Shown here piece after piece: positions 1-64,000 of a stretch of DNA of 64,000 bases. The translations under genes and the position numbers were made by a program. Origin of the DNA: Candidatus Thorarchaeota archaeon. GTDB taxonomy: Archaea; Asgardarchaeota; Thorarchaeia; Thorarchaeales; Thorarchaeaceae. The first letter of the stretch is position 1. Each line of letters starts with the position of its first letter. The stretch covers positions 590 to 64,589 of the forward strand of contig JAWOEX010000023.1 of NCBI GenBank assembly GCA_046482545.1, written 5' to 3'. The notes under the pieces were generated by a model, which made no database searches, was not told the origin of the DNA, and worked only from the letters and a program-made list of their open reading frames with translations.

Positions 1-1463
1 TGAGAATCAGCTAGAATATAGGCCTTCACAGTGATGTTCGTACCGTCAGGCTGTGAGGTGATTTCATGGAAGTAGTTCTCAAGGTCGTCTTCTGCTGAGA
101 GAAAAACGTTTTCCGTTATGGTGTGGTTTTCCCATGCCGCGTCATCTATCTTTGTGCTTAGGATGACTTCTTCTACTCCGTGTGCCGGGTCCGAATCATA
201 GAGTTCCTGAGTATAAACGGTCACATTAATGACTGAATCGCTCTTTGGTATGTTGGGGTCCCAGTAGAGATTCACGTAATCCATGACATCACAATCACCT
301 ACCCCCCAGTCGAAGTCGTATACCTGCTGATACCATTGAGCGATTTCCTCATGCTCGACAATAACTCCAGCTTCACGATTCTCAGATATGCTTCCATCAC
401 TGTAGTTGATACTTGAGATGAGAACAATCCTACCATCCACAATGATTGCCTTGTTGTGATTCGCATAGAACCAGCGACTATCCTGCCAAACTACAGGTAT
501 TCCGTGGGACTCAAAGTGTTCAGAAATCTCTAGGAAGTCTTTCTCTTCTTCAGTAATGATTCTGACAGTCACACCACGCTCTTTGGCCGCCACAATCGCA
601 TCAATAATTTGGTCCACTTCACCACCATCCTCGAAACTAGTAAAGTACGGAATCTGAATATCAAGCGTGGCTTGAGCATTATTTATACAGTACAGCCAGC
701 CCTGAAGACTTGTATCAGGACTGAAAATGGGTGTAACGTTCATATCTCCACTGAACGTGCCAGATTCGCTGAAAGGTCGGGAATATGTACTTGAACCCTG
801 TGAATACGACAGAGGGTCGCCAGTACCATGAGTACCCGCATCATACGGTGTTCCTCTGTTCCAGTCATAGTCGAAAACGGACAAGTAGGAAGCTGCAACA
901 TCCGTGTCTGTCATGGCAATACTCCACTCTCGATTTGACTTTTTGCCAGGCTCGGGAAAGCTTGTTTTTGCCCAATTTCCAGAATGAACCACAGCCGTTT
1001 CATTATCGATAACAAAGAACTTCTGATGTGCAAAATTGAAATCTGACCCGTTGGTCCACCGAACATCATACCCAAGCAATGTCAGATTGTTTGCAACGTA
1101 TTCGTTGGGATTGTAATAGCCAAGACTGTTCCACCCAAGTAGGAATTTCATCTCCAGACTGGGTTTCTCATCATGTAGTTCGTGGATGAGATCTAAGATG
1201 TAAGGGTTGTTCACACCATATATCTCCACATATATGCTATCTTCTGCACTGCGGAGTAAATGCCAGAGCTCGTCTCGGCTACCGTCAGGAGCTACGAAGG
1301 TCGTGACGTTCATATTCTTCTCGAACGTTTCCCAGGTGACTTGTGAAGTTTCATAGTTCTGTGCTGAATTTCTGGTGGCGTTAGAAGGCATAGAGAAAGC
1401 GGCCACTCCAGCAAACAGAATCAAAACCAAAGTCAGCATACTAACGTACTTGCGCAGGTTCAT
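1..1463 (-). CDS. Secreted phospholipase D-family protein with two HKD motifs (partial, runs off the left edge)
   Basis: Not in the ORF track; translated by hand from ATG at 1463. N-terminal signal-like segment MNLRKYVSMLTLVLILFAGVAAFS. Motifs HQKFFVID...HSGNW (~1030) and HNKAIIVDG...ISSINYS (~455). Confidence 0.88.
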   Translation of the reverse strand, partial: MNLRKYVSMLTLVLILFAGVAAFSMPSNATRNSAQNYETSQVTWETFEKNMNVTTFVAPDGSRDELWHLLRSAEDSIYVEIYGVNNPYILDLIHELHDEKPSLEMKFLLGWNSLGYYNPNEYVANNLTLLGYDVRWTNGSDFNFAHQKFFVIDNETAVVHSGNWAKTSFPEPGKKSNREWSIAMTDTDVAASYLSVFDYDWNRGTPYDAGTHGTGDPLSYSQGSSTYSRPFSESGTFSGDMNVTPIFSPDTSLQGWLYCINNAQATLDIQIPYFTSFEDGGEVDQIIDAIVAAKERGVTVRIITEEEKDFLEISEHFESHGIPVVWQDSRWFYANHNKAIIVDGRIVLISSINYSDGSISENREAGVIVEHEEIAQWYQQVYDFDWGVGDCDVMDYVNLYWDPNIPKSDSVINVTVYTQELYDSDPAHGVEEVILSTKIDDAAWENHTITENVFLSAEDDLENYFHEITSQPDGTNITVKAYILADS

Positions 1464-1516
1464 GATAGTCTCTCACTTCGAAATCGTATAACAGCGATAG
1501 CAATAAATCAATCGAA

Positions 1517-1807
1517 TTGCACGTAGAAAAGGAACAAAGGCGATGTACATTGAAGATTTTCTATAGGGTAGACCCCTCCGTATACAAGGAAAAAATGGAT
1601 GAAGTTAAGAAGGAGTTCGGCATGCATCAGGAGATAGATGAGCATAGAACCTTCCTCGTGCTTGATGATACTTCGAAGATAGAACGAATCACCGGTAGCT
1701 ACAGCCCAAGGGAGGATGAAGAGGCCCTCGTGAGAATTGTGTTGAACGAAGAATCACTAAAGGATTTCTTCGATCACGTTTTCGGAGAGCCCGTCTTGGT
1801 AAAATAG
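1517..1807 (+). CDS. Small hypothetical protein (start possibly TTG near 1550)
   Basis: 96-aa ORF with globular composition, divergent from the PLD gene; no motif recognised. Confidence 0.6.
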   Translation: MHVEKEQRRCTLKIFYRVDPSVYKEKMDEVKKEFGMHQEIDEHRTFLVLDDTSKIERITGSYSPREDEEALVRIVLNEESLKDFFDHVFGEPVLVK

Positions 1808-2032
1808 AAAAATTTATTCTACAGGTCGAGAAATCCACATTGGAAAAGCGTATGTAGGTGTTCAACTGGAACAGAAAGAGAGTCTGTTCTCTTTCTAAGA
1901 AACCGGCTGAGAAAGTTTACTACTACGAGAATATATTCAAAAACTATTAAACTGCTCAGCTTTTTCAGCAACGCGCTCTGCCATCTAGTTGTAAGGCTGT
2001 CCCGTAAAAAATAACAGGAGACCATCAGGAAA

Positions 2033-3406
2033 TTGCAGACTACGAGAGAACTAAAAATCAGAGAAGAAGACCAGGACCGAGGCGAATTCAAGAGACATCT
2101 GGGTCTCCTTGGGGCTACCAGTCTGGGGCTTAGTGCGATGTTAGGTGGTGGAATCTACATCATCTCTGGAAAAGCCGCGGCAATGGTCGGTCCCGTCATC
2201 ACGTTTGCGTATCTGCTCGTGGGCCTGATGACACTGTTCACAGCAATCAACTATGCAGAACTGTCCTGTTCTATACCCAAACAGGGAGGGGGTTATACCT
2301 TCGCCCATGATACCTATGGTGGTTTTCCAGCATTCCTTACAGGTTGGTTCCTTTTTTTTGGAAACCTGGTCGCTTGTAGTCTCTTTGCGGTGTCTGTGGC
2401 TCATACCATCTGTGTTTTCATACCGGGAGGGAGCCAGCAGACCGTCGCAATAGTCGCGGTTATCATTATCATCATAACATTCATCACAAACATTTTCAGC
2501 GTTGAAGGTGTCTCAGGGCTTTTAGGCCTCCTGAATATTATTCAGTCCGTTGTCCTATTCTCGTTCATAGGGATTGGACTGTTCTTCCTTGAGCCATCAA
2601 ATCTCGAACCCCTTGTGGCTCCCGGGACTGGTCTGTATGAGTTTATGTCAGTAATTTCATTCATTTACATCAGCTTTGTCGGTTTCGAGTTGATAACAAC
2701 TGCAACCCAAGAAGTCAAGGAACCATCGCACAATGTTCCTCGGGCCATCATGCTGACCTTGCTAATATCCACCGCAATATACATGTTGACCTCGGTGGTT
2801 ATGGTTGGCGTTGTGCCTTATACTGATCTTGCGGACCCGGCCATGCCGCTATCTTATGTTTTTGGAGAAATGCTTGGGCCAGGAGCATTCTATTTCGGTT
2901 TGGCAGGAATGGCTGCTTCCGGCTACGCAGCCCTGAGTGCAACATTTATGGCAACTGCTCGTGTTGTCTACTCACTTGGTCGGGACAACTACTTTCCAAG
3001 CATCCTAAAGCGAGTCAGCCAGAGATTCAATACACCAATAGCAGCGCTCACCCTAACCATGATTGCTGTGAGTGCGTTTGCTGTATCAGGTACCGTGGAG
3101 TTTTTGGTCGGAGTTGCTGATTTTGGCTACTTGGTGGGCATTGCTATTGTAAACTCGTCAGTAATCGTGCTACACAGGAAAGGGCTGAGTGTTCCCGATA
3201 CCTTCCAAGCGGGTTTTTTCCCAGCGATACCCGTTCTAGGTGTTATTACATGCCTTATGCTCGTTCCTACTTTGCACATGGAGGCGCTCATTCTGGGAGG
3301 GGTATTCACGGTGATGGGTATACTGGTGTATCTTCTGTACAGCAAAAGAAAGAAGAAGAGTCATCATAGAAAGATCATAATCACAACGGTCTTATGCCAA
3401 ACATAA
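2033..3406 (+). CDS. APC-superfamily amino acid permease
   Basis: About 12 TM segments; motifs LGGGIY, YAELSCSIPKQGGGY, FVGFE, EVKEPSHNVPRAI. Confidence 0.92.
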   Translation: MQTTRELKIREEDQDRGEFKRHLGLLGATSLGLSAMLGGGIYIISGKAAAMVGPVITFAYLLVGLMTLFTAINYAELSCSIPKQGGGYTFAHDTYGGFPAFLTGWFLFFGNLVACSLFAVSVAHTICVFIPGGSQQTVAIVAVIIIIITFITNIFSVEGVSGLLGLLNIIQSVVLFSFIGIGLFFLEPSNLEPLVAPGTGLYEFMSVISFIYISFVGFELITTATQEVKEPSHNVPRAIMLTLLISTAIYMLTSVVMVGVVPYTDLADPAMPLSYVFGEMLGPGAFYFGLAGMAASGYAALSATFMATARVVYSLGRDNYFPSILKRVSQRFNTPIAALTLTMIAVSAFAVSGTVEFLVGVADFGYLVGIAIVNSSVIVLHRKGLSVPDTFQAGFFPAIPVLGVITCLMLVPTLHMEALILGGVFTVMGILVYLLYSKRKKKSHHRKIIITTVLCQT

Positions 3407-3591
3407 CTCGGAAAGACACAACGATTCGACCGTTCGTGTTTCTTCCTACATTCAGAAAGAAAACCCCATACCCATTGGGCTTATCAGTCCCACTAAGAAT
3501 TGCTTCTACGCTTACTTAGGCTGATTAGCCTACTTGGCTACAATGCATATAGCAGGCGCAAGATGATGAATCACCAGTAGTGGAATATTAA

Positions 3592-5010
3592 TTAGAACGG
3601 GCGCGCTTGAATAACAATCCGCAAAGAGACAGTAATTCGCCCCTCTGTTCTTCCTCCTACGTCCAGAAAACGGAATATCCATACATACTCCACATCAGAT
3701 ATAGGACCGCTGCCACCAGTGTCGAATCTAGTACCGTATACAGGGGTTCTTCCCCAACTGCGCCCGAATGATTCTTCCATTTCAGTTTCGTTCATCTGTT
3801 GGATTTCGCTTAATGTCATCTGTCGGTGTCGAAAGTTGTATCTGACGTATGCTGCATCCTGAGCACCACCATGAAGTTCCCCTTCACATGTGACGTATAG
3901 ACTCGTGTGCCGTTCTCCTTCAATTCCCTGAAATGAGCCTATCAGCCATTCTCCAATCTCGACTGATTCTCCTCCTGCAGGACTCTCATAAACAACAGTC
4001 CGCCATTCTTGGTTTCTCACTGTTGTATAACCAGCGCTTGTCAGAGGAAATAGTATAACGCACACAACAACAAACGCTGTCACCATTTTGCGTCTGAAAT
4101 GATAATTCTCCTGGAGCTTGGATGGAGTAGCTATGCTTTCTGGCCCATCCAAACCAGAAATAGAATCCATTTTCGTCTCCCATTCGCCCGAAAAAGCGAC
4201 CCATCTCTGCAAATTAGAAAGAAGGGAACGACTTGCTACAGTATACGAAATTAGTGAAATGACAAAGAAAACAACCATTGGGAGAAGGAGATTAATTGGT
4301 GCGAATTCAAATCCCACATACCAAGAAGCTGAGGCAGGACTTCCAAATCCTATTGCCATGATAAAGAGGAGAGCAAGAAGCATATGAGCCGGTCCAAACA
4401 ATGCCACTTCCGGATAGCTGACGGGAAAATGAGGCTGACCGGTGGCAACTGCAATTCCCAAAAACAAAGCTACACCAACAGCAATACTTGATTTCCAGCC
4501 ATCCATTGCCAGAGCAAATAGGGCCGTAATGGGACAAAGAAGCATAGTTATCGGAAGCACCGCTGTTATCAGGTGTGGTAGGTAAAGACCCCCTTCAGCG
4601 GACACCGAAAATGCAAATCGAATTGAAAACCCAAAGAAAACCGCCCAAACCATCATCATACAAGTGAACAACAGATAGGCAGTAAATAAGGGTGCAAATC
4701 TCAACTGCTTCTCTTCAAGTGCTGATTCGATAAAATTTTCCCGACTCTGCTCACTAGAGAAAAGCAAAGAAGCTGCCAAGACTATTGGAAAACCAATTGA
4801 GAAGATGTAACCGACGTACTCTGCAAGTCTGAAAATACTACCAAATGATCCCATCGTACCCCCAATGAGCGATAATAGGAAGGGAACAAATGAACATGTA
4901 CCGCCGATGAATGCCTTCTTGAAAGCAGACATCGGTAGAATCTTGAAACCTTCTTTGATATTCCATTCAAACCATCTACGGATTGCCTTCCCTAAATCCA
5001 TCATAGTCAC
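3592..5010 (-). CDS. Multi-pass membrane protein with a soluble C-terminal domain (ABC-2 permease-like N-terminus possible)
   Basis: 472-aa ORF with about 8 hydrophobic segments followed by a beta-rich hydrophilic domain. Confidence 0.65.
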   Translation of the reverse strand: MTMMDLGKAIRRWFEWNIKEGFKILPMSAFKKAFIGGTCSFVPFLLSLIGGTMGSFGSIFRLAEYVGYIFSIGFPIVLAASLLFSSEQSRENFIESALEEKQLRFAPLFTAYLLFTCMMMVWAVFFGFSIRFAFSVSAEGGLYLPHLITAVLPITMLLCPITALFALAMDGWKSSIAVGVALFLGIAVATGQPHFPVSYPEVALFGPAHMLLALLFIMAIGFGSPASASWYVGFEFAPINLLLPMVVFFVISLISYTVASRSLLSNLQRWVAFSGEWETKMDSISGLDGPESIATPSKLQENYHFRRKMVTAFVVVCVILFPLTSAGYTTVRNQEWRTVVYESPAGGESVEIGEWLIGSFQGIEGERHTSLYVTCEGELHGGAQDAAYVRYNFRHRQMTLSEIQQMNETEMEESFGRSWGRTPVYGTRFDTGGSGPISDVEYVWIFRFLDVGGRTEGRITVSLRIVIQARPF

Positions 5011-5092
5011 TTATCGTTCATGGCTGGATGCACAGCCCTCTGCAAAGATATCTCAAATCAATCTAATAATGCTTTCCGAGAATCCTGTCTCT

Positions 5093-6907
5093 TTATCCCT
5101 CAGTATCTAGCCATTCTTTCAACGACTCCGCTAAGCTAGCTGATATGCCATCTACGCTGGCGAGGGCATCAACACTGGCGTTTTGAACATTCTGATAGCT
5201 TCCGAATGTCTTCAATAGAGCACTGCGCCTTTTGGGGCCAATTCCCGGAGCATCTTCAAGAATTGAGCCGGTGAACCTTTTCTCTCTCAACTTGTGATAG
5301 TAGCGCTGAGCAAATCGGTGTGCTTCATCTCGAATCTGTTGGATGAGCCGTAGTGCTACAGAATCTCTGGCGAAATCAATACCATCGGGCCTGTCCCGAG
5401 TGTAGAGGATTTCATCTTTCTTCGCAAGAGCTGCGACCTTGAGATATTCCAAACCGACTTCTGACAATGCTTCGAGGGCTGCACTTAATTGCCCCTTCCC
5501 ACCATCAATTAGAATCAAATCAGGTAAATCATTCGCGTGTTCAAGCATACTACGGTACCGTCTTGATACTACTTCTCTCATCATGGCATAGTCATCAGGC
5601 GTGTCTTTGGATCGTATTCGAAAATGCCTATAGGACGAATTATCAGGTTCACCGTTCTTGAACACTACGCAGGAGCCGGTGGCATCAGAGCCTTGGATAT
5701 TCGCGATGTCAAAGCCTTCAATATGAAGAGGAGCATGGTGAAGGTTGAGGACATTTCGCAATTCCTTGACACCATCACTAACTACTTCTTCGTCTTTCTG
5801 ATCAAGTATGAGAATTCTTCTGAGAGAACGTTTTGCATTCATATTAGCCATATGAACAAGCTCCTCAGTCTTTGATGTCTCAGGAAGGCCTATGTTTACT
5901 CTATGCTCCTCTGGCTCACTCAACCACGCCGCCAACTCGTCACGGTTTTCGATTTCCATGGGTAGTACAATTTCTTCGGGTACCTGTGGCAATGAGAAAT
6001 AAAACTGCTCCACGAAAGCCTGCAAGACTTCAGAATCAGTTGTATCTAGCTCTACTTCGAAGAAGAAATTATCATGACCGACTAGTCGACCGTTTCTCAC
6101 CAAGAGAATTTCAACGAGGGCCGCATGTTCAGTACGAGATACACCAAGGATGTCACGGTTAATACCATCTGTTTGGACGACTTTCTGTCTTCGCATAACT
6201 ATATCGAGGTCATCTATCCTATCTCGGATAGTTGCTGCTTTTTCGAATTGGAGTTGTTCAGCGGCCTTTTGCATCCGCTCTCTGAGTAATTCCCTCAGCT
6301 TGTCTCCCTTACCCTCAAGATACATGCACATATCTCGGACTAGAGAATGATAGTCTTCCTTCGTGATATTATCCATACAAGGGCCACTGCAGCGTCCAAG
6401 ATGATAATCCATGCATTCTCTTCTGACTCCTTCAGGATCCCTACACATGGCCACAGGAATAAAGCGACGTAGAGTATCCAGCAATCTTTCCAAACGGCGG
6501 GTGCTGCCATACGGACCGAAATACTTGGCACCATCCTTCGTGACATCCCGGGTCACTTCTAGAGTTGGAATGTTGGTATTCAGGTCAACTCGAATCCAAG
6601 CGTGACGCCTGTCGTCCTTGAGGGCAAGATTGTACTTGGGCTTGTGTTTCTTAATCATAGTAGCCTCGAGCAACAGAGCCTCGCGTTCAGTACTCGTGAG
6701 GATCGTTTCGATATCTTCAGCTCTCGACATCATTTCCCAAGTCTTTCTGTCAAGGCTGTTGGTTCTGAGATAAGAGCGAACTCGCTTTCTAAGGGACTTT
6801 GCCTTCCCGATGTATAGTATCCTCTCTCCTTCAGCTTTCCACATATAGACACCTGGCGAATCCGGAAGATCGTCAACGAGTTGATGGAGATTCTTGTCCG
6901 AATTCAC
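5093..6907 (-). CDS. uvrC: Excinuclease ABC subunit C
   Basis: GIY-YIG domain (PGVYMW...YIGKAKSLRKRVRSY), UVR domain (QLQFEKAATIRD), RNase H-like domain (IEGFDIAN, DGGKGQ, RDEAHRFA), HhH motif (GIGPKRR). Confidence 0.97.
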   Translation of the reverse strand: MNSDKNLHQLVDDLPDSPGVYMWKAEGERILYIGKAKSLRKRVRSYLRTNSLDRKTWEMMSRAEDIETILTSTEREALLLEATMIKKHKPKYNLALKDDRRHAWIRVDLNTNIPTLEVTRDVTKDGAKYFGPYGSTRRLERLLDTLRRFIPVAMCRDPEGVRRECMDYHLGRCSGPCMDNITKEDYHSLVRDMCMYLEGKGDKLRELLRERMQKAAEQLQFEKAATIRDRIDDLDIVMRRQKVVQTDGINRDILGVSRTEHAALVEILLVRNGRLVGHDNFFFEVELDTTDSEVLQAFVEQFYFSLPQVPEEIVLPMEIENRDELAAWLSEPEEHRVNIGLPETSKTEELVHMANMNAKRSLRRILILDQKDEEVVSDGVKELRNVLNLHHAPLHIEGFDIANIQGSDATGSCVVFKNGEPDNSSYRHFRIRSKDTPDDYAMMREVVSRRYRSMLEHANDLPDLILIDGGKGQLSAALEALSEVGLEYLKVAALAKKDEILYTRDRPDGIDFARDSVALRLIQQIRDEAHRFAQRYYHKLREKRFTGSILEDAPGIGPKRRSALLKTFGSYQNVQNASVDALASVDGISASLAESLKEWLDTEG

Positions 6908-6924
6908 CTTGCTATCTCACCTCT

Positions 6925-9816
6925 TCAATTCTCTTGTTTAGCCTCTGCAGCTTTGGATAGAATAGGGCCTCTTCTCACCTCCGGCCCATAGAGTGTCTTA
7001 CGCAAGTGATTGCCAGTGTATGAAGAAGCAACTTCACAGAGGTCTTCAGGAGTTCCCTCTGCAATCAATCGCCCGCCTTCCTCTCCCCCTTCAGGGCCTA
7101 GGTCGATGATCCAATCGGCTGTCTTCACCACTTCTTGATTGTGCTCAATCATGATGATTGTGTTGCCCGTATCAATCAGACGATTCAGGACCTTCAGTAA
7201 GACATGTACGTCTGAAGCTGACAACCCGGTAGTGGGCTCATCCAAGATGTAAAGCGTATGACCTCTGCTCCGTCGAGACAGCTCTCTTGACAGCTTGACC
7301 CGCTGTGCCTCGCCGCCGCTGAGTGTTGTGGATGGCTGACCCAGCTCAAGATATCCCAGACCTACATCAACAAGTGTCTGGAGGCGATCCGCTATCTTCG
7401 GAAGGTCTGAGAAGAACTCAAGGGCCTCTTCAATCGTCATAGATAGAATATCATTGATATTCTTGTCTCGGTATGTGACTTCCAGAGTCTCTCTATCATA
7501 GCGCTGGCCATTACACACATCACATGTCACGTAGACATCGCTCATGAAGTGCATTTCTACTTTCAAGACGCCGCTTCCTTTGCACTTCTCGCATCTCCCC
7601 TCCTGTGTATTGAAACTGAATCGCGTCTTGCCATACCCTCGAGTCTTAGACTCAGGCATCCTAGCGAAGAGCTTCCTAATCGGAGTGAAGACCTTAGTAT
7701 ACGTTGCTGGATTGGAGCGAGGGGTCCGGCCAATAGGAGACTGATCAACAAGCACTACGCGGTCAATGTTTTCAATTCCTTCAATTGAATCGTATTTGCC
7801 GGCCTGTTTTGAAGCCCCATTTATTTCCTGAGCTAAGACGCGGTAGAAGGTTTGATTGAGAAGAGTGCTCTTCCCGCTCCCAGACACCCCGGTCACACAA
7901 GTAAAGATGCCTAATGGAAATTCAACATCAATATTCTTCAGGTTGTGTTCCCTGCACCCACGAATGATAATTGATTTGCCGTTGCCCTTCCTCCTATTTC
8001 GAGGTATAGGGATTTGTTTTTTACCAGCAAGATATTGCGCGGTGACAGACGCCGAATTATTCAGAACCTCGTTAGGTGGACCTTCTGTGACAACCTCTCC
8101 ACCATTGATTCCAGCACGCGGACCAAGGTCGATTATATGATCTGCGGCCTGTATGGTGTCCTTATCGTGTTCGATGACAACCACTGTATTTCCCAAACTT
8201 CTCAACTCGGTGAGTGTCTTGAGTAATCTAGATATATCGCGTGGATGGAGACCAATCGAAGGTTCATCCAAACAGTACAGCACACCGGTCAACGCTGAGC
8301 CAATCTGTGTTGCAAGTCGAATTCGCTGAGCTTCTCCACCAGATAGAGTAGCAGAGGAACGATCGAGGGTTAGATATTCTACTCCAACAGAAGTAATGAA
8401 TTCAAGTCTTGAGACAATCTCCTTCAAAATCAGCTTGGCAATCTTCTCTGCCCGTTCTGAAAGCTCCAGTGTGTCGAAGAACTCCAATGCATCAGTAATT
8501 GTCATTGAAGTAATTTCATCAATCGATTTGCCTCCAACAGTAACGGCTAAGCTTTCAGCTTTGAGTTTCTTCCCACCACAATCTGGGCAAACTGTCTGTC
8601 GGGCATACCTGTTCATGATTTTCTTCTTGTAGCCCTCAGAATAGTCGCTGTTGAGGTGTCTGTCAAGCCGTTGAATCATACCTTCCCAGGTTCTGGTGAC
8701 AGTAGTAGTTTTTGTTCCACCCTTTCGTCTTCTCCTCGTATAGCTGAACTTCACTCTCAACGACGGTTCGCCCCAGAGGAGTATATTCTTTGCTCGCAGT
8801 GAAAGGTCTTTCCACGGAGCATCCATGGAAAATCCACCCTTTCTAGCCAGCGCCTTCAGGAATTGCTGAGGCCAAGACCTGCTCGTATTCTTCCAAGGTC
8901 TAAAAGCGCCGTCTCTAAGACTCAGCGATTTGTCTGGTACTACGAGGTCAGGGTCAATTTCTATTGTCACTCCCAAACCATTGCATGTCGGGCATGCTCC
9001 TTCCGGGGTGTTATAGGAGAAAGCTTTCGGACCTAGTTTCTCATACTGGACACCACATTTCGGACATACTAGGTGCTCTGCAAATACAAGATCATCTTGG
9101 CCCTCCCGCGATACAATCGCTTTGCCGTCCCCAAATTCAATCGCGGTCTCAAGCGAACCGACAAGCCTCTCCCGATTCGAGTTACTCAATTCGATTCTGT
9201 CAACTACGACCTCGATATCATGACTTCTTCGACCATCAAGTTCAATCTTCTCTATTCTCTTAAATTCGCCATTGACTCTAGCCCTGACGAATCCGTCTTG
9301 AATCATGCTCTTCAACACGTCCTTGTGAGTACCGCGTTCACCTTCAACAGCGGGCGCAAGGACATGGATTCTCTCTCCCCCATTTTCGTCCAGCAAGAGC
9401 CTCGCAGCTGACTGTGCAGTAAGCTGTTCCATCGGATCTCCACACTCTGTGCAATGAGGGTTTCCCACATTGGCATACAACAAACGAAGGTAATCATGGA
9501 TTTCAGTACTGGTTGACACCGTACTCCGCGGATTTTTGCTTGAGCCTTTTTGTTCAATCGAAATTGCAGGAGGGAGTCCCGTAATCTTCTCGACTTGAGG
9601 TTTATCCAGACGGCCCAGAAAGCGGCGAGCATAGGAGGATAACGATTCTACATACCTACGCTGACCTTCCGAGAATATCGTATCAAAAACCAAGCTTGAT
9701 TTCCCAGAGCCAGAAGGACCTGTAACAACAACCAATCTGTCACGGGGAACGTCTACATCAATTGCCTTCAGATTGTGCTCTTCTGCCTTCCTCACTTTTA
9801 TGTGGCCTGTCATCAC
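6925..9816 (-). CDS. uvrA: Excinuclease ABC subunit A, paralog 2 (full length)
   Basis: Two Walker A motifs ([18 protein letters not shown]), two LSGGEAQR signatures, three Zn modules, UvrB-binding and insertion domains, [13 protein letters not shown]. Confidence 0.96.
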
Positions 9817-12722
9817 TCATCCCTCCCTGTCGATTCGCCAGAACCAGAGGCCGGTTCGAGCATCTCCCGAAGATAGATTCCAGTATAGGAATCGTCATTA
9901 TCCGCTACCTGTTCAGGGGTTCCTTCCGCAACAATATATCCACCTTCATCGCCACCCTCAGGGCCAAGGTCGATAATCCAATCAGCTGTTTTGACTACGT
10001 CCAGCTGGTGCTCGATGACTACGACTGTGTTTCCCATGTCAACAAGCCTGTGGAGAACATTCAACAATTTCTTGATATCGTCGAAGTGAAGCCCTGTTGT
10101 AGGTTCATCAAGCATAATGAGGGTTTGACCAGTTGCAGGTCGCGAAAGGTACTTGCTGAGCTTGATCCGTTGTGCTTCGCCACCGGACAATGTTGTAGAT
10201 GGTTGCCCGATTTTGACATATCCAAGTCCAACGTCCTTCAAAGTCTTCAACTTCTTTCGAATCTTGGGTAAATCCTCGAAGAATTCGTAGGCGTGATCAA
10301 TCCGCATATCGAGAACATCAGCGATGTTCTTTCCTTTGTATCGTATCTGTAGAGTGTCTCTATCATATCGTCGCCCGTTGCATTCGCTACACTTGACTTC
10401 TACTTCCGGCAAGAACTGCATTTCAACTACATCTACCCCGCGTCCTTTGCATTTCTCACATCGGCCGGGCTTCACGTTGAAACTAAATCTGCTCTTGGTA
10501 TATCCCCGAATCTTGGACTCCGGAAGACTAGCGAAGAGCTTCCTAATCGGAGTGAAGAGGCCTGTATATGTCCCAGGATTAGAGCGCGGTGTTCTACCGA
10601 TCGGACTCTGATCGATGACAACCACCTTATCAAGTTGGTCCGCACCGACGATTTCATCATGCTCGCCTGGAACTGCAGTTGAGTTATGGAATCGGCGCCC
10701 TAGTTCTCTCTGAAGCGTTTCCGTTATGAGACTTGATTTTCCTGAGCCTGAAACGCCAGTTACACTAACGAAGACTCCAAGCGGAATCTTGACGTCGATT
10801 GATTTTAGATTATGATGCCTCGCACCTCTGATTTCAACAAACTTGCCATTGGGGTTTCTTCGCTTCTCGGGAATTTCAATTTGCATTTCACCGCGAAGAT
10901 AAGATCCTGTAATCGAATCTTGGCACGACATCAAGTCATCCATCGTACCCGATACAACAACTTCCCCACCTTCGTCGCCTGCTCCAGGACCGAGGTCAAC
11001 TATGTGGTCAGCAGCTCGAATCGTCGATTCATCATGCTCAACCACAACTATCGTATTTCCTTGGTCTCGTAAACGGGTTAGAGAATTGAGCAACCGTAGG
11101 TTGTCGCGTTGATGGAGTCCTATCGAAGGTTCGTCACACACATAGGTAACTCCAACCAGATTTGATCCAATTTGACTGGCAAGACGGATTCTCTGCGATT
11201 CCCCTCCTGCAAGCGTCGGCGCTCGACGGTCAAGTGTCAGATAGTCAAGGCCAACTTCAGAAAGAAAGCGAATTCTGCTGGTAATTTCCTTGAAGATGGG
11301 ATAGGCGATAGGTTTCTCGCGTTCGTCAAGCTCAATGTCATCAAAGAAGTCACGAAGGTAACGTATTGACATTTGATTCAGGTCGGTTATGCTCTTGCCT
11401 CTAAAGCGTACAGCTTGGGATACTGGGCGGATTCGATTTCCTTTACATTCGGGGCAGAGTTTCTCGACCATGAATCGTTCGAGTTTCCTGCGAATACGCG
11501 AGCTCTTTGTTTTGTTGTAGTTCCGCCACATGTATGCAATCATGCCCTCATAGGGGGAGACCGATGTACCTTCCCACTGTGTTTTGTTCGGGTCATCACC
11601 ATGTTTCCACTTCACAACAACGTCTTCATCACCTGTGCCCCACAAGACCTTGGATTGATGCTCTGGAGAAAGATCCTCCCAAGGGGTATCCATAGAGAAG
11701 CCATACTTCTTAGCGACCGCTTTCAACGTGCTTGACTTGCTGGCCCAACCGTAGGGTTTGATGGCACCCTCGGAAATAGACAAGGACTTATCAGGAATAA
11801 CCAAGTCGGGGTCAATCTCGCGTACTGTACCCAATCCCGTGCAAGTTTCACACGCGCCATGTGGAGTATTCCATGAGAAGAGTCTGGGTTCCATTTCGGG
11901 TAGGCTGATTCCGCAATCAACACAGGCGAACTTCTCTGAGAGTGTTACTGTATCATCATCCACGAGAATACTCACAATACCATCAGCCATCTGCAATGCG
12001 GACTCCACAGCCTCGGATATTCTGCTTCGATTGGTAGGGGTTATCCTCACTCTGTCAAGTACAACTTCAATAGTATGCTCAAAATAGCGATCTAGCGACA
12101 TGCCTTGTTCGAGAGTTCGGAGCTCACCGTCAACGCGAGCACGAACAAATCCCTGCTGGATGAGCTCTTCGAATTCTTTTCGATATTCACCCTTCCGACC
12201 GCGAACAATAGGAGCCATAATCTGAACGCGTTTTCCTTCCTCCATATCCATAATTTGGTCTACAATCTGCTGGGCTGTCTGTGATTCTATCACATTGCCG
12301 CATTCAGGACAATGCGGGGTGCCAACTCGGGCAAAGAGCAGTCGGAGGAAATCGAACACTTCGGTAACTGTACCAACCGTGCTTCGGGGATTGCTACCCG
12401 CACTCTTCTGATCAATCGATATGGAAGGTGATAGACCGGACATGTAGTCGACCTGTGGTTTCTCCAGCATTCCAAGGAATTGTCTTGCATAGGAAGAGAG
12501 CGATTCCACGAATCTTCTCTGGCCTTCTGCAAACAGCGTATCAAATACGAGACTAGATTTACCTGAACCTGAGATGCCAGTAACCACCGTGAACCTGTTT
12601 CTTGGGATTTCGACATCGATATGCCTCAGGTTATGTTCAGCAGCCCCATGTATGACTATTGACTTGGGACCATCAAATTCGACTTCGTCTTGCCGTTCGT
12701 CTTGTTTTGTGAGTGTCTTCAT
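9813..12722 (-). CDS. uvrA: Excinuclease ABC subunit A, paralog 1 (full length)
   Basis: [57 protein letters not shown]; Zn modules present. Confidence 0.97.
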
Positions 12723-12725
12723 CTA

Positions 12726-14705
12726 TCAGGTGTCCTCAATCTTTGCTTTCAGTTCTTTAATGTGATCTCTAATCTGTGCAGCACGCTCGAATTCTAGTTT
12801 CTGTGCTGCATCTTTCATCTCTTCTTCAAGCTTGACAATTCGATCGGTAATAATCTCCAAGTCAACCAAATCGAAGTCCTCGAGCTTGAGCTGTTCCTTC
12901 TTCTGTTGTGACGGCATGTCCTGTGCTATGTCCTTGACGGATTTTTTGATTGATTTTGGAGTGATATTGTGCTTTTCATTGTACTTGAGCTGATATCTCC
13001 GACGCCTGTTCGTTTCGTCAATGGCCGATCGCATGGCGTCAGATATGTGATCACCGTACAGAATCACACGAGCGTTTACGTTCCTGGCCGCTCGCCCCAT
13101 GGTCTGTATCAGAGACCACTCGCTACGTAGAAAGCCCGCCTTGTCAGCATCCAATATGGCCACAAGCGAAACCTCTGGAAGATCAAGCCCCTCTCGGAGA
13201 AGATTGATTCCGACCAGAACATCGAACTTGCCAAGTCTTAAATCGCGGATGATTTCAATTCGTTCCACGGTTCCGATATCTGAGTGGAGGTACCGTGCCT
13301 TGACACCGTTCTCAACTAGATACTCTGAAAGCATCTCGGCGGTCTTCTTGGTGAGGGTGGTTGCGAGAACCCTATCGCCCATCTCCACAGTCTTGTGAAT
13401 AGCATTCAGCAAATCGTCAACTTGATTGTCTACAGGTCGTACCTCCACCTCTGGGTCTACAAGACCGGTTGGCCGAATGAGCTGTTCAACAATTTGGGCG
13501 CTCCTTCGCTTTTCGTAAGGTCCAGGGGTGGCAGTTGTGTAGATGACATGATTCATGAAATCTTCAAACTCTTCGAATTTCAGGGGGCGGTTATCCAAGG
13601 CCGATGGCAGCCTGAAACCGTAATCTACAAGGTTCTGCTTTCGCGACCTGTCTCCGTTATACATACCGCGGACCTGTGGTATGGTCATATGGCTTTCATC
13701 GATAATCATCAGGAATTCATCAGGGAAGTAATCAAGAAGAGTATAGGGACGCTGGCCTTTCGCTCGACCATCAATGTATCGCGAGTAGTTTTCAATGCCG
13801 CTGCACCAGCCGGTTTCACGAAGCATTTCGAGATCGTACCGAGTACGACGTTTCAATCGCTGTGCCTCAACTACCTTCCCTTGCTGTTTGAACCACTCAA
13901 CCTGTTCTTCCATATCTGCCTCTATCTCGTCAAGACATTCGAGTATCTTCTCGTGTCGCGCAACATGATGTCGAGCTGGATGTATCATTGCCCATGTCTG
14001 GTCGTAGAGCCTTCGAGAAGTCAAACCCTGCAGGTGAGAGATTCTGGATATTTCTTTGCCATCCAGTTCGATTCTGACTGCGTCCTTTGAGTAGCCAGGG
14101 TAGACATCAATCACATCCCCCCTCACCCTGAACACACCAGACTCGATTTCCATGTCATTGCGGTTGTATTGCATCACGACTAATTGTTCCAAGAGTTCAC
14201 GGCGGTCAACCTCATCACCCACTTCCACCATGAGAGACAACTTCTCATACTCCTCCGGATTGCCGAGGCCATAGATGCATGAAACCGATGCGATAACGAT
14301 GACATCCTCTCGGGTCTTCAGCGAACGAGTTGTGGAGTTGCGAAGGCGTTCAATCTCTCGATTGATGTCGGCCTCCTTCTCAATGTACATGTCTTTTGAT
14401 GGCACATAAGCTTCCGGGGTGTAGAAATCATAATAACTAACGAAGTATTCCACAGCGTTATCGGGGAAGAATTCCCTGTACTCAGAGGCAAGCTGAGCTG
14501 CAAGCGTCTTGTTGTGTGAAAGAACCAGCGTTGGCCGGCCGTATTCTTCAATAACATTCGCCATCGTGAATGTCTTACCGCTCCCCGTTACTCCAAGTAA
14601 CGTTTGATGGTCCAGGCCGCTTTCAAGCCCTTCAACCAACTGGCGTATGGCCTGCGGTTGATCACCTGTCGGTTCGAACGGTGCCTGTAGCTTGAAGTCT
14701 GCCAT
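12726..14705 (-). CDS. uvrB: Excinuclease ABC subunit B
   Basis: PTGDQPQAI, GVTGSGKT, beta-hairpin YYDFYTPEAY, DESH, C-terminal UVR domain. Likely start is MADFKL at 14705. Confidence 0.97.
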   Translation of the reverse strand: MADFKLQAPFEPTGDQPQAIRQLVEGLESGLDHQTLLGVTGSGKTFTMANVIEEYGRPTLVLSHNKTLAAQLASEYREFFPDNAVEYFVSYYDFYTPEAYVPSKDMYIEKEADINREIERLRNSTTRSLKTREDVIVIASVSCIYGLGNPEEYEKLSLMVEVGDEVDRRELLEQLVVMQYNRNDMEIESGVFRVRGDVIDVYPGYSKDAVRIELDGKEISRISHLQGLTSRRLYDQTWAMIHPARHHVARHEKILECLDEIEADMEEQVEWFKQQGKVVEAQRLKRRTRYDLEMLRETGWCSGIENYSRYIDGRAKGQRPYTLLDYFPDEFLMIIDESHMTIPQVRGMYNGDRSRKQNLVDYGFRLPSALDNRPLKFEEFEDFMNHVIYTTATPGPYEKRRSAQIVEQLIRPTGLVDPEVEVRPVDNQVDDLLNAIHKTVEMGDRVLATTLTKKTAEMLSEYLVENGVKARYLHSDIGTVERIEIIRDLRLGKFDVLVGINLLREGLDLPEVSLVAILDADKAGFLRSEWSLIQTMGRAARNVNARVILYGDHISDAMRSAIDETNRRRRYQLKYNEKHNITPKSIKKSVKDIAQDMPSQQKKEQLKLEDFDLVDLEIITDRIVKLEEEMKDAAQKLEFERAAQIRDHIKELKAKIEDT

Positions 14706-14899
14706 CTGCTCCAACCTCGGTGAAGGCAGCACGCACCCAAATGCTAGTAATATTTGTGGTGTGTGTAAGCCAAACGACGAAACAAACTAGATGCTACTGA
14801 TACTAGTTAGTGTCGCAACGACGCATTCCGGTTACATGAACATTCTAGAAGTGGAGAGATCGCCGAAAGTAACTCCTACAGTCTGTGCATTGCAATAGG

Positions 14900-15292
14900 C
14901 TAGAGCTCATCCCAGAGCTTGTGGATTCTTCGTCCTGTCTCCTCAAGAACTGGAGCCATTTCGTCCTCTGGAGCCAAACCCAGCTCAACAGCTGCTTTCA
15001 TGATTGAAGCGTGAGCAACAAAAACGTTACCATCCTCTTCATAAATCACAAAGCTACATGGAAAAAGGAGGCCAGCATCCTTCGAAACATCAAGAGCCAT
15101 TTTGGCTAATGGGGCTGCGCATGCCAAGACGAAAGCATAGCGATCATAATCTTGGATGTCCAGCTTCTTCCTGAATATCTCATCAACATCTTTTGTTAGT
15201 AGCACCGAAAAATCATTTTCGTGACAAGTATTCTCTACCTTTTCAACAGTCCTGTCAAAGTCCGTTGAAACTTCTTTTCTCAGTATGTCCAT
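14900..15292 (-). CDS. DUF302 domain protein
   Basis: Pattern LAC..PLAKMAL...AGLLFPCSFVIYEEDG typical of DUF302. Confidence 0.85.
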   Translation of the reverse strand: MDILRKEVSTDFDRTVEKVENTCHENDFSVLLTKDVDEIFRKKLDIQDYDRYAFVLACAAPLAKMALDVSKDAGLLFPCSFVIYEEDGNVFVAHASIMKAAVELGLAPEDEMAPVLEETGRRIHKLWDEL

Positions 15293-15333
15293 CCGATTGT
15301 ACCTTCCATTTTGATTTCTAGTAGGGTTTCATC

Positions 15334-15774
15334 TTAGCTCAGCTTGATTTCAAAATTCAGTTCTGTAGGGCACTTGAGTGTGTTAGCGACTGGACAGGAT
15401 TCATGAGCCAGCCTCACTCCTTTTTCTACCTTTGATCTTTCCTCTTCAGTCGGTATCCAAACCTTGAGGTTCAGCTTGATTCTTCCGAAGTGCCAATAAC
15501 CATCGTCGCGTTCTTTCATTTCACCGCGAGCCGAAACATGGACTCTATCGAATTCTGTTCGGAGTTTTTCTGCTGCTTTATAGAGAGAAAGAATAACACA
15601 TGTTGCCGAGGCTGATACTAGCAAGGTTTGAGGAGAGAGCATTCCATCAGGTGCATCTGGCCACCAATCCTTGGCAGATGTAACTTTGAACGGATCAACA
15701 TCCAGAATGTTTACTTCCACAACTCGATCATCAACTGTTCGTACATCAAGCTCATAGGCATGGTCATTTGTCAT
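15334..15774 (-). CDS. OsmC/Ohr family protein
   Basis: SPQTLLVSASATC and AHESCPVANTLK, with the two conserved cysteines. Confidence 0.88.
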   Translation of the reverse strand: MTNDHAYELDVRTVDDRVVEVNILDVDPFKVTSAKDWWPDAPDGMLSPQTLLVSASATCVILSLYKAAEKLRTEFDRVHVSARGEMKERDDGYWHFGRIKLNLKVWIPTEEERSKVEKGVRLAHESCPVANTLKCPTELNFEIKLS

Positions 15775-15935
15775 GTCGAAATCCTGTTGGTTTGATGAGT
15801 GTAGTTTCTTATATCTTATTACGTCCAGCGATAAGCACCAGAGATAGACCTAAGTAATGTAGTGCACTAATAATGCTGCCCTAGATTGTCTATGCAAGGC
15901 AAGGGCTGCACAAGAAACATCCAGGAGGTAATTCA

Positions 15936-17624
15936 ATGTATGAAAGCGCTCTGCTTGCATCGGCAGTAGCAGCCATTATTGCAGTTCTTTTCGCTCCCAA
16001 GTCATTTGGACAAGGGAGATGGACAAATCGTGCATTCATGCTCTTTGGATTTGTGTGTTCCATTCGGTTTGGTAATCTCTATTTTTGGCTGAACATGGCC
16101 AGTTCTAATCCTGTTTTCATTTATCTGAGGGGGCTAGATTTCTTGCTTGTTGTTCCAATCCTGGCATTGGGACTCGAGATGCTGCATTTCAACGCAATGG
16201 CAAGAGTGAAGGAGGTAAATCGAAATCTGAGGAGGATTTCTTTCATTGTTACTTCGGCCATCATGATGATGATAGTGGTACTCCTTCTGATTTTTGATAT
16301 TCAGACAGTGCGTATGATTGCCCTACTCACAGCCTTTCCAGTCATTTCCGGTATAATCGGGAGTTACCTAATTCTTTTCCGAGACAACCCACTCCGTATA
16401 GCAAGACCCGAGCTCGTTTGGGGTTCAATGTTGGTGTTGTTAGGATATCTCACCTATTTTCTGAGTGAAGGTTTTGTCGCGGGCTTTCTTCGAATGCTGA
16501 ACCTCACTCTCACCATCCAAATCATCGGGATGCTTCTCATTGGAGGGGGAGGAATCCTTCGTAGACTGGTTAGCTTCGCGGGTGTTTACTCGCGGCTTAG
16601 CTTGGGTACGATTCTTGTGAATCGAGACCTAGAAGCAACAATGACTACGATAGCGGATAACATATTATCCGAAGAACAGACCATCAGGGTAGCGAACGAA
16701 ATTATATCCATGCATAAGCAAGAGATAGAGCGGGTCTTTGAAACAGGAAACGAGCATGTTATTCCTTACTGTTCAATTGAATCGTACAAACCTGAACGTC
16801 TGCATCAGATTGAGATGGTCCCATATCGGATAGACATACGTGGGGACCCTGTTTCAGTAGCAATTGTATTGAGTGACGTAACAGTTTCCATCGAAGAAAA
16901 GGAAAAAGAGCAGCTTGCAGAATTGCTCAACGAAGTCGTAAGGGAAAGAAATAGGGCAGAGTTTTATTTGGACTTATTAACGCATGATATGGGTAATTTC
17001 CTTCAAGCGGTTCTAGGGGGGATGCAATTATTGGCGCAGCAATATAACATATCAAGCGAGAGTAACCAAACCTATGAAATAATCATGGACCAACTGAATG
17101 AATCAATAACCCTGATTCGGCAAGTTCGACATATAGGAATCGAAAACGTCGAGAAGGACCAGTTAGGACCGTACAGTATTAGCTCTGTACTCGAAGAAGC
17201 TGTAGAGAAAATCCAGGCCATGTGCCCGAACAAGGAGATCGATATCGAAGTGTTGCCGGCATTCAGACCGTTTCTAACAAATAGCCCTGAAACTCTAAAG
17301 CAAGGTATAGTTAGCCTATTTCGTTATATCGTACACTCGCAAGATGGAGAGGTACACATCAAAGCATCCCTTACAGCAACTGATTCACAGTGCCAGATTA
17401 GACTATCTTCTTCCAAAATCAGAACATTTGATGGTTTCAGCTCAGACCTATTCAAGTGGAATTCAGGAAGAGCGGACAAGTCAACCCAAACGGGAGATTA
17501 CGAACTTATTCTTTCAAAGATGTTCATTGAAAGAGCCGGAGGAAGTATCCAGTATGGTAAGTCAGAAGAAAGTGAGACGCCCGAATTCATCATTGAAGTG
17601 CCGTCGATTAAACAAGATGTGTAG
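15936..17624 (+). CDS. Membrane-bound histidine kinase-like protein with a degenerate ATPase domain
   Basis: About 7 N-terminal TM helices, PAS-like segment, H-box DLLTHDMGNFLQ; N, G1 and G2 boxes eroded. Confidence 0.75.
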   Translation: MYESALLASAVAAIIAVLFAPKSFGQGRWTNRAFMLFGFVCSIRFGNLYFWLNMASSNPVFIYLRGLDFLLVVPILALGLEMLHFNAMARVKEVNRNLRRISFIVTSAIMMMIVVLLLIFDIQTVRMIALLTAFPVISGIIGSYLILFRDNPLRIARPELVWGSMLVLLGYLTYFLSEGFVAGFLRMLNLTLTIQIIGMLLIGGGGILRRLVSFAGVYSRLSLGTILVNRDLEATMTTIADNILSEEQTIRVANEIISMHKQEIERVFETGNEHVIPYCSIESYKPERLHQIEMVPYRIDIRGDPVSVAIVLSDVTVSIEEKEKEQLAELLNEVVRERNRAEFYLDLLTHDMGNFLQAVLGGMQLLAQQYNISSESNQTYEIIMDQLNESITLIRQVRHIGIENVEKDQLGPYSISSVLEEAVEKIQAMCPNKEIDIEVLPAFRPFLTNSPETLKQGIVSLFRYIVHSQDGEVHIKASLTATDSQCQIRLSSSKIRTFDGFSSDLFKWNSGRADKSTQTGDYELILSKMFIERAGGSIQYGKSEESETPEFIIEVPSIKQDV

Positions 17625-17721
17625 AGCAAAATTCTAAACAACATCTTTTCTCAAATCCTTAGCCATCAGGAACCGCAAAATCTTATTTCCGGGATGCATA
17701 TCAGTGTCAAGGGTTCAGATA

Positions 17722-18253
17722 GTGGTTTCCGCGTCTATCTCGCTCTTTCCATTTTCAGGGTTATACCAAGATTCTTGGAGCGCATTGGAGCCGCGTGCTA
17801 TGGCGCATTACCAGGCTCTTTCCCACGGTTACAGATAGAAAAGACCCCTGAGGAAGCATACGTTGAAGAATGGCAGCAACACAGGGCCCATGCATTTCTA
17901 GCCGTACTGAAAAAATTACTTCAAAGAACGTCCATGCGCTTGGTTTCGTTGACAAGAACCTCTTCACTCCACAATTGAATTTCGTCTTTGGAGTGGCTCA
18001 ACCAGACAAAGACGCGGTTGTCGCCCTCCCGCACTTGAAACCTCAGTTCTATAGTAAACCAGAAGATGCCAACCTTTACGAGCTTAGTGTTCTGAAGGAA
18101 GCGCTTCACGAACTTGGGCATGTCTTTCAACTCGGGCACTGTACCAATCACTGTGTCATGCGTTTCTCAAACAGGTTTTCTCAAACAGACCTCAAACCTG
18201 CTGAATTCTGTGAAGATTGTTATGGAGATTTGCAGGCGATTACTCAGCGATAA
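17722..18253 (+). pseudogene. Archaemetzincin (M54 zinc metalloprotease), frameshifted
   Basis: C-terminal frame has LNFVFGVA and KEALHELGHVFQLGHC..HCVMRFSN...FCEDC. The N-terminal motif PEEAY....QH.A..FL lies in another frame, joined at an A6 run (17910-17915). Confidence 0.7.
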
Positions 18254-18319
18254 TCAAAGCTTCGAATATGATGTTTAGAAAGGATTAAAGGGTTACTTAA
18301 CTATATTTAATAGATAGAT

Positions 18320-18580
18320 ATGTTTGTTCTGCAAGTGACTTATGCCGCCCTTGTGACTGGATTGTTAGTGTGGTTCATTGGCAGATTCAATGAAAAAAGA
18401 CATTTTGATTTCGATTCAGATAGTGAGAGAAAGACAAAATACGAGGGCGAGAACAGATTATCAAAGGATGTATGGTTGCGTACCACTATTGATTGCGATT
18501 TCGGGACGGTACCACAAACAGCAGGTCCAGCACGGACACTCAACGTAACAAACCGGAAAAACAATAGTAAGAAACCATAG
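18320..18580 (+). CDS. Small hypothetical protein with an N-terminal TM helix
   Basis: 86-aa ORF with a hydrophobic N-terminus, preceded by the TATA-like sequence TATATTTAA. Confidence 0.5.
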   Translation: MFVLQVTYAALVTGLLVWFIGRFNEKRHFDFDSDSERKTKYEGENRLSKDVWLRTTIDCDFGTVPQTAGPARTLNVTNRKNNSKKP

Positions 18581-18645
18581 ATGTTCATAAGACTAGCATG
18601 AGACTATATCAGAAAACTTAGCTCAAGTAACAGGAGGTAAATCCT

Positions 18646-19821
18646 ATGACCAATACTCGACGAATAGCAACACGATGCGTCCACGGAGGTAAAAAGGAAG
18701 AGAAAGGACCTGCAACTGTGCCAATAGCTCAGACAAGCACCTTCATTTTCGAGAATCAGCAACAGGTCTTAGATTCGGTAACAGGCAAATCTGGTGAACA
18801 CCTGTATACAAGATGGAGCAATCCCACAACACGGCATACAGAGGAGCAGATAAGTGCCATCGAAGGAACTGAAGAGTCACTATTGGTTTCATCAGGGATG
18901 GCAGCCATTTCATCAACAGTTTTAAGCCTCGTAAGCGAAAGAAGCAAGATTCTGACGATTGATTCTATATATGGTGGCACCCTCCATCTCTTCGAAGATA
19001 TCCTTCCAAATATGGGTGTGCAGGTTGAATTTGTTCCTGTGGAAAAGTTTGCTGACAAGATTGAGGAATCAAAGGGGGAATATGATATCTGTTACTTTGA
19101 GACACCCACTAACCCGACGCTCAAAATAGTCGATATTGAACAGATCGCCAATGTCGTAGAGAAATCAGACACCGTTAGTGTAATAGATAGCACTTTTGCA
19201 ACCCCATATAATCAACAACCTCACCCACTTGGCATTGACATAGTTATTCACAGTGCTACCAAGTACCTTGGAGGACACAGTGACCTAATAGCGGGTGTAG
19301 CTTCTGGAGAATCAATCCACATTGAACAGATACGTGAAACCGCAAAACTACTGGGTGGTACAATTGATCCGTTTGCTTCTTTTCTCCTCAACAGAGGTAT
19401 CAAGACACTGGATGTTAGAATGTCAAGGCATAATGAAAATGCACTATTTCTAGCAAAAGAACTCAATCAGATGGATGAAATCAAGAGGGTATTCTATCCA
19501 GGTCTTAACAATCACGTCGGGCATAAGATTGCAGAAAAACAGATGAATGGATTTGGTGGAGTGCTAACTATCGAAATCAACGCAACCCATGAGGAGACCA
19601 GAGACTTCGTTGACGGGCTTGAGATATTCCTGAATGCAACTTCGCTCGGAGGTGTAAAGAGCCTAGCAAGTATGCCCACACTCACATCTCACTATGGTAT
19701 TGATGAGGAAGTGCTCCATAAGATGGATATCTCAGGATCAACCGTGCGCCTATCAGTAGGAATAGAAGACAAGGAGGATTTGCTAGCAGATATCGAACAA
19801 TCAATGGACGAAAATTTCTGA
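18646..19821 (+). CDS. PLP-dependent trans-sulfuration enzyme (cystathionine gamma-synthase/lyase or methionine gamma-lyase family)
   Basis: YTRWSNPT, SSGMAAI, ETPTNPTL, HSATKYLGGHSD, SLGGV, RLSVGIED; SD GGAGGT upstream. Confidence 0.92.
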   Translation: MTNTRRIATRCVHGGKKEEKGPATVPIAQTSTFIFENQQQVLDSVTGKSGEHLYTRWSNPTTRHTEEQISAIEGTEESLLVSSGMAAISSTVLSLVSERSKILTIDSIYGGTLHLFEDILPNMGVQVEFVPVEKFADKIEESKGEYDICYFETPTNPTLKIVDIEQIANVVEKSDTVSVIDSTFATPYNQQPHPLGIDIVIHSATKYLGGHSDLIAGVASGESIHIEQIRETAKLLGGTIDPFASFLLNRGIKTLDVRMSRHNENALFLAKELNQMDEIKRVFYPGLNNHVGHKIAEKQMNGFGGVLTIEINATHEETRDFVDGLEIFLNATSLGGVKSLASMPTLTSHYGIDEEVLHKMDISGSTVRLSVGIEDKEDLLADIEQSMDENF

Positions 19822-19936
19822 TTGCCCCCTTAGTACCAAGTCTCAGCTACCCTCGGCAGTATCCCTACTCTATGAGAGTTGCTCCGATTGCATAACCCAA
19901 TACTTTAACCAGCAGCTGTTTGAGTTATAAAACAAG

Positions 19937-20275
19937 ATGAGGATAGATGACTACGATTTCGGCAACATTGTAATCAATGGCAAGAGGTACAAGTCGGATG
20001 TAATCATCTTCCCAAATAGAGTTCAATCCGAATGGTGGCGAAAGGAAGGCCACTCACTGCATCCAGAAGATCTTACAACTGTCTTTGAGAATGATCCGGA
20101 TACTCTGATTGTTGGAACCGGATACTACGGAAGGATGTCAATCCCGAGTAACGTTCGCAGAGAGATTGAGGATAGAGGAATTAGGCTTATAGTAGAGAAG
20201 ACTGAACAGGCATGTGATACCTATAACGGTCTAGAAAAGAACAAGGCCGTGGCTGCTCTGCACGTATCCTGCTAG
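19937..20275 (+). CDS. Mth938-like domain protein
   Basis: YDFGNIVING, WWRKEGH, LIVGTG, ACDTYN, AALHVSC. Confidence 0.9.
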   Translation: MRIDDYDFGNIVINGKRYKSDVIIFPNRVQSEWWRKEGHSLHPEDLTTVFENDPDTLIVGTGYYGRMSIPSNVRREIEDRGIRLIVEKTEQACDTYNGLEKNKAVAALHVSC

Positions 20276-20309
20276 CATACTCTATATCAAATCGCAGCAA
20301 GAGCTTGTG

Positions 20310-21536
20310 TCAGTGTCTGTTTACACCGTTTGTACTTGCTATGAGCGAGTCCCTCAGAAGGTTCAATAATTCACGGGGTAGCCGGGTAACGAGCACATAG
20401 GGTATGTCAGTGTAATCAATATCTCCACGTGCCAAACCACTCAGTATTTCACGACTAACGTTTAGTCGTGTCGCTACAGGCAGTATAGAACCCGCCAAAC
20501 GTCCACCTCGAATCCCTGCCTTAGCAGCCATATCGAAGCTCTCGGCAAACTCTCGGCTGCACAGACGTTGATAATTGTATAGAAAGTTTGCGCTTGATTT
20601 GCCGCGTTCTATTGCTTTTGAAATCGTTTGGGCAGCGAACTGACCAGACCGCATTGCATATGCAATCCCCTCACCCATCATCGGGTCAACAAATCCTGCT
20701 GCATCACCTACAAGAAGACACCGTCTGGCAACATTATTTTCACGAAAGGCGTTCCCGCCCAAGAAACAGCTCCGGGGATGGCCATCATTCAACTCAACTC
20801 CCAGACGCTTGACAGTCTCCTTCCTGAAATCCTCAAAAATGGTACGAAGGCGTTTCATATAGACTGCAGGCCCAGCTACTCCAACGCAAAGGTGCTCCTT
20901 CTTGGGAAAGACCCAGCTATAAGAGAGCCGCTCCACGGCTGGCAGAATCTCAAGAAACGTAGTATTACCTCCCATTGCTTTTTCCACGCCGCTATGTCCA
21001 ACACGGAAATTGCATTCCATTCCTAATCCTACCCGAGTGAAATCCTTTCGAGGGTTCCGCAAACCCAGACATGTACCTATTCTGCTATTCGCTCCATCTG
21101 CGCCAATAAGATAGCGGCCTTGAAACCGCCGTCCATCCTCCGTCTTCACGATCACATTCTCGGAGGAGGTTTTTGCCCTAATGACCTTGGCTTCGTCTAG
21201 AATTTCAGCGCCAGCTCTACTAGCTCGCCTCGCAAGATACTCATCGAATGTTTCCCTCATCACTGTAATCCCGAGAAGAGAATCCGATTGGAATTCGGCA
21301 GGACCATTACGAGATAGTATAAACCGGAGCCCGAATATTCGTTGCTCGATTACTTCAAGCGGAATAGTTTCATCAATCAGCTTCAGCCCGCGATACATCA
21401 CTGCGCCTCCACAAGGCTTGATCCGTGGCAGCTCGTGTTTCTCAAGAAGTAGGGTTTTCAAGCCTCGTTTTGCACATTCGTAGGCCGCTATGCTTCCTGC
21501 AGGGCCGGCTCCCACCACAATAACATCTGCATCCAT
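20310..21536 (-). CDS. Geranylgeranyl reductase family flavoprotein
   Basis: GAGPAGS, KPCGGA, GADGANS, YSWVFPK, GDAAGFVDPMMGEGIAYA. Confidence 0.9.
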   Translation of the reverse strand: MDADVIVVGAGPAGSIAAYECAKRGLKTLLLEKHELPRIKPCGGAVMYRGLKLIDETIPLEVIEQRIFGLRFILSRNGPAEFQSDSLLGITVMRETFDEYLARRASRAGAEILDEAKVIRAKTSSENVIVKTEDGRRFQGRYLIGADGANSRIGTCLGLRNPRKDFTRVGLGMECNFRVGHSGVEKAMGGNTTFLEILPAVERLSYSWVFPKKEHLCVGVAGPAVYMKRLRTIFEDFRKETVKRLGVELNDGHPRSCFLGGNAFRENNVARRCLLVGDAAGFVDPMMGEGIAYAMRSGQFAAQTISKAIERGKSSANFLYNYQRLCSREFAESFDMAAKAGIRGGRLAGSILPVATRLNVSREILSGLARGDIDYTDIPYVLVTRLPRELLNLLRDSLIASTNGVNRH

Positions 21537-21592
21537 ATGTCTACCCCTCTCATTGTGAATATTGCAATCAATCTGGTTTTCATATCTGCCCG

Positions 21593-21625
21593 ACCTGAAT
21601 ATCCTGAATCAGGTATATCTCAGGT
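21593..21625. promoter_or_regulatory. Imperfect palindrome with four CCTGA/TCAGG half-sites upstream of the GGR gene
   Basis: ACCTGA-ATAT-CCTGA-A-TCAGG-T-ATAT-C-TCAGGT. Confidence 0.4.
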
Positions 21626-21790
21626 AACTATAATGAGCAATTTCGTTCTTATTTTCTTTACGCAGAACATCTTTTCTTCGATTGAATTGCTTCTAAAGGA
21701 TTAGAATACGGTCTGCAAGGCATATTGAACCTTTTCGTCACAATTCGAAGACTGCATCCACCTAACATTCTTATTGGGTATAGCTAGTTT

Positions 21791-22156
21791 GTGAGCTTGG
21801 TGAAAAGAGTAATGGGCCTTTGGTATAGAATCAAGAGAGCAATATACAGACTGCTTGGAAGGAAAGTAGAACAAAAGATAGTCAGAGAAGGTTCTCAGAC
21901 AACGCCAACAAGCTCAACCCCGAGCAGCCAAACAAGTGCTGGCATCATGTTTGATCCAGCAGCAAAGCCAAGAAATCTTGTGAATCAGTGGATTACTGTT
22001 CCGAGGAGCGGAAGGCAACAAATTCTCATGGAAGAGGATTTTCAGAAACTAGACAAATCCGACCACGACTTCCTGCTGACCCTAGATACAAGATATGAGA
22101 ATATGACTGATGAAACGCGGAATCGCGTCCACGAGATACTGAACAAGCTCAGATAA
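21791..22156 (+). CDS. Hypothetical protein
   Basis: 121-aa ORF: basic amphipathic N-terminus, S/T-rich linker, helical C-terminus. Confidence 0.65.
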   Translation: MSLVKRVMGLWYRIKRAIYRLLGRKVEQKIVREGSQTTPTSSTPSSQTSAGIMFDPAAKPRNLVNQWITVPRSGRQQILMEEDFQKLDKSDHDFLLTLDTRYENMTDETRNRVHEILNKLR

Positions 22157-22172
22157 TCCTATACGAACTCTA

Positions 22173-23375
22173 TCAGAACATCAGCACATGCTCAAGGAAT
22201 GTTCGAATTTCCTGAGCATACGAGCCCGGAATCAGGATATGATGATTTGCAAGAGAATGTTGTAAGAAGTAATCAACAGGGCTGTCGAGGCGTATCTCTA
22301 GCTGCGTCCGACAGGCCTCTTTTCTTGTAAGATTTCTTTGAATAGTGCCTTCGGCTACCCAATAGTCAGAAAGGGCACTTCCAAAAACCTTCAAGAGAGT
22401 CACGTCGGATTTTGGAAACCGCCCGCGAATCCCGACACTTTTACCGGTTTCATAATGAGTCATGAAATCATAATCGTCAACAAGTGAAAACGGAACAGTA
22501 CAGTGAGCCAATACAACGGAGTTCTTGTTCTTGTTTACCTCGATAACGTTGGCCATGAAGGATGATTGACCAGTAAGAAGCTTCGCCAGTAGCATAGTGA
22601 ATGTTGATGGAACATCGCCCTCACATCCTGCAGGTATTCCAAGAGAATTCAGAGTTGCAAGTGCTAAGCAACCAGTAACATCAGTTGCTTCTACTAACCT
22701 AAAGCAATCAAGGGTGAGCGCATCGAGTTTCTGATACTTCTTGATGGTCAAGAGCGAACGAGTAATCTCTGAAGCCGACATCAGATCGTGCTTTTCAATT
22801 TGGTTATGAACAGGGACCATTTCAAGTTCTGCTAGTTCATCCATGTCAACAAGTTCAATGGATTCCAAGCGAGAAAAGGGTATGTTGATGATTTCCACAC
22901 CCCAGTTCTTTTGCACAGCGGATTTGTCAATCTGTGATGCAATTAGCCAAGACGAGGGGCTTCCAATGATGCCAATTCTCATTCCGTTTAGTTTACTGAA
23001 TATGTCCTCATAATAGTGGAGTATTTGAATTATCTCTCGAAGATCACCTAAGGAGCCCTGTTTGATTTCAGAGTCTATGTCGCACTGATCTAAATAAGCC
23101 CGTATTTCCATCGCAGCAGGCAATGAGTTGTTTTCCATATGTGCTAGTAGAACTGATGATTTGAGAGGCACTTGATTAACAAACGAAGCTACAAGTCCTT
23201 CGGTTCCGCCTGTACCAATGAAGAGTATCACACGATTAGCATTCATACCGGGAAGGGAATCAATATCATCCTCTGACCGGACCACAAAATCTACACTATC
23301 AAGCGTCTTCAAAATTCGGTGGGTGAGTTGCTTCCCGGCAATTGGGGAGAAGAAGGCTATAGTTGGCAAACTCAT
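22173..23375 (-). CDS. L-fucose/L-arabinose isomerase-like protein
   Basis: GIPAGCEGDV, AHCTVP, THYETG, CRTQL and NHH motifs. Confidence 0.8.
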   Translation of the reverse strand: MSLPTIAFFSPIAGKQLTHRILKTLDSVDFVVRSEDDIDSLPGMNANRVILFIGTGGTEGLVASFVNQVPLKSSVLLAHMENNSLPAAMEIRAYLDQCDIDSEIKQGSLGDLREIIQILHYYEDIFSKLNGMRIGIIGSPSSWLIASQIDKSAVQKNWGVEIINIPFSRLESIELVDMDELAELEMVPVHNQIEKHDLMSASEITRSLLTIKKYQKLDALTLDCFRLVEATDVTGCLALATLNSLGIPAGCEGDVPSTFTMLLAKLLTGQSSFMANVIEVNKNKNSVVLAHCTVPFSLVDDYDFMTHYETGKSVGIRGRFPKSDVTLLKVFGSALSDYWVAEGTIQRNLTRKEACRTQLEIRLDSPVDYFLQHSLANHHILIPGSYAQEIRTFLEHVLMF

Positions 23376-23468
23376 GATTAACTACTTGCATTATTGTCAT
23401 ATTATCTCTTTGCAACAGCCCCTAGCTTGTGGGGCCTATCTACTCTCTGCCTTCACAATTTCCCAATT

Positions 23469-25565
23469 TCAGGCAGCTTTGCTTCCAGGAGGAAGATCCT
23501 CAACAGTTAGAGGCACCCACTGTCCTTCCTTATCTGCATGCTCAACAGCAATAATCATACCTTGGCTCTCGACTCCTGCCAGTTTCTTCGGCTCAAGGTT
23601 TACGAGGAACAGTGCTTTCTCACCAACGAGTTCGTCGCACTCATAGAGCTGAGCCAAACCAGTTACAATTTGTCTTTCTTCGTCGCCGATATCAACAATA
23701 ATCTTGAGCAAGTTGTCGGTATCCGGAACTCTCTCACATTCAAGAATTTCGCCCACACGGAAATCCATCTTCTTGAAATCTTCAAAAGATACTAGTTCTT
23801 CTTGTTCTTCTTGTCCCATTTCAGCAGCCTCTGCGTCTTTGATTCGTCTGTCGATGATGGAATGGAGCTCCTTAATCAGTGTGTCGTCAACTTTTGAGAT
23901 AACTGGGCAGGGTTGGGGAATTTCTCGGCCAGCTTGGGCTGGCTTGATGGCTTCCCAGACGTCGACCTCATGAATATCTTCACACTCTAAGCCAAGCTGT
24001 TCCCAAATTTCCTCAGCAACAGATGGCATGATTGGCTCAATCAATCCAGCTAAAGCCTTGACAATGCAACATGCATTGTATAACACCTCGGCGCATTTCT
24101 CCTTGTCTTCACGTACCAGTTCCCACGGCTTGTTACTCTGGAAGTACTCATTGCCAAATGACGCTAACCTAAGAACTTCATCAACTACCTGCTTGAGCTC
24201 ATACCTGTTCGTTGCATCTACTACGGACTCTACCGTCGATTCGATTGCGCTTTCAACAGATGTTTCAATTTCGCCCTCCGGAATCGCCTTGAAATTGTCA
24301 TGGCTGAAGTGAAGTGCACGATATACGAAGTTCCCAAAGGTGTTGACAAGCTCGCTATTCACCTTTTCTTGGAATGCATCCCACGCAAAATCAAGATCCT
24401 TAGTCTGACTGCTATGAGATACCATGTAATATCTCAGGTAATCCGGATTCAGTCCATGCTCCAAGTAATCATCGATAATCCAGACTACGTAGCCTCTACT
24501 CCTACTGAAGTTGTGACCCTCGATTTTTACCATGCCAGAAGCCACGATTGCATAGGGGAGATTGTAATCGCTACCTTTCAGCATTGCCGGCCAGAATATG
24601 CAGTGGTGGTATACAATGTCTTGGCCAATATAGTGGACAATACGTCCTCCATCAGGTAACCAATAGTCCTTCCATGCGTCAGGATCTCCTATCTTCTTCG
24701 CCCATTGTTCAGTGCTTGACATGTAATGAATAGGAGCATCAACCCAAACATACAGCGTTAAGCTGGGGTCACCCGGAAATTCAATACCCCAATCGAGATC
24801 GCGGGTTATGCACCAGTCCTTGAGGCCTTCCTTTACCCATCCCATGGCATAGTTCCTAGCATTTTTCGTTCCCTCGACTTGATTCAGGAAGTTTTCAAGA
24901 AAATCCTCAAACTCTGTCAATTTGAAGTAGTAATGTTGCCTTGTGATAGTTCGAGTAGGTGACCCACAGATGGCACAACGAGGATTCAATATCTCGCCCG
25001 GTTCAAGGTATCTTCCACAACCCTGGTCGCATTCGTCACCCCGAGCATCTGCACCACAATAAGGGCAGGTACCACGCACAAATCGATCAGGTAATGAGCG
25101 GCCACATTTATCACAGAAAGGTGTGTCGAGATTCTTTGGATAGATGTACCCGTTCTCTTGAAGAGTGCGGACTATCTGCTTGGTTCGTGCATGGTTTTCC
25201 GGGTCATCAGTAGTCCCATAGTTGTCAAACTCAATTCCGAGCTTTGGAAATGTCTTCAAATAGTGCTTGTGATACTTCTGATAGAGCTCCTTGGGAGAGA
25301 CTCCTTCCTTTTCAGCTGTAGTCACAACAGGCGTCCCGTGTGTATCAGAACCGCAAACAAAGGTAACATCTACGTTGAGCTTTCTCAGAAGCCGAACAAA
25401 TACATCGGCTGGTACGTACGTACGGAGGTGACCAATATGCATCTCTCCGCTAGCATATGGTAGTCCACATGTCACTAGGACTGGCTCATCTGTTGGATAT
25501 TTTCGTTCCTTTTGGTCTTCACTCAGTTCTGTCACGCTCCTGGCACTCTGTGCGAGATACGGCAT
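23469..25565 (-). CDS. metG: Methionine--tRNA ligase with C-terminal tRNA-binding OB domain
   Basis: HIGH, GSDTHG, Zn knuckles, YVWVDAP, IGQDI, KMSKS-equivalent NFSRS, C-terminal GVESQGM. The true start may be slightly downstream. Confidence 0.97.
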   Translation of the reverse strand: MPYLAQSARSVTELSEDQKERKYPTDEPVLVTCGLPYASGEMHIGHLRTYVPADVFVRLLRKLNVDVTFVCGSDTHGTPVVTTAEKEGVSPKELYQKYHKHYLKTFPKLGIEFDNYGTTDDPENHARTKQIVRTLQENGYIYPKNLDTPFCDKCGRSLPDRFVRGTCPYCGADARGDECDQGCGRYLEPGEILNPRCAICGSPTRTITRQHYYFKLTEFEDFLENFLNQVEGTKNARNYAMGWVKEGLKDWCITRDLDWGIEFPGDPSLTLYVWVDAPIHYMSSTEQWAKKIGDPDAWKDYWLPDGGRIVHYIGQDIVYHHCIFWPAMLKGSDYNLPYAIVASGMVKIEGHNFSRSRGYVVWIIDDYLEHGLNPDYLRYYMVSHSSQTKDLDFAWDAFQEKVNSELVNTFGNFVYRALHFSHDNFKAIPEGEIETSVESAIESTVESVVDATNRYELKQVVDEVLRLASFGNEYFQSNKPWELVREDKEKCAEVLYNACCIVKALAGLIEPIMPSVAEEIWEQLGLECEDIHEVDVWEAIKPAQAGREIPQPCPVISKVDDTLIKELHSIIDRRIKDAEAAEMGQEEQEELVSFEDFKKMDFRVGEILECERVPDTDNLLKIIVDIGDEERQIVTGLAQLYECDELVGEKALFLVNLEPKKLAGVESQGMIIAVEHADKEGQWVPLTVEDLPPGSKAA

Positions 25566-25599
25566 AAAAACCGCAAGCGAATAAATATGGTCATATCAG

Positions 25600-25660
25600 A
25601 AACAAAAAGACGATTCGTACTCTTGGAACAAGTCTCTTGTTCGTCACTCTGAGTAATCGT
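25600..25660 (-). terminator. Hairpin plus U-tract directly upstream of metG
   Basis: Nested stems ACGATT/AATCGT, ACTC/GAGT and GAACAAG/CTTGTTC, followed on the minus strand by CUUUUUGUUU. Confidence 0.45.
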
Positions 25661-25904
25661 TGTAGTATCCTGAAGCTTTGTTTCCCGCCTTAGAATGTTG
25701 AAGGATATCGTTGCGTTTGATGATATAACTCTAACGCAAAGCCGAAAGGATTGTGGCTCATGTTTTCTTAGTACACGTGTTCTAATTCTTCTAAATAATC
25801 ATTATCCGAAAGCAGGAAATTTCAATCCACAATTCTCGAAGGATTCGACCTGAATCATATTCCCAAGAAATCAGCAGCAAATAGAATCATCGTAAGCGAG
25901 GGAC

Positions 25905-26051
25905 CTAGAAGAAAAGAATCACGGAGGGTGTGGGAACAGACCAAGGGTCTGCCCCACGAAATCGCTCTCTGCCTGCCGGGAGGAGCAAAGAGAAAGCGAC
26001 TAGACCTCCTCATGATATGAGGAGTGTAAAGCCAGCAGACTATGAACTGGC
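25905..26051 (-). ncRNA. Candidate structured RNA (3' UTR of the small ORF or part of the metG leader)
   Basis: Four consecutive hairpins plus a possible enclosing GGAGG/CCUCC helix. G-U pairs complete the stems only on the minus strand, which ends in a U-rich tract. Confidence 0.4.
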
Positions 26052-26180
26052 ATAGAGGTACCGAAGCGTTTGAGCATCAGCATCTGTAGGATCTCGGTCG
26101 CTATCCAGCAGTCCATACAGGACATTCAGGATTTCCGCATTCTTCTGGAGTGTTGATGAAGGTCGTAGATTGGAGGCCAT
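26040..26180 (-). CDS. Unannotated 46-aa small protein MASNLRPSSTLQKNAEILNVLYGLLDSDRDPTDADAQTLRYLYASS
   Basis: ATG at 26180 with SD-like AAGGAG upstream, TAG at 26040-26042, helix-loop-helix-like amphipathic pattern. Shorter than any ORF in the supplied track. Confidence 0.55.
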   Translation of the reverse strand: MASNLRPSSTLQKNAEILNVLYGLLDSDRDPTDADAQTLRYLYASS

Positions 26181-26550
26181 TTCTCGCGTTTCTCCTTCCC
26201 TATTCATTTACTGTGTTACAACTTAGGGTTGATTTCAAGTGGAGATGGTCTTTTCTTGTAATAAGGGTACGTGCAACCCAAACAATCGCCTGATGATACA
26301 GAAGTAATACAGAGAGAATACATAGGCCGTATCTTTGATACAAATGCGTGTAGAACAGTTAGAAGACGTCTAGATACCCTGTCCATTAAGCGTTCCATAA
26401 GAAGAAATGGGGAGAGAGAGTTATCTGGAGACCTGCAGGAGATGCAAGGCAGGAAGGTGAATTCAATCTGTCAAGGCACATATGATAGGTCTGTTAGAAA
26501 CAACAGAGGTAGAATATGAACTTGAGAAACTAACTAACACGAAAGGGTTA

Positions 26551-27381
26551 TCAATCCTCAGCGTCGCCGTTTATCACAAGCTTCCCGCGTGCAATAACAT
26601 CATGCTTGTGAATGCTCTCTAATGACCTAGCCTCAGCTGAGGCTTCAAGATTTGCATCTTGGAAAGCATCTTTAGCCCCCTGTAGAATGTTGCGGCAGAC
26701 ATCCTCGACAAAGAGTGGGTTATCATGCATCTGCTTTGTAACGTATTTCTCATCTTCAAGCTTGAGAAGTGAATAGGTCTTGCTTGAGAATGAATTCTCG
26801 ATAATGTCAATCATCGACCCAAATTTTGGGATTTCTTCAGTGACACCTGAAACCCTCAGCGTGCCACATGCCCGTTGCATATGCGTCAGCCCATCATTGT
26901 TCGCCATACAGTGAGGACATACTGTGTTACCTGTCACTTTCACAGCAATCTCATGCCAAACAGGCTTGTCTTTCTCCATAATCGTTTTTGCGGTGACATC
27001 ACATACTTCCCAAGTCCGTTTTTTTGAAACGGGAGTCTTACTCGAGTAGCCAAACTCGAACTCGAAGGTAACTTCTCCCCGACTGAAACTGTGTTTTTTC
27101 TGGAGCGCACCAAGAATGTGAATCTGTAAATTTTCGACCGATTCGTATACGCTAAATTCATCGCTCAAAACTTCTGTCATGGACTCAACAAATCGTGACA
27201 TGTGGACGCCTTTGAGATCTGCTGGCAAGTCAATCGTCATCTCTATAGTTGGGATGATGTGATGGCGAAGACCGCTACGTTCAGTTATCAGGAAGGTTTT
27301 GAGATTCTTTATACCAACCTTGTTTAGTTGAATGCGGTGATGTGGTTTCTCGTTCTGCGTATCAAAGACCATGAATATCAC
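26551..27381 (-). CDS. folE2: GTP cyclohydrolase, FolE2/MptA family
   Basis: KGVHMSRF, TPVS, TVCPHC, THMQR, NPLFVEDVCR, ESIHKHD. Confidence 0.92.
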   Translation of the reverse strand: MIFMVFDTQNEKPHHRIQLNKVGIKNLKTFLITERSGLRHHIIPTIEMTIDLPADLKGVHMSRFVESMTEVLSDEFSVYESVENLQIHILGALQKKHSFSRGEVTFEFEFGYSSKTPVSKKRTWEVCDVTAKTIMEKDKPVWHEIAVKVTGNTVCPHCMANNDGLTHMQRACGTLRVSGVTEEIPKFGSMIDIIENSFSSKTYSLLKLEDEKYVTKQMHDNPLFVEDVCRNILQGAKDAFQDANLEASAEARSLESIHKHDVIARGKLVINGDAED

Positions 27382-27396
27382 ATTCGTCTTCGTAAT

Positions 27397-27849
27397 TTAA
27401 ACCTCATAGCAACCAAAGCTATATCGGGACTCAGCAACACATACCTTCAGCTGCTCAAATTCTTCGGATAAGCCGGACCGTTTCAATATGAGCTCAGCAA
27501 GAAGCTCTGCCGTGGTTGCCCTAATCGGCAGAACAACACAATCACTTGAAGGGATAACATAGCGCCTAGAATCTACCATTACTTCAATCGAGTCATCTTC
27601 ATGTTCGAGATTTATTGAATCGGATTTTCCAGGCAACAGAATCTTGTGGTCAAGTTCTTCGCAAATCTCTCCAACTCGCTGCTTGATTAGCCTGAAATCC
27701 GCCACCATATCATGCTCGTCAAGCTGACCCAAAATCTCGATCTCAACGTAGTAGTTGTGACCGTGCAGTCTTTCACATCCCTTTGTATCTTCAACAAAAT
27801 GTGCAGAACTGAAGTGCATTTTTGGATCGTTGACTCTTATGCTGTGCAT
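27397..27849 (-). CDS. queD: 6-carboxytetrahydropterin synthase / PTPS family
   Basis: FSSAHF, CERLHGHNY, LDHKILLP, TTAELLA. Start at MHSIRV (27849) follows SD GGAGGT. Confidence 0.88.
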   Translation of the reverse strand: MHSIRVNDPKMHFSSAHFVEDTKGCERLHGHNYYVEIEILGQLDEHDMVADFRLIKQRVGEICEELDHKILLPGKSDSINLEHEDDSIEVMVDSRRYVIPSSDCVVLPIRATTAELLAELILKRSGLSEEFEQLKVCVAESRYSFGCYEV

Positions 27850-27936
27850 ATCCGGACCTCCGGATCTACTTTCGCCTAGCAACCGTTCTATATGTAAAAC
27901 TGTCGGAACCGGGTACTCTATCTTTGGGAACAATCA

Positions 27937-29700
27937 CTATTTTTCATAATCAATGGCTTGGTTTCTCTCATAGATATCGATTAATTCACCAACCGAGGTT
28001 GCATCTGTTGGACCTTTGTCGTCTCTCCACCTTCCCGTGAATCGCGGGAAGCGAATAGCAAGTCCATCATCGTCTAGTCTGCCTGTTCCTGCTAGGTGAG
28101 TGGGACTCAAAGTGATTTCATCGCCGAGTACTTCGATGACCAAAGCAGGTTCTATCCATACATCCGCGTCAATATCGGACTGGACTCGTGGATCCTTCCG
28201 TGAAATAATGCGCTCTTCCAAACGTTCTTTGAATTCTGCTAGCATTTCATCAGTGAATCCGGTGCCAATTTTGCAGACAGTAGGAAATTTCCCTGTTCTT
28301 TCATCATAAGCTGATGCGAGAATGGCTCCATAGACACCAGTCCTTTTTCCTCGACCATGCAAGGCACCAACTACAACAAGGTCAACCGAATCGCTCATTC
28401 CTTCTGTGTAAGATGCCTTCAGTTTAATCCATAGCCAGCTACGGGCTCCAGCCTGATAAACCGACTTCTCGTGAATGGCCTTGGCTATCACACCCTCGTT
28501 ACCTATTTCTAGGGCCTCTTGAAACATCTCATCAAGTGTAGTAGCCTCTTTGATTACTTTTCCCTGCGTTAAAGAAACCATGTCGTTTTCTTCAATCATT
28601 TTCTTCAATGCTTTACGACGTTCAAGCATAGGAAAGTCGGTGAGGTTTTGTCCGGCAGCATAGAGTGCATCGAAGAAATACATAGCTACAGGCACTTCCT
28701 CTCGGAACTCTTCTATTCTCTCTTTGCGACGGCGACGCATCAGCGTCTGGAACGGCAGAGAACGACCTGTGTCCAGATCAATCGCAACGCATTCGCCTTC
28801 GAGGATGCACTGCTCAACTGTTACAGAATTAGCAATCATCTCAACAACATCAGGATACTGGGATGTGATATTCTCTTGACGTCTTGAGTACAGCGTTACG
28901 ATATCTCCATTTTTGTGCACTTGTATCCTTTCACCATCATATTTGAATTCGACAAGAGCGGAACCCTCAACTTTCTCTAATATCTCGGTAGACGATGATA
29001 ATTTCTGTGCAGCCATCATCCGGATAGGAATCCCGACCTGCGGCTTTATTGAAGTAACCGCTTCGATTCCGTCCCGTGCAAGAAGCTCTCCAACGTATCC
29101 AAGGTCACTACTGAAGTTGTAAGCCCGTTCCAGGTCCCCCCGGACTTCACGATTGCCGATGAATGCTTGAGATAGAGCATCCAAAATACTCATGTCGCCA
29201 AGACCAAGACGCAAATCACCGGTTACTGTTCGCAGTATATAGCGAGCCTCCAAAGGCGAAGCGTTACTGAGAACCCCCACCAAAAGAGAGATTTTCTCTC
29301 GAGTGCTTCCTTTCCCCGATATGCGAGAGACTTCATCGAGTGTGTTGTATACCAAGTCCACCGTTACGTTGTTTATGACGAGTGTTGATTGAGCAGTCTG
29401 CGAAAGCAATTCCTCCGCTACGAGGCCTATATCTCCATGCCTCCTTAGCCCACTCACAACCTTCGATTCTGGGACGGATGCTGCAGCTGCAACAACTCGA
29501 ACTGTCATTTTCTCTGCAATGCCAATTTCAGGCTCACCCTTCCAGTCAGGATGAAGCTTTCCCCTTGTAAGGGCAATCACCTTGCTTATTTCTTCAGCAT
29601 CAGCATCTTTTAGCACACCAGCAAAGATGTTTATCTTTTCTAAAAGCCCACTGGTAGATTCGATATCCAAGTAAGCGTTTGCCAAATTTTCATAATTCAT
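27937..29700 (-). CDS. lig: ATP-dependent DNA ligase
   Basis: Motif I EFKYDGER, EGVIAK, WIKLK, IRFPRF; archaeal architecture. Confidence 0.97.
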   Translation of the reverse strand: MNYENLANAYLDIESTSGLLEKINIFAGVLKDADAEEISKVIALTRGKLHPDWKGEPEIGIAEKMTVRVVAAAASVPESKVVSGLRRHGDIGLVAEELLSQTAQSTLVINNVTVDLVYNTLDEVSRISGKGSTREKISLLVGVLSNASPLEARYILRTVTGDLRLGLGDMSILDALSQAFIGNREVRGDLERAYNFSSDLGYVGELLARDGIEAVTSIKPQVGIPIRMMAAQKLSSSTEILEKVEGSALVEFKYDGERIQVHKNGDIVTLYSRRQENITSQYPDVVEMIANSVTVEQCILEGECVAIDLDTGRSLPFQTLMRRRRKERIEEFREEVPVAMYFFDALYAAGQNLTDFPMLERRKALKKMIEENDMVSLTQGKVIKEATTLDEMFQEALEIGNEGVIAKAIHEKSVYQAGARSWLWIKLKASYTEGMSDSVDLVVVGALHGRGKRTGVYGAILASAYDERTGKFPTVCKIGTGFTDEMLAEFKERLEERIISRKDPRVQSDIDADVWIEPALVIEVLGDEITLSPTHLAGTGRLDDDGLAIRFPRFTGRWRDDKGPTDATSVGELIDIYERNQAIDYEK

Positions 29701-29796
29701 CGGCTAAAGGCGTCCTAGAAAGCCGTTGACACCATATGCTTTATAAACACAATCTAGGGCCTGAAGACAGTCGTTACAGAATCAGGTGAATCATCG

Positions 29797-30048
29797 ATGG
29801 GATCAATTAGACCAAATTTCATCAAAACAGCAGCAAGGAAACTGCTTAGATACTACCCAGATGAATTCACAACTGATTTTGAAACCAACAAACGGCTAGT
29901 GGAACAGTATTCAGATGCCAAGACCAAACGTGTTAGAAATAGAATAGCAGGTTATTTGGTTCGTCTGATTACGATTGAGCAAACCCGTGCAGAAGCTGAG
30001 GCAATGGCTGCTGCGCAGGAAGAGCAACTAGCTGATATGGAAATGTGA
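29797..30048 (+). CDS. rps17e: 30S ribosomal protein S17e
   Basis: MGSIRPNFIK...FTTDFETNK...KRVRNRIAGY. Confidence 0.96.
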   Translation: MGSIRPNFIKTAARKLLRYYPDEFTTDFETNKRLVEQYSDAKTKRVRNRIAGYLVRLITIEQTRAEAEAMAAAQEEQLADMEM

Positions 30049-30147
30049 TTGTCCACACCAATCGCGCACTATTTTTCGGCTTACTTCCTTATTTCCAGTA
30101 TCAAGTCGTGGATATCTCTTGAGCATTTGATACGCTGGGATGCTCTG

Positions 30148-32856
30148 TTAGATTTCCAGCTTCTTCTTCTCTTGGGTCAAAGCCTGCGCTTCTTCCATTG
30201 CAGATTCGTAGACATCAATCGGGAAGTTGTCATGCAAAGGTGATATTTTTGCGCCGGCATAAACTGCTCCGTAGAATCGCTTAGCCAACCACCCAATTCC
30301 CGTCACCTTAACCATTTTCGCGGATTTTCCAAATTCTGCAAGGGTGTTCTCATCCCATGCCCCAGTTAGCCCGCTGACGAAGGAGTAGAAGTACAGTGAC
30401 GGTAAGGTAGCAATGAAGAACAGTATAGCAGACGTAATGAGATCATTTACTCCACCCCAGAATAGCTGGCTCAGAAACTCAAGCACGAGGTAGTTCGCCA
30501 CTGCAGCTAAAGCAGGTCCCACATAGCTTTGCCAGACGTAAAGTTTCGGCGCGGTTATCTTCCGCCGAATCAGTGCCCAAACTGCTAAGTTCTTGCAGAA
30601 AAGAGCAATGCTGTAAGCTGTTATGATGCCGGGCATGCCTCCGAGGTAAACCCCGTAAACTATCGGCTCATATACGACAAAGAAGATCATTCCCACCGCC
30701 CTGATGGATTGCTCAAGAATCCACACTCCAGCCGCCAAGTCTGTTCGTTCAGCTGCTGCAAACACCCAATCACCAAGCCATGACCAGAACCCCATCAACT
30801 GAAAGACTAGGAAAAACTGCAGAAGAACAGCTGCGTATGACCAAGCCTCACCCGCTGCTCCGAGTATCGCTCTAGCACCAACTGCTGCTAGGCCGGAAAT
30901 AAGCCAGAAAACAAAGAATGCACCCCATCTGAGAGCCTGAGCAGTATAAAGCTCTGTCAACTTCTCCTTTGCATGTGAATATGCTTCAGAAATTCCGCCC
31001 AACATGCTTTCCATGAAAAGGCCTACAACGCTGACAAGAATAGCTAAATCCCACGCCAGTTGGAATTGGCCTTGTAAAGCAGACCAGTTCAGCAAATTCG
31101 TACTGACAACAAGCATCTGAACAAACCAGACAATTGGAACAGCGGCTGCACCTACTGTCCACTTAGCTCCGAATTTCAAGGCTTTCTTTATCTGTTTCAT
31201 ATCGAAGTCTACCCTGAATAGCGTCCCCACATTGAAACCTAGTCGCTTGAACAGATATACCGAGACACCGAAAGTCAGCCATTCATTGAAGTACATCCCA
31301 ACAGCTTGCCCAATAGCCCCACCTAGTGCCTGTCCAAATATCGGATTCTGTGCCCCCCACCAGCGAAATACGAGAATCATGATGTAAGGCGCAGCTATGT
31401 TGAACACGGCCCAATAGAGGATGTTGATTATTTGCTGCAGGTCTATGCGGTTCATTCCTCGAAAAACATGCACAAACAAGAGACAGAACCCTGGAAACTG
31501 GAAAAGCGAATGAGCTATGAAGACATACGAAAGGTGAGCCAAGTACGTATGGGGAAACAAAATCGACCCGATAAAGGCTACCCCGGTTATCTGCACCATA
31601 CCGGTTATGAGCTGGAACCAGACGAAGATTTGGGCGTATTTGACCGCTTCCTGTGGCTGGTCTACACGGTACTCTGCGAAGTATTTGGCAAGAGCTACAG
31701 AAGTCCCGAGATCGAACACGACCCACAGTCCTTGGAAAAGGTTCACGCTGAAGCTGAACCACCCACTGGCCTGCGGAAATGGCATGATAAATCGGGGGTA
31801 GATCATGATGCTGAGGACTACACGAGGAATTACGATTAGCAGCGTGATGAAGAGCTGAATGAGAAATCCGCTGATCTGCCTGTGCATGCCGATTTCCTCC
31901 CACTCATCAATCTCGTCTTCCGTTTCGACGAGAAGCTCAGCTCGCTCGATTTCTGTTAGCACCTCTTCTTCTTCGGAACGTCGCTTCATGGTGCGATATG
32001 CGGATACGGTTGTGATGCCGAGAACCAAAACAATGATACCAATGATAATCTGCTGGGTCCTATGAGGAACAGGTGAATAGGACCAAGCGGCATAGCTCAA
32101 AGGCTGTTGGCCTGCCAGATGGGTGGCTGTTGAGTAGGTCAAATAGTTGAAGTATGGCCATAATGTAAGTTGTTCATTGATTTCATTGCCAGTTTCATCG
32201 AGTGTTAGCCAAGCGGTGAGCACTATAATCTCACCATCACCCTTCGCTGTTCGAGTCAATACCGGTGCGCCCCCAGTTTCAAAACCTGTTTCGTTGGCCA
32301 GAAGCACAGTTGTCTCTTCTGTTACTGAAGGAAGCAATGTCATCTTCTGAACTGTAGGCGCTGAAGACCAGTCAAAGCTGGTAAGGGGCGTTTCCTTAGT
32401 CATCGTCTTGATTGCAACATCAGCAGTGTCATCACTCACTTCAATCCCAGGTGTGGAGATAACACCAAGATTCTGAAGCGTAGTGCCATTTTGCGAGCTT
32501 TCAGGGCCGAGAAGATAGAGCAACCCGCCCCCATTCTCAACAAACAGTCCTACTTCTGTTGTCTCGCTACTTGTTAAAACTTGATCTGCCAAAATCAGCA
32601 CGTCAGGCGCTGATGAAAGAGCATCTATTACTGAAGAACATTCATTCACCTCAAGGCTTTCTGTATCAAGGCGAAGTGATGATACAACGCTCGGAGCAAC
32701 GTCAGCACCGACAACGGCGACTTCAACACTGTCTCCTATTTGTTCGGGACGAAAGGGGTCTGCTACTACGGACATCATAACGACCCCGGGGAGAACCATG
32801 ATTGCCGTGAACATAGCTACGATGAGTAACTTACTACCATCCATACAGAACACCAT
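30148..32856 (-). CDS. Flippase-like (MOP/polysaccharide biosynthesis) membrane protein fused to an N-terminal extracytoplasmic GATase1-like domain
   Basis: Signal peptide; soluble domain with LFVENGGGLLYLLG and GDGEIIVL; one TM; acidic linker; about 14 TM segments including FDLGTSVALAKYFAEY. Confidence 0.7.
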   Translation of the reverse strand: MVFCMDGSKLLIVAMFTAIMVLPGVVMMSVVADPFRPEQIGDSVEVAVVGADVAPSVVSSLRLDTESLEVNECSSVIDALSSAPDVLILADQVLTSSETTEVGLFVENGGGLLYLLGPESSQNGTTLQNLGVISTPGIEVSDDTADVAIKTMTKETPLTSFDWSSAPTVQKMTLLPSVTEETTVLLANETGFETGGAPVLTRTAKGDGEIIVLTAWLTLDETGNEINEQLTLWPYFNYLTYSTATHLAGQQPLSYAAWSYSPVPHRTQQIIIGIIVLVLGITTVSAYRTMKRRSEEEEVLTEIERAELLVETEDEIDEWEEIGMHRQISGFLIQLFITLLIVIPRVVLSIMIYPRFIMPFPQASGWFSFSVNLFQGLWVVFDLGTSVALAKYFAEYRVDQPQEAVKYAQIFVWFQLITGMVQITGVAFIGSILFPHTYLAHLSYVFIAHSLFQFPGFCLLFVHVFRGMNRIDLQQIINILYWAVFNIAAPYIMILVFRWWGAQNPIFGQALGGAIGQAVGMYFNEWLTFGVSVYLFKRLGFNVGTLFRVDFDMKQIKKALKFGAKWTVGAAAVPIVWFVQMLVVSTNLLNWSALQGQFQLAWDLAILVSVVGLFMESMLGGISEAYSHAKEKLTELYTAQALRWGAFFVFWLISGLAAVGARAILGAAGEAWSYAAVLLQFFLVFQLMGFWSWLGDWVFAAAERTDLAAGVWILEQSIRAVGMIFFVVYEPIVYGVYLGGMPGIITAYSIALFCKNLAVWALIRRKITAPKLYVWQSYVGPALAAVANYLVLEFLSQLFWGGVNDLITSAILFFIATLPSLYFYSFVSGLTGAWDENTLAEFGKSAKMVKVTGIGWLAKRFYGAVYAGAKISPLHDNFPIDVYESAMEEAQALTQEKKKLEI

Positions 32857-32958
32857 GAAGGGTACCTAGGGTTATGGTAGGATGGCATTAATATCGATGT
32901 CGGATTGTAGGGAAACAGTTATGCGTGTATCCTCGGGTGAAAAGACAAGGGTCCGGAA

Positions 32959-34230
32959 ATGAGCAATGCCGAAAACGATGAGAAATCCAATTCAAAAGAA
33001 AGATTCGGCAAAGGGCAGACTGTTGCATTGGTTTCCCTTGTAGTGGTTGCATTTCTCGCCATAACGAAAGCGGCTGTAGGATTTCTCTATGGTAGCATTG
33101 CATTGCTCGCTGATGCCGTTAATTCATTCTCAGACATCTTGGCTTCAGGACTCGTTTGGTCAGGTCTTACTCTATCTCAGAAAGAACCAACGGAAAGATT
33201 TCCGTATGGCTACTACCGAGCAGAAACCCTAGCCTCTCTAGTCGTTTCTGCGCTGATTATATTCTCAGGAGTCGAAATACTCTGGGAGGCAGTAAGAAAT
33301 ATTCGCGCTCCTATTGCTGTTCCACTTGCGATTCCTCCCCTTGCGGCAGCTGCTCTATCAATGATACTATACTACGCCCTGTTCAGATACAAGAAACAAG
33401 TTGGTTCGGAGATAGATAGCAAAGGCCTCGTTGCTGATGCGAAGCATTCGCTTGCGGATGTAGCTAGTGGTTTCATAGTATTCATCGGCATCTTGCTCTC
33501 CGGTGTAGGATATCCCATAGCAGAAGTAGTCGTCGCTATCCTAGTTGGAATTATCGTAGTCAAAGAAGGTTTTTCTCAAGCCAAAGATGCTGTTCTATAT
33601 CTTATGGACGCGTGCCTTAGTCCCGAGATGGTTTCGGAAATGCGAGACATTGCAACTAAAGTAAAGGGCATCACTGACGTTCATGATGTGCGGTTACGCC
33701 AAGCAGGTCCAGTCTATTTTGGTGAAATGCACATTACTGTGAACAGGAACCTCAGCATCAAGCAAGCTCATGTGTTGGCTGACAAAGCAGAAGCAAAGAT
33801 AATGGCAAACACCGAGAACTTAGAAAACGTTACCATTCATATCGATCCGACCGAAGAATCGGTGCACCATATTGGAGTACCTGTTCTAGAACAAAACGGC
33901 CTTAGTTCAAAATTGTCTCCTCATTTTGCCAAGGCCCCCTATTTCATGATTATCGTTCTGAAAAATGAGAATATTGAGAGCACAATTTTTATCGAAAATC
34001 CAGGACAGAACTTAGACCGAAGAAGAGGAATCAAGGCAGTAGAAACTCTGGATGAACAGGATGTTGATACAATCATGTGCAATGAGCTTGGGGAAGGTAC
34101 GTATGAACTGCTTACGGCCAAGGGTGTGGAGCTATACCAAATTCCTGCCAACAAAAGCACAGTACGGGAAGTGCTGAATTTGTTTTTGGGAGGTAATCTC
34201 CAGCAGATGAAAGTGCTGAATAGTCAGTAG
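32959..34230 (+). CDS. Cation diffusion facilitator transporter with C-terminal NifX/FeMo-cofactor-binding-like domain
   Basis: SIALLADAVNS, FPYGYYRAE, ADAKHSLAD, HIDP; C-terminal SPHFAKAPYF. Confidence 0.9.
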   Translation: MSNAENDEKSNSKERFGKGQTVALVSLVVVAFLAITKAAVGFLYGSIALLADAVNSFSDILASGLVWSGLTLSQKEPTERFPYGYYRAETLASLVVSALIIFSGVEILWEAVRNIRAPIAVPLAIPPLAAAALSMILYYALFRYKKQVGSEIDSKGLVADAKHSLADVASGFIVFIGILLSGVGYPIAEVVVAILVGIIVVKEGFSQAKDAVLYLMDACLSPEMVSEMRDIATKVKGITDVHDVRLRQAGPVYFGEMHITVNRNLSIKQAHVLADKAEAKIMANTENLENVTIHIDPTEESVHHIGVPVLEQNGLSSKLSPHFAKAPYFMIIVLKNENIESTIFIENPGQNLDRRRGIKAVETLDEQDVDTIMCNELGEGTYELLTAKGVELYQIPANKSTVREVLNLFLGGNLQQMKVLNSQ

Positions 34231-34474
34231 TATCCGGCATTCACTTTCATTCTTCATCTTGCTTCTTCTTGCTCCTTCCAATCACTGCAAACTGGCAGTT
34301 CACGATTAGGAAATGCTAGTTCTTCGTGAATGGCGCGGTTGTCAGTGCTATTTGATTTCACGTTGTTCTGGCGGTACTATTGCTGGCTACATTAAGGGGC
34401 ACAATCGTGGTAATCCCTTCCAGAAACGCGAATTTGAGTAAGAAATAAATAAGCCTCCTCAAGCGGCTGTTTGC

Positions 34475-35080
34475 ATGACACGCATCGGGGTTCTGATATC
34501 AGGAAGGGGTACAAACCTTCAGGCCCTCATCGATGCCCAGAAACGCGGAGATTTTGATGGGCAGATTGCCATTGTGATTAGTAATAAGAGCAAAGCTGAG
34601 GGCTTGAAACGTGCTGATCGAGCGGGAATCAAGACAAGGATAATCACGAAAAAGGACTATCCAGTTCGAGAAGAACATGATCGAGCGGTCATTCAAGTTC
34701 TTAAAGAGCACGATGTAAATCTTGTCGTACTAGCAGGATACATGAGAATTCTGTCACCGTTCTTCTGCCAAGAGTACAAGCACAGGATGATTAATGTGCA
34801 TCCCTCACTTCTTCCCGCTTTCAAGGGCGTGAAGGCCCAGTGGCAGGCAGTAGAATACGGAGTCAAGGTCTCCGGATGTACCACACATTTTGTCGAGCCT
34901 GATGTCGATGCAGGGGCAATTATTCTACAGACTCCCGTTAAGGTCCGTCAGAACGACACAGGAGAGACCCTTGCAGCGAGGATTCTACCAGAAGAGCATC
35001 GAATACTTGTCGAGAGTGTGAAGCTGTTCTGTGCAGACCAGTTGACAGTTGATGGGAGAATTGTAAAAATCAAGGAGTGA
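34475..35080 (+). CDS. purN: Phosphoribosylglycinamide formyltransferase
   Basis: ISGRGTNLQAL, LAGYMRIL, NVHPSLLP, GCTTHFV..DVDAG. Confidence 0.96.
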   Translation: MTRIGVLISGRGTNLQALIDAQKRGDFDGQIAIVISNKSKAEGLKRADRAGIKTRIITKKDYPVREEHDRAVIQVLKEHDVNLVVLAGYMRILSPFFCQEYKHRMINVHPSLLPAFKGVKAQWQAVEYGVKVSGCTTHFVEPDVDAGAIILQTPVKVRQNDTGETLAARILPEEHRILVESVKLFCADQLTVDGRIVKIKE

Positions 35081-35086
35081 GGAGGT

Positions 35087-36484
35087 TTGTGTGGTGTTCT
35101 CGGTATTCTTGGCAATTATGAGCTGACCGCCTCGAAGGAGCTTTTGCTGCTCCTTGCACACCGTGGACAAGATGCCTCCGGGTTGCTCTGGAAAGAGAAT
35201 GAAGGATTCGGACAATCCAAGTCAATGGGAAGTCCTTCACAGATACTTGTTCCTGAAGAAACCTCGAACTTCTTGTTGGGTAGCACAAGGTATCCCACAT
35301 CAGGACGAAGAGTGTGTTCTGAGAATGACCTCGAAGATTTCGTGGCCCCATTCCAGAGGGGCGAAGTAGCCATTACGCATAACGGGAATATCACAAATCT
35401 TCGTCAGTTAACAGAAAAGGAATACCGATGCGATACCCAGTTCATATGCGATAGGCTTCATAATCATCTCAGTCATACCGAAGGTAACCTTCCGGAAGCC
35501 TTCTCCCGACTTGTAGATGAAATTGATGGCGCGTACAGCCTAGTTGGAATGTACGACGGAATACTATTTGCATTTCGAGATTCTCGAGGGATAAAGCCGC
35601 TTGTGTTTGGAAGATCAGAAACACACACAGTCATCGCTTCTGAGAGCATGGTTCTCGACATGGCTGGAGTTGGGCTTGAGAGGGATGTGTATCCAGGAGA
35701 GTTACTGCTGTTTGGTACAAATCAATCGATGCAATCGTATGCTATAACGCAACATGATTACCACTCCCATTGCTTCTTTGAGTACGTCTATTTCGCAAAT
35801 CCAGCTGCCAGAATTCAGAACCAACTTGTGTATGACGTCCGCTTCAGATTGGGGAGAGCCCTAGCCAAATCGTTCATGAAACTAGCGCTTGAAAAACCGG
35901 ATTACGTAGTCCCCGTACCGGACACTAGTCGCCCGGCAGCTCAGGCACTTGCAGAGGAGCTCGAGGTACCAATGAGAGAAATAATCCTCAAGAATAGATA
36001 CCTTGGGCGCACATTCATCGCACAGTCTCAGAACATGAGAAATTTAATGGCTCGGTACAAGTACATCTACCTTGATGACAAAATTCGGGGGAAGACCATC
36101 TTGGTAGTGGATGATAGCATTGTGAGGGGCACAACTGCTAAGATGATTGTTGCAGACTTGAAGCAACGTGGTGCAAGGAACGTCTACTTCGCCGTAACCT
36201 GCCCACCCCAGAAGCATCCGTGTTATTATGGAATCGATATTTCAACTTCGAGCGAGTTGATAGCCTCCAATGCGAATCAGGATGAAATCCGTGAATTCGT
36301 AGATGCTGACGCTCTCATCTACCAAGATATGGATGGGCTCATCAATGCAATTGGAATCCACGATATGTGCTTAGCCTGTCTCGACGGGCACTACCCTACA
36401 GAATATGCGAATAAGATTCAGCGGGCGGTCAAGGAAAAGGAAGGAGCAGAAGGAATCAGGGATTACGAGAGGATTATAGAATGA
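35087..36484 (+). CDS. purF: Amidophosphoribosyltransferase
   Basis: N-terminal MCG, HRGQD, HNGNI, CFFEYVYFA, VDDSIVRGTT, C-terminal Fe-S cysteines. Confidence 0.96.
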   Translation: MCGVLGILGNYELTASKELLLLLAHRGQDASGLLWKENEGFGQSKSMGSPSQILVPEETSNFLLGSTRYPTSGRRVCSENDLEDFVAPFQRGEVAITHNGNITNLRQLTEKEYRCDTQFICDRLHNHLSHTEGNLPEAFSRLVDEIDGAYSLVGMYDGILFAFRDSRGIKPLVFGRSETHTVIASESMVLDMAGVGLERDVYPGELLLFGTNQSMQSYAITQHDYHSHCFFEYVYFANPAARIQNQLVYDVRFRLGRALAKSFMKLALEKPDYVVPVPDTSRPAAQALAEELEVPMREIILKNRYLGRTFIAQSQNMRNLMARYKYIYLDDKIRGKTILVVDDSIVRGTTAKMIVADLKQRGARNVYFAVTCPPQKHPCYYGIDISTSSELIASNANQDEIREFVDADALIYQDMDGLINAIGIHDMCLACLDGHYPTEYANKIQRAVKEKEGAEGIRDYERIIE

Positions 36485-37434
36485 AGATTGGCACAATCGC
36501 AAGTCATAGTGCCCTCAACATTATCTCAGGTGCACGAGCGGAGGGATTTGAGACAGTATTACTTTGCACACCTGAGAGGAGAGAGTTCTACAGTACATTC
36601 GGTCTGTCGGATAGTATTCTAGAAATCTCAAGCTTTGATGAGATTCTGGAGATGAACCTTTCAGACACTATAATGATTCCACATGGCTCCTTCGTTGCGT
36701 ACATTGGTGCAAATCGAATTCTTGAATCTAATCTACGTTTGTTTGGCAGTAAAGAGTTACTGCGTTGGGAAGAGGACAGGCAGCTCAAATCCAATCTTAT
36801 GAAAGCAGCCGGGTTTCAAGTTCCCAGAGAGTTCTCTCATGTCGATGAAATCGATTGTCCTGTTATAGTAAAGACCCACGGGGCAGCTGGAGGAGAGGGT
36901 TATTTCATCGCAAAGGATAAACAGGAAGTACTTGCGAAACAAGACTCCGAGACTCAGTACACGATGCAGGAGTTTATCGTGGGCACGAAGATCTTCGTTA
37001 CCTACTTCAACTCATTCGCTCGGGAGCGACTGGAGATCTTTGGGGTGGATATCCGGTATGAAACAGACGCAGATGCCAATCTAAGATTCAATGATAAGCC
37101 TTCATTCGTCGTTGTTGGTAATCTACCCATGGTGCTAAGAGAGTCGACGCTTTCAAAATATTATAGAATGGGAAAGGACTTCTTGGACGCTTTTCGCGAC
37201 CTGACAGGAAAGGAGCTGCCAGGGCCATTCTGTATTGAGACCATTATAGACAAAGAGCAACAAATCTACACTTTTGAGTTCAGCGGGCGAATTGTCGCGG
37301 GCACAAATGTTTGGATACCAAACTCGCCCTATAGCTATGTGATGTTCAATGAACCCATGTGGATGGGGAAAAGAATAGCTCGCGAGATTAGGGAATTACA
37401 GGACGAGGATTCTCTTGATGAGGCGATTCAATGA
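36481..37434 (+). CDS. purP: FAICAR synthetase PurP (ATP-grasp)
   Basis: SHSAL, IPHGSFVAY, GPFCIE, RIVAGTN. Confidence 0.9.
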   Translation: MKIGTIASHSALNIISGARAEGFETVLLCTPERREFYSTFGLSDSILEISSFDEILEMNLSDTIMIPHGSFVAYIGANRILESNLRLFGSKELLRWEEDRQLKSNLMKAAGFQVPREFSHVDEIDCPVIVKTHGAAGGEGYFIAKDKQEVLAKQDSETQYTMQEFIVGTKIFVTYFNSFARERLEIFGVDIRYETDADANLRFNDKPSFVVVGNLPMVLRESTLSKYYRMGKDFLDAFRDLTGKELPGPFCIETIIDKEQQIYTFEFSGRIVAGTNVWIPNSPYSYVMFNEPMWMGKRIAREIRELQDEDSLDEAIQ

Positions 37435-38504
37435 AACTGCCTACTATTGGAATGATTGGCTCACACAGTGCAGAGGAAATAGCAACATCAGCAAAATCAA
37501 GCGGTTTTGAAACAGTGGTAGTCTGTCAGAAGGGAAGAGAGCGGCTCTATAGCCATCATGACAGGTATCTCTACGATACCGTAATTGTGCTCGATAAATT
37601 TGCAGATATGGTTAATGATGATATCCAGGACCAACTACGGGAATTGGACACTCTGTGGATTCCTAATCGTTCGTTCTCGGTGTATGTGGGTTATGACAAT
37701 ATCGAGGAACGATTTAACATTCCCATGTACGGGAACAGGCATATCTTGAGAGTTGAAGAACGAGGGCTAGAACGCGACCAGTACTGGCTCATGGAAGAAT
37801 CGGGTATTAGAATACCGAAGATGATAGATCCTCACGATATAGATAGGCTTGTGATCGTCAAGGTTCAACAGAAAGAGCGCCCTCTAGAACGAGCCTTCTT
37901 CTACGCTAGTTCTACTGAAGAATATGAGAAGAAGAGTCAAGAGATGGTAAAAAGGGGGGTTATATCTGAAGATGATCTTGAAGATGCCACTGTCGAGGAG
38001 TTCATTCTTGCACCGCGGTTCAATGCGAACTTCCAAGCTTATACTATGACGGCCCATTATGGTGACCTCGATCTCGTAGGATTTGACGACAGAATCCAGA
38101 CCAATCTGAGTGGACTATTGAATCTCCCAGCAAGGGATCAGCTCGGGCTAGACGTTCCCATAGTCAATGAGGAGGTTGGCCATAAAGGGGTCACCATGCG
38201 GGAGAGTAAGAAGCCCTTAGTCTATGCTGCTGCAGAGAAACTCCTACAAGGAGTGAAAGAGCATTTTCCACCAGGGATGATAGGACTATTTGCACTTCAA
38301 GGAGCATTGACAACTGAATCAGAGTTTGTTGTTTTTGATCTGAGCCCGAGAGTACCTGGATCCCCATGTGTAGGTCCCACGAGCCCAGAAATGAGGCGTC
38401 TCTCTGTCAAAATGGGGAGGGATATCCATAGTCCATTGGATCTCTGCATGATTGATATTGAAACTGCGGCAAGAGAAGGCCGTCTGGATGAAATCTATAC
38501 ATAA
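37431..38504 (+). CDS. PurP-like ATP-grasp protein (second subfamily)
   Basis: GSHSA, IPNRSFSVYVG, LERAFF, DRIQTN, SPRVPGSP. Confidence 0.88.
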   Translation: MKLPTIGMIGSHSAEEIATSAKSSGFETVVVCQKGRERLYSHHDRYLYDTVIVLDKFADMVNDDIQDQLRELDTLWIPNRSFSVYVGYDNIEERFNIPMYGNRHILRVEERGLERDQYWLMEESGIRIPKMIDPHDIDRLVIVKVQQKERPLERAFFYASSTEEYEKKSQEMVKRGVISEDDLEDATVEEFILAPRFNANFQAYTMTAHYGDLDLVGFDDRIQTNLSGLLNLPARDQLGLDVPIVNEEVGHKGVTMRESKKPLVYAAAEKLLQGVKEHFPPGMIGLFALQGALTTESEFVVFDLSPRVPGSPCVGPTSPEMRRLSVKMGRDIHSPLDLCMIDIETAAREGRLDEIYT

Positions 38505-38513
38505 TTACTAACG

Positions 38514-39530
38514 ATGACGAGTGGCGGACGAGATATGAAAACACAAAAAGGAAATGGAGCAAATTTGGAAATCATTGCCGAAGGGAAGGTCAAACGAATC
38601 TTTGCCGACCCTGATTCTGCTGATAAGATAATAATCGAATTCACCGACAGAATCACAGCCGGCGATGGCGAGAAGAGGAAGATTGTTGAAGGAAAAGGAA
38701 AAGTGGCATGCATTACATCCCAGTTTCTCCTGAACTATCTTGCAAACAAGGGAATTGCAACTCATCTCATAAAGCAACTTGATGATACTATACTTCTATG
38801 CCACAAAGTGGATATATTTCCACTTGAAGTCGTATGTAGAAATGTCGCTGCAGGTTCATTCTGTAGGAGGTACGGAATAAAAAGAGGGAAACACCTTCAG
38901 AGACCTTTCGTCGAGTTCTTCCTCAAAGATGATAGCCTCAATGATCCGCTATTGTCAACCGAAAGCATCCAAGCGTTGTGCATTGCTACTGATGAAGAAA
39001 TTGCCTTCATGCAGGTGGTCACCCTCTCGGTCAACTACTATCTAGGAGAGCTCTTGAGTCAGGTTGGACTACATCTCGTCGATTTCAAACTTGAGTTTGG
39101 CAAGACTGAAGATGGCGCAATTCTGCTCGCGGATGAAATCTCGGGAGACACCATTAGGGTGTGGAATAAGGAAGAGGGTTCCTTGGACAAGGACATCTTC
39201 AGGGAAGATAAAGGGAAAGTTATGCATGCTTACAATAAATTACTGGAAATACTCAAAGACACCAGTGCAGAAGATGTATCTACCAGAACAGAAACGCTCT
39301 CGGTTCTGGTTCTGCCCAAGGATGGAATCAAGAATCCTCCGGGAGATGTCACTAAGAAAGCCATGATAAGACTCGGATTCAAAGATGTGGTTGATGTTCG
39401 TGCTGGGCGAGTCTACCGAATTAGTGTTGACCGTCCTATTAATCCAGCCCTCTTAGAAGATCTCCGAGAAATGAACGTGAAGCTTCTCTCTAATCCAATC
39501 GCTGAGAAGACAGAATTGAGGCTAATATAA
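38514..39530 (+). CDS. purC: Fused SAICAR synthetase (PurC) and FGAM synthetase subunit PurS
   Basis: PurC motifs EGKVK, PLEVVCRN.AAGS, DFKLEFG, LADEISGDT, LDKDIFR. From ~39291, PurS motifs VLPKDGIKNPPG, LGF..V.DVRAG, LLSNPI.E. Confidence 0.9.
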   Translation: MTSGGRDMKTQKGNGANLEIIAEGKVKRIFADPDSADKIIIEFTDRITAGDGEKRKIVEGKGKVACITSQFLLNYLANKGIATHLIKQLDDTILLCHKVDIFPLEVVCRNVAAGSFCRRYGIKRGKHLQRPFVEFFLKDDSLNDPLLSTESIQALCIATDEEIAFMQVVTLSVNYYLGELLSQVGLHLVDFKLEFGKTEDGAILLADEISGDTIRVWNKEEGSLDKDIFREDKGKVMHAYNKLLEILKDTSAEDVSTRTETLSVLVLPKDGIKNPPGDVTKKAMIRLGFKDVVDVRAGRVYRISVDRPINPALLEDLREMNVKLLSNPIAEKTELRLI

Positions 39531-40226
39531 TTGGCAATCGCAGTCTTACGGTTTCCCGGGACGAATAATGAGCATGACGTGATGCGAGCACTTGATAGGG
39601 TCTCGGGTGCCGATCCATTTCTAGTTCCAAGTCGTTTAGGTCGGAGCGCACTTGATGGTGCGGATGGTGTAGTTATCCCTGGAGGTTTCTCATACGGAGA
39701 CTACCTCCGGGCGGGTGCTGTTGCTGCCGCGGGTGACATTATAGAAGGTGTGAACGAATTAATCGAAGAGGATAAGCCAGTCGTTGGCATATGTAATGGA
39801 TTTCAAATCTTAGCAGAATCAAAGCATCTGCCGGGAGCTCTCCTCACCAACGAATCTGCACATTTCATTTGTAAATGGACCTATCTGAAAGTCTCTGAAG
39901 ATGCAACGCGTTTCACCCGAGGTCTTGAAAATACAATTATTCGGATACCGATTGCTCATATGCTCGGAAACTACTACTGCACAAGTGAGGAACTCGATAA
40001 GCTCGTATCAGAGAAACAGATTGTCTTCAGATACTGTGACAAGGAAGGTAATGTTTCCGACAAGACGAACCCCAATGGATCAACCATGAACATTGCTGGG
40101 ATAGTGAACAAGAGAGGAAATGTGCTTGGAATGATGCCTCACCCCGAACGAGCTTCTAGAAGTATTCTTGGCTCCCGTGACGGATTGCTGATACTTGAGA
40201 ACTTTGTGAGGGATTCAATATGCTGA
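39531..40226 (+). CDS. purQ: FGAM synthetase glutaminase subunit
   Basis: FPGTN, GGFSYGDYLRAG, GICNGFQ, GMMPHPER. Confidence 0.96.
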   Translation: MAIAVLRFPGTNNEHDVMRALDRVSGADPFLVPSRLGRSALDGADGVVIPGGFSYGDYLRAGAVAAAGDIIEGVNELIEEDKPVVGICNGFQILAESKHLPGALLTNESAHFICKWTYLKVSEDATRFTRGLENTIIRIPIAHMLGNYYCTSEELDKLVSEKQIVFRYCDKEGNVSDKTNPNGSTMNIAGIVNKRGNVLGMMPHPERASRSILGSRDGLLILENFVRDSIC

Positions 40227-42388
40227 CGAAAACCGAACTGAAACATGCTTCAAATGTTCTTGGTAGAAAGCCCAATGAAACAGAACTTGCAATGCTTGAC
40301 GTATTGTGGAGTGAACATTGCAGCTATAAGAGTAGTAAGAGATGGTTTCATCTGTTCAAGACAAAGGGAAAACAAGTCTATTTGGGTATTGGAGAAGGAG
40401 CGGGGCTTGTTGACATAGGGGATGAGACCCTTCTAGGGGTGGCAATGGAATCGCACAATCATCCAAGTCAAATTGACCCATACAACGGAGCTGCCACAGG
40501 CGTTGGCGGAATAATCCGAGATGTGATATCCCAGGGCTGTAAGCCGGTTGGATTGATGAATTGCCTGCGGTTTGGTCATCCTAGTAAGCTAAGGAATGCA
40601 TATCTTCTGGAGCATGTTGTGAGAGGAATCTCAGACTACGGTAACAGTGTTGGGATTCCCATGGTAGGAGGTGACCTAGAGTTTGATGACTCCTATAATG
40701 GTAATTGTCTCGTGAATGTGGCCTGCATTGGTGTCGTCAAACCTGACAAAGTTATCAGAAGCATTGCACGAACTCCGGGGCACCACTTGGTTATGTTTGG
40801 TTCAACAACCGGAAGAGACGGTATTGCTGGTGTGAGCTTCGCCTCAGAGAGCTTCTCCGACCAAGAGGAGGAAAAAAGAAGCGCGGTCCAGATAGGCGAC
40901 CCCCTAGCCAAGAAGGTTCTCCTTGATACCCTCAATGAATTAGTAGAAGAGGAGATTATTGTGGGTCTCCAAGATTTGGGAGGTGGTGGCCTTGCGTGTT
41001 GTGCAGGAGAGATGGCGGCGAATGGTGGCACAGGTGCAAGAATCGAGGTAGATAAAGTACCCCTAAGAGAGAAGGATATGGCATCGTGGGAAATCATCGT
41101 GTCAGAATCACAGGAAAGGATGCTCGCAGTGGTTCCACCCAAGAACTTGGACGCCGTGCTGGAGATATTAGCAAGAAATGAAACACCACATGCGGTTGTT
41201 GGCCAAGTGACAGATGATGAGCATTACACAGTCTTGCAGGCGGGCGAGGTTAAGGCTAAGGTACCCATTGACCTTCTTATCGATGGATTTCCCGTGCCTG
41301 AACGAGTTGAAGGTGCTATACCGGCACAGAAGCAGAACCTAGATTGGATCGAAGAAGAATACGATTTCTCCAGTATAATCTTGAATCTGATGAAATCCCT
41401 CAATATCTGCGATCGTTCTTGGGTTTATTCGCAGTATGATCAGCATGTCCAGACAAATACCATCGTGGACATCGGAGAGAATGCGGGTGTTCTTGAATTC
41501 CCATTCGATAAGAAGATAGCATTCTCAAGTTCCTGTAAATCTTATTGGTGCCTTCTTAATCCTCAGCAAGGTACAGCCAACTCTGCGGCCAATGTGCTGC
41601 GGAATATTGTCTCCATGGGAGCAAGTCCTATCCTGATAGCAGACTGTCTCAACTTTGGCAACCCCGAACGACCCGAATCCTATGCTCAGTATGTAGAGGC
41701 GGTAAGAGGGCTCGGAAGATTCTCCAATGATTTCGATATACCCATTGTAGGAGGAAATGTTTCACTCTATAATGAGAGTAAGTCAAATGGGAAGGTTCGC
41801 CGGATTAACCCGACCCCAGAAATAATGATAGCCGGATTGTTTGAGCCCGGGTACATGCCTGTCAGAAGAAATCTAAAGACGCCCGCGTCGAAGTTATTGC
41901 TGGTAGGAGAGACTATGCCAGAACTCAACGGGACAGCTTTTCAGGAGACCTCGACTGGAAAGGTAAAAGGGTCCCCTCCAATCTATCGTCCCAGCTTGGA
42001 GAAAAACGTAATGAATGCAATGCTTGAAGCTCACAAAATGCAATTGATACAGTCATGCAATAACCTAGGAAGAGGGGGGTTTGCCATCGCAATGATGAAG
42101 ATGGTCATGAACAGTGACCATGGCTTCAAGATAGACTTGGAATCCATACCGGGAAGTGCTTCGAGAGATGTAGAGATACTTTTCTCTGAGTCTTCTGCTC
42201 GATATTTGGCTGAGGTCACCAAATCGAATCAACAGAAGTTCATGGGTTTGATGGAGAAGCACGAAGCACCCGTAATCGAGATTGGGAGGACAGTAGATGA
42301 ACACGTTTCTGATTTCGGAGATTTTCGGGTCGATCTGGAAGCAGCAGAACAAGCCTATAGAAAGGGCCTAAGAAAATACATGGAGTAA
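40220..42388 (+). CDS. purL: FGAM synthetase subunit PurL (small type)
   Basis: WSEHCSYKSS, ESHNHPS, GAATGVGGIIRD, SESQERM, GGNVSLYNE. Confidence 0.97.
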   Translation: MLTKTELKHASNVLGRKPNETELAMLDVLWSEHCSYKSSKRWFHLFKTKGKQVYLGIGEGAGLVDIGDETLLGVAMESHNHPSQIDPYNGAATGVGGIIRDVISQGCKPVGLMNCLRFGHPSKLRNAYLLEHVVRGISDYGNSVGIPMVGGDLEFDDSYNGNCLVNVACIGVVKPDKVIRSIARTPGHHLVMFGSTTGRDGIAGVSFASESFSDQEEEKRSAVQIGDPLAKKVLLDTLNELVEEEIIVGLQDLGGGGLACCAGEMAANGGTGARIEVDKVPLREKDMASWEIIVSESQERMLAVVPPKNLDAVLEILARNETPHAVVGQVTDDEHYTVLQAGEVKAKVPIDLLIDGFPVPERVEGAIPAQKQNLDWIEEEYDFSSIILNLMKSLNICDRSWVYSQYDQHVQTNTIVDIGENAGVLEFPFDKKIAFSSSCKSYWCLLNPQQGTANSAANVLRNIVSMGASPILIADCLNFGNPERPESYAQYVEAVRGLGRFSNDFDIPIVGGNVSLYNESKSNGKVRRINPTPEIMIAGLFEPGYMPVRRNLKTPASKLLLVGETMPELNGTAFQETSTGKVKGSPPIYRPSLEKNVMNAMLEAHKMQLIQSCNNLGRGGFAIAMMKMVMNSDHGFKIDLESIPGSASRDVEILFSESSARYLAEVTKSNQQKFMGLMEKHEAPVIEIGRTVDEHVSDFGDFRVDLEAAEQAYRKGLRKYME

Positions 42389-42393
42389 TCTAT

Positions 42394-43830
42394 TTGACGG
42401 ACGTACTGGTAATTGCAGGTAGCAAAAGCGATGCCAAGATAGTAAGAAAGGCAACACGGGTACTCAACGATCTCTCAGTCTCACATATTGTGGAGTATGC
42501 ATCAGCTCATCGAGAACCAGAAAGAGTGAGAGAGATTGTTGAAGATACAGAAGCCAATGTTATAATTGCAATTGCTGGCCTTGCGGCAGCACTTCCGGGA
42601 GTTGTTGCATCGCTCACAGAAAAGCCGGTGATTGGAGTTCCAGTCTCTGCAGCTATCGGGGGCCTTGATGCCCTCTTATCGATTGCGCAGATGCCAAAGG
42701 GTGTACCAGTGGCAACTGTAGGTATTGACAACGGTCAGAATGCAGCCTATTTGGCCGCTCGGATAATGGGGGTAAAACCACCACACCAAGCAGAGGTACC
42801 CCAGACTTACGCAGAGGCAGGAGTAGAAGAGGAAGAGGTCTCCAAGGGACTGGAAGTACTTGGAAAATATGTGAGAGAATCCTTTCAGTATGGAGAAGTC
42901 ATGCAGGACTATGGTCACTATGCGAACACAGTGAAGATTTCAGACAATCTATGTATCGCTCTATCAACTGACGGTGTCGGAAGTAAGGTCCTCGTTGCCG
43001 AGATGGCGGAGAGATACGATACAATTGGGCAAGACTGCGTCGCGATGAATGTTAACGACCTAATCTCGATTGGTGCTATGCCAATAGGATTTGTTGACTA
43101 CCTGGCCTCGAAGGAACCGCTTCCTGTTCAGATTCTTGAGCAAATCGGTCAGAGCCTTCTCGATGCGTGTACTGAATCCGGAATCCCTATCCTCGGTGGT
43201 GAAATGGCAATCCTTCCCGAAATCATACAGGGAGCCTCGGACATTGCCTTAGATTTAGCTGGGACAGCCGTTGGCATGGCTCATCCGTTGAAACTCATTG
43301 ATGGTAGTGCAATAGAAAATGGGGATGCAATTTTAGGTGTTTCATCAAATGGACTCCACTCAAATGGATTCACGCTTGCTAGGAAGGTGGTTTTCTCATC
43401 ACTCAATATCAATGACAAATTTCCATGGGGCAGGAATGTCTCAGATGAGTTGCTAAGACCAACCAGAGTATATGTCCCTCATTTCCGAGCATTGAGAGAA
43501 CATGGGATTGAAGTCCGTGGAGTTGCACATATCACGGGTTCAGGATTCAAGAAAATTCTCCGCCTTCACACTGCAAGATTCAAAATCAAGAGATTTCCTG
43601 ATGTTCCACCAATTTTCTCGTTTCTTCAGAAGCAAGGAGATATCAAATGGAAAGAGATGTTCTCTACTTTCAATATGGGAGTTGGCCTAATCGTAATTGT
43701 CTCTCACAGTCAGAAACAATCGGCATTTCAGGCCCTCTCCGCCCTTGATGAAACCTATGATTTAGGGGTTGTGGAGAAGACAGACACACCTTCAGTATTC
43801 ATTGAGCCATATGGAGTCGAACTATCGTGA
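42394..43830 (+). CDS. purM: Fused PurE (AIR carboxylase/N5-CAIR mutase) and PurM (AIR synthetase)
   Basis: N-terminal GSKSD, SAHR, QMPKGVPVATV (PurE). From ~42800, TYAEAGV, TDGVGSK, AMNVNDL, GGEMA, SNGLHSNGF, HITG, FNMGVG (PurM). Confidence 0.92.
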   Translation: MTDVLVIAGSKSDAKIVRKATRVLNDLSVSHIVEYASAHREPERVREIVEDTEANVIIAIAGLAAALPGVVASLTEKPVIGVPVSAAIGGLDALLSIAQMPKGVPVATVGIDNGQNAAYLAARIMGVKPPHQAEVPQTYAEAGVEEEEVSKGLEVLGKYVRESFQYGEVMQDYGHYANTVKISDNLCIALSTDGVGSKVLVAEMAERYDTIGQDCVAMNVNDLISIGAMPIGFVDYLASKEPLPVQILEQIGQSLLDACTESGIPILGGEMAILPEIIQGASDIALDLAGTAVGMAHPLKLIDGSAIENGDAILGVSSNGLHSNGFTLARKVVFSSLNINDKFPWGRNVSDELLRPTRVYVPHFRALREHGIEVRGVAHITGSGFKKILRLHTARFKIKRFPDVPPIFSFLQKQGDIKWKEMFSTFNMGVGLIVIVSHSQKQSAFQALSALDETYDLGVVEKTDTPSVFIEPYGVELS

Positions 43831-45083
43831 CCAACGTCCTGCTAATCGGAAACGGAGCCAGAGAGCACGCCATAGCTCGCGCACTCCACAAATCGGGTGT
43901 CATTCTATGGTCACTGATGGAATATGTAAATCCAGGCATCGAATCGCTTTCAGAACGAGCATTTCAAGGAAAGCTCAACGAGATAGACACAATATCGAAT
44001 CTAGAAGAGATTGATTATGCTGTTGTTGGACCTGAAGCCCCACTAGGGAAGGGAGTTGTTGATGAACTCGAGCAGCGCGGAATTCCTGCTGTCGGTCCCT
44101 GCAAGGGCCCGGCAAATCTCGAAATCAGCAAGGTCTTCGCCAGGCAGCTGCTCCAACGCGTATCGCCAGAAGCGAATCCGAGATTCGAGGTCGTGAATAG
44201 AGCAAAGGATATCAACACCGCAATAGATGAAATTGGCCTTGAAGATCTTGTAATCAAGCCAGATGGCTTGACTGGTGGAAAGGGTGTAAGACTGTTTGAG
44301 GAGCATGTACATTCACGCGATGAGGCTATTGATTATGCAGAAAGAATGATCCAACGGGATGGATGTGTAATCTTGGAGGAGAAGCTTGCCGGGCGAGAAT
44401 TCACAGTTCAGGCGTTTGTTGATGGGTCCGGAAGAATCGAACCCATGCCTCTTGTTCGGGATTTCAAGAGAGCCTTTGATGGTGACACCGGGCCTAATAC
44501 CGGTTCAATGGGTTCCTATTCACGGCAATCCCACGATTTGGAATACCTGAGTAATAGCGAGGCTGATACTGCTGTGGATATTATGAGAAAAACCGTTAAG
44601 GCAGTAGAGAAAGAGACTGGCGAGTCCTACAAAGGTATTCTCTATGGCCAATTCATGAAGACTCAAGACCAAGTCAAGGTAATTGAGTTTAACGTGAGAT
44701 TTGGCGATCCCGAGGCGATGAATGTTCTCTCAATCTTGGAAACACCAATGAACGAGGTGTGCCAGGGCATTATCAACGGCTCACTGAAGAAGCCACAATT
44801 CAAGAATCTTGCAACAGTTTGTGTTTACATCGTACCCGAGGGCTATCCAGGCGATAGTGTCCTCGTTGATGAGCCCTTATTTGTCAGGAATGGAATCGAG
44901 AATGAGCTCTATTACGCGTCAGTCTATAGGAGAAAACGAAGCATCTACACAACTGGAAGCCGCTCTATTGCTATTCTGGCAAAAGGTCCTTCTGTCAGAG
45001 AGGCTAGAAACGCCGCCTATAGGGATGTCGATAAAATCGACGGTAGAGTCCGATATCGAAAAGACATTGCAGAAGAGTTCTAG
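43827..45083 (+). CDS. purD: Phosphoribosylamine--glycine ligase
   Basis: GNGAREHA, VGPEAPL, GKGV, GPNTGSMG, EFNVRFGDPE. Confidence 0.96.
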   Translation: MTNVLLIGNGAREHAIARALHKSGVILWSLMEYVNPGIESLSERAFQGKLNEIDTISNLEEIDYAVVGPEAPLGKGVVDELEQRGIPAVGPCKGPANLEISKVFARQLLQRVSPEANPRFEVVNRAKDINTAIDEIGLEDLVIKPDGLTGGKGVRLFEEHVHSRDEAIDYAERMIQRDGCVILEEKLAGREFTVQAFVDGSGRIEPMPLVRDFKRAFDGDTGPNTGSMGSYSRQSHDLEYLSNSEADTAVDIMRKTVKAVEKETGESYKGILYGQFMKTQDQVKVIEFNVRFGDPEAMNVLSILETPMNEVCQGIINGSLKKPQFKNLATVCVYIVPEGYPGDSVLVDEPLFVRNGIENELYYASVYRRKRSIYTTGSRSIAILAKGPSVREARNAAYRDVDKIDGRVRYRKDIAEEF

Positions 45084-45099
45084 AAAAGGTGATTAAGTC

Positions 45100-46662
45100 G
45101 TGACCGCCACAGAGTGCGTCCTAGTGGTTGATTTTGGAGGGCAATACACACATCTCATATCTCGTCGATGCAGAGATCTAGGCGTTTTCGCTAAGATTAT
45201 TCCTCAAGACAAAGCCCTGACCGGTGAGGATTTACAGGGTGTAAAAGGAGTGATTCTCTCAGGGGGTCCTCGATCGATTGAAGACGGTGATTTGGGAGCT
45301 CCCTTTGACGCAAACATGGAACAGCTTCATGAGAAGCAGATTCCCGTTCTAGGAATCTGTTTCGGACATCAACTGCTGGCGATTTGGAAAGGAGCACAAC
45401 TCTCTCCCGGCGGCAACCCCGAGTATGGCAAAACAGAACTACAGCTGTTGGAGAGGGAGTCTATCTTAGCCGAGCTTGAAAATGAGCAGCAAGTCTGGAT
45501 GTCTCATAGCGATGAGGTTGCGGAGTTGCCACAGGATTTGGAGCCTCTGGCAATGAGCGGAGAAGCGAGAATTGCCGCTTTCCGTAGCAAAGATGACCTC
45601 CTCTTTGGAGTCCAGTTCCATCCAGAAGTCACCCATACTCCAAATGGTATGACGGTTCTACAGAGATTCCTGCGCAATAAGTGTCAATGCAAAGACACAT
45701 GGACTCCTGAAGAAGAAGTCAGCAGTATATTCAGTTCAATACAGAAGAAAGTGGGCAATGGCAGAGTGCTAATGGGTACGAGCGGAGGTGTTGATTCTAC
45801 TGTAGCAGCATACCTAATCCATCAGGCAATAGGTGAGAGACTTTATTGTGTCTTTGTGGACAATGGTCTCCTTCGAGCTGGAGAGCGTCATGAGGTAGAG
45901 AGAGCCTTCAGGGAGATGAATTTCGAACACTTCGTTGTCGTGGACGCCTCGGAAAGATTCCTCAAGCAGTTGGAGGGGGTTGAAGACCCCGAAGAGAAGC
46001 GCAAAGTGATTGCGGATACGTTTATTGAAGTTTTTGAGGAAAAAGCCAAGAATCTCGGAGACGAAATCGGAGAATTCGATTTCCTGGGGCAGGGAACCAT
46101 CTATCCAGATCGGGTAGAAAGCGCAGCCACAGGAAAGTCGACTGCGGTCATCAAAAGTCACCATAATGTACGATTACCGGCGTGGATGAGCCTCAAATTG
46201 GTGGAACCCCTGAAGAACCTGTACAAAGATGAGGTTCGGAAAGTGGGAATTTCCCTCGGGATTCCAAATCATATGGTTCGGAGACAGCCTTTCCCAGGAC
46301 CATCCCTTGCTATCAGAATTGGAGGACCAGTAACTAAGAAACAAATCGCAATTGTTAGAGAGGCTGACGCCATATTGCAGAATGAGCTCAAAAATGAGCC
46401 AATCTACTCCTCGATATGGCAATCGTTCTGCGTGCTTCTTCCTGTTAGATCGGTGGGTGTTATGGGGGACGAACGTACCTATGATCAGGCGATTGCTATA
46501 CGAATCGTTGAGAGCTCTGACGCAATGACAGCATCTGTAATTAGGCCCGATTGGAGCTTGCTTCTTCATATATCTTCGAGAATAGTGAATGAAGTCGACG
46601 GAATCAACAGAGTGGTATATGACCTCACATCAAAGCCACCGGGAACAATAGAATGGTACTAA
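45100..46662 (+). CDS. guaA: GMP synthase (glutamine-hydrolysing), two-domain type
   Basis: DFGGQY, GICFGHQ, QFHPEV, SGGVDS, IKSHHNV, KPPGTIEW. Confidence 0.97.
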   Translation: MTATECVLVVDFGGQYTHLISRRCRDLGVFAKIIPQDKALTGEDLQGVKGVILSGGPRSIEDGDLGAPFDANMEQLHEKQIPVLGICFGHQLLAIWKGAQLSPGGNPEYGKTELQLLERESILAELENEQQVWMSHSDEVAELPQDLEPLAMSGEARIAAFRSKDDLLFGVQFHPEVTHTPNGMTVLQRFLRNKCQCKDTWTPEEEVSSIFSSIQKKVGNGRVLMGTSGGVDSTVAAYLIHQAIGERLYCVFVDNGLLRAGERHEVERAFREMNFEHFVVVDASERFLKQLEGVEDPEEKRKVIADTFIEVFEEKAKNLGDEIGEFDFLGQGTIYPDRVESAATGKSTAVIKSHHNVRLPAWMSLKLVEPLKNLYKDEVRKVGISLGIPNHMVRRQPFPGPSLAIRIGGPVTKKQIAIVREADAILQNELKNEPIYSSIWQSFCVLLPVRSVGVMGDERTYDQAIAIRIVESSDAMTASVIRPDWSLLLHISSRIVNEVDGINRVVYDLTSKPPGTIEWY

Positions 46663-46843
46663 TCGCAGGTCTCATTATTCAAGGTATAAGAGTACGTTTC
46701 ATGATGAGGACACCACAACGCAGAATGTATAGTCCATTGAGTGTTGCTTCCCCACTACGCCTCAGCAGGCACTTGAACCTCTCCCAGCGAATCCGTCTCA
46801 CTTCTTGTTTCCCACACCATGGTTATACACACCAGCACGAGAG

Positions 46844-47707
46844 TTATACAAGCATTTCATCGATTATATCTTGCAGAACTTCAGCATTGTTTTTATGGTC
46901 TCTAAGCCTTCCTTCAGGAAGCGCCAATTCGTCTGCCAAGTGTGTTCTCTCATGTTTGTAAAAAACGCCAGTTGGAATGCTATCTCCAAACTCGAATGAT
47001 TTCTCCAAAGCTGCAGATTTGTCACTACTGTCGTGTTCAGTATCTTTCAGTTTGTACACCCTTTCCCTGAAGAAATCCCAGTCCCATTTCGGGTTAAACA
47101 CTACACAAGGTTGCATTATCTCGACCAATGCAAATCCGGAATGTTGCACCCCATCTACTATCAGCTGAGTAAGCTGCTGAATATCGCCAGCAAAGCCTCT
47201 AGCCACAAATGTCGCTCCACCCATGATTGCCACTCCAATCGGATTCACTGGATCCATTGGAACTCCTATTGGCGGCGGTGAAGTCTTGCTCACAAAGCCA
47301 TGAGGAGAAGTGGGAGAGTATTGACCTTTGGTCAGACCATATACGCCGTTGTTGTGGAGAAGGCAGGTTATATTGACATTCCTTCGTGCTGCGTGCATCA
47401 GATGACCAAGACCTTCGCCAAGCAAATCTCCGTCTCCCCCATGTACAATCACTTTCAGGTCAGTGTTGGCAACGTGAGCTCCTGTTGCAACTGGAATCGC
47501 CCGCCCGTGAAGGGTGTGGAACCCATTCAGATTGATGAAATGAGGAGTTTTTCCTGATTGCCCTATTCCAGACACCAAGAAGAACTCATGTTTAGGATGT
47601 CCGAGCTCCATCACAGCCTGTTTGAGCGCTCGTAGGATTCCGAAGTTGCCACAACCTGGACACCATTGGATTTCCTGAGGGGGTTCCAATTCTTCTCGGT
47701 CTATCAT
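46844..47707 (-). CDS. 2-oxoacid:ferredoxin oxidoreductase beta subunit
   Basis: WCPGCG, HGRA, GGDGD, YGLTKGQYSPT. Confidence 0.95.
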   Translation of the reverse strand: MIDREELEPPQEIQWCPGCGNFGILRALKQAVMELGHPKHEFFLVSGIGQSGKTPHFINLNGFHTLHGRAIPVATGAHVANTDLKVIVHGGDGDLLGEGLGHLMHAARRNVNITCLLHNNGVYGLTKGQYSPTSPHGFVSKTSPPPIGVPMDPVNPIGVAIMGGATFVARGFAGDIQQLTQLIVDGVQHSGFALVEIMQPCVVFNPKWDWDFFRERVYKLKDTEHDSSDKSAALEKSFEFGDSIPTGVFYKHERTHLADELALPEGRLRDHKNNAEVLQDIIDEMLV

Positions 47708-49419
47708 CGTACACCAACCTCCTTCAACTGGTTTATTATCCAGCGGGGTGTCATGGGACGCCCATCATACTTGTTGATTTCCTGATCGACGCTCAATCCC
47801 GTTTCCATCCTAACAAGCTTCGCAAATTGCGATGTTGCATTTTGTTCCACAGAGACCACATTCTTAGCATGTTTCCAGGTTTCACGGAGGATGTCAGTCT
47901 TCAGTGGATAGAGATAAGCGTAATGGAGATGATTGATGGACAACCCTTTTTGAGACAATCTGAGCATCGCCTCATATGCCGCCCCCCAGGTAGACCCCCA
48001 TGTCAGGAGTGTGTATTCTGCTCCCTTGTTCCCATATAACTTCGGTTCTTCGAGTTCTTCTAGTATGCCAGAAATTTTCGCCAATCGTTTCTCGACCATG
48101 TCTTTCCGATTATCGGGGGCCTCTGAAATATGGCCGAATTCATTATGGGAGTTCCCGGAAGCAGCAACCACCACGCCTTCGTCGCCAGGAAATGCTCGCG
48201 GGGAAACACCATCGTCAGTTATTTTGAATCGCTTGTAAGGATTATCTACATTCTCAGCAAGTTCTCCTCGGTTCATGTTGATGTCTTTTACTTCAATTCT
48301 TGGAATATTCATGCTAAACTCTGCGAGATGGTGATCACCAAGCAGCATAACGGGGACCTGAAATCGGTCCGCTAGACGAAAAGCATTCTTCGTGAGCTGA
48401 TATGCTTCGAGAGGATCCTTTGGGGCAATCATGATTCTTGGAAACTCACCCTGTGAAGCATGAAGCATGAATAGCAGGTCACCCTGTTCCGTTCGTGTTG
48501 GCAAGCCTGTACTCGGACCGGGCCGCTGGGCATTATAGATTACTATCGGGATTTCAGCCATGCCTGCCAGTCCAAGAGCTTCCACCATCAGTGAAAATCC
48601 CCCACCGGAAGTTGTAATCATGGATCGAGCGCCTGTGTGTGAAGCTCCAAGCGCCATATTTAGTCCAGCTATTTCATCCTCTGTTTGGAGTCCACCAATC
48701 TTCAAGCGCTCTGCATTCTGGATGATAAACTGGAAAAGTGATGTCGAGGGGCTCATGGGATAGGCAGATATCCACTTCAAATTAGCCGCGATAGCTCCGA
48801 TGCCAATAGCCTGATTTCCGGTTACAATCAATCGGTCTTTAGAAGGACCCCGTTCAACACTGCTGAAATCGTGGTCGCATTGATTGGCGAATTCACCCGC
48901 TACCCGTTCATACAAAGTCTTCGCAACTCTAATGTTCGCTTCTACCAAACTCTTTCCTTTGTCACCAAAGATACCCTGCAAAGCGTTCTCTGCGAGTGAA
49001 AGTGGCATTTTAAGAACTGATAACATAGCTCCCAAAGCGGCTGCATTCATCATACGAACATCACCACCCACTTTCTTGGCCGTTTCTTTAAGAGAGAGGG
49101 GCAGGTGACACTTCTCACATTCGTCAAAGCGGAGTGACTCATCAAATATGATAACACCGCCCTCAACAAGTCTGTCTCGCTGTTTGATAATCGCCTCTTT
49201 TGTCAAAGCAACAATCACATCGATATCATGAACGGGAGTATATACAGGCTCATCTGATACGCGAATCTGGCTGAAGTTGTAACCTCCTCTAACTCGTGAC
49301 ATGTAGTCCTTTATCGTAAATGTATAGAGGCCGTTCTTCACAAAGACTTGGGCTACTAGGTCTCCTATAGTGTTGATGCCTTGACCTGCTGCGCCGCCAA
49401 TATTGAAATTAATATCCAT
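47704..49419 (-). CDS. 2-oxoacid:acceptor oxidoreductase alpha subunit (gamma-alpha fused)
   Basis: GGAAGQGI, SRVRGG, YPMSPS, EDEIAG, QRPGPSTGLPT. Likely start MDINFN at 49419. Confidence 0.95.
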   Translation of the reverse strand: MDINFNIGGAAGQGINTIGDLVAQVFVKNGLYTFTIKDYMSRVRGGYNFSQIRVSDEPVYTPVHDIDVIVALTKEAIIKQRDRLVEGGVIIFDESLRFDECEKCHLPLSLKETAKKVGGDVRMMNAAALGAMLSVLKMPLSLAENALQGIFGDKGKSLVEANIRVAKTLYERVAGEFANQCDHDFSSVERGPSKDRLIVTGNQAIGIGAIAANLKWISAYPMSPSTSLFQFIIQNAERLKIGGLQTEDEIAGLNMALGASHTGARSMITTSGGGFSLMVEALGLAGMAEIPIVIYNAQRPGPSTGLPTRTEQGDLLFMLHASQGEFPRIMIAPKDPLEAYQLTKNAFRLADRFQVPVMLLGDHHLAEFSMNIPRIEVKDINMNRGELAENVDNPYKRFKITDDGVSPRAFPGDEGVVVAASGNSHNEFGHISEAPDNRKDMVEKRLAKISGILEELEEPKLYGNKGAEYTLLTWGSTWGAAYEAMLRLSQKGLSINHLHYAYLYPLKTDILRETWKHAKNVVSVEQNATSQFAKLVRMETGLSVDQEINKYDGRPMTPRWIINQLKEVGVR

Positions 49420-49595
49420 AGCAATGCGTCTCCGAGAAAGAAACCCGTCTGGATGGTTTATCTTGGGGTGCAAAACGTGAACCTCGCTTATTAGCATGTT
49501 CGTATCGGGAATTTGTAACGATTTTCTGAAATCTCAGGAGAAATCTATCGTGTGCTTGAAAAGCTGCCAATGGTGGATAAAGCAATCTTTTTAAA

Positions 49596-49647
49596 CGAAA
49601 CGCATGTACAGTTTTCTCAGTGTATTGCGAAACGCATGTACAGTTTT
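49596..49647 (+). repeat. Exact 20-bp direct repeat CGAAACGCATGTACAGTTTT (x2) in the thermosome promoter
   Basis: Copies at 49596-49615 and 49628-49647, immediately 3' of TATA-like TTTTTAAA. Confidence 0.9.
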
Positions 49648-49718
49648 GTCAAGAAAAGTCAGGCACTCTGTACTGCGATTCCGCACTTGAACAATAGACA
49701 AAAATGAGGTATGAAAAT

Positions 49719-51401
49719 ATGGCACAAATGAGTGGTACTCCAGTACTTATTCTAAAGGAAGGTACCTCGCGTACTCGAGGCAGATCCGCACAAGAGAACA
49801 ACGTAAACGCAGGCAAGATTATCGCAGAAGCGGTCAGGTCAACACTTGGCCCACGCGGTATGGACAAGATGCTGGTTGATTCGCTTGGTGATGTTACAAT
49901 CACTAATGACGGTGCATCTATTCTCAAAGAGATAGATGTTCAGCATCCCGCTGCAAAAATGCTTGTAGAAGTCGCTAAGAGCCAAGACCAGGAGACTGGT
50001 GACGGCACTACGACTTCGGTTGTGATTGCCGGTGAACTGCTGAAGAGAGCAGAGGACCTTCTAGAGAAGAACATCCATCCAACAATTGTCGTTGGTGGAT
50101 ATCAGAAAGCAGCTGAAAAAGCTACAGAGATTCTTAATGAGATTTCAGTATCGATGGAAGGGATGGATAAGGACATTTTGAATAAAATTGCTTCCACATC
50201 TATGAACAGCAAATCCATCGTTGGAACCAAAGATCATTTCGCCAACATCGCTGTTGATGCGGTCCTTCAGGTCAATGAAGTTGTTGACGGCAAAAATGTT
50301 GCCGACATTGATATGATTGAAGTCATCAAGAAGCAGGGCAAAAGCCTACTTGAGACAGAGCTTGTGGATGGCATGGTTGTGGACAAAGAGGTCGTCCATG
50401 CAGGCATGCCCAAGACAGTTTCCAATGCAAAAATCGCTCTGATCAATGCACCCATCGAGGTTGAGAAGACCGAATTCGATGCGGAAATCAAAATCGACAG
50501 GCCGGATCAGCTCAAGCAATTCATCGACGAAGAAGAGCGCATGCTCAAGAAGATGGTTGACAGAATTATCGATACAGGTACAAACGTCCTAATCTGTCAG
50601 AAGGGTATTGATGACGTAGCCCAGCACTATCTTGCTAAGGCAGGCGTACTTGCTATTCGCAGGGCTAAGAAGAGCACTCTTGAGAAACTTGCCAAAGCTA
50701 CAGGCGCGACTGTTGCTAGTAGCTTGGATGAGCTCGACGAAGAAGCACTCGGTGTAGCAGGCCTTGTTGAAGAGGTCAAGATTGCCGATGATAAGCTCGT
50801 CTATATCAGAGAATGCAAGGATCCCAAGGCAGTTTCGATTGTCATTCGTGGTGGTACTGAGCATGTTGTTGACGAGGCTGAAAGAGCACTGCATGATGCT
50901 CTCTGTGTTGTGAGGAATGTCGTTGAAGACGGTACATACGTTGGAGGCGGTGGAGCTCCCGAGGCAGAGATATCCAAGAGGCTTGAAGCCTATGCGAAGA
51001 AAGTAGGCGGTCGTGAGCAACTCGCCATAGAGGCATTCGCCGAGGCACTAAGAGTTATTCCAAAGACTCTAGCTGAGAATGCTGGTCATGATCCCATCGA
51101 TATCATAGCTGACCTCAACAAAGAACACTCTGGCAAGGCAGGTATCTGGGCGGGCGTGAATGTGCTCGAAGGTAAGATATCTGACATGCAGAAAGCCGGG
51201 GTCATTGAGCCTGCTCGTGTGAAACACCAAGCCGTTCGATCCGCAGCTGAAGCAGCCCAAATGATACTGCGAATTGACGATGTCATCGCAGCCAAAGCCA
51301 CTGAAGCTCCCGCTGGTCCACCTGGTGGAGGCGCGGGTGGTATGGGTGGTATGGGCGGTATGGGTGGCATGGGCGGTATGGGCGGTATGCCCCCAATGTG
51401 A
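49719..51401 (+). CDS. ths: Thermosome subunit (group II chaperonin)
   Basis: [38 protein letters not shown] precedes MAQMSG. Confidence 0.97.
51336..51389 (+). repeat. (GGM)x6 coding repeat in the chaperonin tail
   Basis: GGYGGYATG repeated six times. Confidence 0.9.
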
Positions 51402-51437
51402 TAGTTTAGTACAAAGATAGATTGAATCTAAGAGAAA

Positions 51438-51474
51438 GGAGCCCTTCGGGCTCCAACCTCTGCTTTTCTTTTTT
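51438..51474 (+). terminator. Intrinsic terminator-like hairpin plus T-tract after the thermosome gene
   Basis: GGAGCCC-TTC-GGGCTCC followed by TTTTCTTTTTT. Confidence 0.7.
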
Positions 51475-51490
51475 CCGGGGAGAATAATCC

Positions 51491-52354
51491 TTGACCACAA
51501 GAATCCTGATTTCTGGCATCAACCCATTTCGTTCAGGTAAGACAACCTTTGCGATTCAGTTAGGTCAATTCTTGCAGGAAAAAGGTGTGGATTCGGAATA
51601 CTTCAAACCAATTAGTGGTCATAGTTACTGGTTTCATCATGATCACACCAGAGACTGCCTAGACCAAGGAAGACTGTTCTCTCTGGATGCCAAACGCGTA
51701 CGGGACAAACTTGGATCAAACTTCCCGGTGACTGTAACAAATCCAGTACACAGGATGTTCGCTCCTGCGGTCATCGATAAACCGGGTCGGCTTCCGATTA
51801 CCTCTCTTGCGCTCGCAGGTTGGGATTCCGTCTTGGTCATGCAACGGTTTACCAAATCTGAGAACAGTGAACTACAATCGAGCATGGTAGTAGGAACTGA
51901 ACTCATTGAGAAGGGAACAACAATTGTGGATAGAGAGACAATGGAAACTCTCTCTCAAGATAGCAAGGTTATACCTGTAGACTCGCTCAAGCAGGTCAGA
52001 GAATATGAACAGCAGAACTTCGAGGAGTGTGTACAGAGTTGTTTCGAAGCTATTGAAGCTGAAGCTGATGCAGTAATTATCGAATCGTTCAATAATTCCA
52101 TCTGGCCATGGGAACACCTCAAGAAAGTGGACCAAGTATTCGTTGTTGGACCCGCTCAGGCCTTCGAATATGACCCGGAGAAATTCAGCAAGGCTGCATT
52201 TATGATGAAGAGAGGACGAGAACCCCTTCGAGAAGTCACGATGAATAGAGTGGATGATTTGCTGAGTCCTCTACAACGTTTTGATTTGCTACCTAACAGA
52301 GGTATCGCCGAAAGAGACTTGCGCAGAATTTCATTAGTCACAAGAAAAGATTAA
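51491..52354 (+). CDS. Predicted archaeal P-loop ATPase/GTPase
   Basis: GINPFRSGKTT, FKPISGHSYW, NPVHR, IIESFN. Confidence 0.75.
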   Translation: MTTRILISGINPFRSGKTTFAIQLGQFLQEKGVDSEYFKPISGHSYWFHHDHTRDCLDQGRLFSLDAKRVRDKLGSNFPVTVTNPVHRMFAPAVIDKPGRLPITSLALAGWDSVLVMQRFTKSENSELQSSMVVGTELIEKGTTIVDRETMETLSQDSKVIPVDSLKQVREYEQQNFEECVQSCFEAIEAEADAVIIESFNNSIWPWEHLKKVDQVFVVGPAQAFEYDPEKFSKAAFMMKRGREPLREVTMNRVDDLLSPLQRFDLLPNRGIAERDLRRISLVTRKD

Positions 52355-52407
52355 ACATGGTCTGTTAATTCACGGTTTGTAAGCAGTAAATTTCAAGGAG
52401 AAAAATT

Positions 52408-53361
52408 TTGATGTCTGAAGAGAAGCTTGACTGGGAGCTTGTAGTTATCGGCGGAGGTCCTGCTGGAATGACTGCCGCTATCTACGGGGGGCGGTATGGA
52501 CTAGATACGCTCCTATTGGAATCCAAGGTTCTGGGTGGAGCTCAAGCGACAAGCCCAGGCATTGAGAACTATCCTGGCTTTACGTTCATCAAAGGAATCG
52601 ATCTCGCAGAACGAATGAAGCAACAGGTCCGAGAATGCGGCTCCAAAATACAAGAGATAACGGAGGTCGAGAATATCGAAATTGATAATGATGATAGTCG
52701 CGGATTTATCCTTGAAACCAAGCGAGGGAACTATACTGCGGAGGCAATTATTGTTGCCACTGGGGGAGGACACAGGGTTCTCAATGTGCCAGGTGAAGAA
52801 AAATACACTGGGCGTGGAGTCTCTTTCTGCGCCACATGTGATGGACCACTTTTCAGGGGTCGGGAGGTCGCAGTTGTGGGAGGAGGAAATACTGCGGCGA
52901 CTGAAGCTGTATATCTATCCGAAATCACTTCGAAGACCTACATGATTCATCGTCGTGACGAGCTCAGAGCAGAACACGCCATGGAAAGAGCCCTGATGAA
53001 ATCGGATGTAGAAATCCTTTGGGATACCATCGTGAAGGAGTTCAGAGGAAATCAAGTTCTTGAAGAACTCCTGATAGAGAATGTTCAGACAGGCAAACAG
53101 AGTACACTTGAGGTTGATGGAGCATTTGTGGCTCTTGGCTCCAATCCAAACAGCGAGATCGCTCAGGATATAGGGGTCGAGACCAACGATGCCGGCGAAA
53201 TCCTAGTAACCGATAAGATGGCTACTAACGTAAAAGGAGTATTTGCCGCAGGAGATGTAGTTGATTCTTTGAAGCAGATAGCTGTTGCTGTAGGGCATGG
53301 AGCTGTCGCCGCAGATTCTGCATACGCCTATATCAGACAGATGGAAAAGGGGCCACGATAG
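52408..53361 (+). CDS. trxB: Thioredoxin reductase
   Basis: GGGPAG, ENYPGF, CATCDG, VGGGN, HRRD, FAAGD. Confidence 0.95.
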   Translation: MMSEEKLDWELVVIGGGPAGMTAAIYGGRYGLDTLLLESKVLGGAQATSPGIENYPGFTFIKGIDLAERMKQQVRECGSKIQEITEVENIEIDNDDSRGFILETKRGNYTAEAIIVATGGGHRVLNVPGEEKYTGRGVSFCATCDGPLFRGREVAVVGGGNTAATEAVYLSEITSKTYMIHRRDELRAEHAMERALMKSDVEILWDTIVKEFRGNQVLEELLIENVQTGKQSTLEVDGAFVALGSNPNSEIAQDIGVETNDAGEILVTDKMATNVKGVFAAGDVVDSLKQIAVAVGHGAVAADSAYAYIRQMEKGPR

Positions 53362-53468
53362 AGTACATTCGTTGTTAATGGGAAAGCTTAATTACCGACT
53401 CCGAGTCCGATGCAAAACACGCAGCGCAAACCACAGTTTGCAGCATTTGCACTGGCCGTGATGTTCCT

Positions 53469-54671
53469 ATGAATAAGGTCAAGATTACAGGATTAGCCGT
53501 GGTATTCACATTATTGTTTCTATCAGCAATCACTCAGCCTGCCCAAGCCAACCCAGCGACGAGGCTGCAAACCGCAAACCAGTATCTTGATGATATGTAT
53601 GAAAGTAGTGAAGGTGGGTTTACAGTTCCTACTGCCAGTGCTTCAAGAGTAGCAGGCACCTTCGGAGCAATTGTATTCAGGCATCACATGCCACCTAATG
53701 TAGACGGAGGATATCTGTCCTCCAGACCACCACCATTCAATCTTGTCAAAACAAAGAATTTCACGCAGAAGGTACAATGGGTATCCGGAGATGTTGAGAG
53801 TGATAAATATGGCGGCTTCGCAGCCTATGTTGCAGGGCCTGTGTCGATTATCTCTTCATTCAGAGCCATTCAAATCTGGCAAATACTGAATGAGCATAAT
53901 GACATTCCAGGCATGGAAGAAGTAACCATCAATGCTACAGCGGTGCTAGTGTACGTAAACAAAACCCAATCCACAAACGGCGGTTTTGGGCCTCAAGCCG
54001 GTGCATCACCTGATTTGCTTTCCACGTACAGGGCGCTATCAATCATGGAATATGTTCTCACCATCACAGATGAATCCATGAATGAGTGGCTGCTAAACAA
54101 GACAAAGACTATCGAGTGGATTATGTCCTGCAGGCAGGGTAATGCATTCACATTGACTCCGAGTGCAAGAACAGTAGGTGTAACACCAACCGCAGCAGCT
54201 CTAATCTCCCTTGACATCTTGGGGGGCCTTGCGACTACCGAGGATATTCAAGGAATAGCTGACTGGATTCAGGAAAGACAAGTTTTCGAGTCATCATCCG
54301 GAGAGTTCATCGGTGGATTTCAGGAAGGCGTTGCAACAAACGACACTAATCTTGTTAGTACGTATTTTGCAGTAGAGGCGTTGAATCTTCTGGACGCCCT
54401 TCCAGAGAATACATCTGTTATTGGAGAGTTCGTGGCAAGCTGTCAGGCTGCGGACGGAAGCTGGGCATCTGTTCCCGGCCTTGAAGAGGGGGACATTGTC
54501 TATATGGCCCATGCTGCTCGTACTCTATCCATCATAGATGAAGGCTCTATTCTCCGTAAGGAGGATCCCAACAATCCCACGCCTCCATTGATTGACTGGA
54601 GAATTCTATTCATAGCATCAATCATCATCGTGATACTGATTGTGGCCATATTATCGGTTAGAAAAGACTAG
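53469..54671 (+). CDS. Secreted, C-terminally anchored prenyltransferase/squalene-cyclase-repeat (alpha/alpha toroid) protein
   Basis: Signal peptide; repeats Q...GGF...(D)L.STY.A; CQAADGSW; C-terminal TM followed by RKD. Confidence 0.75.
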   Translation: MNKVKITGLAVVFTLLFLSAITQPAQANPATRLQTANQYLDDMYESSEGGFTVPTASASRVAGTFGAIVFRHHMPPNVDGGYLSSRPPPFNLVKTKNFTQKVQWVSGDVESDKYGGFAAYVAGPVSIISSFRAIQIWQILNEHNDIPGMEEVTINATAVLVYVNKTQSTNGGFGPQAGASPDLLSTYRALSIMEYVLTITDESMNEWLLNKTKTIEWIMSCRQGNAFTLTPSARTVGVTPTAAALISLDILGGLATTEDIQGIADWIQERQVFESSSGEFIGGFQEGVATNDTNLVSTYFAVEALNLLDALPENTSVIGEFVASCQAADGSWASVPGLEEGDIVYMAHAARTLSIIDEGSILRKEDPNNPTPPLIDWRILFIASIIIVILIVAILSVRKD

Positions 54672-54753
54672 CGAGCACAATATCTTTATCACGACTTGGC
54701 TCAATTGAGCAGTATAGACACAGTCTCAGCGTGTGCTGTTGTGAGTTGATAGA

Positions 54754-56304
54754 ATGTCAGAAAGAAATGATAATAGCAGTCAGAGTCGAGCCTATCAACG
54801 TGGGTACGAATGGTTCTCAAACACAATAAGAAAGGGTCTTGATAATCGATCCTGGAAGAGACTGGGTATCTTCTCCTACTACGAAGCACCATTTCTGGAT
54901 ACGCCGGATCTCCATCTTTCGCCTGAACAGACGATGTTGGCCATGGCGAAATATAGGTCAGAATCTGAAGGGGCTACCGTATTCATCCTAGATATCACTA
55001 GTGAACGTGAAACAACAATAGTAAGTGAACGAGGATTCAATGATTTCCTTCGTATTTTCAGTAAGGAGTTTCCAAATTCAAAGAAGTTCTATTTTGGTTC
55101 CAAGACCTCTGAACGGACATGGTTGCATGAATATGAAGCGCATAAAATACCTCTCAAATGGCTAGTAAAAAGGCCGAACATATTTGCAGAGGTTCTCAGT
55201 GATGCATCTCCTGTTGGAGAAGATATTGGTCCCGGGGATGCTTCCTTTGAGAATATTGTGGGAATGATTGAAGTACTGAAAGAGAAATTGGGTCCCCCTT
55301 CACTGACAGAGGAAGTCATGGGAAAAATAAAGAAAACGGAGGCTAGCGAATACGCCGGAGAAGCTGTAGGCCTTATGACTGTCTTCGTCAGCCCTACGGT
55401 TGCTGTGTCACGGGGAGTCAAGTATCTCGGGAAGTTTATGAATCTCTTAAAAGACCGCAGAAAACAAGAAGTGAAGGAGGTGTACGAAGAATGGGAGCAA
55501 CGAGTCGAGGAGACATTCTCTGAAGAACACTTGTTGAATTTTTTTCACGATGATGAAAATTACCAGAGTCCCCTGATTCAAGCAGTTGATGATGAGGAAA
55601 TCATTCTACTCATCAATGAAAGTCGGGACACGCTTTACGATCTGTTCTTTCCTCTGGTTCTCCATCACCTCATGGAACTCAAGGGGTATGTGCCGCCACA
55701 TAGGCGAAGGAGAGTCGATCCTCGTGCAGACGAAGAAGCTCAACAAGCTAGTATTTACAAAAGCGAGGTTATGAATGAGGAGGAAGAAGAAGAGTTCCAT
55801 GAATTGGAACAGGAACTGATTGATGCTGCAGAAAGCATCGAAAAGGAGGAAGAAGAGCAACCAGATACGAAGGATTTTCAAGATAAACCACAAATCAGCA
55901 TATTTCTAGACTCAGCAACATACCTGTCCAAGCTGTCCAAGTCGTTTGAATTTGCTCTTTCCATTCCTGAGACCTATACGAATACGTCGTTAGCAGCATA
56001 CTTCTTTACTGACTTGCAGGAAGTATCTGAACCGGTTAGAGATGCTGTTCTCAAGTTCATCAGTGAAAAGGCACTAGTATTTGATCTGCATCCGGTCCTG
56101 TTTGACCTAGCGTCAGATGGCATGCCAATCACCAGAAAAGTCTGGTTAGAAAGCATTTTCAGACAAATCGAAGAGAAGCGACACAAGGACAGATTGGGTT
56201 TTCTCGAATATGACATAAGCCTTGAAGATAATTGGAGAGTACACGAGCTGCAGAGGCCTGAACCGAAGATAGTATCTGATATCAAGGGTTGGTTTGGTAG
56301 ATAA
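54754..56304 (+). CDS. Hypothetical protein resembling an inactivated HerA/FtsK-type P-loop ATPase
   Basis: 516-aa ORF with TVFILDITSE and PQISIFLDSATYL, an acidic insert, and no GxxGxGK(S/T). Confidence 0.6.
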   Translation: MSERNDNSSQSRAYQRGYEWFSNTIRKGLDNRSWKRLGIFSYYEAPFLDTPDLHLSPEQTMLAMAKYRSESEGATVFILDITSERETTIVSERGFNDFLRIFSKEFPNSKKFYFGSKTSERTWLHEYEAHKIPLKWLVKRPNIFAEVLSDASPVGEDIGPGDASFENIVGMIEVLKEKLGPPSLTEEVMGKIKKTEASEYAGEAVGLMTVFVSPTVAVSRGVKYLGKFMNLLKDRRKQEVKEVYEEWEQRVEETFSEEHLLNFFHDDENYQSPLIQAVDDEEIILLINESRDTLYDLFFPLVLHHLMELKGYVPPHRRRRVDPRADEEAQQASIYKSEVMNEEEEEEFHELEQELIDAAESIEKEEEEQPDTKDFQDKPQISIFLDSATYLSKLSKSFEFALSIPETYTNTSLAAYFFTDLQEVSEPVRDAVLKFISEKALVFDLHPVLFDLASDGMPITRKVWLESIFRQIEEKRHKDRLGFLEYDISLEDNWRVHELQRPEPKIVSDIKGWFGR

Positions 56305-56432
56305 TTCCCCCGTGATTGCGCTCCATATTGCAGGATTCACAGGTCGAAACACTAGCTACAACTAGGCGCAAGAAATATAGGACACAAAGATAGGGAACAA
56401 GGGTAGAGTCCTTTGTCCGGAGGATAATAGAT

Positions 56433-56855
56433 TTGAGTAGAGCCGATATGACCCATGCTAAGGTATTGAAGATAGAAACTGGAGACACCATAACTCTGCC
56501 ATCTGATTTCGTTGGTGCAATTAACGAAGAGTATGGATTAGCTATTCTCGTAATGAAGGATCAAAACGTGAAGCTATACCCAATAAAGAGTAGTGAGGTG
56601 ATGTATCTCCGACTTGAGATTCAAAAACTAAGCAAGAGCTTCTTGGAAGAGCTCACCATGGTTTTTGAGCAGGCAGGACTCGAAGACATTCTCTTTACGA
56701 GTGGAATATGTCAATCCGAACAAGAATGCTATTACGAATGTTACTTTACACCTAAGCAACTGAAAATCGATGCTGACAAAATGAGAGAATTATTGGATAA
56801 CATACCCGGAATCAAGAAAATCCTGCTCAAAGCTGTCCCTGTTGGTGGACGATAG
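56433..56855 (+). CDS. Putative AbrB-like plus ACT-like domain protein
   Basis: N-terminal KIETGDTITLPSDF resembles the AbrB hairpin; C-terminal beta-alpha-beta-beta-alpha-beta pattern ending LDNIPGIKKI. Confidence 0.55.
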   Translation: MSRADMTHAKVLKIETGDTITLPSDFVGAINEEYGLAILVMKDQNVKLYPIKSSEVMYLRLEIQKLSKSFLEELTMVFEQAGLEDILFTSGICQSEQECYYECYFTPKQLKIDADKMRELLDNIPGIKKILLKAVPVGGR

Positions 56856-56912
56856 GATTCTTCGCAAGCTCCGGCTTCTGCGGGCATTCGGGTAGGAGTT
56901 GCCACCCATAAG

Positions 56913-58475
56913 ATGACTGGTATCTGCGGATTGTTGTTGGACGGCGACCATTCTGTTGTCTTAGCGAAGCTGAAAGAAATTTCCTCAGGCATAGCACACA
57001 GAGGTAGGGCACACAGTCACATTTTCAGCGCAGAACGCTTGATGGAAAGCAAATCTCCCAGTGATAACCCGAAAAATGAATCCAAGCTCATTGGCCTATC
57101 AATTCTCGAAAGAGGGGATTACGGCCCTCATTTTGACACTCATAATAAGAAAATCATGATTCTGGATAGTAATCTACCACGCAAAGTATCACCAGAGATA
57201 TTGAAAGGATTTGCTACAGATTTTGCGCGGTCAATATCTGGCGCTGGGACATCCTTATTGCGAGTTCTCTTTGGCACGGTAGTATTCTATCTCAACGAGA
57301 AAGGGCTCTGGCTGTTCAGATCTGTGGACGGGACGAAGCCCATTTTCTACAGCAAAGAAAAGGGTATTCTGGCTTTTGCAACCGAGAGGAAGGGCCTATG
57401 GAAAGCTGGTTTCAAACAATCCGATAGGATTCAACCTGGTTTTGCCCTTAGGGCAGATTGGACTGGCAATATCTTGGTATCTAGAGTCACACATCGATAC
57501 CGAGAGCTCAACTTGCAGAGATGCTTCAAGAGCGAGATTGTTTCCCAGCTTAAAATGTCGCTCACAAAATCATTTGAAAAGCTGAGTTCCCAGAAGTGTG
57601 CTATTTTGTTTTCAGGAGGCATTGATAGCTCACTCGCCGCCTTATTGGCAGATAGAATAGCAGATCAAGTCATTCTCGTAACGGCGAAAGCGGAAGGCTC
57701 ACACGATGCTAGAGCTGCTGTCAAAGCTGCGGACATCTTGGGAATGAACCACTTCGAAGTTGAAGTGGACGAAAAGACTGTTTGGAACGTCCTTCCACGT
57801 ATCATATATTCTATCGAAACCACGGATAAAATGGATGTTGAAATTGCGATTCCTATCTTCCTCTCTACCCTTGAAGCGGCGAAAAGGGGCTACGAAATCA
57901 TTGTGTCTGGACAGGGGCCGGATGAACTATTCGGAGGTTACTACAGGTATCTTGAGATGTATGACCCGGAAAATCCTGCGAAACTTATTGAAGAAATCAA
58001 CTCAGATATATCTAGTACATACAGGAGAAACATAGAACGGGACGAGATGGCTATTGCTAATAGCGGAGGAAATGCATTTTTCCCGTATCTATCAACCGAC
58101 TTCGTGGAGTTAGCATTGGCTGCCCCCATCAGCTACAAGATTTCTCCTGATGATAAACCATCGCGGAAAAGAATACTTCGCGAGCTCGCTCTCTCTATGG
58201 GGTTACCACTCGAATTGGCATCCGTTCCGAAGAAAGCAACACAGTACAGTTCGGGGAGCTCAAACATACTTGTAGATTCTGTACGAAATAACGTACCGAA
58301 TCTTTCCGATTTTGGAAGAAACCGAGCCGGCAGGCGAGTTCAGGAGGTCCTAGATGCAATCGGTTATAAATTGGGAGTCCCATCAACCAGAGAAGGGCAA
58401 TCAAGCTTGGAAATCGATATGACTGCTACGGATACCTTCTTGAAAGATTTAGAAAGTGAGATTTCCATAGATTGA
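56913..58475 (+). CDS. Asparagine synthetase-like protein (AsnB family) with a degenerate glutaminase domain
   Basis: HRG, KPIFY, AFATERKGL, LFSGGIDSS, SGQGPDELFGGY, PKKATQYSSG. Confidence 0.85.
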   Translation: MTGICGLLLDGDHSVVLAKLKEISSGIAHRGRAHSHIFSAERLMESKSPSDNPKNESKLIGLSILERGDYGPHFDTHNKKIMILDSNLPRKVSPEILKGFATDFARSISGAGTSLLRVLFGTVVFYLNEKGLWLFRSVDGTKPIFYSKEKGILAFATERKGLWKAGFKQSDRIQPGFALRADWTGNILVSRVTHRYRELNLQRCFKSEIVSQLKMSLTKSFEKLSSQKCAILFSGGIDSSLAALLADRIADQVILVTAKAEGSHDARAAVKAADILGMNHFEVEVDEKTVWNVLPRIIYSIETTDKMDVEIAIPIFLSTLEAAKRGYEIIVSGQGPDELFGGYYRYLEMYDPENPAKLIEEINSDISSTYRRNIERDEMAIANSGGNAFFPYLSTDFVELALAAPISYKISPDDKPSRKRILRELALSMGLPLELASVPKKATQYSSGSSNILVDSVRNNVPNLSDFGRNRAGRRVQEVLDAIGYKLGVPSTREGQSSLEIDMTATDTFLKDLESEISID

Positions 58476-58731
58476 ACAAAATGAAGTCATAGTTCTGAAC
58501 ATAAGATAACGATACATGTCTTATGGCGGCGTTAGTGATAAATACGGGTATCTACAAAGACCCCTTCGACGGCATACCAAAGTCGAATCTTTCAATCGTT
58601 GAAAGACGATGGTGAGGAGGTTTCGGTATGACAACGTTAAAATATAAGTGCTCGGCGAGCAGTTTAACTCGAATATTGACGTACTAAGTTTCGGCAATTA
58701 CCGAACTCAACAATAGGAGAAAAGAATTGTT

Positions 58732-59775
58732 ATGGTAGGTATAGTAGGCTATGGCGTCTACATCCCACGCTATCGGATCAAAACGGAGGATATCGCCGAT
58801 GTATGGGGTGAAGACGGTGAAAGAATGGCAAGCGGACTAGGTGTGTACGAGAAATCACTTCCAGGTCCTGATGAAGATGTTGCAACCATTTCTGTCGAGG
58901 CTGCAAGGAATGCAATCAAATATGGCCAAGTAGACCCAACAGATATTGGTGCAATTTATGTTGGATCAGAATCACACCCCTATGCAGTAAAACCGACCGG
59001 TACCATTGTGTTAGAAGCGGTCGGCTGTTCTCCCAACATGACTGCTGCAGATTATGAGTTCGCATGCAAAGCGGGAACTGCAGCAATCCAGACCTGCATG
59101 GGTATGGTCAAATCCGGCATGATTAAGGTGGGTTTAGCCATAGGTTCAGACACAGCGCAGGGCCGGCCAGGAGATGCGCTAGAATATTCGGCCGCTGCTG
59201 GTGGTGCAGCATATCTTATCGGAGAAGAAAACGTAGTTGCAACAATTGAAGACACAACATCATTTACAACTGATACACCCGACTTCTGGCGAAGAGAGGG
59301 GCAAGACTACCCCAGTCATGGTGCAAGATTTACAGGAAAACCAGCATACTATCGACATGTTATGGAAGGGGCGAACCTCCTCTGGGAAAAAACAAATACC
59401 ACCGTTGATGATTACGATTATTTTGTTTTTCATATGCCAAATGGCAAGTTTCCAGTTTCTGTAGCACGTAAACTAGGCGTACCTAAGGAGAAGCTCGAAG
59501 ACAGCTTGGTGGTGCGTCAAATTGGCAATACGTACTCAGGCTCAGCCATGATTGGCCTTGCCCGAATCCTTGACATAGCCGAACCTGATGATAGGATATT
59601 CATGGTCTCATATGGCTCAGGTGCAGGGAGTGATGCATTTGCCATTCGCGTGGAAGATGCGATCACCAAACGAAGAGGGGAAGTTCCAACAGTAGACGAC
59701 TACATTACAAGGAAGACGTATGTCAAATATGCAATATACGCTAAGTATCGACGCAAGATAAAATCACTTGAATGA
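58732..59775 (+). CDS. Hydroxymethylglutaryl-CoA synthase (archaeal type)
   Basis: [43 protein letters not shown]. Confidence 0.96.
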
Positions 59776-59787
59776 GGAGGAGAGAGT

Positions 59788-60948
59788 ATGAGCGACAGAG
59801 TAGCAATCGCAGGAGTAGGAATGTCCAAGTTTGGTGAGCTGTGGAACAAGAATCTGCGCGATATAACCCTAGAAGCCGGCATGGGAGCAATCGTAGATGC
59901 AGGTGTTGCAGGAGCAGACATTGAAGCAGTCACTATAGGAAACATGAGTGCAGGCAGATTCACCGGCCAAGAACACTTGGGTGCCTTGGCTGTTGATATG
60001 GGGGGTCTCGGCGACATACCCGCCTACAGTGTGGAAGCAGCGTGTGCAAGTGGGGGAGCTGCAATACGTCATGCCTACATGGCCATTAAATCTGGAGAAC
60101 ACGAGGTCATACTGGTTCTCGGATGTGAGAAGATGAGTGACGTTAACCAAACTGAAGCTATGAAAACTATTAGTGTTGCTTCAGATTGGGAATGGGAAGG
60201 CATGCTGGGGGCCACATTTCCAGCTCTTTATGCATTCATGGCAAGACGACATATGTTGGAATATGGAACCACAGACGAACAACTTAGCTTGGTCGCTGTA
60301 AAGAACCACAAGAATGCAGTTGACAATCCGTATGCTCAGTTCAGAAGAGAAATTCCGTTAGAGGTGGTTATGAACTCAGGATACCTCGCTGATCCAATAC
60401 GGTTGCTTCATTCTTCACCCATTACAGACGGAGCTGCAGGTGTAATAATGTGCACAGAAGAGAAAGCAAAGGAGTACACCGATACACCTGTTTACATTGA
60501 ATCATCAGCACAGGCTAGTGACACCCTCGCCCTGCATGAAAGAGATGACATAACTACGATGGGTGCTGTCGTGAAATCAGCATCAAAAGCGCTCAAACGT
60601 GCTGATTGCTCGATAGAAGATATCGATGTATTTGAATTACACGACAGTTTCACAATAAGCGAAATTATGTTGACTGAAGACGTCGGCATCGTTGACAAGG
60701 GAGAAGGCGGCAGTGCAGTAGAGGAGGGCTTAACCGAGATAAATGGCGAGTATCCTGTGAATCCCTCAGGTGGACTCAAGGCCCGGGGTCATCCAGTAGG
60801 AGCTACGGGCGTTGCCCAGGTGGTCGAACTGTATCATCAGGTGCTGGGAGAAGGTGGAAAACGGCAGATACCCGACGCCGAGAGAGGATTAGCTGTCAAT
60901 ACTGGCGGAACAGGTGCAACATCAATAGTGCACATAGTAGGAGTATGA
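59788..60948 (+). CDS. Acetyl-CoA C-acetyltransferase (archaeal thiolase)
   Basis: EAACASG, AVKNH, DGAA, ELHDSF, GHPVGATG. Confidence 0.95.
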   Translation: MSDRVAIAGVGMSKFGELWNKNLRDITLEAGMGAIVDAGVAGADIEAVTIGNMSAGRFTGQEHLGALAVDMGGLGDIPAYSVEAACASGGAAIRHAYMAIKSGEHEVILVLGCEKMSDVNQTEAMKTISVASDWEWEGMLGATFPALYAFMARRHMLEYGTTDEQLSLVAVKNHKNAVDNPYAQFRREIPLEVVMNSGYLADPIRLLHSSPITDGAAGVIMCTEEKAKEYTDTPVYIESSAQASDTLALHERDDITTMGAVVKSASKALKRADCSIEDIDVFELHDSFTISEIMLTEDVGIVDKGEGGSAVEEGLTEINGEYPVNPSGGLKARGHPVGATGVAQVVELYHQVLGEGGKRQIPDAERGLAVNTGGTGATSIVHIVGV

Positions 60949-60954
60949 TGGCAA

Positions 60955-61377
60955 ATGGCAGAACACGGAGTAGCAAAAGTTTGGCGTAAGCAACAGGAAA
61001 TATACAGAATCCAGGGGAATCACTGCAAAACATGTGACAAGTATTTCTTTCCACCTCGACCGATATGTCCGAGATGTAGAAGAAAGGGAAACCTAGAAAC
61101 TCACAAGTTCAAGGGCCTTGGCAAAATACACACCTTTTCTATAGTCAGGCAGGCCCCACAGGACTTCAAGAGACAGATACCCTATATCGTAGCTCAAGTT
61201 GAACTCGACGAGGGACCCCGGCTGACAACACAGATTGTTAACTGTAACATAGAATCAGTACATATTGGTATGGAGGTCCGGGCGTGTTTCCGGAAGATTA
61301 CTGAGTACGGACCAGGCGGTATCATCGTGTATGGCTACAAATTCGAGCCCACTATGCGGGTGACAGGGCACGAGTGA
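60955..61377 (+). CDS. DUF35 Zn-ribbon/OB-fold scaffold protein of the thiolase-HMGCS complex
   Basis: CKTC..YFFPPRPICPRC, PY.VA.VELDEG, YGYKF. Confidence 0.93.
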   Translation: MAEHGVAKVWRKQQEIYRIQGNHCKTCDKYFFPPRPICPRCRRKGNLETHKFKGLGKIHTFSIVRQAPQDFKRQIPYIVAQVELDEGPRLTTQIVNCNIESVHIGMEVRACFRKITEYGPGGIIVYGYKFEPTMRVTGHE

Positions 61378-61381
61378 GGCC

Positions 61382-62104
61382 TCATTCGGTTCCGCTCTCT
61401 CTTTTAATTATCATAGACAGCTTCAAGCCTGTGACCCCTTCTGCTGCGGGAAGGGCTACATTTCTGACGAGTGTGGGGCCAATTCTGGTCTCCTGTCTCG
61501 TTGCATCGTGAACATGTCCATGTATGACGAGATTTGGTTTTTCCGCTTCTATCATGCTATAGAATTTTTTGCTTCCAAAGGCACCGAATGAGCGGTCATT
61601 AGCACCCTGACAGGTCTCAAGACAAGGGGCATAGTGCATCAGCAGAATCCGATAATCAGTTTTTCTTGATAGCTTCTTGAGGAGGTGTTCGACACGTGAT
61701 GGTCTTCTACCAAAAACTCGCTTGATTCGTGGCAGGTTTTGTTTTTGCCATCTTGTAGGTTTATCAAGAGACCCCTGAGTACCTACGATACCGAATCGGA
61801 TGCCTTGTATCTCCAGGACTATGGATTGATCATCTAGGAACGAGATTCGGTCTCCAAAAATATCAGCAATCTCGTCTCTAACCTCTAAATATTCCTCGTT
61901 ACCAAAACAAGCTACTATCGGGAAATCATCATCAAAACGTTCCTTGATTGCATTCAAAACTACATCATACTGAGATATCCTCCCTCTGTCTATCATATCT
62001 CCTGCTAATAGAAAGAGGTCGGGTGCCTTCATCTCAGCTAGACTCTTTTCGAACATATGAAGATATCGTGGACAGTGAACGTCCGCTACTGCAAGTATTC
62101 TCAT
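61382..62104 (-). CDS. Calcineurin-like metallophosphoesterase
   Basis: ADVH, AGDMID, GNEE, MHYAP, HGHVH. Confidence 0.9.
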   Translation of the reverse strand: MRILAVADVHCPRYLHMFEKSLAEMKAPDLFLLAGDMIDRGRISQYDVVLNAIKERFDDDFPIVACFGNEEYLEVRDEIADIFGDRISFLDDQSIVLEIQGIRFGIVGTQGSLDKPTRWQKQNLPRIKRVFGRRPSRVEHLLKKLSRKTDYRILLMHYAPCLETCQGANDRSFGAFGSKKFYSMIEAEKPNLVIHGHVHDATRQETRIGPTLVRNVALPAAEGVTGLKLSMIIKRESGTE

Positions 62105-62192
62105 GTTCTCAACACATCTTGGAACTCTTGAAAGGGTGGAGAGACACAGATATTAAAGCTTCGAGGTAAACTACAGCGATAGTGAAAAGCTA

Positions 62193-63185
62193 ATGGCTGG
62201 TACTTGGGCGCTAAACCTCTTTGACAGGCTGCATCTTGGGCATGAGATTCTCCTAGAAAGGCTTTCACAAAAGCACGACCCAACTGCTGCAGTGACTACA
62301 GGTGAATTGATTGAGCACGGACTTGAACTCGCCTCCATTATTCAATCCACATCCTATCGAGTAAAGAAGGTGACTGAATTTCTGGAATCAATCGATTTGG
62401 TAGACAAGATAGAGGTAAAGGAAATCCACAGATATGCAGAATTTCTTGAGATTCCAGGCAAGACCAAGTTCATGATGTATATTGGACCTTGTTGCACTGA
62501 CCTCGAACAGCACGGAGTTGATCTTAGGAAAACACAATTGGGCATTAATGACGAAATTGAATATCTCAAACCTGTTCGAGCGGATGATGGCAAGAAGCTC
62601 TCTTCAGCAAGAATACGGAAAGGAAAAATAGATCCACAAGGGCACCGCCTGCGTGGAACCGAAGAACCACCAAGAAGATTGGATACTAGGACACGGAAAG
62701 GTCTCAAAACTCCTAAAGGAACAGTATACAATGAGAATGATTGCATACCTGAAAAAGAAGTAGCAGAACGAATTCAAAAAGAGGAACCACAATGTGTGGT
62801 TGCCGTTGGAGACGTTACAAGTGCTACCCTTATGAACGAAGACTGTATCCCTGATGTGTCCATCGTTGATGGTAAAACCAAACGAGGACCGTTCGGTGAT
62901 AGCTTCTCTGGAGAGAAGGAGTATCATGCGTACAACCCAGCTGGTATGCTTTATCCAGAGGCTTGGTCTGTAATAGATACAGCAATTCATGATAACAAGA
63001 AATCGATTGTTTTCATAGAAGGTGAGGAGGATCTCATGGGATTCCCTGCAGCTGTTCTGGCACCCCAAGGGTCTGTGATGCTGTACGGTCAACCTGATGT
63101 TGGAATCGTATGGGTCCCAATCACTGCAGAGAATGTCAAACTTGCCAAGCAATTTCTAAAGGCTATGCCAGAAATCAATGGTTAA
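62193..63185 (+). CDS. Fused phosphopantetheine adenylyltransferase-like domain and GTP-dependent dephospho-CoA kinase (DUF359)
   Basis: FDRLHLGH and DGKKLSSARIRKGKID (archaeal PPAT); VGDVTS, VDGKTKR, NPAG, GEEDL, YGQP (DUF359). Confidence 0.85.
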   Translation: MAGTWALNLFDRLHLGHEILLERLSQKHDPTAAVTTGELIEHGLELASIIQSTSYRVKKVTEFLESIDLVDKIEVKEIHRYAEFLEIPGKTKFMMYIGPCCTDLEQHGVDLRKTQLGINDEIEYLKPVRADDGKKLSSARIRKGKIDPQGHRLRGTEEPPRRLDTRTRKGLKTPKGTVYNENDCIPEKEVAERIQKEEPQCVVAVGDVTSATLMNEDCIPDVSIVDGKTKRGPFGDSFSGEKEYHAYNPAGMLYPEAWSVIDTAIHDNKKSIVFIEGEEDLMGFPAAVLAPQGSVMLYGQPDVGIVWVPITAENVKLAKQFLKAMPEING

Positions 63186-64000
63186 AAGAACGAATAGCCT
63201 GTGGAATCCGTTCTATACAATCAGTAGGAAGGATATGGTAACCGAAGTCATCAAAGGCCTTTTCGCCTGCAATTCCAGACACAAAAGCAGAGGCACATGC
63301 TGCAGTAAAGGCATTTCTCCGTCTTGCAAGAAAAGCAGCTGTAATCCCCGTCAACACATCTCCCGTTCCACCAACTGTCATGGCAGGAGTCCCGGTCTTA
63401 TTCAGTTTATATCGTCCTCCAGGCTCTGCCACAATGTCGATGTGACCTTTGAGGAGGATTACGGAGTTATATGAATCCGCAGCTTCTGTTGCATAGTTAA
63501 TTCTATTTGTCAAATCCTTTGAATTCCCAAGCTCCTTCTCAAGAAGAACACTCAGCTCGCCCCAGTGGGGAGTAAGCACCGACTCTTCTGAATTGAATGA
63601 AGTGAAAGTTCCAGCTATGCTCTTCAAGCCATCGGCATCAACAACGACCCTCTTCCCCATCTCAACAAGGGCTGCAAGTATCTCGCAAACGGCCCTAGAT
63701 GTTTCTTCTTGGAGACCAAGTCCTGGACCAATTGCTATCACATCACATTTCTCAGCAAGCTTGATAGCCCTCTCAAGGGAATCAGGGAGTAGCACATCTG
63801 TTCCCAAATTATGCACAATAAGGCTAGGATTATACGATCTAATCGCTGGCACAACAGGGTTGGGAGCCAGAATCTCAACCAAATCTGCACCAGTTCGAAG
63901 AGCGCTTAAACCACAAAGTGCTGGTGCCCCAGAAAAAACGTCGCTACCTCCTATTACCAGAATACGACCATAGTCACCCTTATGAGAGTGTGCGGGTCTG
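63175..64000 (-). CDS. nnrD: ADP-dependent NAD(P)H-hydrate dehydratase (partial, runs off the right edge)
   Basis: Manual extension to the edge gives SHKGDYGRILVIGGS..FSGAP. Also IGPGLG, VDADGL, LTPHWGE, GGTGDVL. Confidence 0.93.
   Translation of the reverse strand, partial: RPAHSHKGDYGRILVIGGSDVFSGAPALCGLSALRTGADLVEILAPNPVVPAIRSYNPSLIVHNLGTDVLLPDSLERAIKLAEKCDVIAIGPGLGLQEETSRAVCEILAALVEMGKRVVVDADGLKSIAGTFTSFNSEESVLTPHWGELSVLLEKELGNSKDLTNRINYATEAADSYNSVILLKGHIDIVAEPGGRYKLNKTGTPAMTVGGTGDVLTGITAAFLARRRNAFTAACASAFVSGIAGEKAFDDFGYHILPTDCIERIPQAIRSFNH

Follow-up and report, generated by a model that had tools for sequence, protein, structure and literature searches.

Tandem class I UvrA genes between uvrB and uvrC

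In the window (the whole 64,000-nt stretch of DNA that was analysed), an ORF scan identified four tightly packed genes on the minus strand, uvrB, uvrA-1 (A1), uvrA-2 (A2) and uvrC (Table 1), with 3 nt separating the uvrB stop from the A1 start. The uvrB product matched NF003673 with 1027.9 bits (cut-off 743), the match beginning at residue 13, and the uvrC product, whose GTG start is preceded by AGAGGTGA, matched TIGR00194 with 569 bits (cut-off 285). At the A1/A2 junction (GGGAGGGATGAGTGATG), the TGA stop of A1 (9815-9813) and the ATG of A2 (9813-9811) share one nucleotide in the pentamer TGATG, with the Shine-Dalgarno-like GGGAGGG located 7 nt upstream; the database copy of A2 (P0005) is 962 aa long. 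Upstream of uvrB, AAATATTA is a candidate archaeal promoter element. The closest named relatives carry Thorarchaeota labels, and the best explanation of the gene arrangement is a single uvrB-uvrA1-uvrA2-uvrC operon in an Asgard archaeon.

Both UvrAs exceeded the cut-off of the NCBIfam UvrA equivalog NF001503 (1416.4 bits for A1 and 1381.3 bits for A2; cut-off 1147), and the NF001503/TIGR00630 matches ran end-to-end, covering profile positions 4-942 of 943. The UvrB-interaction domain PF17760 was identified at residues 148-255 of A1 and 137-237 of A2, and the DNA-binding/insertion domain PF17755 at residues 304-416 and 288-400, respectively. All 12 cysteines of the three zinc modules (C138, C141, C267, C270, C291, C294, C423, C426, C755, C758, C778 and C781 in A1) are invariant between the two proteins, which share 55% identity over 941 residues, and each has two ABC modules with the Walker A Lys, Walker B Asp-Glu, Q-loop Gln and H-loop His. 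These results agree with an earlier note on this DNA, which had described two full-length UvrAs in tandem inside uvrB-A-A-C, joined by TGATG at 9811-9815 and each retaining the UvrB-binding domain, the insertion domain and all zinc modules. Of the LSGGE signatures and the GLH motifs that follow Walker B, two copies differ from the class I pattern, signature I of A1 (LAGGE) and D-loop II of A2 (GLSAS), and the remaining copies are canonical; read at the level of motifs, these are deviations of detail and not the loss of a module.

The same domain set (two ABC and three zinc modules, UvrB-binding and insertion domains) and an operon shared with uvrB and uvrC characterize the class I homodimeric UvrAs of E. 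coli, Geobacillus stearothermophilus (2R6F), M. tuberculosis (3ZQJ) and C. thermocellum (9GXK), whereas the window contains two diverged genes instead of one, with residues that are invariant in 135 single-unit UvrAs replaced in each paralog: Tyr55Phe, Ala84Ser and the signature-I Ser to Ala change in A1, and Gln65Arg and a D-loop II lacking its His in A2. Class II UvrAs (Deinococcus UvrA2, 2VF7; DrrC; Ecm16, 7SH1) are likewise encoded by a second UvrA-family gene per genome and are DNA-binding ABC ATPases. According to a portion of PMC9328131, class IIa proteins are without the first zinc finger and the UvrB-binding domain, show ~40% identity to class I and have a role outside NER; in contrast, A1 and A2 retain the Zn1 cysteines as well as PF17760 and are encoded between uvrB and uvrC, so that assignment to class II was rejected. 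A fused double UvrA (NF001885) was rejected as well, given that a TGA separates the ORFs, the frames differ, and the two proteins reach 728 and 738 bits where the cut-off is 3,054.

Table 1. Genes, putative signals and paralog-specific sites of the locus (window coordinates)
Feature	Position	Strand	Remarks
TATA-like box AAATATTA	14748..14755	-	candidate, read from sequence; 43-50 nt upstream of uvrB ATG
uvrB	12726..14732	-	668 aa from GTG; likely true start ATG 14705-14703
uvrA-1 (A1)	9813..12722	-	969 aa, ATG start; full-length class I UvrA
A1 residues 70-101, ATP-binding-I dimer interface and wedge	12420..12515	-	Phe71 (Ct Tyr55), Gln81 (Ct Gln65), Ser100 (Ct Ala84)
A1 insertion-domain stretch KHGDDPNK	11583..11606	-	acidic, conserved in clade
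A1 signature I LAGGE (canonical LSGGE)	11199..11213	-	part of distal ATPase site
GGGAGGG, then TGATG stop/start of A1 and A2	9811..9827	-	GGGAGGG Shine-Dalgarno-like
uvrA-2 (A2)	6925..9816	-	963 aa from GTG 9816 or 962 aa from ATG 9813; full-length class I UvrA
A2 residues 54-85, ATP-binding-I dimer interface and wedge	9562..9657	-	Tyr55 and Ala84 both ancestral; Arg65 derived wedge residue
A2 insertion-domain stretch YTRRRRKGG	8716..8742	-	basic, not conserved in clade
A2 D-loop after Walker B of ATP-binding domain II, GLSAS (canonical GLHF)	7213..7227	-	His absent
uvrC	5093..6907	-	604 aa, GTG start 17 nt past A2 stop

Conservation of the pair and paralog-specific residues

All 120 best matches of A2 were closer to A2 than to A1, and 112 of the 120 best matches of A1 favoured A1 by a margin of 8 or more identity points, with long bacterial fusions making up the remaining 8; each paralog has its own ortholog set, mostly Thorarchaeota-labelled. 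When relatives were paired by equal size of the longest contig, and not by adjacency or overlap read in the DNA, at least 39 A1/A2 cluster pairs (38 distinct sizes) were found among the 112 A1 and 120 A2 clusters listed, with both paralogs occurring together across the lineage; three of the shared contigs measure 10,583 bp or less. The pair recurs in assemblies with at least 5 different Asgard labels. Comparison of 741 genome pairs drawn from 39 genomes gave an ortholog identity of 0.745 for A1 and 0.730 for A2; the evolutionary distances of A1 and A2 had a ratio of 1.08 and were correlated (r = 0.90), and A1-A2 identity within a genome was 0.47-0.55. This within-genome identity, together with the similar ortholog conservation of A1 and A2, indicates neither gene conversion nor decay. 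Retention of the pair in relatives and relaxed selection had been raised in the earlier note as matters to be checked; the separate ortholog sets and cluster pairs support the former, the rate ratio speaks against the latter, and on these comparisons the pair is old and maintained.

In the 2025 cryo-EM work (PMC12796330), Tyr55 of Ct-UvrA touches Tyr55, Pro83, Ala84 and Ile85 of the opposite subunit, and the DNA-inserted wedge consists of Tyr62, Gln65 and Phe66. In our ortholog alignment, the Tyr55 position was occupied by Phe in 110 of 112 A1 and by Tyr in 118 of 118 A2 sequences, the Ala84 position by Ser (110/112) and Ala (118/118), and the Gln65 wedge position by Gln (112/112) and Arg (118/118), respectively. 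The exceptions to Phe55 and Ser84 are two A1-like proteins, P0241 and P0244, in which Tyr and Ala occur together. Among 135 single-unit UvrAs (12 loci, 120 database proteins, and the Mtb, Bst and Ct structures), a phylogenetically narrow sample given that the names on the 120 database proteins are almost all Betaproteobacteria, positions 55/65/84 were Tyr/Gln/Ala in every case. Of the 17 published interface or wedge positions, 12 are identical in A1 and A2. Altogether, 77 columns are conserved within both clades yet differ between A1 and A2, and paralog-specific change is not enriched at the interface, affecting 5 of the 17 positions vs. 72 of the 378 remaining columns that both clades conserve (Fisher p = 0.34). 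The interface domain is made up of two separate segments, approximately residues 1-105 and 521-620.

The complementary divergence of the two copies claimed in the earlier note is evident in these fixed residues of both ortholog sets, and its individual examples fared unequally. The altered D-loop II of A2 holds throughout: His is absent from all 118 A2 orthologs (Ser in 114, Ala in 4) and present in 112 of 112 A1 orthologs and 12 of 12 bacterial UvrAs. LAGGE in signature I, which belongs to the distal ATPase site (PMC6486640, PMC12796330), was found in 106 of 112 A1 orthologs and is not universal, with LSGGE kept by four A1s that share a contig size with an A2 (P0202, P0217, P0218 and P0239). 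As for the contrast between an acidic and a basic insertion hairpin, KHGDDPNK of A1 is part of a conserved acidic WGDDP-type motif, but YTRRRRKGG was found only in the A2 of the window and a 90%-identical relative among the 14 rows listed; because the net charge of this stretch averages −0.28 across the clade (range −4 to +9), the basic hairpin is a local feature rather than a trait of the paralog. The substitutions at the dimer axis and the DNA wedge, at residues defined in PMC12796330, and their recurrence in one unit only of fused double UvrAs go beyond the earlier note.

Fused double UvrAs in bacteria

Fused double UvrAs are single bacterial polypeptides (1,500-2,340 aa; some carry Planctomycetes or Poribacteria labels), in contrast to the two genes split by a stop codon in the window, but similarly bring together two complete class I units in each functional entity; NCBIfam NF001885 is a 1,809-aa profile of one such type. 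We examined 158 proteins (150 + 8), of which 155 exceed 1100 aa, and identified two complete UvrA units in 37. The wedge Arg was confined to a single unit in 16 of the 37 fusions, split evenly between N units (8) and C units (8), and no fusion carried it in both (expected 1.7; P(none) = 0.17, not significant). With the 135 single-unit UvrAs as the comparison, the Fisher test gave p = 9 × 10−13, a value that ignores phylogeny. Ala84 was altered in one unit in 17 of the 37 and in both units in 11, Tyr55 was altered in one unit in 10, and the signature-I Ser was replaced by Ala in one unit in 4. Divergence confined to one unit affects positions 55, 65 and 84, signature I and D-loop II, the positions that also differ between A1 and A2. 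Two fusions, P0255 and P0261, match the Thor combination, with Phe55/Gln65/Thr84 in one unit and Tyr55/Arg65/Ala84 in the other. On a FastTree tree constructed with the wedge column left out, the Arg state requires at least 8 changes. In the ML tree, A1 and A2 are not sisters, and A1 clusters with the N units of the fused P0248, P0255 and P0256 (SH-aLRT 96), a grouping under which the tandem pair and some of the fused double UvrAs may have a common origin. In principle, two fusion molecules could also associate through like units (N with N', C with C'), and we found no functional study of fused double UvrAs in the literature searched.

Proposed pairing of A1 and A2

Of the two readings offered in the earlier note, an A1-A2 heterodimer or two sensors sharing one UvrB/C, we lean towards the view that A1 and A2 would form an asymmetric heterodimer, because the genes are packed with an overlapping stop/start and Shine-Dalgarno-like motifs, the pair is conserved with both copies under constraint, and paralog-specific changes are fixed and mirrored in the fusions. 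Co-made paralogs derived from a homodimer are expected to cross-pair by default. The 3-nt gap, 1-nt overlap and 17-nt gap suggest that a single mRNA would yield A1 and A2 in matched amounts, and A1 would pair with A2 via the largely conserved ATP-binding-domain-I interface, replacing the usual homodimer. The predicted dimer would have a lopsided wedge at the two-fold axis (Gln from A1, Arg from A2), a Tyr55/Ala84 axis contact with Phe/Ser on the A1 side and Tyr/Ala on the A2 side, a distal ATPase site with the Ser-to-Ala signature in A1, and no D-loop His in ATP-binding domain II of A2. The two UvrB loading positions would then be non-equivalent, and, speculatively, a polarity of the sensor toward the two DNA strands could follow from this.

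A further comparison is with ABC heterodimers in which one of the ATP sites is degenerate, with TAP1/2 or CFTR-type asymmetry as examples. These resemble A1/A2 in having paralogous partners, one of which carries a non-canonical signature or loop; however, both composite ATP sites of UvrA lie within one chain, the asymmetry would be between the protomers of a four-site dimer, and neither A1 nor A2 has lost a Walker A, Walker B or H-loop residue.

An unlikely alternative is that A1-A1 and A2-A2 are separate homodimeric sensors with different lesion or DNA-shape preferences (e.g., a Gln/Gln vs. an Arg/Arg wedge), co-expressed and sharing one UvrB/UvrC. Under this scenario, the same substitutions would not be expected in only one unit of covalently fused 1:1 double UvrAs, nor does it sit easily with the wedge Arg in both units of 0/37 fusions and in 0/135 single-unit UvrAs, or with the interface positions shared by A1 and A2, where no block to cross-pairing was seen; its strength lies in the retention by both copies of every module for autonomous function, UvrB-binding domains included. 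Phe55 and Ser84 co-changed within A1, as a self-interface would, and this coupling would fit an A1 homodimer equally well as a heterodimer. A2 retains the ancestral self-interface, Tyr55/Ala84, so that A2 should still be capable of homodimer formation, a point against the heterodimer. Somewhat less likely again, in our assessment, is random pairing, with A1-A1, A1-A2 and A2-A2 all forming and working and the fixed differences tuning the sensor pool: this would account for the largely conserved interface, its lack of enrichment in change and the apparent catalytic completeness of both copies, but leaves unexplained the derived states, invariant per clade (110-118 of 112-118) and never mixed, and the repeated one-Arg design of the fusions. 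A redundant duplicate or a second horizontal acquisition, kept for dosage without a joint function, is highly improbable, for although the separate positions of A1 and A2 in the ML tree leave room for two acquisitions and archaeal UvrABC is considered bacterial in origin in a section of PMC12993045, the 47-55% identity within each genome compared to 73-75% across genomes at equal rates, the 77 clade-specific columns, the recurrence under several Asgard labels and the complementary changes at invariant residues are not expected of dosage duplicates.

Extending the A1-A2 heterodimer beyond this lineage, we entertain as a tentative possibility that UvrA gave rise more than once to a two-unit sensor of obligate asymmetry, taking the form of two tandem genes in Thorarchaeota-type Asgard archaea and of one fused polypeptide in several lineages of bacteria, with an Arg wedge in one protomer and unequal UvrB loading sites. 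If so, such a sensor would have an inherent polarity and could influence the choice of the strand, or of the UvrB, that is examined first. In the literature searched, we found no description of an arrangement of paired diverged UvrAs, nor of a UvrA other than a symmetric homodimer.

Bacterial-type NER is explained, in portions of PMC7835731 and PMC7616783, by the loading of two UvrB from a symmetric UvrA2 dimer, with the singling out of the damaged strand listed there as an open question. A conserved natural pair of diverged UvrAs would offer ready-made asymmetric variants with which to probe damaged-strand choice, and its fixed differences sit on wedge and dimer-axis residues that were structurally defined only in 2025. 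The pair would show that archaea remodelled UvrABC after acquiring it, and its similarity to the many fused double UvrAs, so far uncharacterised, suggests that the design is of general use and not an oddity of one genome.

The uvr operon and its two UvrAs

Four ORFs on the minus strand lie head to tail in the order uvrB, uvrA-1, uvrA-2 and uvrC (see the table). The ATG of uvrA-1 is 3 nt past the end of uvrB, the end of uvrA-1 and the start of uvrA-2 have a TGATG at 9815-9811 in common, with GGGAGGG 7 nt upstream, and 17 nt separate the uvrA-2 stop from the uvrC start. The probable start of uvrB is the ATG at 14705, and a candidate TATA-like element, AAATATTA, precedes it by 43-50 nt. No further uvrA, uvrB or uvrC was detected elsewhere in the 64 kb window, in which the operon is surrounded by ordinary housekeeping genes; searches for Rfam families and tRNAs in it gave no matches. 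The 472-aa ORF that follows uvrC on the minus strand after 83 nt could be a member of the uvr transcription unit. The cumulative GC skew has its minimum near 30-32 kb (window positions ~30000-33000), where the main gene strand turns from minus to plus, and this minimum may be a mere consequence of gene orientation.

Window coordinates of the uvr genes, the codons of two paralog-specific charge reversals, and three ORFs without a Pfam match
Feature	Position	Strand	Remarks
uvrB	12726..14732	-	668 aa; NCBIfam UvrB 1028 bits, cut-off 743
uvrA-1	9813..12722	-	969 aa; NCBIfam UvrA 1416 bits, cut-off 1147
uvrA-2	6925..9816	-	963 aa; NCBIfam UvrA 1381 bits, cut-off 1147
uvrC	5093..6907	-	604 aa; NCBIfam UvrC 569 bits, cut-off 285
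A1 R176 / A2 E160 codons	12195-12197 / 9337-9339		from residue numbers by hand
A1 E215 / A2 K198 codons	12078-12080 / 9223-9225		from residue numbers by hand
472-aa ORF	3592-5010	-	no Pfam match at E <= 1e-5
562-aa ORF	15936-17624	+	no Pfam match at E <= 1e-5
400-aa ORF	22173-23375	-	no Pfam match at E <= 1e-5

The ORFs, the NCBIfam matches and the domains bear out an earlier note on this DNA, which had placed two full-length tandem UvrAs at these coordinates within a uvrB-A-A-C operon. The products of uvrA-1 (A1) and uvrA-2 (A2) are 55% identical. Each contains the UvrB-interaction domain and the DNA-binding/insertion domain, 12/12 zinc cysteines are common to the two, and the Walker A, Walker B, Q-loop and H-loop residues are intact in both ATPase modules of each protein. 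The known second UvrAs (class II), as described in PMC9328131, lack the UvrB-binding domain, whereas both A1 and A2 have kept it.

Conservation and origin of the pair

All of the best 120 A2 relatives in the database (61-100% identity) are nearer to A2 than to A1, and among the best 120 A1 relatives, 112 (64-92% identity) have an identity to A1 that exceeds the one to A2 by 8 points or more; the two sets do not overlap. The source labels are mostly Candidatus Thorarchaeota, with a few in all from Hermodarchaeota, Sifarchaeia, Promethearchaeota and Lokiarchaeota, and one from Bathyarchaeota. Going by these names, the window most probably belongs to a Thor-group Asgard archaeon. Among the matches listed, at least 39 A1/A2 cluster pairs (38 distinct values) have longest contigs of exactly equal size, three of which are only 7,948 to 10,583 bp long; both genes therefore travel together in many assemblies, and the A1 and A2 genes of relatives share contigs, the pairing being judged from equal contig size alone.

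Across 39 genomes in which both copies occur (38 matched on equal contig size, plus the window; 741 genome pairs), ortholog identity is 74.5% for A1 and 73.0% for A2, and A1 and A2 inside one genome are only 47-55% identical. The summed distance ratio A2/A1 was 1.08 (r = 0.90). As judged from these protein comparisons, both decay of either copy and homogenisation of A1 with A2 are absent.

A scan of genome contigs with A2 as query returned 14 bacterial single-uvrA loci, which were used as outgroups, and no Asgard locus. Phylogenetic analysis with IQ-TREE (LG+C20 PMSF, quick search, 47 rows) recovered A1 and A2 each as monophyletic (SH-aLRT 100), with a stem length of 0.38 for A2 vs. 0.19 for A1. 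In the maximum likelihood tree A1 and A2 are not sisters, and A1 clusters with the N units (the first UvrA units) of the fused double UvrAs P0248, P0255 and P0256 (SH-aLRT 96). A forced A1+A2 grouping was not rejected (AU p = 0.294, lnL difference 10.6), nor was a forced grouping of A2 with the C units (the second UvrA units) of P0246, P0248, P0255 and P0256 (p = 0.271, lnL difference 4.8), which was picked after inspection of the tree. The pair may have arisen by a duplication inside the lineage combined with a fast A2 stem, by two independent acquisitions, or by descent shared with a bacterial fusion. A fusion-fission origin from an Asgard fused form was set aside: among the comparisons listed for the first 60 long proteins, identity to A1/A2 is at most ~61%, with the top values over a short stretch only.

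Paralog-specific residues

We identified 395 alignment columns conserved at >= 90% in both clades, of which 77 differ between A1 and A2; polarised on 12 bacterial UvrAs, 29 of these appear A1-derived, 14 appear A2-derived and 34 are unclear. Residues were mapped onto Clostridium thermocellum (Ct) UvrA, the numbering of which is identical to that of A2 in the N-terminal region. In the Ct cryo-EM study (PMC12796330), Tyr55 makes a self-contact at the two-fold axis and touches Pro83, Ala84 and Ile85 of the partner, Ala84 thus being a contact partner of Tyr55, and Gln65 forms, with Tyr62 and Phe66, the wedge that is put into the DNA helix. The residue at Ct-Tyr55 is Phe in 110/112 A1 proteins, and Tyr in 118/118 A2 proteins and 12/12 bacteria; that at Ct-Ala84 is Ser in 110/112 A1 proteins, and Ala in 118/118 A2 proteins and 12/12 bacteria. 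At Ct-Gln65, conversely, Gln is found in 112/112 A1 proteins and 12/12 bacteria vs. Arg in 118/118 A2 proteins. The exceptions among the A1-like proteins, P0241 and P0244, combine Tyr55 with Ala84 and split off at the base of A1. These two proteins (64% identity) are ancestral at Tyr55, Ala84 and LSGGE alike, neither has an A2 mate on an equal-size contig among the best 120 A2 matches, and their source may be a lineage that has only one UvrA.

Each paralog also departs from the common pattern in its ATPase modules. Signature I, a part of the distal site, reads LAGGE in 106/112 A1 proteins, and the GLH D-loop that follows Walker B-II has lost its His in 118/118 A2 proteins. The distal site is the tight-binding, fast site according to PMC6486640, where earlier work is cited that ties distal-site activity to dimerisation. 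Elsewhere, at positions invariant in 12/12 bacteria, A1-derived changes turn, for example, VLDEP into VCDEP and IEHN into IEHQ, and replace Asp by Pro next to the signature-II hairpin. Between the UvrB-binding domains of the paralogs, the charge is reversed at two fixed positions (A1 Arg176 vs. A2 Glu160, and A1 Glu215 vs. A2 Lys198), conserved at >= 90% per clade but variable in the bacterial outgroups. Of the charge contrast that the earlier note saw between the insertion hairpins, the acidic motif is a feature of the A1 clade, but the basic hairpin is not one of the A2 clade. Enrichment of paralog-specific change at interface positions as a class was not significant (p = 0.34).

A profile built from eight bacterial UvrAs retrieved a further 120 single-length UvrAs, a phylogenetically narrow sample, almost all of the names being Betaproteobacteria. 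Tyr55, Gln65, Ala84, the signature-I Ser and the D-loop His-Phe are present in 120/120. The M. tuberculosis, G. stearothermophilus and C. thermocellum structures likewise have Tyr, Gln and Ala at 55, 65 and 84, so that this combination occurs in 135/135 single UvrAs (the 120, the three structures and 12 loci; phylogenetically narrow).

Fused double UvrAs and a possible assembly of A1 with A2

When the A1+A2 profile was searched against 1.84 billion cluster representatives, the best 150 matches were almost only proteins of 1,200-2,340 aa with two UvrA units. Eight long fused proteins also occur among the best 120 A1 relatives, five of them labelled Planctomycetes-type or Poribacteria. Two complete UvrA units were found in 37 of the 158 long proteins examined, and both UvrB-binding domains are present in 14/14 of the fusions checked, a subset of the 37.

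The wedge Arg is present in exactly one unit of 16/37 fusions (8 in the N unit, 8 in the C unit) and in both units of none (0/37), which is not significant on its own (expected 1.7, P = 0.17); in 3 of the 37 fusions the wedge residue is neither Gln nor Arg. By comparison, no Arg wedge was found among the 135 stand-alone UvrAs (16/37 vs. 0/135, Fisher p = 9e-13, phylogeny ignored). Ala84 is altered in one unit of 17/37 fusions and in both of 11/37, Tyr55 in one unit of 10/37 and in both of 3/37, and the D-loop II His in one unit of 4/37 and in both of 1/37; the signature-I Ser is changed to Ala in one unit of 4/37. The exact Thorarchaeota arrangement is seen in P0255 and P0261, which, like the A1/A2 pair, combine Phe55 in one unit (Phe55/Gln65/Thr84) with the Arg wedge in the other (Tyr55/Arg65/Ala84). 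On a FastTree tree of 104 UvrA units, with the wedge column left out, the wedge Arg requires at least 8 changes and is scattered over several separate clades; these sequence comparisons therefore indicate that the design of two tied units with one Arg wedge arose repeatedly. A rule that Phe55 and Ser/Thr84 occur in the same fusion unit was discarded, with 3 same-unit cases vs. 1 opposite (hand count) being too few.

Two of the fusions, P0245 and P0247 (2,334 and 2,343 aa; 59-68% identity to Planctomycetes-labelled proteins), extend ~320 residues past the second unit, and their units are each other's nearest relatives, which points to recent internal duplication. In a Paratractidigestivibacter contig (L006:7133-14783), a UvrA unit runs into a second unit spread over two further frames, either a genuine fusion or an assembly frameshift; its wedge residue is His in the first unit (SSYARHF) and Gln in the second (SSYARQF).

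The literature searched, subscription journals lying outside it, yielded no paper on class I UvrA pairs in tandem or fused form, on UvrA heterodimers or on Asgard uvrA duplicates. Older reviews reportedly list duplicated UvrAs among the UvrA classes; such UvrAs may be mentioned in those of Goosen and Moolenaar, and in the UvrA classification of Marszalkowska et al. 2013, to which PMC9328131 refers.

Taken together, these sequence patterns are best accounted for by an A1-A2 heterodimer whose asymmetry lies in its DNA wedge, dimer axis and distal ATPase modules, a reading that we consider somewhat probable. The main alternative, also raised in the earlier note, is that A1-A1 and A2-A2 homodimers act as two sensors sharing UvrB and UvrC. 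It would fit the ancestral self-interface retained by A2 and the self-consistent axis changes of A1, and we regard it as unlikely; a random mixture of A1 and A2 dimers appears slightly less likely still. Under the heterodimer reading, A1 and A2 would be co-expressed, would assemble and would function together, and the two UvrB positions of the A1-A2 dimer would differ too.
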